DNA of 60,516 bases, filler included, from Sphacelaria rigidula (taxonomy: Eukaryota), in the NCBI GenBank assembly GCA_964200075.2. It is 7 parts of 7 records of this genome, joined end to end, with 100 filler letters (N's around TTAATTAATTAA, not from the genome) between each part and the next. Parts side by side here need not be neighbours in the genome. Positions count along the whole stretch, not along the records: positions 17,323 to 25,883 come from CAXNAA020010779.1; 6 more parts are not named here. One strand, 5' to 3'. The notes under the pieces were generated by a model. The model was not told where the DNA came from and did not search any database. It was given only the letters and a program-made list of their open reading frames with translations. Each line of letters opens with the position of its first letter. The first letter of the stretch is position 1. This document shows, piece after piece, positions 1 to 60,516 of the stretch. The translations under genes and the position numbers were made by a program.

Positions 1-169
1 AAATGGTTCGGCAAAACCCCCGCTTGCTCAGCCCTGGCTTTGTAAAGGTGCGAAATCAGGGGGCCCCCCCCCCCCCCCCCGGGCTAAATATCTCCACCCC
101 CCCAGAGTTGGCGTCAATGGTCAAACGACTAAGGCAAGCAACAAATAAGTACGCCCCCCCTCCCCCAGC

Positions 170-659
170 CCCCAGGGTTGGCGTCGGTTGGCAATGACGC
201 TGTACAACACGCCACTCACCGCATGAGCTAGGCAACCAGGTGACCGTTTTTTCGGTTACTTGAGTTGTTTTTGCGGTCACCATGATGGTTTTCAAGCTAG
301 ATCGTATTGTGTGGGGTGGAGAAGCTGAACTTGAGGCACAGGAGATGATCAGACTACGTAGTGTTTTCATGGTAAAACACCTCTATGTGTGTAACCCATG
401 ACTGCCTCTGGAAGTGGCGATACCAGAAAATGGGGCAATCCGTTGTAGGCTGACATCCACATGCAAGATAACCAGTACGCTTCGGGCAGAACAATGGTAG
501 CAGGATGCGACTCGCCGAACACATCACAGCGCTTCGCGCTTGATTGATGGCGAACCCGGTCCGGCGAAAACCCGGTGTGCTCCGCCCCGATTTTGTAGGG
601 GTGCGAGGTCAATGGCCTTATGATTACGGCATGCAAGATCATGAGTACACCCCCCCCCC
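170..659 (+). repeat. Dispersed non-coding repeat ending in poly(C), longest copy
   Basis: 170-350 aligns with 31035-31220; 430-659 aligns with 52560-52809. The 3' motif GGTCAATGG...TATGA(C/T)TACGGCATGCAAGATCATGAGTACA-poly(C) recurs at 107-160, 3940-4017, 4039-4156 and, reversed, at 4981-5057, 43123-43200 and 51811-51858. Confidence 0.85.
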
Positions 660-1612
660 GCTGAATTCAAGCGGAGACCTGATCGTAAGGGACGCAAGAG
701 TATACATAGATACATATACACGGTTCCCCTTTGGGAGGTTGGTACGGGCCTCCCGCGGGTGACACAAGTCGAAAATATGTAGTGAAGATAAGCTACTATT
801 GTATCACAATGTACAGTAGTGATCGTGGCTGTACAAAACATTGCATGTGCATCGGATGTCGTTCGGAAATATGGGAATTCGGACGGAGGCCGACATCGGA
901 ACTGCCGGGGTAGGGCATGTGTGGTATACCCGAGGTGCCAGAGTGCGAAGTAGCTCTCGTGCCACAAAGACATGACAGCGGGAGGCACTTCCCGGGAAAT
1001 TGGAATGCGTGGAATATTCTTTGCATGTTCTTCGTACATCACTGTGGCCTTCACATCACCGGGCCTTTTTTTAAACGGGGTGATAGCTTTTTGCAGCAAA
1101 ACATCCCTGTGCTGCCGTGCTGCTGTGCCTTGTTCAAGTTGCCAACGGTCCATTGCACGGTCCTGCGTTAGCTGCTGACTAAGGCCAAGGAAATGTTCAA
1201 TTGTTTTCAACTGCTTTGCTCTCATGTTCTCGTGACATTAGCGGCATAGCCGGTGTGTTCGTGCTCCCAAATGAACGAGAACGCGACAAAGGGAAACACG
1301 GGGAAAAAATACCCGGCCAAAAGAAATCCTGCTCCAAGTTTTGCATGATCCAAAAGAGGCTTTTGTGGTTGGGGATTGACACTCCGCGAAAAAAGGCCAG
1401 CTTGAGCGACTTTCGGTGGCCAAAACGCGCGCCACGGGAATCAGATGGCGCCCAAACTTAAACGGTAATGTACCGCTGGACCTTCTCAGTGCGCTGCAAA
1501 AGGAAGCGTGGGAAAAAACGTCTTACCGCAAAAGAAAACTCAGCAAAAGTGGTGAAAAATGTGAAATGATACATGTACATATATAAATATTCGTTTGGCA
1601 CACATGAATAAA

Positions 1613-1713
1613 TACATACGTACATACATACATACATACATACATACATACATACATACATACACACATACATACATACAAACATACATACATACAAACA
1701 TACATACATACAT
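1613..1713. repeat. (TACA)n microsatellite
   Basis: Visible tandem TACA units with a few variants. Confidence 0.97.
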
Positions 1714-2798
1714 GCCCGAAGCTGAATCGGTATCAAAGACAGCAGCATTTGAAGATGCTCACTGGTGCAGATCATGACATCTCGTATTGAAGGGGGAAAC
1801 AGAGCATACTTACTACATACAAAAATACGTACATGAAACTTCAGCATGACATGGTAAAATTGTGGTGCACGTCGTGGGGCTATATATGTGCTACGCGACA
1901 TGTTCCTCATTTCTCCATGGACACACGAACTGCTGCGGTGGGATCTTGGTATTTTGCGGTGGGATGATTGCCCACGCTAACAGTTCACAGAGGTGCGTTC
2001 TCCGCCCATCACGGGTTGTTGAATACTCATCCCTACCGCGATGCCAATCTTTTCTCCTCACCCTATTCAAACGCAAAGATCAACCAATAAAGACACTCCA
2101 ATGTGAACAATATGCGAAGAAGGCTGATTAAAAAAAAAAAAGGAAAAATGGCATCTTTTACATCTACCTGGTACAGGAGAAGATAACTGATCACGACAAC
2201 CAGACAAGTCGGTACCCTACACAACAACGCGGTTGACAAGACGGCAATAAAAGCTTGACCGTTACTTTTTCAACACTTTTTATTTTATATGTTTTGTGCC
2301 TCCATTTGTGTTTCATAAGGCTACACGCTCAAGTTTTGTTTTGTGCCTATCAAAACGCTTTGCAGGCTACCGTACCCAACAAATTCACGGTGAAATGTAC
2401 TTATTTGATTGAAGACCTGACACAGGCATGGAATAGCTTCGGGCACCTGGTGCCATTATTCCCTCCATCTTCATGAGTCGTTCCTCAGCTTCTGCATGGT
2501 TTTTTCTGCTCTTATGTTCGAAGCCCCTTTATCGTCCGTGAGATATTTACACGGGAAAAATGTACGCTCAGCAACGAAAGCAGATCTCCGAAAGTGTATT
2601 TCATATATTGGATGTACTCGCTGTCGCACCGCCATCATATTTTCAATGTCTATACATATACACACAGTTAGTTGGGATTCTGCACACACGTTTCCTTCTC
2701 ACGCAATAGCTGGGTGGCGCTAAATACATACAACAATAACCTAATAATGATAAAATAGTAGGACCAAAAAACGGTGACCGTACTTGACTGTCCGTAGT

Positions 2799-3650
2799 CT
2801 AATGAAGTGTCGGTAGACGCTCAAGATTGATTTCTCCATTAATTGAGGCATTCTCATCGATCGGGGACGCTAAAAAATCGTCCCCGTCGTTGACGATTCC
2901 TCCTCGACCAACCCCCCCGGCCGCACCGCTCCACCCTCCCTGTCGCTCCTTGTGCTTGGAGTTTTGGGCATGTGCTGCACGATCTCGCCTCGACCCGACC
3001 TTTTGGAGCAAGACAACATTTCGGCGTTCCAACAAAAATAAAGTAACAGTATGCAGTACAGTACAGTAACGGGACTCAGCTTGACATAAACGTCGTATTG
3101 TAGGCCAGGCATCACACATATCTCACACCAGAATATTGCTCGAGGATCTTTGAACCTGTGCATGATAAAACGATCGAACGAACCACCCCTGGTTCGAGCC
3201 ATCAAATCTATAAATTCCTGAGGCCTGATTGCTGAAAAAGAGATGAAAACATTAAACGCGGGTTGGAGAAGTAGGTCTAGACAACTTTTGCCGCTATTTC
3301 ACGTGGCTGGGGTTGCACAGCCTGCCTGGGGGGCGAACGCCGAGAAATACAACCAAGGATTGATTCGTACGGTATGAATCAATTTCACTGCTAAGACCCA
3401 TACGTATTGACATTGTTATTTCGGAGATCGCTGAAATTGTCGAGATTGGCAAGGTACCCAATGACTGTCGAATGCTTGCGAGCGCCACGACGTATTCACA
3501 GGGAAGCTCTTCTAGGTGCTGTGTTGCAGTCCGATTTTTTCGGCCTTCTCCGAAAAATGAAGCTTCGGAGAAAAAGTCGAGTCTATTCGCTGTCGGATAG
3601 GCCTAAACGCAGAGTCCGAAAACTCTGAAAAATTCTGATCTCTCTCTCGT

Positions 3651-3681
<31 letters not shown>

Positions 3682-6600
3682 TACCGTGTCGATAATAATG
3701 TTTTATAGCTTGAAAAAAAAACTGAGGTCAAATGTCAGGTGCGTCACGGTGGAGGGATGGGACGATTTATTCCTTGAGACTAGGATTCGTTTTGAGGAAG
3801 TGGGCGCGTTCGAAAACTCCAAGAGAGATAGATAAAAATCCCCCCCCCCCCCACCACCAAAGCTTTTATGTATAATGTACGGAAGAAACATAATGAACAC
3901 CCAAATGTTGAAGGTGTCTCGATTAGGAGTAGGAACGATGCTCCGTCTCGAAATGGGTGCGTGGTCAATGGTCAAATGACCAAGGCGAGCAACAAGTCAG
4001 TATGTCCCCCCCCCCCCTTCGCACTCGGTGATTTATTGCGAGCCTGGTTCGGCGAAACCCGGCGTGCTCCGTCCCAGCTTTCGAGGTATGCGGGATCAGT
4101 GGTCTTATGACTACGGCATGCAAGATAGTGAGCTCGCCCCCCCCTCCCCCCCCCTCGCGTTAATTGATTTGATTTATTGATCGATTGTCCCAGTTCACCT
4201 GACCCCCCAGGGATCCAGCCGTGTTCACATGATAGACATACCCGAGTGTGGAGAAAAACGACGTTTTTTTTTCCACTCTTCATCCAGTCTCTGCACCTCT
4301 CAGAATTCGGAGTGTTTCACACTTCATAACTCGTTTGCACAAGGTCTGGACGGAGTCTACAGACAGTACCTCACCAAGAGCTTGGCACAGTAACGCCCAT
4401 CGTGGTTATGGTAGTGGATTGAAACCAAGTGTGCAGCACCGTTACCACGAGGCAGTCGTGGCATCCCTGCTTACCGCCTGCATCGCAGTGCAACTATTCC
4501 TTTGTGTTTTTCGTAAAAAAAAAAACTTCATGCGCTTGCGATGTTGTGGGTGACAGCGCGTTAACTTACTTAGACCCGTAGACACCCTCCCCCCCCCGGC
4601 CTGTTACTGAAAGATTCTGGAACCATCCGGTCACCGTGCGTGAGATATCAAAGTACGATGGCTTTTGATACTACAATATCGAAGATCTCGGGGTATTTTG
4701 TTTTTCTATTTTCTCGCCATCCTATTCGATGTAGTAACAATATGAAAAATCACAAGTATTCCGTCCATGCGTTTCTTTTACAGATTTACAGGCATGGTTG
4801 AATCATCACAAAGAGATGTGTGTGTGTGTGTGCGCGCGCGCGTGTGTGTATGTGTTCTTTTTCTTGTGAGGAAATCGCCATGCTATTGGTTAGTACAGTA
4901 GACGCGAAAAAAATGGGTACTCACTGTGCGTCGCCGTTTTCCGTCATTGAAGGGGCGGGGGGCGGGGGGCGGGAGGGGGTGGGGGGGGGGGGGGTACTCA
5001 TTTGTCGCTTGCATTAGTCGTTTGATCATTAATCACGCGTCCCTTTCGAGACGGAGTATGCAGGAGGGGCTCGTATCTTGTCCTTGTAGTCAGACCCCAA
5101 CAAGTATAGTCTTGGCTTCGGCTTGCTTGGTAGCGGTTCGCCTCACCTGCGCAGACCGCGTGGCGAGCTTAAGGTCTAGGGGCGAGCCACTTATCTGGTC
5201 CCGTGGCCAACCCTCGCTATTGAGCCCGACGTTCCTCCTGCTACCACCACCCGAGCTGTTTGCTGTGCTGCTACCCTCAATATCGTCGAAACCTGTTGAT
5301 GTGTCACGTTCATGTTCACGTACCGTATCGGTGTTTAAAATATGGAGTTACGACTGCCACACTCTACTACACACACATATACATGTGTGTGTGTAAGACC
5401 TCAGCTAATCGGTGGAATCCAGCATACAGTAAAACAAAAGAACGAGCCGAAACAAAAGAACGAGCCGAAGAAAACAATTGTGTGTGAGATTTTGACATCT
5501 ACAAGATAAGTGGAAATAATACTAACGTGATTCTGAGCTTTTGGGGGGGGAATATGTCAAACGGCTGCGATATTGTCCAGCAAAGCATACGCTGTGGTGG
5601 AACACGACTTATCTCCAGAAATATAATATGGTGTCGACATCATGAGGCAGCGCACGCACGCACACACTGCAACACTGCCGTTCAACGGATGCTTCGGGGT
5701 TTTTGTCTCTGTCATCATCCGCTCAAACGGACCGCAGGGCTATTGTTATTCCTGCCAATCATCTAACCGCCCGCAGGGGGAGAGCTCATAGTATGCGACC
5801 GTCCCTTTCGCCAGTGGAAGATATCACTGATTTACCGGAGGGACGCCACTCCCGCGCGCTTCAGACGTATTATTATAGTACCACCTTCTTATTATTTATT
5901 ATTTTTTATTTGTCGCACTGTGGACCCCTCCCGTTCCTCGGGACGAGTCTGTGGTCTAATTCTCTCAAGGGATCAAGCCATCTCCCCCGGTACACGCCTT
6001 GCGTTTTGGTCTCGCGGATTGGGACATGAATATCAGCACTCCCGCACCGCGTCAACTCACGTCAAACAAAACCCAGTCGACGAGTTCGTTTGCTCACGTT
6101 CTCACGCTTTCCACGGTGAAAACCACATACTACGAAGGAAAAATGCCAACGCATCGGGAATCGAACCCTCGTTCTCTCCACCCTCATGGCGACCGTCGGA
6201 CCACTACACCACCGGGGCGCGGCAACAACTACACAATCTACAGTCTATACAGCGGTCAAGGCTACGCAGTCGACGTGGTGCGGAAGGAAGGACTGATCCA
6301 ACCCGCGATATAGTGCCAAGACGTAAGGCGTATGATGTTAGAGGAGACACGAGCTGATACTTGGAGAAACTACGTACTTTTCCCGACAGAGGGGAGGGGT
6401 TAAAAACAATGCCACGACAGAAGGAAAAACAAAAAACTAAAATCAAGTGCATACATACCGTAGTCTGCTGCGTTTCCGCCCCTGGTGACCCCGACCAACG
6501 AAATAAGTCCACCTTCGCTGTTGGACTGACGCATTTTGAAACCGGCTTTCATCACGTACTTATCTCGAGATCGACCTCGTGTCCTGTATTGTTGAAGGAA

Positions 6601-7475
6601 TGAGCTGGTGCTACTCAGTAGCTACCGTCTGACACCGCGATCACAGAATTGCTAGGTAAATCTGCAAGTACAGCGAAGCTTTTCTTCACGACGTACTGTT
6701 CCTCACGCCATCTGCCGGGTACCTAGTGTTTATGTTGTTTGCTTTGTGTGGCGTTTAGAATGAGCGCCGGGGATACATACATACTATTCGTTGGGTGGTG
6801 TTTTGATTCAGTCCCAGGAATGTGGGATAGATTCTCGCCCGAGGTCGATATAATGTCATACGTTACGCTGTAGGTTGGGTTAACAGCACGTGTGTATTGA
6901 TGTTTCGGTGTGCGTGGATGTATGGGGGTGCGTGTTTGTCGTGTCCTCTGATCATAAAACGGAAGTAATCAAGGATATACATACACGTTACACACTTGAC
7001 ACATTTGAAAAAACATAACTTTGGGTCATTTAACGCTACGGAAGATTCGATTTTGTTGGACGGGACAAATGTAACGTAACGTGATGTGACGCGTGGTCCT
7101 CGAAGCAGTGTCTCCTCAAAAAAAGGATTTTTTTTCCAGATGTAAAAAAAGGCTGTTTTTGTGAATTTGTAACGTGTCACGTGTTACGTTACGTATTCAC
7201 AAAAGCAAGCAGAGATTTCGTCACATTTGGAGAGTGAAACGCTACGTTAGGGTTCATTCGAAGGACCACACGTTACATCACGTTTCGTTACATTTGTCCG
7301 ATCCGAAAAAAAAAAACCTTACGTAGCGTTAAATGACCCGAAGTTATATTTTTTCGAATGTGTCACGTTATAGTGTGACGTGTAACGTGTAGACCCCTGG
7401 AAATAATCGTGTGCGCTCACGGCACAGGGTGGGTCACAGAGATGCGGAAAACGAGGACATCCGCGACGACAAACG

Positions 7476-7534
<59 letters not shown>

Positions 7535-8314
7535 CCTTCTCACCCGGCTCTAGTGTACCTCGAAGAGTTGGTGCCGGACACCTGAAAAAGCAAAAGTCAA
7601 AACAGCAAAAACGAAAATGCACACGTAGGATGAGACGCAAACACGTTCGTTCACCTTCTCGATAACCTGTTATAATGAATGCAAGAGACAACGAAAACAG
7701 GCGTGATGACGTACTGACACTGGAAACGCACACGCGACCATTCGGTAACCCCCATGAAAAATCCCTTGTCGCGATTTTCATCCTCTCGAGGGTAAAATAC
7801 CCTCTACGCTGGAAGGTATTTCATTCCCAGGTGCGGTCATAAACGAATCCTCTGGAGGGCATCTGATGCTCCAGTGACTTCTGAGGTCTGAACCCCTCGG
7901 GAGTAACAAAAACGATGGTGCTCTGGAGGGCCGCGCATCTTCCAAGTTCCTTCGGAGGGATGCGCGGCCCTCCAGAGGCAAAACAAGCCTCCGGAGGGAG
8001 GGCGTTTGATCCCGCCCCCCCTGGAGGGCCGCGCACCCTCTGGAGGCGTTTAATTCCTCTGGAGGCTCGAAAGGTTGACTGCAACGGAATATTTTGGGGG
8101 GGGTAGCCGAATGGTCGCGTGTGCGCGAAGATGGCGTGTCGTCGACGTACAAGACATACATGGAGCATCGTTTTGTTTCAGCACCTGCGATTCGCCGAGC
8201 GACGTGATCGACCCCACGCTGCCGTCGTCTTCCACGCAGCTCCCGCCTAGCGAAGAGGCTGGCACCGGGGATCCTAGCTGACCCGCACTCGCCCCCCCGC
8301 TACCTACGCCGGTC
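2799..8314 (-). CDS. Putative 3' part of a spliced gene, low-complexity Gly/Ser-rich protein of unknown function; exons 8314-8185, 7581-7544, 6517-6459, 5292-5147, 2999-2799
   Basis: Five segments with AG/GT boundaries whose phases chain (2>0, 0>2, 2>1, 1>0, 0>stop) into one open frame: ...GSCVEDDGSVGSITSLGESQ-VSGTNSSRYTRAG-EGGLISLVGVTRGGNAADY-GFDDIEGSS...ATRSAQ-VGSRRD...LERLPTLH*. No homology recognised; the last acceptor (AAG) is weak. Confidence 0.5.
5889..6218 (-). mobile_element. tRNA-derived SINE (family A)
   Basis: The minus strand begins GCCCCGGTGGTGTAGTGG (A box), has GGTTCGATTCC (B box), then a unique body and ends CAGTGCGACAAATAAAAAATAATAAATAATAA (A-rich tail). Confidence 0.75.
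6982..7399. mobile_element. Foldback/MITE-like element with long inverted arms, hAT-like CAGGGG end
   Basis: 6982-7102 is the approximate reverse complement of 7260-7391, with many GTTACG/CGTAAC motifs. The right end ...GTGACGTGTAACGTGTAGACCCCTG recurs as GTGACGTGTAACGTGTAACCGTACCCCTG at 27173-27201. Confidence 0.7.
7476..7535. repeat. (CAA)n microsatellite
   Basis: Perfect tandem AAC units. Confidence 0.97.
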
Positions 8315-8492
8315 CTGAGTCGGATAAATCGGCACAGCAATTGCTGAAAATACATTCAAGCTAGGGTGGCGCGAACCCCAGTAATCAACGAGGTATATAT
8401 CAACATTAGAATGGAGAGATAGTGCAACGTCGAACCTCCGACAATGAGTTTTTCTACGATATCCCCCCCCCCTCCCCCCCCCCCGAAAAAAA

Positions 8493-8561
8493 CAAGAGAT
8501 GTATCCTGATGAACGTGATCGTACCACAGCTGGAATATGCAGGAGAAGTATGGGAGGGGAA
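8493..8561 (+). mobile_element. LINE reverse-transcriptase thumb fragment, cut by the contig end
   Basis: Translates KRCILMNVIVPQLEYAGEVWEG, matching the P.LEY...VW motif that follows the RT domain in non-LTR retrotransposons. Confidence 0.65.
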
Positions 8562-8661
8562 NNNNNNNNNNNNNNNNNNNNNNNNNNNNNNNNNNNNNNN
8601 NNNNNTTAATTAATTAANNNNNNNNNNNNNNNNNNNNNNNNNNNNNNNNNNNNNNNNNNNN
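8562..8661. other. Artificial contig linker (44 N + TTAATTAATTAA + 44 N); identical linkers at 17223-17322, 25884-25983, 34543-34642, 43201-43300, 51859-51958
   Basis: Six identical 100-nt spacers with stop codons in all frames separate contigs of non-increasing length (8561, 8561, 8561, 8559, 8558, 8558, 8558). This indicates concatenated, length-sorted contigs. Confidence 0.98.
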
Positions 8662-9077
8662 CTTTACTTCTCCAACTCCTCGCGACGTTAACATGCCTTG
8701 AGCTGGTCTTGTTTGCTGCAAACTGACCAGGCCTGCAGACTTCCCTATCTTGAAGTGTCAGCTGCTTTTCAGCGGATCTACCGCTAGTCAGCGGACTTAA
8801 TAAATGTTCATTGTAGACTTCTGTCACTCAAGATCAGATCGCCATGTGGACTCCTCCCATCACGGGGACATGGACCTCGGCAGCTTTAGTTATTCATATA
8901 GTAACCCTCAGCATAGTACATAAGAACAGGACCATAGGATCATAGCCTCTCTCCATCAGATTGGCAAAATCAAGCCTACTCGTCATGGAGGTCACCATCA
9001 CAGAGTCCGGCAATCAGACCCGCAACTCCACCTACAAATGTCCCTAGGTAACAATGGTGGCTAGAGCCTACACACCT

Positions 9078-9515
9078 CTATACGTCGAGCGGGCGGGGAC
9101 CAACATCGCCCGCCCTCGAGTTAACACAGTAAAGACACTGGCGGACGAATTCGCGCCACACATAAGTTACTATCCCCTGCCAGATACAAACCTCTTGCAA
9201 GCGCCCAAGTGTTGCAGCCACACCACGATGTCCGGTGTCGCGCATGTGCGCGCATATCATCAGACGTACCTGCAACTGATTGTTAGAACTCGGAATCCAC
9301 AAGACCTTTCGGCCACGCACATGCACACCAAACATACCTTTATTGTCCAAGATAGTACTGACGTCTGTCTCGAAAGATTGCACATCCGCATCTTCGGTCC
9401 CAAGGTCTTTTCGTTGCACTTGTCGAACAACAAATTTAGATGGCAACAAGTCATCAGGTTCACACGGACCATACACAGCCACAGCGCCACATGCAAAGCC
9501 GGAATATTGACCCAA
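9078..9515 (-). pseudogene. Gypsy pol fragment: integrase N-terminal H2C2 zinc finger
   Basis: VLWIPS...RLMICAHMRDTGHRGVAATLGRLQEVCIWQGI...FVRQCLYC carries H-x5-H...C-x2-C. The catalytic core is absent and the LTR follows immediately. Confidence 0.85.
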
Positions 9516-10190
9516 CGCGAGTCAGAGTGAGGCAGTTTTCAATACACTGCTGTGTGCTGAATATAATAAAGCTCGTATATTATTGTTCCCGCAAAAAGTG
9601 CGTAGGCTTGTATGTGACCAAGTATAACGTAAGTATTTCCAGAGGTTGAAGATAAAAGAAATCGTGCGCGAATACAGTGATCTTTTACTGTGGTAAATCT
9701 TTGATTGCTTGTCATGTGTTTGGATAAGCGCATAGAGAGTGCTTCCCGTCTGCAAAACGGAGAATGTGGATGGTGTGCCCATTTTTCTGGAAGGAGCACC
9801 GCATATTTGTTCTGAGTTGCGTCAGTTGGAAATGAGTCAAAACGTGCGGGCACGGTTGTAGGCAAAGTACGGTATCAAGCTTTGAGTGCATGGTATGATC
9901 GAATGCTACCGTTTGAAATGGTATTATACTCGGTGCGTTTGCTTTGTGTGAGCATGCCACGACTCGAAATTGCCGTTGAAGAATTATTGACTTCACTAAA
10001 TTCGATTGAGACGCTGTGTTCAAGTGTCGTTGTTAAGCGTTTTGCAAATGATCATTTTCTTTGTGAACATGACATAGCATGGTCATGTGTCACCAACAGG
10101 CGAACAAAGGTAGCATGAACGTGTTTGTCGGTGTCTACTGTTTTGTCAAACTCGGGTTCTACTTCGAGTAGTGCGGACTTTTGGGGGTGC

Positions 10191-10470
10191 TGTAGAGTAG
10201 TCCACCTCCAGTACACGCACGAGCAGGTTCATGATGATATACAAGTAGAACAATCTGCTGTAGGCGTTTTCTATTGGTTGACGGACTTGCGGGTCTGATC
10301 GGCAGACTATGTGGATTCGAACATCACATGCTTCACGAATGTGGTTACTTCCGATAACGAAGACTGTGTGTTTATGAATAACAACTGTCTTGAAGTCTCC
10401 AGGCCCTAGTGAGGGAGGAAGCCCTTGGAGCAATCTTGTGACCTTGTTCTGAGCCCAGGAGGGCTCTATA
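10191..10470 (+). mobile_element. LTR of a second family (family 2), nested in the family-1 element
   Basis: Termini TGTAGAG...CTCTA(T)A preceded by a short G-tract (GGGGGTGC). A near-identical inverted copy lies at 16998-17222. Confidence 0.7.
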
Positions 10471-10599
10471 TATCCCCTCGGGCAGACACATGCTCCTCGG
10501 TTTTTACAGTGCAAGCATTTGCCCTGTATCGTTGTTTCAAACGCGCAGCACCTGCTGCGCGTTCGGCGGGTGTACTGTCGTACCTGTCCCTTCGGGAAG

Positions 10600-11030
10600 A
10601 CACATGCTTCTCGGCTTTCAAAGTGCAATGCGCGCCACTGGATGGCGCATGCCTGCGCAACGCGAAAAGCCACTCATCGTCCTCAACATCATAATCATGC
10701 TTCAAGAACGTGTCACACAGACATTTCGCAATATGTTTCGGCATGAGCTCAGAAGCTGCTGCCACCTCAAAGAGGTTTGCCCACCGCGCGTTCACCTGAT
10801 CTACATGTCACAAATATTGCTCGTATTTGCGTAGAAACTCGGCCGATGTCTCGCTCGAAAACTTGCGGCCGTAGTACGGCATCTCCAGCGCCAGTACAGG
10901 AACAACACGACCATCGACGATGACATATTCCTGCGCCTCATTCATTTCGGTCAGCAGTTCAGCACTCCACACAGCCGTTTTGAAAAACGAAGTTGCCTCC
11001 CACTCACAGGAACAACAGCTAGCTATATCT
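10600..11030 (-). pseudogene. gag-like remnant of LTR family 1
   Basis: ORFs 10808-11068 and 10466-10795 are in the same frame split by one stop (...SAEFLRKYEQYL*HVDQVNARWANLFEV...) and lie just inside the 5' LTR. Confidence 0.55.
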
Positions 11031-11996
11031 TTATACCGAGAAGCGTTGTACCACCTTACAACGGCCACAGCGCCTCTTCCTCACGTAGGTCACACCACGT
11101 CTTGAAGTCCTTAGACTCCTCTTTCTGACCGTACCTGGCCAAGCGTGGAACAAGCAACTCTCGCTGGCTCCACTAGGCAGTACGGTAATTGCACCGCTTT
11201 TTCTGGAACGCGCACGGGCTCGCCAGCTGTCGGTCAACCCCCCCGCACCTCTCGCACGAGCGATACTACAGCCCACCCCAGCACTGCTTCAAAACCTCCT
11301 CGGCCCTACTTCTCCAACTCCTCGCGACGTTAACACGCCTTGAGCTGGTCTTGTTTGCTGCAAACTAATCAGGCCTGCAGACTTCCCTATCTTGAAGTGT
11401 CAACTGCTTTTCAGCGGATCTACCGCCATCAGCAGACTTAATGCACGTTCATTGTAGACTTCTGTCACTCAAGATCAGATCGCCATGTGGACTCCTCCCA
11501 TTATGGACACATGGACTTTGGCAGCTTTAGTTATACATATAGTAACCCTCAGCATAGTCAGGAGAAATAGGACCATAGCCTCTCTCCACCAGAGTAGCAA
11601 AACCGGCTCTACTTGTCATGGAGGTCACCATCACAGAGTCCGGCAATCAGACCCGAAACTCCACCTACCATGTCCTTGACCTTAGGTAACAATGGTGGCT
11701 AGGTCTACAGGCATCAACCTCCTACTCGTAAACACGCACAGTATCATCACCGTGTTCCCGGTCATTATCCAGATCATCACTACCAACTCACCGTAACGGT
11801 GTAATTTCGTCACAGATCATGCTCAATGGTGGATGCTGCTTACTTCACCGTGCTTACGATCCTTGCAGGACGACAGTACATTGCAGTTTTATACTACCGT
11901 GCAGTACACATGAAGTATGTAACACTCAGCACCGTACACGAGAACCATGTACGAGCTGGGCCGGCCTCAAAATTGATATGATACTGTTACCATCAG

Positions 11997-13286
11997 TAGA
12001 GTTCGGTATTGGGTATTGAATCGAAAATATATTACCCTCAATACGCATATGATATTTATCTAAGCGTGTTTCTAAGGCCCCAACTTGAAGACTTTTTGGT
12101 CAATGTTATGCGAGAAAATACCCACCAAAATTACCCAAGATATCCCCATATTCTCGCATGGATATTCCAGATAAGATATATTTTTCCCAAACATACCCGA
12201 TATACCCAATATATGTGGGATATAGACACGGATATCACGCGATAAGTCTTCTTAAAAACCAGAATACGCCTTATTATGTTGTCTCCAGACCCCAGATCCC
12301 CGGTGCGAGGCTAACCCTCACTGACAGGCGCAAGAGGCTGGCCGCAGACAACGCCGGAAACCTCTTCTTCCTACACTCCAACCAGCACATGTGGTAGTTC
12401 GTACTTGCTAACGCACTCACATTTTGAGTTCCCAAGCGTTTTTCAGGTTGTGGTACGTATACGGTGTGCGATGCACACTTGTTTCTTGGCGGTAGACTAA
12501 GGTCCCACATTATCCGAGCGAATTTTGTTCGGTTCTCTTGTTGTTGCACTGTGTTTTTAGTTTCATGGTCGAATGCCGTAATGAAGCAGTCGTAGTTGAT
12601 AGAAGATGTACGCCCGCCTACTTTATAGTCTTTTGTGGTGTGGAGGGTGGAGATGACTGGATTTGTGACAAAATGTTTGCAGCGTGTTGCCAGGTGCCGT
12701 GTGTGTTTATTAGTCTTTAGTTTAGGATGGCAACACGGAGACAGTGGAAGGGTTGCAGGTAGACGCATGAATTCAGATCGTGGTTTGACAAGCTTCTCGG
12801 TTACCGTGAGAAAGACGACTATTTGGCGCGGCACGCGCCAACAAATATAATAAAAGAGTGTTTTTTTACAACAACTACCGTCACTTGAGGGTATTTTGTT
12901 TCTACTTGATTGCTCTGCTTCTTGGCGTTCGAGTGCTTGGGCGCGTCGTCCCTCTAGCGCTGTCGTGTGTGCCTCTATGTAGTATGCCCGGCACGTGCAT
13001 AAATAAGTGTATGCAGCTCACTGATGATACACGTAACTCGTCACTCGTTCCACACCCATAAAGCACATGAGTATACCACACTCTGGGAGTAAATCTGTAT
13101 CACCTGGACGAATCGTCCCTATATTCAGAGATATCTGGAGGGATATCGGGTGTGATCTCGGACATACTCCAAGTATTCGGGTATGATATTTCTTATGCGA
13201 GATTGTAGTTAGATATATGCGAGAATGTTTTACCCAATATATCTATATGCTATTGGGGCCATTTCAAGACCCAATACCAAACTCTA
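11997..13286. mobile_element. Non-autonomous hAT DNA transposon
   Basis: 17-bp TIRs TAGAGTTCGGTATTGGG / CCCAATACCAAACTCTA (1 mismatch). 8-bp TSD ACCATCAG (11989-11996) / ACCAACAG (13287-13294). GATAT/ATACCC subterminal motifs. Confidence 0.88.
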
Positions 13287-15425
13287 ACCAACAGGGTGCA
13301 GAGAACATGGGCTCCATTCCCCCCAGATTTTTTTTTTTTTCCATAACACTTGATATCAATCATCGAAAATGTGAGGACGTGAGGAGAGATGGGTTGATCA
13401 GTGGAAACCACGGACTCGGCATACTGTTGTGCTAATTTGAGGGAGGTATACTGTAGTCAGGCTGGTTAACGACCGGGCATATTTAACCCAAGTCATACTT
13501 TCCACCGCACTGCACTAGACATGATTCAGAGACGGCTCGCGGTCATCTGGATCACTTTGCTACTACTGCTGGAGGTTGAGAGGTTGACTACTGCGTCGAC
13601 TGCGTGGTGAAATTACGTGGAAAAGGGCGCAAGAGCCGCCAAACCATGCGAAATGCTTACACAGTCCCCTCCTTGGCCTGACTTCCGTCCTGCGCACGAT
13701 ATAGCCAACTTTTGGCTATAAAAAAAAAGTGCCAGGATTTGTTTTTGTTTTTCGGCCTTTCGGGGGGAGGCGGGGGGAGGCGGGGGAGAGGGGTAGGAGT
13801 GTTGGATGAGAAAAAAAATGTCGCCCCCCCTTATGTTGTGGCGTAATAAAGTACAGCAAATGCCCAAACATTCGCCAGGAGAAAATTGCCGGCGATTCTG
13901 CCACGGATGGTGGCTATGACGGGACAATGAAACATGTTGACGTCTGCGCGACGTGAGTTTACCCGCTGGATCGACAGTGTCGGCATGCACAAGCCCCACA
14001 CTTCCACCAGGCGTGTTCCGTGTTGTACGTTCTGTATTGCACGTAGCACTCTGTTGGCTGCCACGACTCCTTTCGAATCAACATTATTGATGGAACCTCA
14101 TTGTCGCATCAAAGCTCGTTGTAGTACGCGGGAATATCGCCCGTACTATCCTCTGAAGTGTACCATTTTAGTTTGCAACTCATGTAAGTATTTTGTACCG
14201 GGCTCGGCACCAAAAATGTCTCGTAATAATGTTGTTCCGAAAAGAGATCTGTTAACGCAGGACTTGCAACGTGTGGTGCATAAAGTATAACACACCTGGT
14301 GCGGGAGTGGGACGTGTGGATACCGCCGACCGAGTGGGTAACTTCATGGTGGTGCGCAAACATTCAAGCTATCCATCCCGTCCTCCCTCCGAAGCAGAAT
14401 CGCCGGCACTCTCTCCATCGACTCAAATATCAAAACACGCTCGAGGTGTCCAAGCCCCGCGTCGACAGGAATAATGTTTCGATGGAGGGCGGTTGCATGA
14501 TCGATCTCGTGCGAAGTGTCAAACAATTATGATGCCGATTCGATGTTCACGGTGGTAATACCCTCGACAGTCGAACAGCCCTGACGCGTGCAGACAGGAA
14601 ATGCATCACACAGCAAGCCTCAACGCCATGCAGATCACACCCCTGAGACAATACAGATCTCAGTGCAACCGGCTGCCGACTCAAATCTAAAAAGATAGAA
14701 AACGTGGATTTGAGAGCCTCATGATGAGAAACTTGCATGTACGATAGAGCCGCAGGCCAGAGACAGAAAAAAGGAAGTAGAGTCGACACGATGCGACATG
14801 CGGGCAAGATCACAACATGCTCGAGGTGTGTTCCGAGGGTTGAACCGTTGCTCTCCGTTTCGTCCAGTTCCGGTTCAACTGAACATGATGTCAATTCAAT
14901 TTCAAGTGAAAGTGATGCCGGTTTCACGAATAAATGTGGCCTGTATGTGGTCGAGAGGTGACATCTCTAACGGTCAAAGGATCTACCACGGAAACGTCCA
15001 GCAAGGGAATAAACGTATCAAACGGAACGCATCGCAACGTCAGAACCACATGCAGAACAGCGCGGAAAGCGTATGCACTCTAAACCCGAACAGAACAGGA
15101 GCGGATCCTAATGCCAAGCGAAACGCAAGCGAAGAGGTTGATATGTATAATCAACGGGAAGGTGTACTCACAAATAAAGTGAAGAACAAGTGCTGACTTC
15201 TCAGAGCTACAGACAACGAAATAACTCCGAAAGATATGTACTCTACAATCTACAGAAAAATGCAGAAAAATGACACCTGTCTGCAGGGGACGAATATCAG
15301 AACAAATATCACCAGTATGATCTCTCTATATATATGTGTGTGTATATATATCGTTTACTTTAAGAGACTTGAAAATAGCCAAAAAATTGAATCGCCCAAA
15401 GATACGCAGGCTGGTTCATGCTTAT

Positions 15426-15911
15426 TGTCATGACGAAGGAAGATAGAGAGGCGTTGTTTGTTCCCTCAGACTGTTTTGGGGCAGGTTGATTTACAGATAA
15501 TTCGATCTGTTCATGGGATTACTGCCATAGTTTTGGGGAAGGTTAGCATGCAGACTGGCGTACCCTAGCCCCGAGGAGGAGGAATGCCTTCTCGGGCCTA
15601 GGTCAGGGAGGTTATGTTGCATGCATCCTCGATCACTCTCTGAGCTGGACACTCTGCATCTACTGTTTACCTTCGGTGAGAATAGCACGCTAGGCGAGCA
15701 AGAGAATAATAAGCGAGAATACCAAGATACCAAGCCTTCGAGCTCCTTTGTTTGTTTGCTACTGTTGACCAACAGTCATGTGAACCTGTGTGTGAATCAC
15801 ATACCTGCAGCTTGTTCTGCTCGGACACGTTGCACCTTGTGCATTTTACTAAGCTTCCAGCACATCGATAAATACTCATCAAGGAAGGTGTGTGGAGCCC
15901 TCCATATCACA
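15426..15911 (+). mobile_element. 5' LTR of gypsy family 3
   Basis: TGTCATGA...TATCACA; homologous along its length to 24413-24982; followed by a primer-binding site. Confidence 0.88.
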
Positions 15912-15912
15912 C

Positions 15913-15929
15913 TGGTGTCGACGGTAGGA
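15913..15929 (+). promoter_or_regulatory. Primer-binding site TGGTGTCGACGGTAGGA
   Basis: Starts TGG one base after the LTR's CA. Complementary to a tRNA 3' end ...TCCTACCGTCGACA-CCA (discriminator A, Leu-like by inference). Confidence 0.75.
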
Positions 15930-15985
15930 CAGGATTATCATCAACTACGGGATCCTCACGATCTAAATCTGTCGATCGGACCAAT

Positions 15986-16844
15986 GTGAGCTCACGACTG
16001 CCCGTTGATGCTTCGTTGACTGATCTTCACGCACCTTTGCGCGACGGACGCAGCACTAATCGTGCCGTTCCACCCCATCCTGATGCTGCCACTGTGCGTG
16101 CTGTGGAACGACAAGTGGCAGATCTTCGTCGATACCTGCGATCAGCATCCACCAAGGCCAACACCCCTGCACCTTCGACCACCGCTCCTGTCGCGGCCGT
16201 CTACGATACTGCTGCCGCGGACGTCGATACGGACGCTGAGAGCATCCGCGCCACACCACCCGCCCCCAGCGCGGCAGCGACTGCGGCTGCCGACACGGCG
16301 GCTACGGGTGACACCTCTCTTACGGCCACCCATGCGGGATTTGACACTTCCCCGCCGGATGCTACCGCTACTGGTCCAACTCCGGCGCCTGCACCCACGT
16401 TTCCCACGGACGAGCTCCCTGTTGGGCGTCGAGCATTTCCCGCCGGGCCTCCTACCCCGCTCCGATCAGGAGCAAATCCTCGATGACTACCGACCAATGC
16501 AACCGGCCACGCACCCTGCGCCATCCTCACCCCGCCAAACGGCGGATGACGCTGCTAACCGTCTCCTTCTCGACGACCTCACAGCACGTCTCACGCGCCA
16601 ACATCAGGCCGTCTACTCCGCGACAAGCCGCCAGCGGGCGGCTCAAGAGACTTTAAATGAACGTCTCGCATCGTTTGACAAGATGCGTGACTCCATTCGG
16701 CGCGACGAACAACGTCTGCGCCAATATACTGCGGCCACGGAGACCGTCACCACGGCTTTACGCTCCTTGGAACAGGAGCAATATCTTCCTCTTCTGAGGA
16801 CGACGCCGACAGCGCCAGCGCCTGCCCCTACTTCTGCGATTTAA
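15986..16844 (+). pseudogene. Frameshifted gag-region ORF of family 3 (Ala/Pro/Thr-rich plus coiled coil)
   Basis: Immediately downstream of the PBS. Protein-like text switches from ORF 15890-16486 to ORF 16062-16844 near 16460 (RLLLDDLTARL...ETLNERLASFDKMRDSIRRDEQRL). Confidence 0.6.
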
Positions 16845-16997
16845 TGCTCAGCGGAGACCCGCTAGCCCTCGTGTACATACGCTGCTGCTGCCGCTCCTGC
16901 AGCCTCGCCTGAGCGCACCCCACCAGCACCACAGTAGGAACGTCCGCTGCCCTCACACCTTGGCTCCGCCTTCAGGAAAGTGAACGTTCTTGGCTTT

Positions 16998-17222
16998 TGT
17001 AGAGCCCTCCTGGGCTCAGAACAAGGTCACAAGATTGCTCCAAGGGCTTCCTCCCTCACTAGGGCCTGGAGACTTCAAGACAGTTGTTATTCATAAACAC
17101 ACAGTCTTCGCTATCGGAAGTAACCACATGCGTGAAGCATGTGATGTTCAAATCCACATAGTCTGCCGATCAGACCCGCAAGTCCGTCAACCAATAGAAA
17201 ACGCCTACAGCAGATTGTTCCA
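16998..17222 (-). mobile_element. Family-2 LTR inserted into the family-3 element, cut by the contig end
   Basis: Reverse complement of about 10248-10470; begins TGTAGAGCCCTCC on the + strand. Confidence 0.8.
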
Positions 17223-17458
17223 NNNNNNNNNNNNNNNNNNNNNNNNNNNNNNNNNNNNNNNNNNNNTTAATTAATTAANNNNNNNNNNNNNNNNNNNNNN
17301 NNNNNNNNNNNNNNNNNNNNNNGCGAATGTATGGATAGGTACCAAGGTGGGAGTGCCCCTCCACCCAGGTAGTGTCGGACTTGGGAAATAAAAACAAAAA
17401 ATGTGTCCCCTAGCTCGACTCTGTACACGAGTCACCCTACCCATCCGGGCGTCGGTCC

Positions 17459-19640
17459 TCAGCTAGGCGCACCGTCCGGTGACATGTCGTCTTCATCGTC
17501 CAGCAGAGTCAGCGGGTCTTTCCCCTTGTCAGAGACACCTGAATGCCGTACAAGGTGGAGCGTTGGCGCAAACTGCATTAAACGGGAACACATTCCTCGT
17601 GGGGATTCACAACCAGAGAGCTTTGCTCCAAGCCATACTGTAAGCCACAAAACTTCGTGTCAGGTCCGCACGAAACGCAACACTTGTAGTGCTGTGTCTA
17701 CTGACCTACACAGTGAACCACCCATAAGCGCTGAAGCGAGTGACTCTTCTTGAAGAAACAACACAAACAAAATCCCGTTTTCCGCTACCTTGTCCCCAGC
17801 TGCCTTCGTCTTCCTCCTCGCTGTCGTCGTCCTCGTCCTCACTGTCCTCGCCCTCACTGTCCTCGTACTCTTTGTCCTCGTCCTCATTGTCCTCGTCCCC
17901 GCTACCCTGGCCCTTGTCCCGTCCTCCTTGCTTTTTCTCCACGCCCCCTGCTCCACCCATTTCTTCTCCACTCCCACCACCAGCCCCTCCCCCCTCCCTT
18001 CGAATATCTTCATCACCTCTCCCATCTTCTCCTCGCCCACTTTTCCTTTCCCCGCTGCCCTCCCCGACCCTGTCCATCTCGTCGTCGCTCCCATCGTCCA
18101 CAAACGCCAAAGGCTCCGTTAATCCCTCCAGTTGGATTCGATCGTCACCAGTTACGTCCGTCGTCATCAGGGCCCCTGTCTTCTCGGACAAGCGGAATCT
18201 GTAGTCGGGCCGGTTGTCGACGATGTCCACAGCTCCCCCTTGCTGCTGGAGACAGACGGAAGGGCCGGCGGTCCAGAGGGCGTTGCAGAACCTTCCACCA
18301 CTCCCACACAATCCATTTTGTTGAGTATCTCGGTGACCTTCCCCTCCACGTCTTGAGCGTGTTCTTTGTCGGACAAACCACCAAGTTTCTTCAGCTGCAA
18401 CGACATACGCATCTCCTCTAAGCTCGAGGCACCAACAAGGTGGCCCTTGATGACATGCTCCTGGGGCAGCAAGAAATGTCGGTCAAGGATCCCGCCGTCA
18501 GATTTCAACTCCACAAGATCCGTCAGATCCCGCAAAGCGTCGTGGGATAGATTCATCGCGCCGGAACCTCACCACCGTGAATCAAAGGAGGCGATATCGT
18601 GCAGGCGTGCACGCCCAGGTACTCCCTACTCCTATCTCCTGCCAAGAGGGACTGCAGGGGTTGTACCGTACAGTGCGCCAGCAGTGAGCAGTACGTAAAG
18701 CAGTCTTGTGCCAAAAGACAAAATTGGAAGAAAATACAGAACAGTACCGTACAAGGTTCGTACCGATTATCATCATCCATGGGGTGTCCCAGAAAATTGT
18801 CATTATCCTTGGGGTGTCCCAGTGGAAATCAGTATTGTTTGCCGGTTTAAGAGAGGAGGCAGCTTGCTTGGTGGCCTGACGTAGCCATGGTGGTGGTGGA
18901 GGCAGTCTCTTATTTTTCTGAGGTGCAGTGCATTCTTGCAGATTCTTACCTGTCGACCCTCTTGCAACTCCCCAGTTTCTAATTCTTATTTCCCCCTTTG
19001 GGTTCAGCACAACAAGTGCTTACCCGTAATGTATAATTTTAAGAAAAAACGAGGCTGAGATTCCTTACTATGAAATTCTCAACATCTGACCCTATCTGTA
19101 CACACCATCACTACGAGAAAAAATCAGAGTGTTTTCCATCGCACCCTGCACCCGACGCCTTCGCGGACCCCGCAGTTGTTGCCATCGCGCTGGGCGGGTG
19201 GCCGAAGGGGTGCAAACAGGACAGCGGTAACTCACCGAATCTGTGATATGCGGCGTAAACACACCTCATGTATCGTTTCGAGCGTTCAGCACTGAATTCT
19301 CCACTTTTCAAGCGTTACTTTGTTCGTGGATTCCTCCACCGTGTCCCACCATCCGGCTTCAAACTTGGCACGTAGATACAGCACAACACAGACAGCATAT
19401 ACGCTGTTCGGCGGCACATGATGGGTAGTGCACACTGAAAGCAGAGCGAACACGGATTCTGGGTTATGCCGTCCATACGCCCTCAAAACGGCGTCTCTGC
19501 AGCCCAGACTGCGCGACATATCGCTGGATGCATGTTCTGACACGCGGGTGCGTTCACTTCCACGTTATGACCTACTACGCAGCTTCTGCGCCGTCAAACA
19601 AACATCGATCTCTGCTGGCACCCATTGTGGATGATGACAT
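17459..19640 (-). pseudogene. Disrupted coding-like region with an acidic Asp/Glu tract, unidentified
   Basis: Protein-like stretches (MNLSHDALRDLTDLVELK...; VDIVDNRPDYRFRLSEKTG...EDEDDDSEEEDE; YAVCVVLYLRAKFEAGWWD...) are broken by in-frame stops and a frameshift near 18250. Splice-like donors are present. Confidence 0.4.
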
Positions 19641-20427
19641 TATGTGCGGTACATATTCTGGTATTGCCTGTAGAGGTCCTCAATTCAGGAGGCACGGTCG
19701 TATAAGCGCTGTTAGTACTTTTAGGCGCTGGAACGTCGTTCTCATGTCATGTAGACTATAGGCAACAACCTCATGTTGCTAAATCTGGGGTTGCGTCGTG
19801 GATGCATGCGTATCGGGGCGAAAAGATGTCGGATTCTGTTCCGAATTGTGTTTTTTTGTTTTCGGTGGAACACTGTCATACAATTTCCCGTAGGGGTTTT
19901 GCCGCGATTGCAAGCGAGGCCTGGTTTGATTGATCAACATCTTCCCGGATGTTCGGTTCATTGACTGCCTGATACCACCCTCCCTTGCGTTAGATAAAAA
20001 TGAAGGCTGGAGGAATGACATAGATGCGGTAGCAAATGGTCATGGTGGCGCTTAATATTTCTTGTCTTCGCATGATGATATCGGACGCTTGCGGTATGCC
20101 TTATGGTTGCTGCACGCGAACTGCACGGTTGCTGTACGAGCTGGGCAAGTCTAGGAGCGGGTCTGTAGATTTCAGGCCAATTTCGAACCCCGAGAGTAGT
20201 TGGACTTTCGGATTTGGTATGAAGACACAGGGCATGTGTTATATGCTAGCATATGATGTGGGCATTTCTTCACTTTTAGGGCTGTGAACTGGCTGCTCTG
20301 GCCACTTGAGTTTGAACTGGCCGCGTCAGCAGCCAGTACATCGATGTTTCCCCAGTTAATCGGCGCCGATTGGCTGGGGAAACATCGGCGGCGTCGAAGC
20401 CGCGGGCCGCAAACAGTCCCCCCGGAT

Positions 20428-20570
20428 AGAGGTGGGTACCGGATACCAAAATAAAAAAAACGGTTACCGGATAAGAGGCGTTATTTTCAAAAACAAAAAC
20501 GGGTAAATCGCTCTTTTTTCAGCCGGTTAACCGGTTCACCGGAAAACTGGTTTAACCTGATAAGCAAGGG
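20428..20570. mobile_element. Probable hAT-type transposon end
   Basis: Starts TAGAGGTGGG, followed by clustered (A/T)ACCGG / CCGGTT subterminal motifs. No partner TIR was found. Confidence 0.4.
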
Positions 20571-21929
20571 AAAATGCCTCCGAATCATTGAAACGCATGT
20601 GAACTAGGCATTCTCGTCGTATGTTTCATGTGTGGTGGTTGATGAATACGCTCAAACAAGCCCATTACCGGTGACGGCAAGGTTCAATCTCACACTTCCG
20701 CACTCCGCACCCGTGCAACACCTGTCGAACTTTACAGCACAGTTATGGGTGCGCCTGACATCCCAAAATGGGCAAAAAAAGTGTCACCGACCAAAAGCAC
20801 GAGCAGACCGGAGATCTCGTTCATCCCCTGAATACGCACGCCGTAATATCCCCCAAAGTACTTGTGCTTTGAATGAGGTTTCCACTCGACGATTTCCCAT
20901 TTTCGTCGTCCCGGGCTACAAACCACGGTGTGCCTCGGCTACTCACCGGCGTGTATGTGTCCAAGCTACAATCTGAAAACATCGTACAACCAAAGGATTT
21001 ATGGTGATCGAGAAAATCGCAAAAAAAAACATGTTTTTTTTTTCACTTAATTTGTTATAAAACTCGGATCCCGATGAGATAAAAGAACCGACCGCGGGAT
21101 TTGTAGCTGTCGTCTTGGCGCAGATGATGCAAAAAATCGCATCCCAGTCGATGACCTTGACGATGAGTAATCGGGGCAATCGTTTTGGCTATGAGCGCAA
21201 ACCAGCGCCTCGAACACTCGCCGGTTTCCCCGACATGCAAAAACCTCACACCTAATAAACGGCCTCAGAATAGATTACACCCATGAATGACTTTTGATAG
21301 TGCAGATATGGTTTATACATCGCATGTGTGGTCCGTACCACACCTCCAACACCCGGCCGTGTACCCGCGACCCTTGTGCGCCCTACGCGCCGATCGCGTT
21401 CACCAGTTCGCGCTACAACCACGCCGCCTTCTGGGAATCTCCCAGCACCTGCGCCTCTGACTCGCAATACACATGCGTCAGATCCGCTCCCGGGTCAACC
21501 CGTTGACGTCGTCATACCTGCTTCTTCGCCCGTGCCACCCCCTCCTGAGTCACCGTGCCTGGTTGGCTCTCCGGCTGAAGGCCAACTTTGGGAATTTCTC
21601 GCTAGCTACTCTCGCCGCGATTGGACTCGCAACCAACAGGAACCGCTCTGCCGTGCGACAATGCGGTACTTGCGGCTTGACTGCCCCACCCCTTTCCCGG
21701 CTGAGATCCTGACCCCCGTAGGCACTCTACCCGCCCCCGCCGCCTCTGACGTGCTCAAGCTGGCACGCAAAGGTACCGTCTTACGACTGACGAGGACGTT
21801 CACCTGCTTGCTCGCCGATCCAACTTCCAATTGGGCACGGCTGCCGCAGTAACAACTTCCACTTCGGCACATATGCGTCATGACGCCCCAATTCGCATCT
21901 ACGTCCCTATCATGATGCGTCCGTAGGTC

Positions 21930-23765
21930 ATGAAAGGCTGTCACTCTGATTTGTCCTGCCACTTAGGCGTCACTCGCACGTTAGCGCTCCTTGAACGTTT
22001 TTATTGGTTGATTGGCATGGAAGCATCCACGCATTTTTGGGTCCGCCGATGTTTCAAATGTCAGGCTCGCAAAACCTCTCGACAAACTGTGCGATGGCCG
22101 GTGATTTCCATGGAGCTTCCAAACCGTCCTGGTCACTTCGTATTGTTCAACTACTTTGGCCCTTTACCCCCAACTGACCGTGGTAATACCTACATTCTAC
22201 TCTTCACCGACCGCTTCAGCCGTCACGCGGCTATGTATGCTGTTACTGCTAGCGATTTCACTGCTGCCGGCACAGCGGACATTCTCGTCCATGACTACAT
22301 TAAGCACTATGGCTGCCCGAAACGGCTCCTCTCCGGCAATGGTCCACAATGTTGCTCCGAGCTCTCGGATGCTTTGTACAAGCTCCTCGGCATTCGCAAA
22401 ATTGCCACAAGCGCCTACCACCCTAACGGTAACGGTGGGACTGAACGTGTGAACCACACGATGGCTCAAATGCTATCCATGGTCGTCAACGACCGACAAA
22501 ATGATTGGGACATTCATCTCTCGCATGTCATGTTGTCTTACAACAATTCACTTAACGCGGCTACGGGCCTCTCGCCCAACGAACTGCATCTTGGACGCTA
22601 CCCTCGTCTGCCCATCACCGTTTTCGAACGACATACCTTCGATGGTCACCAAGGTCTGGAACAGGATCAGATGTCCTACCACGACCTCGCCAGGGCTCGT
22701 CAGCGCAAAGCTTTCACCTTGGTGCGCGAACAACACGCTATCAACGCCTCAGGCCTTGAAAGATCCAATACCGCCCTCTACAACTTGATGCACAAACGCC
22801 CTACTTGGAAGATCGGCGATTGGGTCTGGATCTACAACAGTTTGTCCACCATCCGTCAAGGCGCTGACCGTACTGCCCAGGCAACAGTCTTGAAGACGAA
22901 ATTGTCCCTCAACTGGACGGGTCCGTTCAAGATTCTCATAGGCGGACCCTCGCCGACATCTCCTGACGGCAAGCCCGTTGGCGACAAACTCCTTCACCTC
23001 GATTTACCTCGTGACCTCCAGGGGCACGATGCTAAATCTCGCGTCTCTGTGCATCGTTGCAAGTCCTGCACAAACCCGCATGACACCACGGACATGCCTC
23101 AATACCTGCCTGCAGGTCTCACCCAATATGTGCTTAACAGCTACTCCACCAAATCTCCACCGTACCACGTTACCACCGATGACGTGACTGAACAACCTCT
23201 CCGCTTGGCCGTGTCCCACACTTCCGGCCACCAAATCACTCGAGGTCCTGGCGGCAAAATTGCTGCCATGTACAAGACACACTGGCAAGGTCTTCGGCAT
23301 GCGTCTTGGGAACGCGAGTCCGACCTTCAACTGCACCGTGGTGCTATCCTTCTCTACTGGACACAATCCCCACAGCAACAGCTCGCTGACAACAAGGGAT
23401 ATCGAAACATAAGACGCGGCGCCGCAGCCCGCGAACTCCACCGCGACAAAGGACTACGTTTTGTAGCCGATGGTTACGAACTCGTACCCACCAAACATTG
23501 AGACGAAAATATTCGCGCAAAACAACAACCGCTCCCTAAAGGCGCCTACTTGTGGTATAAGGGCAGCGATTACCTCTGGTGGCTAGGTCAGATCCACTCC
23601 GTCGACGCCCCCGCGGCCGACACATACATCGTGCGTTTCCTCGACGATCCTGGGCCCGTTCAGCTCACGCTTCGCCCCGATTTTTACACGACCAGCCCCT
23701 CCGCACCCCGCGGTTCCTGGTGCCTACAACGCTTCAAGTCACACGGCCTACGTCGAGGCCTTTAG
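21930..23765 (+). pseudogene. Retrotransposon integrase (H2C2, rve core, GPF motif, chromodomain) plus an in-frame C-terminal extension after one TGA
   Basis: HSDLSCH...CFKC; NYFGPLP; LLSGNG; YHPNGNGGTERVN; WTGPFKI; YKTHWQG...SWERESDL. The frame resumes after TGA 23499-23501 and runs to 23765. Confidence 0.92.
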
Positions 23766-24412
23766 TGCAATATCGATCGTACACACGACATCAATGCACC
23801 ATCTTGAGTCCTATCTCTTCGCGCTCCCTTATCGCGATTTTTACCTCCCCTCCCAGTTTGGTTCTGGTACTTCTCTTGTCCCCACTCAGGAACGCTCTAC
23901 TCTTCATTTCTTCACCTACGAAGGCTCTCCTATCGCGGCTCATCGCTGCCCTCATCAACCTATTCGACGACTTCTTCTGGACCCCCTTCGCCTCCTTCTA
24001 TTGGCCCCTACGCTGCCGCCGCTTTGTCTGGCTGGCACTCGACCCTATTCGGGTCCTTGAGTTTTGTCTTCCTGCTTGAGATTACCACTGTGTCCTTTGC
24101 GGGGTTTTCCTTTGCTTTTTATCTAGCTAGCGCGTCAAAGCATTGTGTACTTTTTCCGTTTGTTCGCTAGCTCGCCGCAGCATTGTGTGCTCCTGCGCAG
24201 TCAACCGCAGTTGCGTGATTGCGCTTTTTGAGGCACCTTTGGTTTTTCTTGTTTGAGGTGTGGGAGGATCGGGCACCGGGCTGATCATTACCTCTTGTGT
24301 TTTTTCTTTTTCGCGTTGTCTCCTCATGACTTGATGGGTAAGACAAGCCTCAATTTTAGTTGCTCTTGAAATTTCACCGCAACCCAAATAGAGGTTTGTC
24401 TGGGTGGGTGAG

Positions 24413-24982
24413 TGTCATGAGGAAGGAAGATAGAGAGGCGTTATTTGTTCCTTCAGACAGTTCTGGGGCAGGTTGGCTCACAGATCACTCGATCCAGCCA
24501 TGGGAATGCTCCCATAGTTCTGGGGAAGGTTGATGTACAGGCTACGTTCTATGGAAGATTGATTCACAGACTGGTATATCCTAGCTGGGGAAAATTAGTG
24601 TGCAGGCTGACATGCCCTGGTCCCGAGGAGGCAAACGCCTTCTCGGGCCGAGTTCAGATAGGTTGCGTTGCATGTACCTCATGCACCCTCGCTCACTCTT
24701 GACTCTTGAGCTACCCTTCGAGCCGGACCATCTGCTCCTACTGTTTATTTTTGGTGAGAACAGTGTGCTGGGCGATCAAGGGAATAATGAGTGAGAGTTA
24801 AAAGATATCAAGCCTTTGAGCTCCCTTTGTTTGTTGCTACTGTGACCAACAGTCACGTGAACCTGCACGTGTATATTTGTAGCTTGTTTTACTCGGACAC
24901 ATTGCACCTTGTGAATCTTACAACCTTGCAGTACATTGATCTATCAAGGAAGGTGTGTGGAGCTTGTCCATACCCTTCTTCA
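24413..24982 (+). mobile_element. 3' LTR of gypsy family 3 (right end approximate)
   Basis: Starts TGTCATGA directly after the PPT; aligns to 15426-15911 with an internal insertion. Confidence 0.85.
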
Positions 24983-26273
24983 GTACACTGGCGTTCGACT
25001 GATTGGCCGTGTCTTGCTTGGTTTTTCAGTAGCCCACGCGTGTTCTAATAGCCTTGTTGACTTGTCTAGCTGTCTCTTTCTGTAGCCCACGTTTGCTGCC
25101 CCTCACTTTTGGTACACCCGTATTTTTTCCCCTAGTTAGTAGCAGTTTCAACAGTCCTTCGTTTTCGTTGAGCTTTTAGAGTGCTTTTTTTTGCGGTACT
25201 ACAGTGCTGTCTCCCTGCATTCCTTCAGTTGCATCTCCGCCGCGCAATTCCGCCGCAGCAGCAACAATTGCAACTTGCCATTTGTCCCTCTCCTGCTTTG
25301 ATCGCTCCTTTTGCTGGGCCACACTCTTGCTTTGCAGTGCCCTTGTTCTGTTGTCATCGTTCTTCTCAACCCCACCCAGCGCTGTGTCAGCTGGCTTGTT
25401 GTAAACTCTTGCGGACAGTTAACACTACACCTTACTGAACCGTTACAGAACACGCCGCTTTTATCTTACGGCGAAAGCGACTGTACCTTTTCTCCTTGCA
25501 GGACGTTGACACTTGTGTGCCGTTGCTGTCTTTATAGTGCGGCGTCCTTTTACTCTTGACACTGACTGCTTCAGTGTCTTCATACTTTTTCGGTGCGACA
25601 ATTGCGTAGTCACAACTGCCGCAATAGTAGTTGTGATAGTAGCGACCGCCGCTCCAGCGTGCAGAGTGCTGTAGTGCACACTATTTGTTCTTCCGCGCGA
25701 TAATCTGCATCAACACAATTGATACATTTGCTGCTGCATGTCTCTCATGAGTGCTGCTACGGTAGGGGTGCACAAATATTTTCCGAGGTTAGAATTGTTA
25801 GGAGCCCTTTATCTCATGCAAAACACGACCTATGAAAATAGGTGAAAGTACGCCCGGATTCCTACTCCGATGTGCTGGGGATANNNNNNNNNNNNNNNNN
25901 NNNNNNNNNNNNNNNNNNNNNNNNNNNTTAATTAATTAANNNNNNNNNNNNNNNNNNNNNNNNNNNNNNNNNNNNNNNNNNNNTGACACCGTTTGGAACC
26001 AAATACAAGCGTAACGCAAGTGTGGGAGGATGTCTGACACACTTGTGAGCCTCTTTTTTCTTGCAACCAAATACCTCCCCCCCTATCGCAGGATGACTCA
26101 GACTTACAGTTCAACGTTGCGCGTAAATACATGGTTTTCCGGACGGAAACACCTGCATGAAATGCATGAAACATGGACCACATTTCAGAAGTTCCAAATA
26201 AAACAGTTTATTTGATAAAGATTGCTCTGCTTTGCATCGAGCTTCCATTGTTTTCTTTTTTTTTCCTTCGTTA

Positions 26274-26466
26274 GGCTACTTCTGTGTATTAAAAAATATA
26301 ACTTGTTGAAAAGTACGTTTTTTACCCTTCTCCGTCGTTTCTGCCCCGAAAAGAGGGCTCAGCGGATGTTGACACCTTGGCATGACTAGCTCTACTCCGT
26401 GAGACCGTTTCAGAGCACCTTTGCGTTTTCCGTTGGTCACAGTTTCGTTCTTGGCCAAAAAGTGTA
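26274..26466. mobile_element. One arm of the PIF/Harbinger-type MITE seen complete at 33054-33521
   Basis: TTA|GGCTACTTCT... followed by about 190 bp homologous to that element's arms. Confidence 0.75.
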
Positions 26467-26559
26467 CCCTGCCCGCTGAGCATGTTCGCTATGTGTGTAG
26501 CTGTGTTCGTGTGAACTATGTGCGTGCTGTTCACCTGCCCTGTCCGAGTACAGGCTGTG

Positions 26560-27003
26560 AACACGGGATCTTACAAATTGGTTGTGGATCTTCTATTGGG
26601 GATGAAAAACACGGAGAATTAAAATCTTCATATCCACACCAAATCTTCGAAATATGATTCCATTTCTTCACTTGCTGGTAGCTATTGACAATTACTACAC
26701 GCCATACAAATTTGGATCACGATCACCAAAATGTTGGGGTCCTGAGTGAGAAACCAATTTTGGAACCAGTTTGGCGTCCGTTCGGACACCCGGAATTCCC
26801 CAAAATTGTTTTGTCCCCTAGGACCCCAACATTTCGGTGATCGGAATCCAAATTTCTATGGAGTGTAGCAGTTGTCAATAGCTATCAGTAGGTGAAAAAA
26901 TGGAACCATATTTCGAATATTTGGTGTGGATACGGAGGTTTAAATTCTCCGGGTTTCTCATCCCCAATAAAAGATTCATCCCCAATTTGTAAGATCCCGT
27001 GTT
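26560..27003. mobile_element. Foldback MITE-like element
   Basis: Ends AACACGGGATCTTACAAATTGG / CCAATTTGTAAGATCCCGTGTT. Inverted arms of about 200 bp surround a short spacer. No TSD recognised. Confidence 0.85.
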
Positions 27004-27883
27004 TGTACTCTGCAAGCGCAGAGAGTACAGTAGTGACGGTGTTTGCGAAGACCAAATTCGGGTCAGGATTTGGACTTTGTAAGTCCACCGAAGTCCAAAG
27101 TCAGTCCAAAGTCCGACGGTTGCGTTTCGCTCGGTTTGGATTTTCAATAGGAGATGCTATTCGCCAACAGGCGTGACGTGTAACGTGTAACCGTACCCCT
27201 GACAACACACACCACACCAACCACCTCGCTGCTCACGCAAGGACCAGAGCACACGCCCAGACATGGCGAATCAACGGGTGATGGTGTGGTTGTGGTATTC
27301 CTTTGAGGTCAGCACAGTAACATATGCACAAAGAAATAGTATTTTGAGCACAACTTGACACAGACAGCGATTGACGTGACGTGTATCCGGTTTGCACAGA
27401 AGTTGTTGCAGACCAGGAGAATCATCTTGATCACAAGTCATGAATCACATAGGCACAAACGACGTCTTTATACTCGTGGCCTGTCTTTGCCGCCTACCTG
27501 ACCCCTCTTGTGTTGCCAACATAGCTTCACACTATAGTGTTGCTGTGGAACACTAAGTAGAGACACCAGTAGCGTCCAGTAGGCTGTGTTCAGTGCAGAA
27601 TGATGCACGCTCACACTGTTTCTTGCTGCTGAGTCCAGCGAAGATATACAGCTGACACTGACTTTGTCCGCACTCGAGTGCGAGTGGGTGTAAAGTCGTG
27701 AGGGTTTCTCCTGTAGTATTTTCTCTGTATTTGCGGAGCATCCAGGTAAAATCTAGTTCTAGGTAACAGGCAGTCGTAGGTCGTATTGTAAAGTGTATTA
27801 TCTGTGTTCAGTCCCAAACCAAGTATCATTCCTCCAGAAGACGATAAATAATTTGGTGCCACCCCAACTCTGTGCATACCGAA

Positions 27884-28842
27884 ACACCGCATAGAGCACA
27901 ACAACTGTTCAGGCACTCTCGAGCGCTCATCGCACCGTGATCGTCGTAAAGTGTTTAGATGCACAACAGTACAGCGACAACCACAGCATAGAAATGGTGG
28001 GCTTGGGAAACGCCTTGTTCGTTTGACTCGAGTCGAAATAGCCAACACACCATGAAGGTGTCAACAGGAATCATGTCTAGAGGGCACTACGTGTTGACAG
28101 CATGATATTTCGAGGAGACGAACGCCACGACAGTAACAAAACAACTCACGCAGTCAGTCCCAGCGGAGACCAAACCGTCTTCGAAACGGCCTGAAGACAC
28201 CACAGCGCAGCGACAGCACAAGAGACAGCGTATGAGTGTGTTTGTGCTGCAGCACAGTGATATGGGACATGTCCCATGCGATAGTTCTTCCCCTGATTTG
28301 GCCGAATGGCGGTTTACAAACGCTGGGCCATAATTACGCTTTTCACGCGAAGCTCGATCATGGCCAAGTGTTCAAACATTGGCACCCGGCAAAAAATGAG
28401 GACCCGTCTGAAATGGGGGGAAGAATTATTACATGAGACATCAAGGCAGACAGCTCCTGTCATCAAACGCTTGGGATAAAGCAGCTCCGTGCCGGCTCAG
28501 TTTGTTCGCCCCAACGTGCACGAGTCCGCCTTGTGTGTCTTCTCCGATCCCAGCACCCAACTATAGCTGAAGTACGGACGGAGACGCAAAAGACAGCTGC
28601 GCAGTCGTCACGTGATCGTTTTATCGTTTCACCTTTGTGTACAAACAGTAGCTATTGTGCAGCACTTTGATCTCACCCCACTTCTGTCTTTACCGGAACA
28701 TCGCATGCAGCACTACAACTGTTCAGGCACTTTCCAGCGCACATCACACCATGTTCGTCGAAGAGTGTTCAGATGCACAACAGCACAGCGACAACTACAG
28801 CATAGAAATGATAGGTGTGGGAAGCGCCTTGTTCGTTTGACT
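27884..28842 (+). repeat. Diverged direct repeat pair (about 27884-28028 and 28698-28842)
   Basis: Shared ACAACTGTTCAGGCACT...AGATGCACAACAG...CAGCATAGAAATG...CGCCTTGTTCGTTTGACT. A second pair lies at 28867-28938 and 29309-29378. Confidence 0.8.
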
Positions 28843-29385
28843 ACATATTCTGAGAAAAGTAATGCTGTGTTGTGTTCAGTGTAGCACTCTGTACTCCATA
28901 AAATGGGGTCACGTTTTGGGCAGTTTTTCGAAAAGTTTGTCTCTACTATGCATGAGAGCGTATGTAATTCGATCGCCCATCCCAACACGCAGCTCAGTCG
29001 GTGGACCCTGCCACAAAATTATATGCCCAACTTTTCGCCAACAAGAAGAAACGCCAAAAGTGTGGTGGTGTCGGTTCAGGCACACGTTTCACTGCAGTAA
29101 CGTTGATGCGTGGCGGCCACGACCGCTGCAGTTCGTGTTCTTGTCTTGTTATGTTCGCGATGACGGTAAACGTGGGGTGGCACCCCGAGGGCGTGCGCTT
29201 CCGTAGTAGTACAGGAGCAGCAGCTGGACACTATTAATTCTTCAACAAGAGAAGCTGATGCATACTGTATACAGTCCGTGTTCAGGTTCTGAAAAACACT
29301 GCAGAATTGTGTTGTGTTCAGTGTAGTAGCCTGTACTCCATATAATGGGGTAACGTTTTGGGCAGATTTCGAAAAGTTCTGCTTG

Positions 29386-29604
29386 ATCAATTCTTGATTG
29401 ATTGATTGTCGCACTTTGACTGACCCGCCAGGGGTCCAGCCGTGGTCTCATGATAGACTTACTCAAGAAAAACAGAATTCAAACACGCTCTAAGAAAAAA
29501 AAAGGAACAGAAAGCAATAGGAACAGGAAAAAAAGAAAAGAAAAGAAAAGAAAGAGGGGTCGAACAGAACGACATAGAAGAAAAGCTTGTTTCTTGAAAC
29601 GTTC
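29386..29604 (-). mobile_element. 5'-truncated RTE-like LINE 3' UTR insertion with a 17-bp TSD
   Basis: Flanked by TCGAAAAGTTCTGCTTG at 29369-29385 and 29605-29621. Homologous to 39140-39293 and ends in a (TCAA)n tail on the minus strand. Confidence 0.85.
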
Positions 29605-31225
29605 TCGAAAAGTTCTGCTTGTTTTTTTCAAGTATTCTGACAAAAACAAGATACGTTTCTGTCACAGAAATCCAATGCCGAATCTGGAATGGCCTGAGAC
29701 AACAGCCAACTTGAAAATTGGAAGACGGTGCGGTGAACAGTGTACGACGGGTGACGAATGCCGAGATGGCCCCCCCACAAAAGGTGCACCGCAGACCCTC
29801 CGACAAACCGGTTGCGATCCCGCTTTTGAGCTCGTTTGCAGCAATTTCGCCCAGGTGAGAGGCGTTTGGCAGTCCGAAATCAGCTATAACGCCCAAATGT
29901 GTCTCGGCGTGCAGCACGAAACGAGCTATAACGGCATTTATGATCATCGCCTCCGTGCACGTTTTTGGCCGGTTCGGGGGAGGGCTATATCGGCAGCAGT
30001 CGGGTGCATCTCAAAAGTGGCGGTATTTTTCCAACCAGGCGTTGCTCCTCCAGTTCTGCAAGGAGGGTGTGAAGGGTAATCTATTGCTGAGCCAAAACTC
30101 TTGCGGTTTGCGGTTCGCGGTTTGTGTCTACGCGAAGCCACCCTCCGGTTCTGCAAGGAGAGTGGAAAGGGTCATCTGTTACTAAGCAATTTGTTTCATG
30201 GTTTGCGGTTCGGGTGCATGAATTCACAATAATATGGTGCATGCAACACCACAGGAAGGGGTGTAGTACATTGTTAGGGCAAAGCATAAAGTCGAGCACT
30301 TTTTCCATAATTTATACGGACGACCCAGACGCGAGTCTGTCGTGGAATCGTCTCAGCTTCGCCTGTTGCTCTCAATATTACGGAATCTGCGCGAAGCGAT
30401 ACAATATGCACGGCAGAGAGTGATAAGCACTACGATTGAATGTCACCTGTTTTTGCTAGCCCACGTGACTCTTCAAGCTCTGTACGGAAAAGATAATGTG
30501 GACCGCAGAGACTGAAAGAGATGTTGCTACCAACTACGATGAGCGGAAGGCTTTATATAGTCAAAAGAGCTCTCCAAGGAAGTTCCAGCTTCGAGATTGG
30601 CAGCCTGATGAAACTTTGTTTCCCCCACCAACTCAGGTTGTGTGGCCTGTGTGTGTATTCCGCGGGGAACAAAATTCTCGACCTCGGCGTGATTTGGGAT
30701 GGAAAGAGTACGATGCACCTCCATGGGACACAAGGTGGCACAATAAATCTTCCTCCCGGGGTTTATTCAGGTTTCGCCAACCCGACAGTGTGTTTGTTTC
30801 TGCTGCCAATTCCCATCGCGCCAGGAGGCCTCAGTAAGTAGTCTCATTCTTGAAAACTGGTATAATACTCGAGTAGCAGACCCCGAAAAAAACCCACACA
30901 CAATAACACAAATTAAGATGATGACAGTGATGCCAAGAATAAAGAAGAGAGAAAGTCGCCACCCACCCCGAGTTGGTCTGGTCCGGCGAAACCCGGCGTG
31001 CTCCATCCCGGCATTGTACGGACGAACCAACCCCTATGGGGTTGACGCGGTTGGCGATGACGCTTCCAAACACGCCGCTCGCTGCGCAAGCTAGGCAACC
31101 AGGTTACCGACCTTTTTCGCGCGCTTGCGATTTCCTTGCGGTAACCATGATGGTGATCGAGCTAGATCATATTGTGCGGAGTGGGGGAACCTCAACTCCG
31201 CGCAAAGGAGATGCTCGTCTACTGT

Positions 31226-31430
31226 GATTTTGATTTTGATTTGTTGATTGATTGTCGGACTTCAAGTGACCCCCCGGGGATCAAGCCGTGCTTAAATGAG
31301 TAACGTACCAAAGACAAAACAAATCTGGGACACTCGCTGAGGAAAAAAGAAGAAACACAAAAGTGGAGCACAACAACCTAGCAGACTAAGGCGTAAAAAG
31401 AAGAAAGCGAATGAATACATAAAAAGAAAA
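31226..31430 (-). mobile_element. RTE-like LINE 3' end fragment (shorter remnants at 4165-4225 and 44080-44110)
   Basis: Same CACGGCT...GG(T/C)CA..TGAAGT.CGACAATCAATCAA terminus as 39230-39293. Confidence 0.7.
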
Positions 31431-33053
31431 CTACGTACGAGCTGGGTCAGCTGACCGTGATTGTATAATGTTTCCGGGCCCGGCTGAGGGTAATTCGAGG
31501 AATTGGGAGCTGAAATTTCGACACGAGATCTTCATCATCGATACGCGCAACCTTCCGAGGGATGCAGTGAAGATTAGAAAACAAAAACAGGAAGTTAGAA
31601 CGATTTGAATTTTCTGTAAAAATTGGGAAAATGCCACTACTCCGTGCACATGAAGAGATACGTCGGCATCCCTCGTGCCGTTGTGCGTACTTGTGTGCAG
31701 GAGATGCTGGTGCAATTTCGACCAAAAATTTCTCAAATTGGGCGCAGCAGGACACGTTTTGTGTGACACCGCTGCGCCCCTTCAACCCTTTTGGTACCGG
31801 CAACGGAAAAGTGCTGATTCCGAGATGCTGTTTTTTCACAACACATGCTTGATTATTTGCAGCTTCCAAGGACCACTAATTTGCCCAAGGCGTCTTTATC
31901 AGACCCGCGACCGCTTCCAACTGGCGCTGAATCGTGGAAATCCTGTATCGCACCTCAATCCTTCTACGTGTGGTGAGGGGATTTCTGTGTGATCGGCTTA
32001 GCACGCTTGCCAAGTGTTGGGCGGGTACAACCTCTGAACGGCAGCACACCAATACCCCGGTGGGGTGCGTCACCTTAATATATATGTGTGTGTGCCGCAG
32101 TGGCATACGAGACTAAATAAAGAGAAAATGTACAGGCGGTGATGCTGAGTTTTGTTGTTTAAAATTCAGAGGCCGCGGTGCTGTTTTTTGCTATGTGCAC
32201 AAAGCTGAACATACTTGACCCGTTGCGTCCCGTCATTCGATGACATCAAACGGACCGCACCGGGACGACATTTTTGGTGAGGGCATGACATATCTCGGTG
32301 GATTATTCTGCGGATTCCCGCCGTCATTTTTTTTTTTTGTTCCCATATTTTCTTCTTTGTCAGCGCTTGAAATAATGAGGCGTCTGGACCGAGAACGGGA
32401 GGGGAGGGTCCCCAAATGGTTGATTCAAGTGATACGGGAGACTCCAGTTGTAGACGTCACGGGTTCGTATCCCGACGGGTTCCTTTATTTTTGTTTGCTC
32501 TCTCTGTAATAAGAACGTTTTCGTGAGATTGAGAGTAGAGCGCTGATTGAGAGTGGCTTTGATCATTCGCTTGAACTTAGCCCATTATTCATTCCGTGTG
32601 TGCTTTTATTTGCCTCCAAAACTGGCGTGTGCTTACAGCTACACGTCGATATTCTACTCAGGGGTATCAGGGGCCTCAGTGGCGAACTATTACAGATCGA
32701 TTGCCCTGTGTCCAGGGCACTTTCAATTTCAATTTATTTCGGTGATTGTGATATGACGTTGACGTCCCGGATTTCGGCAGTGAAACCGGAATGGTCGCGG
32801 CTGGGCCCTTCTACTTTAAAGTGAAAAGGTCTGCTCGTAACTTGTTGTGTAATTTACACGTGGTATCAATCTTTTACGGCTCGGACGGATCATTGCCGAT
32901 TCGAATCACCAAATCCACGATTTCTCAGGCCTGATTGCCCGAAAGAGAGAAAAAAGTCGACCGCTGGTCAAAGAGGTCTCCATGCCACTTTTGTGCCGTT
33001 CCACGTGCCTGGGCTACGCGTACCCGGGTTCCAACGCTAAAAGCAAAGCCTAA

Positions 33054-33521
33054 GGCTACTTCTTATGTGTAAGAAAATGAAAGTTGTTGAAAAGTGCATT
33101 TTTGGCCCTTCTCTGACGTTTTTCCCACGAAAAAAGGGCTAAGCGGCTGTTGGCACCTTGGGATGACTTGCTTTACTCGCTGAGACGGTTCCAGAGCACA
33201 CATGCGTTTCCCGTAGGCCACGGTTTCGTTTTTGGTCAAAATTGCATTTTCAATAACTAACGGTCAAGTTACCGAAAAAATGACAGTTTTCCCACTGTTT
33301 TTAGATACCTTGACTGTTTGTGATTGAAAGTGCAAGTTTGACCGAAACGAAACCGTGATCTACGGGAAACGCATGTTTGCTCTGGAACAGTCTCAGCGAG
33401 TAGAGCAAGTCATTCCAGGGTATCAATTGCCGCCTAGCCCTCCTTCCGAAGGAAAAACGACGGAAAAGGGTAAAAAATGCACTTTTCAACAACTTATTTT
33501 TTTTATACATAAGAAGTAGCC
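33054..33521. mobile_element. PIF/Harbinger (Tourist-like) foldback MITE with TAA TSD
   Basis: TIR GGCTACTTCTTATGT / ACATAAGAAGTAGCC; TAA on both sides (33051-33053, 33522-33524); inverted arms of about 215 bp. Confidence 0.9.
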
Positions 33522-34134
33522 TAAGGATTGATTCGTACGGTACGAATCAATTACTCTAAAATTCGAATAATTTCCGGACGAATCGTTGATTCGTCCAACC
33601 CTTACTATCTTCGTAGGGTAGGTAGTGGAGGGACTGGTGGACTCGTTTCAGTACCAAAACGCCCAGGTATTTATCATAATGTAAATGCTTCATCTTGTGT
33701 CTCGTTCGAATCACGTGTTTCATGCTGCCTGTACTGCAGTATGGTTGCGTCCTTGCATTCCTTGACAAAATCTACGCTTCCCGCGCCTCGTACACAGTTC
33801 ACGATAACCAGAGCATGTCGGTGGCGTACATACAGTGCATACATCATCCGTTTTTGAAGTGGTACGGTATATAATATTTGGTACAACACGGGGTTCTATC
33901 GAAAAACAACTGATTCACCACAATCCAAGTGCAACAATGATGGACTCGCTGGCATCTCTTCTGGGTGTTTTCGAGTAAGGCGTGATGAAACATGAGGAGC
34001 ACTACCGTGACGGGCTGCCACAGGGAAGTACAGCGCTTTGGTGCACAAGCGCGCTGGCACAATGTCGACAACACGGAAAACACTAGCGCGCGTGCTGATC
34101 GAAAATAACGCTCTCCGCGCGTGCAATATAATTC

Positions 34135-34396
34135 AATGATAATCATTTCGTGATGGTGATAGTGAAGTGACAGTTCACAACTTCATTACCACGAGAAATC
34201 ACGCGCCGTTGTAATCGAGTATGCTAGGGTGGGAAGCAAGTGATACAAAGACGGTAAGGCCGTGTTTGAACGAAACAAGGGAAATGACAATCATTTCGTG
34301 ATAGTGATGGTAAAGTGACAGTTCACAACTTCATTATCAAAAGAAATCACGCGCCGTTTTCATCGAGTATGCTAGGGTGGCAAACAAGTGATACAG
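34135..34396 (+). repeat. Tandem duplication, about 148-bp period
   Basis: AATCATTTCGTGAT...CGAGTATGCTAGGGTGG...CAAGTGATACA occurs twice. Confidence 0.85.
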
Positions 34397-34720
34397 GCTG
34401 GTTCAGATTGAATACCCAAAATTTATTCCCCGACTGATGACGAACGCAATACCCAGCCAATATGCACAAATAACAGTGTTTTCGTGAGATTGGGAGTAGA
34501 TGATACGATTGAGAGTGAAAAGCGGTCAATTAGTTCATGAATNNNNNNNNNNNNNNNNNNNNNNNNNNNNNNNNNNNNNNNNNNNNTTAATTAATTAANN
34601 NNNNNNNNNNNNNNNNNNNNNNNNNNNNNNNNNNNNNNNNNNATACTCGTTGAGTTTTGGAAAAACACCCACGAGTGCACTCGTCTAAGCGAGTAATGAC
34701 TCGTCCGACCTGTGAATATC

Positions 34721-34980
34721 TGACACTATCAGTGTATTCCATTGACATCAGGCGCCACTCACGCCAACCGGATTGAATGCCAACAGCCTTGAGGAGTATG
34801 GTGTCCAGATACATGGAAACATCAAACTAACCAGAGCAAAAAATGATGGGCCGAAACCGTCCGACACTACCAGTGTATTCCATTGACATCACGCGCCACT
34901 CACGCCAACCGGATTGAACGCCAACAGCCTTGAGGGGTATGGTATCCAGATATGTGGAAATATAAAACTAACCAGACCAA
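34721..34980 (+). repeat. Tandem duplication, about 142-bp period
   Basis: GACACTA.CAGTGTATTCCATTGACATCA...AAACTAACCAGA occurs twice. Confidence 0.88.
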
Positions 34981-37376
34981 GAAGAAAAAAAAACGTGATT
35001 TCCCCCGTACACACCCTTGAAAATATCCAGCCATGTGAAAACTCCGACTCTCTCGAGCTGGTTCAGAAGATGATCGACGATGGTTAGGATTTCCAACCCC
35101 AGGATCATAGTGACTCCATTGATGTTGCGACGGTTCGCGTCAGCTGTGCTCCACCATTCTTGTCATTCAGGACCGCTAGCGGGGAAGTCCTACTAGACTA
35201 TGACCGTCACTGTTGACCCACCCCCGTGAACCTGTCAGTTTTAATTGGACTTCCTGCGGCAACCCGGGTTGTGGCGGTACGGTCGCTGTTTGCTGGAGGT
35301 CGCACCCGGTCGCAGTTTTGAAAGGGTTCACGGTGCACTAGCCGAGACCTGTTCCGACCACAGAGAGTCGGTGAGAAAACTTGCACAGGACACTCTCCAG
35401 TTTGTCAATAAAATCTAGTCACCGGTGCCAGTGTTTTGCGTATCCATCGGTATGAGTTTCATAATCGCGTGAATGTCCCGCGTTCGTAGCGCCTCGCATC
35501 ACCATACATAGACTGAAGGTGGTTCAGTTGAGTCAGGCTCCACTGAATACACACTTGGGATGACACCCTGGTTCAGCAACCTGAACATTTAAGCGTCACC
35601 CACTGCGCACGATTTCAGAGGCAGCAGCCCCCGTGGACCCGATCTTATACCCGACTGTACTACAACACAGTCAATATCCTCAAGTTCTTGAAGGAAGAAC
35701 CAAATTTCCCGCGTCCACAGTTGTTGTACGAGGTTACCAAGGGAACTCGAATCGTACGTTAAAAGGCCTGGTTGACATCGTTTCACCCGCACGTTCCCGC
35801 GGCGTGACGGAAAGTCACGTAAACGTTTACGTTCACATTGGCTCTTCTTCGCTGGAGAACCCCGCGACCACTTGCTCACCTGACCCGGATGCCCGTTCTA
35901 TCATTCGCACCGTATTTTGTACACATCGGTCAAACTTCGTGCGGGTAGAACCTCCGAGGTCTTCACAGAAAACAAGGAAGGTTTGACGTCATTCACATCA
36001 CGATACGATTTGACGGCGAACTTCGCCCTTCCATTTTGCCCCGCCTGCAATTTTAGTGGCAATAATCCCATCTGGTACGATATGAATGTAGACTGTGAAA
36101 CAGGCGTTTCGCCCGTGTTCCGATCCTTGCCGGGCGAACCTGTTGGCAGGTTCGCGGAGTTATTCACTTAAACCCGCCCAAAGACACGGGATCAATCTCC
36201 CGCAAGGTGTTTCAAGAACTAGCCCTACTCTGAACCACACGCATCAACACCTTGGCTTGACGAACGTCGCAGAGCTGCCGGCAGCAAAGTTACGCACCCC
36301 CATCTCCTGGTGGCCTTCGGTCCCTCGAGCACTAGCACGTTCGTAGTGTCCGACAAACGATTGCAGCATCAGGCTTCCTCCAGCCACCACCGCTATTTCC
36401 GGGAGGAACAATCTCCTGCGGCCTTACGGGATCTGGGAAAAAATAGGATTAATTATACGAGCAGGCGGCCCCTCAGATGTCAAGCAATTACCCAACGGAT
36501 CGAAGACATGTATTCGATATTCTTCAAGTACGTTTCGCCTCAAATCGCTCTATTGTGTTGATCTCGAGCTCCAAGCGTCCACTATCTTAATCATCTCCAG
36601 CCCTGGTAGCTCACCATTTCGTTCTTTCGCCCAAAACTGCGCGGCTTCATTTATTCCCCGATTTGCTTCCTATCCTCACGTTTGATTTTACCCAGATATT
36701 TTCTTTCCCAGAAGAATCTCCATTTTCTGGTTGTTGAGAACGGAATTAACTTCTGCCGATACGAACGATTTTTCCCGTAATCTCCCCTTCATTTCTTCCC
36801 GGAAATGTTTCTTTTTCTTGGCTGTTCGAGATAAAACAGAGCTGTTTTCTAAGGGTGACTACTGTACGGGATGAGTTTCTAGAATGCTCGCATTCACTTA
36901 ACTCCGTGGTTACTTCCGGTACTTCCAGGTTCCTTGTTTCTCGGATAATTATTTTTCGGTTTCTCAGTGAGACCAGACCTGATTTTTGTGTTTGTTGAGA
37001 CCAGCTCGTTGTCACACGCTGGCCACGAAGGGCTTAAAGCTTCAATGCGTGACGTACATGGACGGCCTAGCATCCAAACGCTTCGCAGCACCAAATCAAT
37101 CTCCATTTTCAACACATGCGGGCTTTCACGTGCATTCGAATCCGAGTATTCATGTGCTTAACCCCCCACTCCGACCTGTGCTGTCCCGGACAAGCACTCA
37201 ACACACGACATTGCGGTCAATGATGAATAAATTGATCACTGATGAATTCGCAGCCTTGGCTGAGATCTCTCTCGATGGGCGCCGCGGCGAGAGCCACATG
37301 TGCCTTGAACATGTATACTATATATATATATACATGTGTGTATACGCTATACACATTGGAGAGACGCAAGCCGGTC

Positions 37377-37729
37377 GCCCCGGTGGCTCAGTTGGTAACC
37401 TCGAAACCTGCTGACGGTTGGGTCGTGAGTTCGATTCTCGGAGAGGTCTGAGATTTTTTCTCACACAATACCCAACAGTGGGGAGCGACTATGTTGTGCG
37501 TACACAAAAAAATCGACTTAACGGTCGACGAGGGAAAGGGATTGCTGAACCCCTCTCGCGATAAAAATAAAGGCAAGCACCGCAGAAGGAATGTACGGCA
37601 ATAAATACAAAGAAAAAATAAAAAGCTCCTGTGTTGACCTTCCTTCTGTGTGACCTCGGCTAGTGCGCCCACATATAGCAAAAGGTGTAAACCGCCGTCC
37701 AGAATAGAGGGGACGACAACACACACACG
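37377..37729 (+). mobile_element. tRNA-derived SINE (family B) with (CA)n tail
   Basis: GCCCCGGTGGCTCAGTTGG (A box), GAGTTCGATTC (B box), body ending GGGGACGACAACACACACAC. Possible TSD ATTGGAG at 37355 and 37733. Confidence 0.82.
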
Positions 37730-37734
37730 CATAT

Positions 37735-38264
37735 TGGAGCTAGGAAATTGTACCAGTTATAACTGGTCGTTATCATTCTAATATTAATGATGGTTGTATG
37801 AAAATTTGGATCATGGTTTCAAACCATGATATACGGTTACCTACTTCATAAACTGTTACCGGCTACGTATGCTATATCCAGCACACAGCTACAACAGAGA
37901 GTACACAACAGGCAGCAGCAGCCCTGGGCCCGTACTTCACTTCTGCTTTTTTTCGATCGAAAATTGAAAAAACTAGAGAAGACGGTACTATATATTTTTC
38001 GATAAAAATATTAAATGGGTTACTTTTTTTCTGATCGAGATTTCAAGCCAAGTGCACTATGGTTTTGCCCTGAAATTTTGCCCAAGTTTAACGTACTTTC
38101 AGCTCTGGTGAAGCCAAATTGCGTAAAAACGTGCCTCCGGCACGGCGCCTCCTCTGGCGGGGCCCCCTCTGCCGGACGGGGCCTTTTTGCTCGCGGCTGC
38201 CCCGCTCGGTGACCAAACCATCATGTACCGTTTAACTGGTTAGACAAACCATTTCCGAGCTCTA
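37735..38264. mobile_element. hAT-like MITE
   Basis: Imperfect TIRs TGGAGCTAGGAAATTG / CCATTTCCGAGCTCTA with AACTGG/AACC subterminal motifs. No TSD recognised. Confidence 0.55.
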
Positions 38265-38512
38265 ACCTATATGTATTTATGTATATACACGTATATTATG
38301 TATACATATACATATATATATTTGTGTGAATAACCTTGTCCTCCTTTTTCATCCTCAAAATCCCCCACATTCAAATAACAGCGACAGTTTGAGCCGGGCG
38401 ATCATCCGTAAATGTCGCCGGGCGATGGACATCAGCCTTCGGGCCCTGCGGGTTGGGTATTTCAACATGGGCGCACAGCATTTCGCCAGTAGGCGTTGCC
38501 GAAGTGCCCTCC

Positions 38513-39293
38513 AAACGTCAGTTCTAGTTCGCGGGAGCCCTTGTCCGGCAGGAGGGAACACACCTTCCTAAGCGCGTCATGAATGGTCGGTCAGCCACAC
38601 GAGGGCCCAAGGAGGCCGATCCCCCCCCCAAGCAAAGGGAAGATACCCTCCAGGAGAACATACGCGCACTAGGGGCTGTCCCGCACAAACGAGCCCGACG
38701 GAAGTGGTTCGTCTACGGTGTAGAGGTTAATGATACATACGATTGAGTCACTGCGGCGAAGAACATGGGCAAATGATACAATGGAGTCGAAAAATGGAGC
38801 GGAAAAGTTGCAGGACATGTGGCGACGTGCGAACAAACGAGTATCAGACCGCCGTCACAAACGAGAGGCTGCTGCGTCGCGGGCCGCCAATCGAAGAATC
38901 CCCTCTGCTCATATCGGTCGTTGATTACGCCCTTGGTCGGTGGCTCTGCGGTGCCCACAGGTGTGTCTGTATCTACGCTGCAGCCCTAAATCCCTTGGGT
39001 TTTTCCCTTTTTATTATTTGCTTTTTTATTTATTTATTTTCGTTTTCATCTCATTTTCCTTCTTTTGTTTAGATCGGCCATTTCTTCCTGTGCTTTGATT
39101 TTGTTGGTTTTTCATCATCCCTTTTTCACGTCTTAGCCTACTCTGTCGTTCTGTTCGATTCGTTTCGTTCCTTCTTGTTCCTTCGGCGAGTTACTCGGTT
39201 TTGTTTTGCTTGGGTACGTTCATCATGTAACCACGGCTGGGCTCCTGGGAGGCCAGTTGAAGTGCGACAATTAATCAAACCAAATCAATCAAA
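38513..39293 (+). mobile_element. 5'-truncated RTE-clade LINE: degenerate ORF C-terminus, 3' UTR and (TCAA)-like tail
   Basis: Translates KRQF*FAGALVRQEGTHLPKRVMNG...PPKQREDTLQENIRALG...*VTAAKNMGK*YNGVE..GAEKLQDMWR, the RTE-type post-RT motifs, followed by a T-rich UTR. Confidence 0.82.
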
Positions 39294-40661
39294 GGTGTCT
39301 ATAGCCAGTCCCTCTTGGATACCCAGCATTTACGAAGAGACGGTCGGGCAAAGCCAAGTTCGCTCGTCTCTGGCACTTTGTCAGAGAGTATAGACCTCTC
39401 ACTGGTCGCGTACCGAGGCGTCCCCTTCACTGGGTAGAGAAGCAGAGGGTATCGAAGGCCCCGAGCGCGGCGACATGACATGCGCCCCTCACCCTGGACG
39501 AGGTTTTCCGCTGGGCTGTCATCCCCGTGTGATGGCGCCGTCGCACCAGGACCGCTTAAGTCCCTAGTCTGTTAAACCCCGAGCTGAATTCACCACGACA
39601 AATGGCCTGAACGAGTGACCCGTTGACCTTTGCACCCTCGCCACTTTCGTCGGAGGAGCATTCCGGTGAGCTTCTACCCCATTCTCCGCCGCAATGCCGT
39701 TCGTCAAGAGATACCCGCCGCACACGACGTTGGCACAGTAGAATTCGTGGAAAGCGCTGTTTCGAATGCCTCATTTACTTGGATACAAACAGGTTGATCA
39801 GATCCAGGTATGCGGAAACATCACCCCATGTTCACCGACACTCCTAGGCAGAACATGTCCTACCTCCATACCGAAGTCCAGCTGTGCGTGGGGTGAGCAG
39901 GTCGAGCCTGCTGTGGAATCTTTGCCGCAGGCGATAGATCTTGCCAAGCGCGGCGAGCGTATTTTTCGATGGCGCCATTACTACCGACGAAAAGGTCACA
40001 CATTTACTGTCGCACCCTTGTTTCTCCTTGGGACGATTGTCGGTGGAGAAAGAGCGTAAGCGGCGTCACTGCCGCACCCATTTCTCTCGCACTTCAGCTT
40101 CATCGCCTATTCACAGTGCGAATAATACCCAATCAACTGCTGAACCTCTCCGGGCACTCGCAAGTCGGCTGATGGTCACCACCATCGCGGGTTAAACAAT
40201 AAGCGAATTGGTGTTCTCGGGCTTGGTTCTTGAGTCTACGCACAAGATACGCTAGGGCTATCGGCCATGATCTATCGCCAGTCTCTAGCCGTATTGTTGA
40301 TATCGTATTCCCGCTTTGAGCCACAATATTGGCACTTCTGGTGCACCGGCGCGTATCGCTATAACAATTTCTTCAAGCATTTCCCCCACCCTCATGTTAA
40401 ATGCGTAGGATGACCATCACCCACGATCAGCGGCATAGAAACCACAGAAGCTTTCGCCTCATCTGTAAGGGCCACCAACTTCATATGATAAAAGCGATGT
40501 AGGAAGGCCGGCCAATATATCTAGTTGGAGCTTAGCATACCCCTGAGCAATTTGTGCGAGACGATGCGTCGGGAAGGCATGAACCGCACCTCTCGTTACA
40601 TATGTTCAAAAACATCGCTATAAGCCTATGGGGGGTTGTCAGTGAATCAATATGGTACACC

Positions 40662-42740
40662 CTACCTCTTACCGACTTCACTCCCTACGTACCTCTTTTC
40701 CTCCCGGCGATAATATCCGGCCTGACCATAGCCAGTGGGTGAGTGGCCGCGATGGCCCCCACCCTGCGCCCCCGCGCCACTCCGAGGCGACCCGCCGCCG
40801 TATATGGGCGGCCCCGAGCGGGGCCGCCCCCCTCCCCTCAACTCGCCCCTTGCACGGTGGGCCAGCACCCCCTCTCCTCTCGGCAAGAGGTCCCGTTGTA
40901 GGCGGTCCCAGTCCCAAAGAGACCAATCTTGGGGACAAGTTTTCTTTATTGCGCGCAATTCGTGCATATACGCCTTCAGCGCGTGCGGAGGGCACACCGC
41001 CTGACAGTGTGCAATCTCCTCCAGCGAAAGACGCACCCGCCGCGGGCCATGGCCGTTGGCTCGTCCAGGCTGCGCCTGTCCATGCAGACCTGGGTTTACT
41101 GAAACCTGTTGACCAGTCGCCCCCCACGCCCTCGTAGGTGAGCGAGGGACGCCCGAGACCGCCACTTCGGTACCACCTACACCGACGGCCACCGGCCGCC
41201 GAGGCACGTCTAATTTCATTGCAAGAGGCGGCGGGACTAGCGCGTCGATCACCGCTTCCCCCGAGGTCGCGCCCACCGACAGACGGGAAGGATCCGTGTT
41301 GGCCGACAGGATCTGTTGATCCAGGGAGACCTCAACCCGTCCGACATCAGCGACCGCCGGGCGGGAATGCTCCGAGTTGACCGGTAGGGCAGGAGAGGTC
41401 TGCGAGGCCGACGCGACATCCGCCTGCCCTACCGCCACTGTTGCGGCTGCCTGTGGAGAAAGCTCCGCCCGCATCACCGGCTGAGGAGGTTCCTTTTCTG
41501 CTGCCAGGCGGGAATGCGCCGAGTTGACTGGCAGGGCCGGAGAGGCCTGCGAGGCCGACGCCACATCCGCCTGCCCTACAGCCGCTATGGCGGCCGCCTG
41601 TGGAGAAAGCTCCGCCCGCATCACCGGCTGAGGAAGTTCCATTCCGGCTGCCGCCGGAGCAGCCACGGCCCCGCCCGATCCCAACCGCGGCGACGAACTC
41701 ATCGCCCCGGTCGATGGAAGCCGAGAAGGCGGCAGTGCCGAGCTGGACGCAGCCGCAGGTGCAGCCTCCACCGAACCTCTTGCTGCTATGCTCGCCCCAC
41801 CAACGGCTGGCGCCAACAGCCCGTCTGCCGTCTCCTCTGCGCGGATAGCAGTTAGGCGGGGTATGAGAGAAGAATAAAAGGCTCCCGCCCGGAGCGCGTA
41901 GCGAGAAATTTCTTTCTCACGGTTGACACGGGCATCCAAGGCAAGGCAACGACATTTGTTTTCTTCGGTCGTTGAATCAGCCGCGGCCTCCCGCGCTCTG
42001 TTCCAGCGTTCGACGACCTGAGCCAGTACCGTCGCCGCCTGTTGGTCCTCCTCCACCGCGATCCGCTTAGCCTTCACCGCCCGGTCCCATTCCCTGTTAG
42101 TCACCTCGGCTGCCACAATAGCGGTCGTGATCATAGCCCCCGCCTCCTGGAACAAACACGAGTCAACACCCGACGGAGCGTCACCCAAAACATCGAACCG
42201 CCCTCCGCACACAACCGGGGTCGGGCGTAAGACCAAACCGTCCTGTGCGATTGCTTGGACAAGGACCCATCAACCCCCACAACCCCGCGGGCTCCGAATT
42301 TCGCGGAGGACTGCTTACCTGCACTAGCCAAGGATCAACCCCAGCGTTCGAAACGCAACGGCTTCAGGAGCCAAACCCTCCTTTGTGATTGCTGGAACAG
42401 GGACTTATCAACCCCTATAACACCTCGGGCTCCGGATTTCGCGGAGAACTGCTTGCCTACACCAGCCCCCCCACCGTGTGAAAGCCTTTCCCCTGCCCAG
42501 CGACGGTGTGGGGGAGGGGACGACGCACGAATAGATCACGTCGGCTGTACCCACAGCTTTACCAGACATCAACGCGTGCTTATCAGAGGTCAAGCAAACC
42601 AACAGGGTCCGCACTTCGGACACTACATCACCCATTACCTTCTGTTCTTCCGCCACAGAGGACATCCGACACCACATCGCTGGCCTTGGTGCCTGCTGTA
42701 CCAGGGGGTACGAACTTTCCGCAGAGCCTACCGACACAAA
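40662..42740 (-). pseudogene. Long intronless Ala/Pro/Gly-rich ORF (524 aa open at 40662-42236) with frameshifted upstream part; probable retroelement gag/ORF1-like
   Basis: Coiled-coil N-terminal part, a 49-aa internal duplication and an RG-rich C-terminus. Degenerate coding continues on both sides. No diagnostic motif recognised. Confidence 0.45.
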
Positions 42741-44666
42741 ACACGGGTGAAATGTGAAAATGGACCGCCGACGCGACGTGAGGAGAGATCACCCGAGGAC
42801 GGACCGCCACGGGCGGGCGGTCTCATATCGACACGATCCAGACAGCTATGACCACTCTCGTTTGCATCAACCCTCTCTTCGTCACCTGGTCTTGAGGATG
42901 CGCATCAGGCTTTAGGATGCAACTGATATGATATATCGATATGACTCACAACAATACCCCGTAGATCGGAGTACTGTACCATATCCGGTAAAAATAATAT
43001 CCCTTTTATCGGAGTACTGCATCATATCCGCTATATCAACCTTCTTTGGGTGCTGTGGTAGGTCGAGCCTGCAGAAAGAGTGCCGAGAGAGATAAATAGA
43101 GATGTAGAGAGAGAAAGAGAGAGGGGAGGGGTGTACTCATGATCATGCATGCCATAGTCATATGACCATTGAGCTCGCATCCCTAGAATGCCGGGACGGA
43201 NNNNNNNNNNNNNNNNNNNNNNNNNNNNNNNNNNNNNNNNNNNNTTAATTAATTAANNNNNNNNNNNNNNNNNNNNNNNNNNNNNNNNNNNNNNNNNNNN
43301 ACGAAGATTTTAATCCTCCGGGTTCTTATCCTCAATCAAAAGCACCATCCTCAACATAGATGATTGGCTGTTACTTCTGCAAACCGTACTCTAAGGAGCA
43401 ACATATGTTCGATAGTGTCGCAAAGGTCCTCATGGCACACATTGGCTCAGGAGCATACGTTCATTCGTCTAATGTCCATTGTGCTTTCAGTAGCATGTTG
43501 CGTGATGCCGGCGATGGCATTCTGAACGGAGGTTTCCAATCCTGTAAATACTCTTGTGGAAGTAGACCTAAGCTATGGGAGTTTCTCACAATTTATTCCT
43601 CCCGTCATCGTTTTAACCCCCCTCGTCGGTTCGGAATGAGCCCTTTGTATCAAGAAATAAAATCGTATCTTCCAATTTTCCTGCCTTACATTTGTTTCGT
43701 CGGTCACTGGATCATGACTATCAGCACTGTCGCTGCCCATTGACTTCCATCCAGAATGAATTTTCTACTCAAACCCTCGCGCTGTAAGCGACCGGAAACA
43801 GATACTCTTGCAAATGGGCTATTGTGTTCACACTGTATCTGTCGGGATTCGAACTCAGCCAGTCTGTCCAAACTGGCCGTTGCTCTTCCAGTCTGACAAT
43901 GGGAGCGCGACCGCTCTACCGTATCGGTAAACAGGCACAGGTACAGCAGTGAGAGCAGTCAAAGATAGGGGTCGCACACCAACAGCCACAACTTTCTGCC
44001 TCCCCTGCCACCGTCGTCATGGAGTGGTTGCTATGCTGGTGACAACAAAGTACCCATGAAGACCGGCTTCAGATTTTTGGTTGAATGATTGATTGTCTCA
44101 CTTTAACTGATCGGTTTCATAGAAATGGAAAACGTGCTACCCGAGAAACACCGGATTATGTTGTAATTATTATAGTTCGATCCGTTAGACACCAGGAAGT
44201 GTCGACCTTATGCCCAGGGTACTGCTAGTGTGAGACGTTTTCATCACTTCGCGTGCCCAAGGGTTCGAACCACTTTCCCACAGCGAGGCAGTAAACTCGG
44301 GCTGACATTTCGAAAAAACAATATTTTCTCATAGTGCCCGCCCTTCTCAGGATCATGTCAACATCCACAGACAGTTGACATACCTGTGGTCTACGTTGTA
44401 TGATAAACAGCCTCGAATCAAAGACGTTGTTGGAGGAGCCCCTCACGCCACTGCTCATTCGTGCTCATTGCCTGTAGGCCTCATGTGTGATGCGAAACGT
44501 CCGACACACGCGCCTTTCATTGGACATTTGAATTCATAATGGAGAACCGTCGCACAAAGGGGGGGGGCAAACACTATGAGTAATCAAGCTGCCTGCGTGG
44601 TGGACACATGCCCCTCTCACTTTTTGTCCCGGAATACGCAGGTTTCGCATTTCCCACTTCTAGCAG

Positions 44667-47600
44667 ACGTTGACACCTACTACCGACATCACCCACATCA
44701 CCACCTCCAGCACACTCACGACATGCCGCACTACCCCACCAACCACGACCCCGTCACAGCTGCGCCGAAAAGCAGAAACAAGACTTCAAACACCGACAAC
44801 AACGGAGGCGGGGGTTCAGGTGGCGAGGGTGGCGATGGCATCAGCTACTTCTCTCAAGGCAACAGTAGAAGTGCTGCTGCCTATAACAAGGCATTCCGTC
44901 ACCCGGCACCAGTGACAAACCTTGCATCCAACGGAAACAGAAAGGCCAACGGAAATGTTCAGGCCAACCGTGCACTTCAAGCCAACGGTACCGTTCATGC
45001 CAACGATACCATGGCTCAAACCGTCATTCCCGGGTGGGGTTCAGCGGCTGCAAATAGCCGGCTTGTGGCAAAACCGACTCACAAGCGAGAACGTGGGATC
45101 GGGCAGCCATTACGCGCACACCCCACAAATATTACCGCGTCATCGAGACCCTTTTCCTCGTCTGGTGTCGAAAATTCCACCAACAGAATAGTGGAAGGTT
45201 CATCTTGCAACAATTCAATGGGGATTGCCGCAGGTGGTCGGGTCTCCAACAGTAGCGTCAATGCGTTGGGAGGAAGGGCTACCGGAAACGGGGCGCAAAG
45301 GCACGCAGCTGCTGATGACATCGCAGGTGAACGTTCAATGTTCAATATTTAGTCTCTGGTTTTCGACCGGTTCGTGGTCTTCACTTGTCAAATCAGCCGA
45401 AGAGTATGGACCGATGATTCCGGTAGTGAATGGTGTTGCTCCCAAGACCATGCGGCTGTCAAGGGCCCCCAGCAGTCAATAATATTGACTTCCAAGTCAC
45501 GAGCTGCATGTCTGAGGGGTCGAGAATCCTCAGTGACCAGCGATGGGGTTCAATACGTCGTGTATTCGATTCACTGAGAGTAAATACCGCTCGCGACCAT
45601 GGTCTTGGGCTTACCGCCTCTGCGCTTGCTTCCTTTTCCCACAGTTAAGACATGGCCGGTGTTGAACGGATCGCGCTATTCTTTTGATGGGCGGTTCAGT
45701 ACTGCTCACTTCAGCCCTATATTCCCTCGTAAACCGCCGCCCTAACTATCCCTGTTCAAACGTCATGCGTATTGGTTTCCGCAAATATGCCACCGCCCGT
45801 GTACTGAAACCCACGCTGACCGGATAGTAACCCTCCTTTGTCGTCGTACTCATCACTGTCCAGCTCCGCCCTAGTCATCAATACCCCCGATCCCTTGCCC
45901 ACCAATCACATTACATCAGGCGGCAAGGCAGCTATTGCAAGGATCGGGCACACGACAGCGACCACCCCAGCCGGCGGACACAAACCATTCGCGCCCCGCA
46001 GCCCTGCACTGGCAACGGACGCCGGGGCTAGGCTGATTGTCGGCCGTGTCTCGGCCCCGCCCACCCCTTCTTCCGCGCATCATCACCACTGGCCTACCTC
46101 GACCCACACTAGTACCGGAAGAGCTAACGTAGGAGGTGGGGGAGGTGGGAGCGGGGGGGGGCAATATCAAAGTATTGGACAGGTGTCATACGCGCCACAT
46201 GCATCCAACGCTTCGCATGATATTCAGGTTTCGCATGCTGTACACCATCGACCCTTGGGTGCAAACAGCGGTAGCGCCGTCGTGTCAAACAAGGCCCATG
46301 CTAGTCCTTTGTATGGAGGGGGCACCAGGGAGTTCACCACGAGGGACGGGGAAGGGATAGGAACGGCGCATGGAGGAGGGGCGACGGCGAGGGGAACCAG
46401 CTGGGTTCAGGGCAGCGAACATGAGAGGGGAGGCTTGGAGGGACGTGGACACTACGGTGAGCTTACATGCGGTACAGGAAATGAAGGACGAGTGGGGCGG
46501 ACGTGAATGATATGATCCAATCGTACGGCGTTCCTGCAATGGTATCTAGAGTATCTCGTCCCGTGAAAGTCCCTCCCGGATTGCTTTCGATGGTAGAGTA
46601 TTACTTCACATACCTAGGTGATCAATATCGACCGGTGCGCCCCAGCCGGGACCTGAAATTGAAACCCCTCATTTATCAGCCATTGCGACCATCATCACCT
46701 GATTACGCGCCCGACCCGACCTCAAAGTGCGCAACGGCCGTACCAACACATGGTGTTGATTAATGCCCGATGCCCGGACAGCGAGCAACACAGGCGAGGC
46801 TGTTGGTGCATTCTCAGACGCAGGAGACGTGGTAGCGAATGGCAATAGCCTACCGAACTCGATTCGAAACGGGGGCCGTATTTTAGCTGGGGGGGGGACA
46901 GGTGGTGGGGAGGACGGGGTAGTGCTGCCCGGACCGGAGGGGGGAGTGGAGGTGCGGGAGTTGAATGGAGGCATGCTTGTGGTGAGAAGGACTGCCGATG
47001 AGAAAAAAAGGACCCCCGAGAGGCTCAACTTGCACCGGAGACAGCTCAAGTCTTGTCCGGTCATTCAGGTTTTGTTGCATGTGTTCGTTGTGATGTCTGC
47101 GGATGCTCCTTTGTCCTGGAGTTTGCGTTGCGTTTTTAATATCAAATGCTCCAATTTCACGGAAGACGGTACAAATGCTGTGCTCGAGCTGAGTTCTCAG
47201 ATCTTGCTTGTTACGATCTTGCATGGCACGATCTCGTTGGTGCTCAGCTTTTTACGAGTGTTTTTTTTTTAGTGTTTTTTTTTTCCCTCAAATCCCCAAC
47301 TTTGCCCAATTTGCAGCTCAAGGTCTGGATCTCTTCTTTCTCATCCTTTTTTTCTTCTTCAGATTGGGGTTCATGGTTCAAAATCGTATGACATGGCAAC
47401 ATTCCGTTTTGTCTTTCGCGTTTTTACTGTCGGGACATACTCCAGGGAGACAGTCGGCTACGACTGCTGAACTACCAGAATAACCTCATAACCAAGATCA
47501 CAAACCTGGCCAACCTGCCGAGCCTGATATTCCTCGACATGTACAACAACCTCGTGAAAACCCTCGAGGGCCCGCTGTCCACCATGACCACGCTTCGGGT

Positions 47601-47809
47601 GTTGATGGCGGGCAAAAATAAGATACAGCAGGTACGTACCAGGTCGCAGTTCGCACTAGAGAGCGGGTCGGCGCAAAGGTGGGGAGATGAAGATACAACA
47701 AAGATCATGAGAAGAACAAATTGTGAATGATTTTGATAGGGTCCTAGTGCGCATGCTTTTTCCGCCTCCTTACGTTAAGCAATGCAGCAGGAACCGGACG
47801 TTATTGTTA

Positions 47810-47907
<98 letters not shown>

Positions 47908-49588
47908 TGTTTTTCATTGTGTTTTTCATTGTGTGTTTTCGGTTTTGTAGTTTGCCCTGTTCTTTTCTACTTGCCTTCGTTTTTGCCCCCTCTCAAGCTT
48001 CCTTCTGTGAGTGTTTCTGTTGTGGCTAACCTTCGGTAGGTTTTTGTTGTGGAAACGGTTGGATTCCTAGGGAACCATGTAGTGTGGGACAAGCACTCAA
48101 TCAAGGACTCAGTCGCCTATGTATGTAAAGGAACAAGGAGCCGAAAAACATGCGATCGGATGGTATTCACGTGCGAGATGCCGTACGATTGGAGGTCGAC
48201 ACTTTGCGATTTCTGAGTGACCAACAACGAACTCGTCTTGGAACAGTGGGGGTTAAACGCGTTCTCCGAAGAACTTGATCTTACGTTGTCATCATTAAGG
48301 GAACGCCATCACCTGCCGGGTCAGAGCAATGTCGCAGTTGCGACTACGATTGACATGCGTTGTGGATACTGACCAATACGTCCGCATGAACATGAGTGTA
48401 CACCAGGTAGGCTTTGAATCTGTGCGCTCTCAGTGTCTGTGACCATACCCACAGGGAGTCATGGCAAACGCATTTGGCAGGGCGTTATCATATAGAGCGA
48501 GAATTGCAGCATACTGCGTTGCGTATCGATATGCGCGCTATTTGGCGCGTTCGAAATCCGTCAAGTGGTGTGTTTGTGCAGATTCGATTTTGTTTTTCAT
48601 CCGTGGAAACATGGAGCTTTCATTCTTCAGCTGCTCTTTTGAAGCATTGAACTATTTTCCGAGCTGTGCACATACCTCCATAGACCTGCATGGCATGATG
48701 CCGTGGCTTACGATGGTGGAGGTTTACCCATATGTTCCAACGGAGTAGTTGTACCCACCACAACCGGACAGCCTACGCGCATGGGCTACGTTTAACTGAA
48801 AAAAGCAGTTACCGCTAACACCATATTCCAGCGGTGAAATTTCTGTGGAGCGATGTCCACACGCGAGCGGAACGCGGAGCCGTGCAGCCCCCGGACATAA
48901 ACACCCAAACATCGTTTTGCGCGGTTTTAGTTGTCGATGGAACCAAACGCCGTGGTAGCCCTGACCCTAACTCTTTATGAGCGTGTAACCAGTTCGCGTA
49001 ACCGACCTAAAATGTCGTACAACCGTGGTCACATTCGAAACCGGGAGCTTGCCGTTAGCGCAACGCGTTCACACGAAAACCTCGTTTAAAGTTTAGCAAT
49101 GCCCGTCCTCCAATGACACAAATTTAGAATGCACTTGAATCTTGAGACATTGGCTTGTTGAACGGTCGAAAAATCTCAAGCAGCGCGAGAAATAATAAGA
49201 ACGGCGCGACTTATCCGGCCCCATAATTTGTCAGCGGATTTCGTTTCGTTCATCTTCGACGTATGTGTGGTTTGCATGAGTTCATCGTGCTTCTAACAAA
49301 GGTTGCTCAGTTGTCCATGCAGTGGTGAAATCTACTACCGCGGTATATATCGCAACCTAATACCATGTTTGCTCTACGTGCCACGATTCACGTCGTTTAG
49401 ACCTGCAGCCGACGTGATTTTGTTGAGTCAATGCCTTATATTTCTGCCTGGTGTGGGCAGATATCGAATGTCGAGTCTCTGTGCAAGCTGGACGTGTTAG
49501 ACCTGCACTCCAACTCTATCGATGAAATGCGAGGGCTCTCCGCGCTGCACGAGCTCAGGGTGCTGAACCTTGCGGGAAACCGCATCAG
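44667..49588 (+). CDS. LRRC49: LRRC49-like leucine-rich repeat protein, partial; exons 44667-45326 and 45875-46456 (tentative), about 46782-47068, 47446-47631, 49461-49588
   Basis: Spliced frame VVRRTADEKKRTPERLNLHRRQLKSCPVIQ-GDSRLRLLNYQNNLITKITNLANLPSLIFLDMYNN...LRVLMAGKNKIQQ-ISNVESLCKLDVLDLHSNSI...LRVLNLAGNRI has SDS22-type LRRs and resembles the LRRC49 N-terminal LRR region. All junctions are GT-AG and phase-compatible. Confidence 0.8.
47801..47907. repeat. (ATT)n microsatellite in an intron
   Basis: Long tandem ATT run. Confidence 0.97.
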
Positions 49589-50760
49589 GTAATCGACGCT
49601 TAGACGATCCAGGGTTCATGAGTCAACACGTTTCTTCTTTTTCTCTTTTTTTTTCCCCCCCCAGTTACTCTCCCCTTGCCGCTTCCTGTTTGTGTTTGTT
49701 TATTCAGGCTGTACCGGCCTTAATATGTCGCCCCTGCAGAGCTGTTGAGTGAGACTTCTTCCTGCTCAAATAGGGTTGCTTATAGATAGCTCAGTCGCAA
49801 CGTGCCTCCACGATCTTATTCGTTTTAGTTGTTTGTGTGACCTCTTCACCCGAAGCCATGCCGCAGAACCCTGTCGTGTTTCCTTTTTTTACCAACAGGG
49901 GGCGATACCACATTTTATTTTATCCTGGCGTTTTGCTCATGTTCTTTTTCCCTTGCGCCTTTGGTGTCCTTTCCTTGCCTCCCCTCGTTTCTCGCGTCTC
50001 CATTGTGCTCACTGTTTCTCTTCCGTTCAATGTCCTCTCTTGGTTTTCGTACTTCTTTTCCATGCTTGTCCATACGTTTCCCATTCTCCCTGCCACCTCT
50101 TTCCCCTCATTTATCTTGGATAAGATATATATATTTTCAGGACTGGATTGCGATTCGCGGCGTATCCGATAACATGCGCCATTCGACCAATCCGCCAATA
50201 GCATGGCATGTCATTGAAATTGCCCGAGAAAGGAAACGCACTTCTCCTTACAGGGTCCGGATACAACAATCATACTTAGCGGTGGTTCTTCATGGATTGT
50301 GAACATGTCCCTTCAACACATGCTACAAGCACTAACCAGTCCACTGCAAAAACAACGTGACAAACACCCGCACCACGCCGTTAGCGTCCAGTGCAACTAT
50401 TGTTTTGACGTGCGAGAGCTGACATATTCTTCCTGGCATGCGGAGTTTCTTCGTAAGTAGCTCTCACAACCACTGATGCTAGAGGTGAATGTCTCAATCA
50501 AGGTACGCTCAAGGCACCTGACAGGAAAAACTCCAGTTCGTGGGAACCACGACACGTAAAACAATGCCCAGAGTGTCCGGAGAGAGAAAATTAAATTTTC
50601 CATCACCCAAGCGTTTCAAAATTGAAAAATAACCGAACCAAGTTGCAGGAGTAGATGTGGAGTATGGCTCTATTGACGTGAAAAATGCGGCGAAAACACC
50701 TTCTGTTTAAATTACGGTACATAACACCTGACGCAGCAATTGATTCCTCGCGACCTCACA

Positions 50761-51470
50761 CGTCTCAGACCTTCTCCTTTGGCACAAATGTTTTTGAGAT
50801 TAGCGCAGCCCGTTTTGAAGAGAGAGAAAAAAGTTAAATGCGGGGATGAAAACCGCCTATCCCGTAGTTTTCGGAACGGATTTCGCCGTGAAATCGGTTT
50901 TTGGCAAGGCCGTACTCGACGAAAACGTTTTTTTTTTTTCTGTTTCTTTTTCAACAGCCGGAATACGTTTCGTTAGCAATCTCCCACAGTTTGATGTTCA
51001 TCGGTTACGATTAATGTACGGTATGACGCACGTTAGGTAGCGCCCCCTAATCACTCCTTTTTCACCAGAAATCGATAATGATCCCGAAAAAAGGAACACC
51101 TGGGACGTTTCAGACCTTCTCCTTTGGTATAAATGTTTATGAGACGAGTGCGGTCCATTTTGTAGAAAATAAGATAATAATGCGGGGATGAAAATGGCAT
51201 ATCCCCTAGTTTTCGAAAAACATTTGGCCGAATCACCAGAAACCAACAGTGACTACGAAAATGAAACACCTAGGGCTAGGACGTTCCGGATATTTTCCTT
51301 TGGCACAAACCTATGCGCATCTCAATGCATCACAACGCATCACTTTCCGCCACCAAAGAGGGAAAAGAGCTAATTCGGGGATAAAATTGGCCTGTCCCCG
51401 GATTTTCGGAACAAATTTGAGCATTCTTCGTCGTGTTTGGCAACGCCAAACTCGACGAACACGTTCGTAG
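50761..51470 (+). repeat. Three diverged direct repeats (starting about 50761, 51106 and 51282)
   Basis: Each contains TCCTTTGG(C/T)A(C/T)AAA...CGGGGAT(G/A)AAA...TCCC...TTTTCG. Confidence 0.7.
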
Positions 51471-52228
51471 AGCTCTATGCTTTCTGTTTGTTTAGAGCTA
51501 CCCAACCAAGTGGAACCAGTTTCGTTATAATTCTCGCAATAGTTGGTGTTCGACAGATGTGACAGAGTTACAATGAAACACGTTTGCTGCCCCTCTCTCT
51601 CCCCCCCCCCCCCACACACACACAATTGTTTCATCGAAATCGACAATGACTACAAGAATGGCAGACGCAGCTCGTAGACAGCAGCGAGCACGAAACAGAG
51701 CAAACCAAGCAGCGAACACTTCGCCGAACCTTTCTCGGCGATGACCTTCCACACCCTGGTCCCTCGCGCAGTAACACCTACGGCGAAGATATCCACGAGT
51801 GGCGGGTGTAGGGAGGGTGTACTCATGATCATGCATGCCATAGTCATAAGACTGTTGANNNNNNNNNNNNNNNNNNNNNNNNNNNNNNNNNNNNNNNNNN
51901 NNTTAATTAATTAANNNNNNNNNNNNNNNNNNNNNNNNNNNNNNNNNNNNNNNNNNNNGGGGTGGGGGGTGGCGGACAGAGTGGAGGAGGTGGTGGGGGT
52001 GGGGGGGGTTGTCGTGGGGTTGGTTTTGGGGGGGGGGGGGGGTTGAAGTTCTGAATGGATCCTGTACTCAGCGAGGGCATGGCTTACCATGCACATACAA
52101 TACCCGCAGGAAGCAGACGTGGACGCTCGGCATCTACACGACGTACCCGGTAAGGACGTGAGTCTGTTGAGTCTCATGTTGAAACCGTTGACAAGGCGGC
52201 ATTCTCTCGTTTTTGTACTTGTTTGCAG

Positions 52229-56074
<3,846 letters not shown>

Positions 56075-59000
56075 GAAACAGTAAGGAAGCCGAGGACTTC
56101 CGGGAGCGCACCCATGCCCGCTGCAAAAACATGCCGCACGATTTGGCGCTGCCACGAGGGCCCGAGTCAAGGCATCCAGGGACCCAGCAACTTGCTTCGG
56201 TTTTGGCCATCTTCAGGCGTGAGTCGTCGCTGTTTCGTTTTGCTGTGTCGACAGGTTATCCTGTCCAGTTTTGTTCGATTTTTTTGCTACTGAGGGGCGC
56301 AACGGTACCTGCCTGCTAGGGTTGTCGTTTGGGTGGAAGCCGGTCATCGTTTGGTCGTCACCTAAGCCCGTAGGAGGGCAAATATTCCCGTGCCCATCCA
56401 GGCGAAGTGGTGCCATCAGCTTGACTAGTAGCGTTATCGGCAATGGTTAGATGGCGCATGCCCGCGCACTGTTTTAATCGTGGCCATAACGTTTTCCGTT
56501 GGGATCCTAAACTAGAAGACAATGTGCTATTTGTTCCTCTAGTACTTAACACGTGGCATTCGCCGAGATCGACCCGAAAACGTGCTACTTGGGGTTATGT
56601 CGTGTGACCGATTCCAGCCGCAGAAGCAGGAGGTGCAGTAGCAGTAGCTAGAAGATATGGTGTACTCTGTTGAAAGAGCGAGGGCAATGGACGAACTTGA
56701 GATGTGCCATCGACTTCAGATGAGGAGGTGGTGGTGGTGGTGGAGGATGGTTGATGCTTATCGAGCCTCTGGTTGTGGGAGTGTACTGTTGTTTCAGCTG
56801 GTCGCCGATTGTGAATGAAGAAAAAGTCTTATGATTGTGGCAGGCTGGCTGCTCTTTTTCCTTGGACGAATAGATTTTTTACGCGATATACGTCTAGACC
56901 AGCGAGTCGCTACGCGAGCCTCACATTAAAATCGTTTACTCTTTCGTATTACAGCGATAGAGGAGTAGTAGGGGGGGGGGAGGGGAGGGAGGTGGGCAGG
57001 CATAACTATTGAATTGGGGATAGGCGACGGAGTACGTTATCCGCAGTGGAGGTTTCGGGAGAAGAAGCTGAGCAGGGTGCGCGAGAAAGTCCAGTTTGGG
57101 CTGCCGGTGCTTACTGCGCGACGAATCATGTGTTTCCCAGCATCGGTTGTCTTTCAAATGACGGCCTTCCTTGCCGTGCCTTTGTAGACGGGGTTGTGAG
57201 AGTACTTCTTGTCTCGCCGTTCCAGCGGCTGTATGATCTCGCTGTTTCAGGTATTCTAGTACACTAGCCATCCGATGTCATTGGTCTATCAGTCACTGAA
57301 ACCCATCTGCTGCGTTGCGTATGTGTGTGAGAGAGTCTCTGTTTTTATTTGTGCGGGGCGGGGGGATGTTGCATACGGGCGGGTCTCTCTTGTTTTTGTG
57401 TGGCATAGTAATTTGTGCATGCATTATTAGCTCTGGAGGGTGCGCTGTGAGTTGTGTTAGAATGCGTGCGACTTCTGTGCTCTGCTGTTCTCTACGAGTA
57501 CTGCTTTGCCGCTTTTGTGATGATGCACACGTTTTCGTTCACCTTGACCGAGCAAGGGGACGAACAGAGCCTTCACAAAGACGCCTGGTTGGTTCTCGCT
57601 TGGGCCGATCGCTGTACTGTTGTAGTGTCCGCGTCTGTACGTGGACAGCAAATGTCGAAAGTACAAGCTAGAATTACGAGTATGAAGTCTGGCGAAAGGT
57701 GCAATGTCATTGAGGAGAAAAGAAGCACAATAGATGTGATGTGGATGGGCAGACCGGCCCCGTGGACGTGACGGGGCTGCTTTCAGAAATATTTTTGATG
57801 AAAAATGACCAACTCAATTATCATAGGGTCGTACGTCGAAGCGCCTTGTCTTCTTGTCATTTGTAGAAGCGTCGTCGTATCGTTCGTTGATGATGATGTT
57901 TGCCTTGAAACGTGTTTTTGCCGGCTTCATTCTATTATTCGACGAAGCAGTTGTCTAGGGGAAGAGCCGGTCATATATGCCGTTGGTTTTAGTGTTGCAG
58001 TTCTTTTGTTGCTGTCTAACCCTCGCTCTGGAGCCTTTTTTGCTGCTTTCCTGAACGTACCCCTGATGGACAAGGGTGGTGCACGGGGGTCACAGGGAGG
58101 CATAATCTCTCGCCCGATTGGTTAATGATGATGTGATACATTGGACGATCCTGCGTTGAAGAATACAGCTCAGCTTGCGGTATCGGACATGATAATGTGT
58201 GCTTTAGCCAGACAGTGCGGAAAGCAAGGATAGACGGGGAGGGGGGGCAAGAAGACCAAATGTTTTTTTACAAGAAGGGAAGCGTTTCGCTCTCCTCCGT
58301 CTAGATCTGTTTCCGCCTTTACTGGGTTGTCTTTTTCTTGTGCCCGTGAATGTGCGTGAAATCACGGCGTGGGGCAGGAAAGGAAAAGCGTGACGTAGAC
58401 TACACTTGTGCTGTACCGGGTACTGGGAGAAAAATGTACGCAGATTGCTACTCCCCGCAGGATATAAAAGAGTGAAAGCTCAGACCAAATGAAAGATGAG
58501 CGAGAAACTTACAGCTAGAGAAGGTTTGCCTAGTCGATCAGTTGAGAGATGAACATGAGGCCGCCCGAGAATAGCGGGTGTCGTTTTTTTAGTTGGGTGT
58601 TATCACCCTCTGGATGTGGTTTGACATATATCAGTAGGCGTGTTACTTTCGCTGGCGATCTTTCTGATGTGGGGGCCTGTCTGTGATGTATTCCGTTCGC
58701 GTTTTCTATGCTTTCAATTTCAAGAGCTGAGCGGGTCGGTGACGATAGTTAATCTTGAATGCTGTGTGTTTTCTCTGAAAATAAAGCGTTGCTGCTGTAT
58801 TAGTAGTCAACAACTACTTGTAAGAACTCTAGATTTATTTATTATTTTGCATCTATTTGTTTGTCTTCGTCTTCCTTTTTTTTAGATGGTCGTGTCTTCC
58901 TGTTGTACAGTATGCGAAAATGAAGATGTCAAGCATGATGCATGCATCAAAAACAAAACACGAATACACGTCCGTATGCTTCATGTATGTCTTGAAGACG

Positions 59001-60136
59001 GGGTGAAGTAGAAACAACGGTTTATGGTTTGCTTCCGTCTTTTTTTGGCGTGGCATGGCGCGTCTTGTATAACTGTTATCACGAAACATTTGTAGCCTTG
59101 AGTGCTTGAGCCATCGTTCGCGGCAATGCGCGTTATTTTTGCGAAATAGTACACAAATAGGGCGGCTGCGGATGGAACGGGGAATGCATGTGTTTCGCCT
59201 ATCGCTGTGCCGATACTCTCCTTTTTATTTTGTTCGTTTCGCGTTGCATTCGCTGTGGTTTTTATTATCCGAAATATTGTGTCTCGTCGAGGATGTGCAC
59301 TTACGACCCTTCCGTGACGTTTCTCGCCCGAGAGGAGAGGGTCGGGTGGATTCTGCCACTTCGACATGATTTTGAAGTCTACCCACAAAATATTTCGGCA
59401 ATTTTCCGCTTCCGTCGGCCCACCACGCAGTTTAACATTTTTCTGCATGGATGACCAGAAAACGCCATAAAACGAATATAAGAACAACAAATGAGTCATA
59501 CCACAAGGGGGAAGAACGAACGGAACCTCGTTTTTCTTGTTTCCCTTCCATTATGTGAAGAATGGAGAGGACTCGATCACTTCACTTCTATGTGGGAAGA
59601 GGATGCGTACATGACAGATAATGCCCGCAAGGGTCAGCCAAGAAGAAAAATAAATGGACAAGAAGGCCTCAAGATCGAAAATTCGAGTTTCTGAGGTGGG
59701 GGGGTAGGGGAGAGGGGGGGGAACCAGCCTGCTCTCCCCTGGTTTATAGCCGAGGCGTTGGTGGGTGCGGTCAGCAACCGTCTACACAGATCCCTGGCGT
59801 GGAGACCGATGAGATGGCGGACACGCCGCCCCTCCAAGCTCATCACTTACTACCATTATCATGTTCATGGGATCATTTTTTGTGCTCTGGGCCTCGAGTA
59901 CCGACCAATAGTCCTGGCGAGTTTGACGAGGCGTGAGATGAAGTTGCTTCTTTGGCTGGGGGCTGTCGCTCATATGCGCCCGTGTACATCCATGTGTGTG
60001 AGGGTGGCCTGCATCCGAGATCATTTCGACAGTAGAGCGGGCAAGGAGCAGAAGCAAATATACAGACCTCGCAAAGCCCACTAGACTTTTCGATTTTCAA
60101 CAGTGGATTCTCGAAAATGGGGTTGACAAAAAAACG

Positions 60137-60482
60137 AGGTTCAACTCAAAAGCCGTGCTTCTCCTGACCTAAATTCATGACGAATGACTTTCATAGGGAC
60201 GACCTCATCCCTCCCCGCCTTCCTAAAACTCTTTCGGGGGATTTATAGTCTTTCGTTCCCCCAAAGGGCATGTGCGAAAGCACATTTTCGCCTCGATTTC
60301 GGGGTGAAAAAAGCACTCTTTTTTGCCCACAAATCGTGCATTCGCACATACGCTTTGGGGGAACGGAAGTCTAGAAATCTCCCGACATGGTTTTAGGGCG
60401 GTCAAGAGGGATGAGATCGTCCATATGAAAGTCAATTGTCATGAATCTAGGTCAGGGAAAGTACGGCTCTCGAGGTGAACCT
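60137..60482. mobile_element. Foldback MITE-like element near the contig end
   Basis: 60137-60282 is the approximate reverse complement of 60336-60482 (e.g. CCTGACCTAAATTCATGAC / GTCATGAATCTAGGTCAGG). Confidence 0.8.
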
Positions 60483-60516
60483 GATTTAACAGCCGATTTT
60501 ATCTTTTGGGGTTCAT

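Follow-up and report, generated by a model that had tools for sequence, protein, structure and literature searches.

Integrases of chromoviruses reportedly carry chromodomains, as in MAGGY and Tf1, and the accepted role of the chromovirus chromodomain is to tether integration to marked chromatin. LEDGF/p75 tethers HIV integrase in trans through its PWWP domain, and the Tudor domains of the Polycomb-like proteins PHF1, PHF19 and MTF2 are readers of H3K36me3. Going by the accessible parts of the published accounts, the readers known to be fused in cis to integrases are single domains: chromoviruses and several stramenopile lineages have a chromodomain, some cnidarian retrotransposons a PHD, and Gypsy-10 of Ectocarpus a Tudor domain. 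For CRM elements the accounts, as far as accessible, describe derived chromodomains from which all three cage aromatics are absent. In Ectocarpus, the accessible part of a 2025 paper (PMC12477816) describes a NADAR-carrying Gypsy lineage (example Gypsy-12_Ec32) with a putative C-terminal chromodomain and, as a separate lineage, the Gypsy element Gypsy-10_Ec32 with a C-terminal Tudor domain, and it treats the chromodomain-bearing Ectocarpus Gypsy lineages as unrelated to chromoviruses or Chronos.

Here we analysed a window of 60,516 nucleotides, that is, the whole joined stretch from Sphacelaria rigidula (GCA_964200075.2), in which an earlier note had pointed to a Gypsy integrase with a chromodomain followed by a PWWP/Tudor-like domain. 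The observation is confirmed and its interpretation is partly supported. Relatives of the window copy share with the Gypsy-12_Ec32 lineage, as the accessible part of PMC12477816 presents it, a NADAR domain in the Pol N-terminus followed by RT, RNase H and integrase; compared by description only, that lineage has the chromodomain alone, whereas a second barrel is modelled here. In Gypsy-10_Ec32, again by its description there, the Tudor domain replaces the chromodomain and no NADAR is noted, whereas here the barrel would come after the chromodomain in a NADAR lineage. On the strength of the same account the window element is probably not a chromovirus. Like the chromoviruses, it would bear a Royal-family reader in cis behind the GPY/F module, at the C-terminal end of the integrase, but they end at one chromodomain whereas helices and a second barrel appear to be added here. 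The logic would also be that of LEDGF/p75, in which a Royal-family barrel couples integrase to chromatin, with the barrel placed in cis.

The earlier note was not aware of any description of the architecture. A Gypsy integrase with a Tudor domain has already been published (Gypsy-10_Ec32, PMC12477816), and only the tandem arrangement of a chromodomain plus a Tudor-like domain appears to be undescribed, as far as that source is accessible. Searches of full text returned no prior description of a chromodomain together with a Tudor or PWWP domain on one integrase, an arrangement that the supplementary libraries and alignments of PMC12477816 may show.

Results

The window copy is a damaged relic of a Ty3/Gypsy element

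On the plus strand, positions 21927 to 23765 read as a single integrase frame, in which the sole internal stop is the TGA at 23499..23501. The ORF 21927..23501 encodes 524 aa and is directly followed, in the same frame, by an ORF of 87 aa (23502..23765); the translation read through the TGA, with X at that codon, comprises 612 residues and contains NWTGPFKIL (residues 329–337), YKTHWQGLRHASWERESDL and LPKGAYLWYKGSDYLWWLGQIHSVDAPAADTYIVRFLDDPGPVQLTL. The frame ends with the natural stop of pol, a TAG at 23763..23765 (+), and the relative L001 ends likewise, its ORF of 1636 aa terminating a few codons past the barrel described below. The earlier note had seen the frame, after the GPF motif and chromodomain, broken only by the TGA; this is borne out for 21927–23765, where the strings it quoted are present. 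The copy also has a break farther upstream that the note had not seen, a frameshift at 21782..21783 (+). One base is missing there compared to sibling copies, as seen in read-derived sibling contigs and in a change of tblastn frame at 21780–21783. In four sequencing runs (X1 to X4), the sibling-copy depth over this window position that carried an extra base behind 21782 was 1451 of 1451, 2528.8 of 2554.6, 4442.1 of 4515.8 and 22.8 of 24.8, respectively.

In front of the frameshift, and in another frame than the remainder, an N-terminal extension of the integrase occupies 21562..21782 (+) and marks how far homology to full-length relatives extends in the 5′ direction: tblastn matches with the L001 and L004 polyproteins and with P0210/P0215 begin at 21562–21574, and upstream of 21562 in the window copy tblastn with full-length relatives found neither RT nor RNase H. 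No LTR-like direct repeats were found in 17323–25883. The single copy of the element within the window has neither the upstream RT and RNase H nor the LTR flanks of a Ty3/Gypsy element, and is a 5′-truncated relic of an element that bore RT and RNase H.

The open integrase frame starts with an H2C2 zinc-binding domain of the kind found in Ty3/Gypsy integrases (21927..22076 (+), residues 1–50 of the protein P0001; Pfam PF17921, E 2.7e-10, 40.7 bits versus a cut-off of 25.5). The catalytic core follows at 22164..22424 (+); its Pfam match (rve, PF00665) stays below the cut-off in the window (E 3.4e-5, 24.5 bits versus 32.6) and passes it in the relative L004 with 35.7 bits. Residue 137 (codon 22335–22337), which we take from motif positions to be the second Asp of the D,D,E triad, is G in the window and D in at least 90% of the aligned homologues, and nearly all of the sibling-contig depth carries a different letter at position 22336. 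The GPY/F module of Ty3/Gypsy integrases is present in the C-terminal domain as the GPF motif NWTGPFKIL (22911..22937 (+)), conserved in the homologue alignment. Between this motif and the chromodomain, the alignment reveals a conserved Cys/His segment, RCKxC...H (residues 346–425, 22962..23201 (+)), in which K379, C381 and H414 do not vary and C378 hardly does, with a mean pairwise identity (0.66) on par with that of the chromodomain. The window copy has a 5′-truncation, a frameshift, an in-frame stop and an altered presumed catalytic residue.

Intact family members encode NADAR, RT, RNase H and integrase. The relative L001 has an uninterrupted ORF of 1636 aa from RT through RNase H and integrase to the tail, with NADAR in an ORF just upstream of the pol ORF, and L004 has an ORF of 2386 aa that runs from NADAR through the tail. 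RT and RNase H are present in L001, L004, P0210 and P0215, and among the relatives that share the C-terminus of the window copy NADAR was found in P0210, L001 and L004 as well as in 4 of the 12 long homologues. Full-length relatives are known from Nemacystus decipiens, Ectocarpus sp. and Undaria, and P0227 is an Ectocarpus protein. The family is high-copy: each of three runs yielded about 1,850–2,470 mapped contigs of sibling copies.

The sequence behind the stop is coding and conserved

The earlier note had suggested that the TGA plausibly arose from TGG. The homologue column (n=80) holds W in 47 sequences, Y in 20, F in 1, another residue in 9 and a gap in 3, and almost all of the sibling depth shows another letter at 23501, the third base of the stop (X1 6258.7 of 6333.3, X2 19876.9 of 19907.1, X3 58664.7 of 58795, X4 23.4 of 23.4). 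The stop is private to the window copy, L001 and L004 being open at this place. The first strand modelled for the barrel region, YEL (23475–23483), precedes the stop, which therefore cuts the barrel module and does not sit at a position between domains.

A search of 1.84 billion representatives with the 87-aa tail alone found 213 proteins at E≤1e-3, of which 57 had E≤1e-10, a result well outside what chance would give. Two matches of this search, P0105 and P0164, were rejected as spurious: both are repeat proteins matched in several stretches, P0105 with a CHU_C type IX secretion signal and P0164 without a Pfam match. Among the 47 homologues of 336–1071 aa at E≤1e-3, 43 span the stop with at least 86% of residues 400–612, and 10 of the 12 longer polyprotein matches span 98–100% of the same C-terminal region, through the stop. 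Mean pairwise identity is 0.71 for the catalytic core, 0.65 for the chromodomain and 0.55 for the barrel, and 0.47 for residues 481–524, which include the linker. In all six pairs compared, pN of the tail (0.23–0.31) lies below pS (0.66–0.80); dN/dS was 0.15–0.21 in the three computable pairs, a rough figure because synonymous sites are saturated, the other three pairs being beyond correction. The tail is coding, conserved throughout the family and subject to purifying selection, and intact copies are open across it, so neither a stop conserved in intact copies nor a lack of conservation among family members, which the earlier note had named as grounds for giving up its reading, was found.

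A chromodomain and a Tudor-like barrel are predicted at the C-terminus

In order to examine the fold of the C-terminus we used an AlphaFold2 model of residues 410–612 (pLDDT 90.6, pTM 0.79), which places a chromodomain, two helices and a small beta-barrel in this order. The predicted chromodomain (residues 429–480, 23211..23366 (+)) has a three-stranded sheet (strands 20–30, 36–44 and 51–54 in model numbering) against a C-terminal helix (55–71). All 24 matches listed by the structural comparison with VIA for model residues 1–110 are chromo or chromoshadow domains, with middling Z values: Chp1 chromodomain Z 6.9 (rmsd 1.6, 53 of 55 residues), HP1 Z 6.5 and Polycomb Z 6.2. Sequence comparison gave fainter signals. 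Pfam Chromo (PF00385) scores 12.8 bits in the window (E 0.11) and does not reach its cut-off of 25.1; L002 scores 17.3 bits, and the matches in 18 of 81 family members at E≤1 (best 0.0016) are all below threshold. A phmmer search of the chromodomain segment against PDB sequences returned no match at E≤10, and the profile search of PDB sequences found the Swi6 chromodomain at E 0.25. In this weak alignment, the Tyr, Trp and Tyr that we take to form the Swi6 cage face l, w and l in the profile of the family, so that one of the three positions is aromatic and the three-residue cage looks incomplete. The derived CRM chromodomains, as accessible accounts describe them, are alike in having an incomplete cage and lack all three aromatics, whereas one of three is kept here.

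A helical linker (residues 482–507, 23370..23447 (+); helices 73–77 and 81–98 of the model) is predicted to lead into a Tudor-like five-stranded barrel (residues 536–603, 23532..23735 (+)), which bears the motifs WYK, LWWLG, VRFLDDPGP and GSWCLQ. The modelled fold is that of a five-stranded SH3-like barrel of about 60 residues, with middling scores; its strands are 132–136, 142–150, 157–162, 168–172 and 189–194, and only a helix of four residues (199–202) stands between the barrel and the natural stop. Of the matches listed by VIA for model residues 104–203, 19 of 26 are Tudor, PWWP, chromo-barrel, Spindlin or SAWADEE readers (Z 5.0–6.5), among them the RDM15 Tudor (Z 6.0, rmsd 2.0, 56 of 58 residues), the PHF19 Tudor (Z 5.7, rmsd 2.0, 55 of 57) and Spindlin-4 (Z 6.5). 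No chain reached Z≥8 in VIA, and the tool itself warns that Z 7–8 is a typical background for the best match. The profile search of PDB sequences also placed the PHF19 Tudor first (E 0.012), with PHF1 at E 0.35–0.71.

The earlier note had proposed AlphaFold with Foldseek on the tail. PHF1 and PHF19 lead the Foldseek matches of the tail-only model (probability 0.99–1.00, 27–32% identity over 41–50 columns, rmsd 2.0–3.0), but no match at E≤0.001 was obtained in the PDB with the two-domain model, in the PDB with the tail-only model or among the BFVD viral models; nor did a retroelement Pol with the chromodomain plus barrel arrangement turn up in the search of these viral models. No reader family of Pfam reaches its cut-off, and the window tail alone has no match at E≤10. 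Below threshold, Agenet matched the barrel in 10 of 81 members (best 0.0083) and Tudor_2 in 1 of 81 (0.14), and Atlas features gave weak leads to Tudor_3, Agenet and Tudor-knot clusters at 0.84–0.87.

The PWWP label of the earlier note does not fit. The barrel alone is similar to that of PWWP domains (Shuguo PWWP Z 5.8 in VIA, DNMT3A PWWP Foldseek probability 0.99), and so is the motif pattern of the strand 1–2 region, G..xWxK....WW..xI; the helical bundle of PWWP domains (PF00855) is missing, the motif reads LWWL and not PWWP, and Pfam PWWP matched only 1 of 81 members, at E 0.12. The nearest solved structures are the Polycomb-like Tudors, from which the barrel differs, by alignment, in its cage and also in having no PHD fingers after it, at marginal scores. 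Aligned to PHF19, whose Y56, F74 and W50 we take to be cage residues, like those of PHF1, the barrel presents W27 at Y56 and F46 at F74, both nearly invariant in the family, and a variable position (Gly in the window) at W50. The fourth PHF1/PHF19 position would fall on a conserved Pro, by a hand count past the printed alignment that assumes no indel. The SH3-like barrel expected by the earlier note is found in the model, and its cage is aromatic at two of four positions by alignment, so that the third ground named in the note for giving up its reading does not overturn it either. Other aromatics of the barrel are conserved as well (W18, Y19, W26, Y62 and W73, numbered by hand from the tail sequence), and from sequence might substitute in a cage.

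Two Royal-family modules on one polypeptide recall the multi-barrel readers Spindlin, SAWADEE, UHRF1 tandem Tudor and CHD double chromodomains, which were matched by VIA at the level of a single module (Spindlin-4 Z 6.5, SAWADEE Z 5.0, UHRF1 tandem Tudor Z 5.0). In the libraries searched, no template for the two domains together was found, full-length matches having a query-normalised TM-score of about 0.2.

The barrel also ends ORFs that are not integrases, without a chromodomain in P0056 and P0058, and together with the chromodomain and linker in P0140. The N-terminal parts of these three proteins matched none of the polyproteins or loci, nor the window, and gave no Pfam match.

Discussion

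The stretch from about 21562 to 23765 (+) is best explained as a dead relic of a Ty3/Gypsy retrotransposon family, present in high copy number in brown algae, whose integrase carries a conserved tail and a putative chromatin tether, an explanation that we regard as likely on the whole. The part that concerns architecture and fold is very probably right, as judged from the models: past the chromodomain, behind which the earlier note had also placed a second module of Royal-family type, the integrase of this family would run on through a helical linker into a Tudor/Royal-family barrel of about 70 residues. The chromodomain and the barrel could act jointly as a chromatin tether encoded in cis, and this tether could bias the insertion site of the integrase, by analogy with the chromodomains of chromoviruses and with the PWWP domain of LEDGF, which acts in trans for HIV. 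That the two modules read histone marks and thereby direct integration we propose only tentatively, at somewhat under an even chance; because neither aromatic cage appears complete, the reading of methyl-lysine, like the targeting of integration, is inferred.

The strongest competitor would make the barrel an additional SH3-like domain for nucleic-acid binding or oligomerisation, comparable to the C-terminal domain of retroviral integrases, through which the intasome engages DNA or nucleosomes non-specifically. The cage positions, incomplete by alignment, would agree with such a role, as would several VIA matches (Shuguo PWWP with ssDNA at Z 5.8, the PcrA/UvrD C-terminal Tudor at Z 5.0, the TraI translocation-signal domains at Z 5.7–6.5, and the barrels of Ski2 and Pelota), the sub-threshold Pfam matches of 11 of 81 members to the myosin N-terminal SH3 and, going by their entry titles, the structures of Tudor-containing N-terminal domains of PHF1 solved with DNA. 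On the other hand, histone readers make up 19 of the 26 listed barrel matches and the best sequence-profile match, and no integrase C-terminal domain is among the 50 VIA matches listed. Moreover, the barrel lies beside a chromodomain and is found at the end of non-integrase ORFs as well, a distribution that fits a portable tether better than a part of the intasome. We consider this alternative unlikely.

A composite module, in which chromodomain, helices and barrel dock together on a non-histone host protein such as a centromere or replication factor, seems quite improbable to us. It gains something from the barrel being modelled with higher confidence in the two-domain context (block-mean pLDDT 88–97 over model residues 131–200, pTM 0.79) than in the tail-only model (pLDDT 71), which hints at a packed unit, and also from the incompleteness of both cages, the joint occurrence of chromodomain, linker and barrel in P0140 and the brown-alga centromere papers, whose accessible parts leave the targeting of chromodomain-bearing elements open. 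It is opposed by P0056 and P0058, which bear the barrel without a chromodomain, by the failure to find a two-domain template, with query-normalised TM-scores of about 0.2, and by there being no known partner. Lastly, the idea that the tail is open only by chance, or is 3′ untranslated sequence, and resembles readers by accident, as might be thought from a tail that follows a stop in the window copy and lacks a Pfam match at E≤10, is already refuted by the 213 homologues at E≤1e-3, the continuous ORFs of intact copies, the private stop, pN well under pS and the confident model.

Returning to the tether of chromodomain and Tudor-like barrel, a more specific version would unite chromodomain, linker and barrel in one bivalent reader cassette, confined to brown algae or stramenopiles, which reads a combination of marks or a lineage-specific feature and which, being portable, was passed to the non-integrase proteins P0056/P0058 and P0140. 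This version is speculative and we hold it to be doubtful.

The window copy itself is ordinary junk, and its worth lies in the family architecture that it reveals. Fusions of integrases with readers are the clearest natural cases of transposons that choose their landing site and are models for engineered targeted integration. Given the high copy number of the family, and the histone ChIP maps and curated transposon libraries available in the host group, the targeting hypothesis is directly testable. Two different Royal-family modules in tandem on an integrase would be the first potentially combinatorial reading of chromatin by a transposon. If the bivalent cassette proved true, this Gypsy family would have its own insertion niche, and transposons and possibly host genes would share a tethering module.

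The Reading Frame of the Window Integrase

The integrase of the window is encoded on the plus strand by an open frame of 524 codons (21927-23501) that closes with an in-frame TGA (23499-23501) and is followed in the same frame by 87 further codons, hereafter the tail, up to a TAG at 23763-23765 (23502-23765). Translation through the TGA, with the stop written as X, gave a protein of 612 residues, P0001, whose numbering is used below. The TGA and the reading frame beyond it had been described accurately as written in the earlier note, and its GPF motif and quoted strings were found in their places in P0001. By Pfam, the integrase H2C2 zinc domain was recognized (E 2.7e-10), the rve core reached 24.5 bits, under the cut-off of 32.6, the segment named as chromodomain gave a weak Chromo match in the window copy (E 0.11), and the 87-residue tail matched no family at E≤10.

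The element is contained entirely in the segment 17323-25883, between two of the paired 44-base N runs, with 12 bases between, that join the parts as filler every 8,658-8,661 bases (8562-8661, 17223-17322, 25884-25983, 34543-34642, 43201-43300 and 51859-51958). In the same segment a C/T-rich stretch holds a 15-base tandem repeat, six copies in register (17794-17919), which translates as Ser/Leu/Pro-rich low-complexity ORFs on the plus strand and Asp/Glu-rich ORFs on the minus strand.

The Tail Is Conserved and the Stop Is Private to the Window Copy

At E≤1e-3, a word-indexed search with residues 400-612 retrieved 47 proteins, 336-1071 aa long; 43 of them covered at least 86% of the query and spanned the stop position, at 42-56% identity. 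A search of longer proteins added 12, among them 10 polyproteins at 98-100% coverage. With just the tail as query against 1.84 billion representatives, the matching proteins numbered 213 at E≤1e-3, 57 of them at E≤1e-10. In the 81-row alignment the homologues carry W (47), Y (20), F (1) or another residue (9) at the stop column, with three gaps; because predicted proteins cannot contain stops, these counts show the openness of those copies only. Two relatives in metagenome DNA are uninterrupted as well, L001 with an RT-RNaseH-integrase-tail ORF of 1636 codons and L004 with an ORF of 2386 codons from NADAR to tail.

Sibling copies were sought by mapping four public sequencing runs (X1-X4) on 21560-23800 at a likeness of at least 85%. 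Between 111 and 2465 contigs mapped per run, which marks the family as high-copy in the source organism. At 23501 nearly all the depth carried a letter other than that of the window (X1 6258.7/6333.3, X2 19876.9/19907.1, X3 58664.7/58795, X4 23.4/23.4); since the share of the window's sampled words present in the best run was no more than 0.32, the mapped contigs represent sibling copies and are no proof of the window's own letter. The suspicion that the TGA was a copy-specific change was thus borne out, and it is a private lesion of the window copy.

Over 21 homologues the mean pairwise identity was 0.71 in the catalytic core, 0.65 in the chromodomain, 0.55 in the barrel encoded by the tail, 0.47 in the helical linker and 0.29 in the ten residues past the stop position. 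Nei-Gojobori counts for the six pairs formed by the window, L001, L004 and a further locus, L002, gave a barrel pN of 0.23-0.31 against a pS of 0.66-0.80 in all six. Correction was possible for three pairs, with a barrel dN/dS of 0.15, 0.17 and 0.21, and the remaining three were saturated; the comparison value for the catalytic core was 0.08-0.10. These ratios point to the purifying selection on the domain raised by the earlier note, and the tail has evolved under constraint as coding sequence. Between GPF motif and chromodomain lies a segment (residues 346-425; 22962-23201) with a mean identity of 0.66, matching that of the chromodomain. It contains an RCKxC motif, with C378 nearly invariant and K379 and C381 invariant, as well as an invariant H414, and might form a small structural or metal-binding element.

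The window copy is a relic, given its 5′ truncation, frameshift, nonsense codon and altered catalytic position. Full-length relatives align to it only from about 21562, and this alignment found no RT or RNase H upstream; the 8.5 kb from one flanking N run to the next showed no LTR-like repeats. The frame switches at 21780-21783, where nearly all the depth of the sibling copies has one extra base after 21782. At residue 137 (22335-22337), presumably the position of the second catalytic Asp in the core, the window carries Gly against Asp in at least 90% of homologues. Nearly all the depth of the sibling contigs differs at 22336, and this Gly is an additional lesion private to the window copy. 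Elsewhere in the window, a weak RT match on the minus strand (34791-35236; 26-33% identity to the RT of L001, L004 and the polyprotein P0210) is a fragment from another retroelement.

Predicted Fold of the Integrase C-Terminus

An AlphaFold2 model of residues 410-612, built from the 81-row alignment (mean pLDDT 90.6, pTM 0.79), begins with a three-stranded unit that closes in a helix (model residues 20-71). Two more helices (73-98) lead to a short strand (108-110), and five strands follow (132-194). An exhaustive VIA comparison of this model with 48,161 PDB representatives returned 49 chains with Z≥5, of which not one reached Z 8. By the tool's own warning such values can be background; the fold assignment rests on the uniformity of the match lists together with independent sequence evidence. 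Among the 50 matches listed, all 24 to model residues 1-110 were chromo or chromoshadow domains, the best being Chp1 (Z 6.9, rmsd 1.6, 53/55 residues), HP1 (Z 6.5) and Polycomb (Z 6.2). For model residues 104-203, 19 of the 26 listed were Tudor, PWWP, chromo-barrel, Spindlin, SGF29, SAWADEE or UHRF1 readers, for example Spindlin-4 (Z 6.5), the RDM15 Tudor (Z 6.0, rmsd 2.0, 56/58) and the PHF19 Tudor (Z 5.7, rmsd 2.0, 55/57); the other seven were small barrels of TraI, Ski2, Pelota, R67 DHFR and UBE2O.

Against all PDB sequences the family profile placed the PHF19 Tudor top (E 0.012-0.015), with the PHF1 Tudor also on the barrel (E 0.35-0.71) and the Swi6 chromodomain on the first domain (E 0.25). 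Foldseek gave no match at E≤0.001; for a model of the tail alone (pLDDT 71) its top rows were the Tudors of PHF1, PHF19, MTF2 and Pcl, and Spindlins, at a probability of 0.99-1.00 and 27-32% identity. Language-model features led, as leads only, to Tudor_3, Agenet and Tudor-knot clusters (0.84-0.87), and sub-threshold Pfam matches among the 81 family members were to Chromo (18), myosin SH3 (11), Agenet (10), PWWP (1) and Tudor_2 (1). The model, the chromo and reader match lists and the PHF19 profile match agree with the proposal of a chromodomain followed by a small reader-like barrel at the integrase end. Model confidence for the barrel was higher with the chromodomain included than for the tail by itself, a hint that the two might pack together.

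The earlier label of PWWP did not hold for the second domain. No more than about 15 residues and a helix of four residues separate the end of the modeled barrel from the natural stop, hence there is no PWWP helical bundle; the motif at the PWWP-like site is LWWL, and the sub-threshold Pfam PWWP match was confined to one member in 81. As modeled, the barrel is Tudor-like rather than PWWP.

Aromatic Cages and the Nature of the Barrel

We take the cage residues to be Y56, W50, F74 and F80 in PHF19, Y47, W41, F65 and F71 in PHF1, together with the known Swi6 cage. In the HMMER alignment Y56/Y47 and F74/F65 correspond to tail residues W27 and F46, both nearly invariant, and W50/W41 to a variable position, Gly in the window; F80/F71 lie past the printed alignment and, by a hand count without indels, fall on a conserved Pro. 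In the Swi6 alignment Leu occupies the first and third cage positions and the Trp alone is retained. Both cages thus appear incomplete by alignment, which leaves room for the main rival reading, that the barrel binds DNA or nucleosomes non-specifically as an SH3-like domain. The conserved tail aromatics W18, Y19, W26, Y62 and W73 (hand-numbered) might compensate for the gaps.

The Cassette in Relatives and in Other Proteins

The same C-terminus recurs in polyproteins in which RT, RNase H, H2C2 and rve follow an N-terminal NADAR; Nemacystus decipiens, Undaria and Ectocarpus sp. CCAP 1310/34 are among their sources, and NADAR was found in P0210, L004, L001 and four of the 12 long homologues. The organization varies among intact relatives: L004 (190-7347) encodes NADAR through integrase and tail in its single ORF, whereas in L001 NADAR (1382-2998) is split off in a separate ORF just upstream of the pol ORF (3293-8203). 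Linker and barrel are also present in P0227 from Ectocarpus (48% identity).

Two long ORFs without integrase similarity also terminate in the barrel, P0056 (828 aa, residues 727-820) and P0058 (612 aa, residues 497-600); their coiled-coil, Arg/Ser-rich N-terminal parts are mutually homologous (23% identity, E about 1e-13). A third ORF, P0140, unrelated to these, terminates in the full cassette (residues 439-622). The three showed no Pfam domain and no match to the polyproteins or loci, and may be host genes or pieces of other elements; their endings fit an autonomous, portable binding module. Two annotated gene models of brown algae carry the family's linker and barrel fused to domains of host type, TIMP and WSC in one (P0045, Nemacystus decipiens) and a kinase and a cyclic-nucleotide-binding domain in the other (P0228, Undaria). 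They are probably chimeric predictions across inserted copies, and may otherwise represent exon capture of the transposon sequence.

Discussion

A conserved chromodomain-helices-barrel cassette closes the integrase of this family, and the architecture proposed in the earlier note was right in this respect. Its chromovirus frame probably was not: Ectocarpus transposons are the subject of a Genome Biology paper of 2025, whose text distinguishes four Gypsy lineages and sets the three with putative C-terminal chromodomains apart as unrelated to chromoviruses (PMC12477816). One chromodomain lineage carries NADAR (example Gypsy-12_Ec32), and a C-terminal Tudor, termed the first reported on a transposon, marks the fourth, Gypsy-10_Ec32 (PMC12477816). 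The chromodomain of the centromeric lineage ECR-1 is described as keeping all three cage aromatics (PMC11541908), in contrast to the incomplete cage of the window family. The passages on these lineages and the supplementary table entries of PMC12477816 make no mention of a second barrel behind the NADAR-lineage chromodomain. The suggestion that the architecture was undescribed would accordingly apply to the tandem and not to a single Tudor: with chromodomain lineages and a Tudor lineage already in that text, what appears new is that a single integrase has chromo and Tudor-like readers in tandem, and this in a lineage for which the published annotation gives a chromodomain only (PMC12477816). 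Full-text literature searches found no other description of a chromodomain and a second reader on one integrase.

Chromovirus integration is tethered to chromatin by single chromodomains, and the PWWP domain of LEDGF tethers the HIV integration complex to chromatin in trans. The window family differs from the former in joining a chromodomain, helices and a barrel, and from the latter in encoding the barrel on the integrase itself. By analogy with these systems, we infer that the cassette would tether the integration complex to chromatin.
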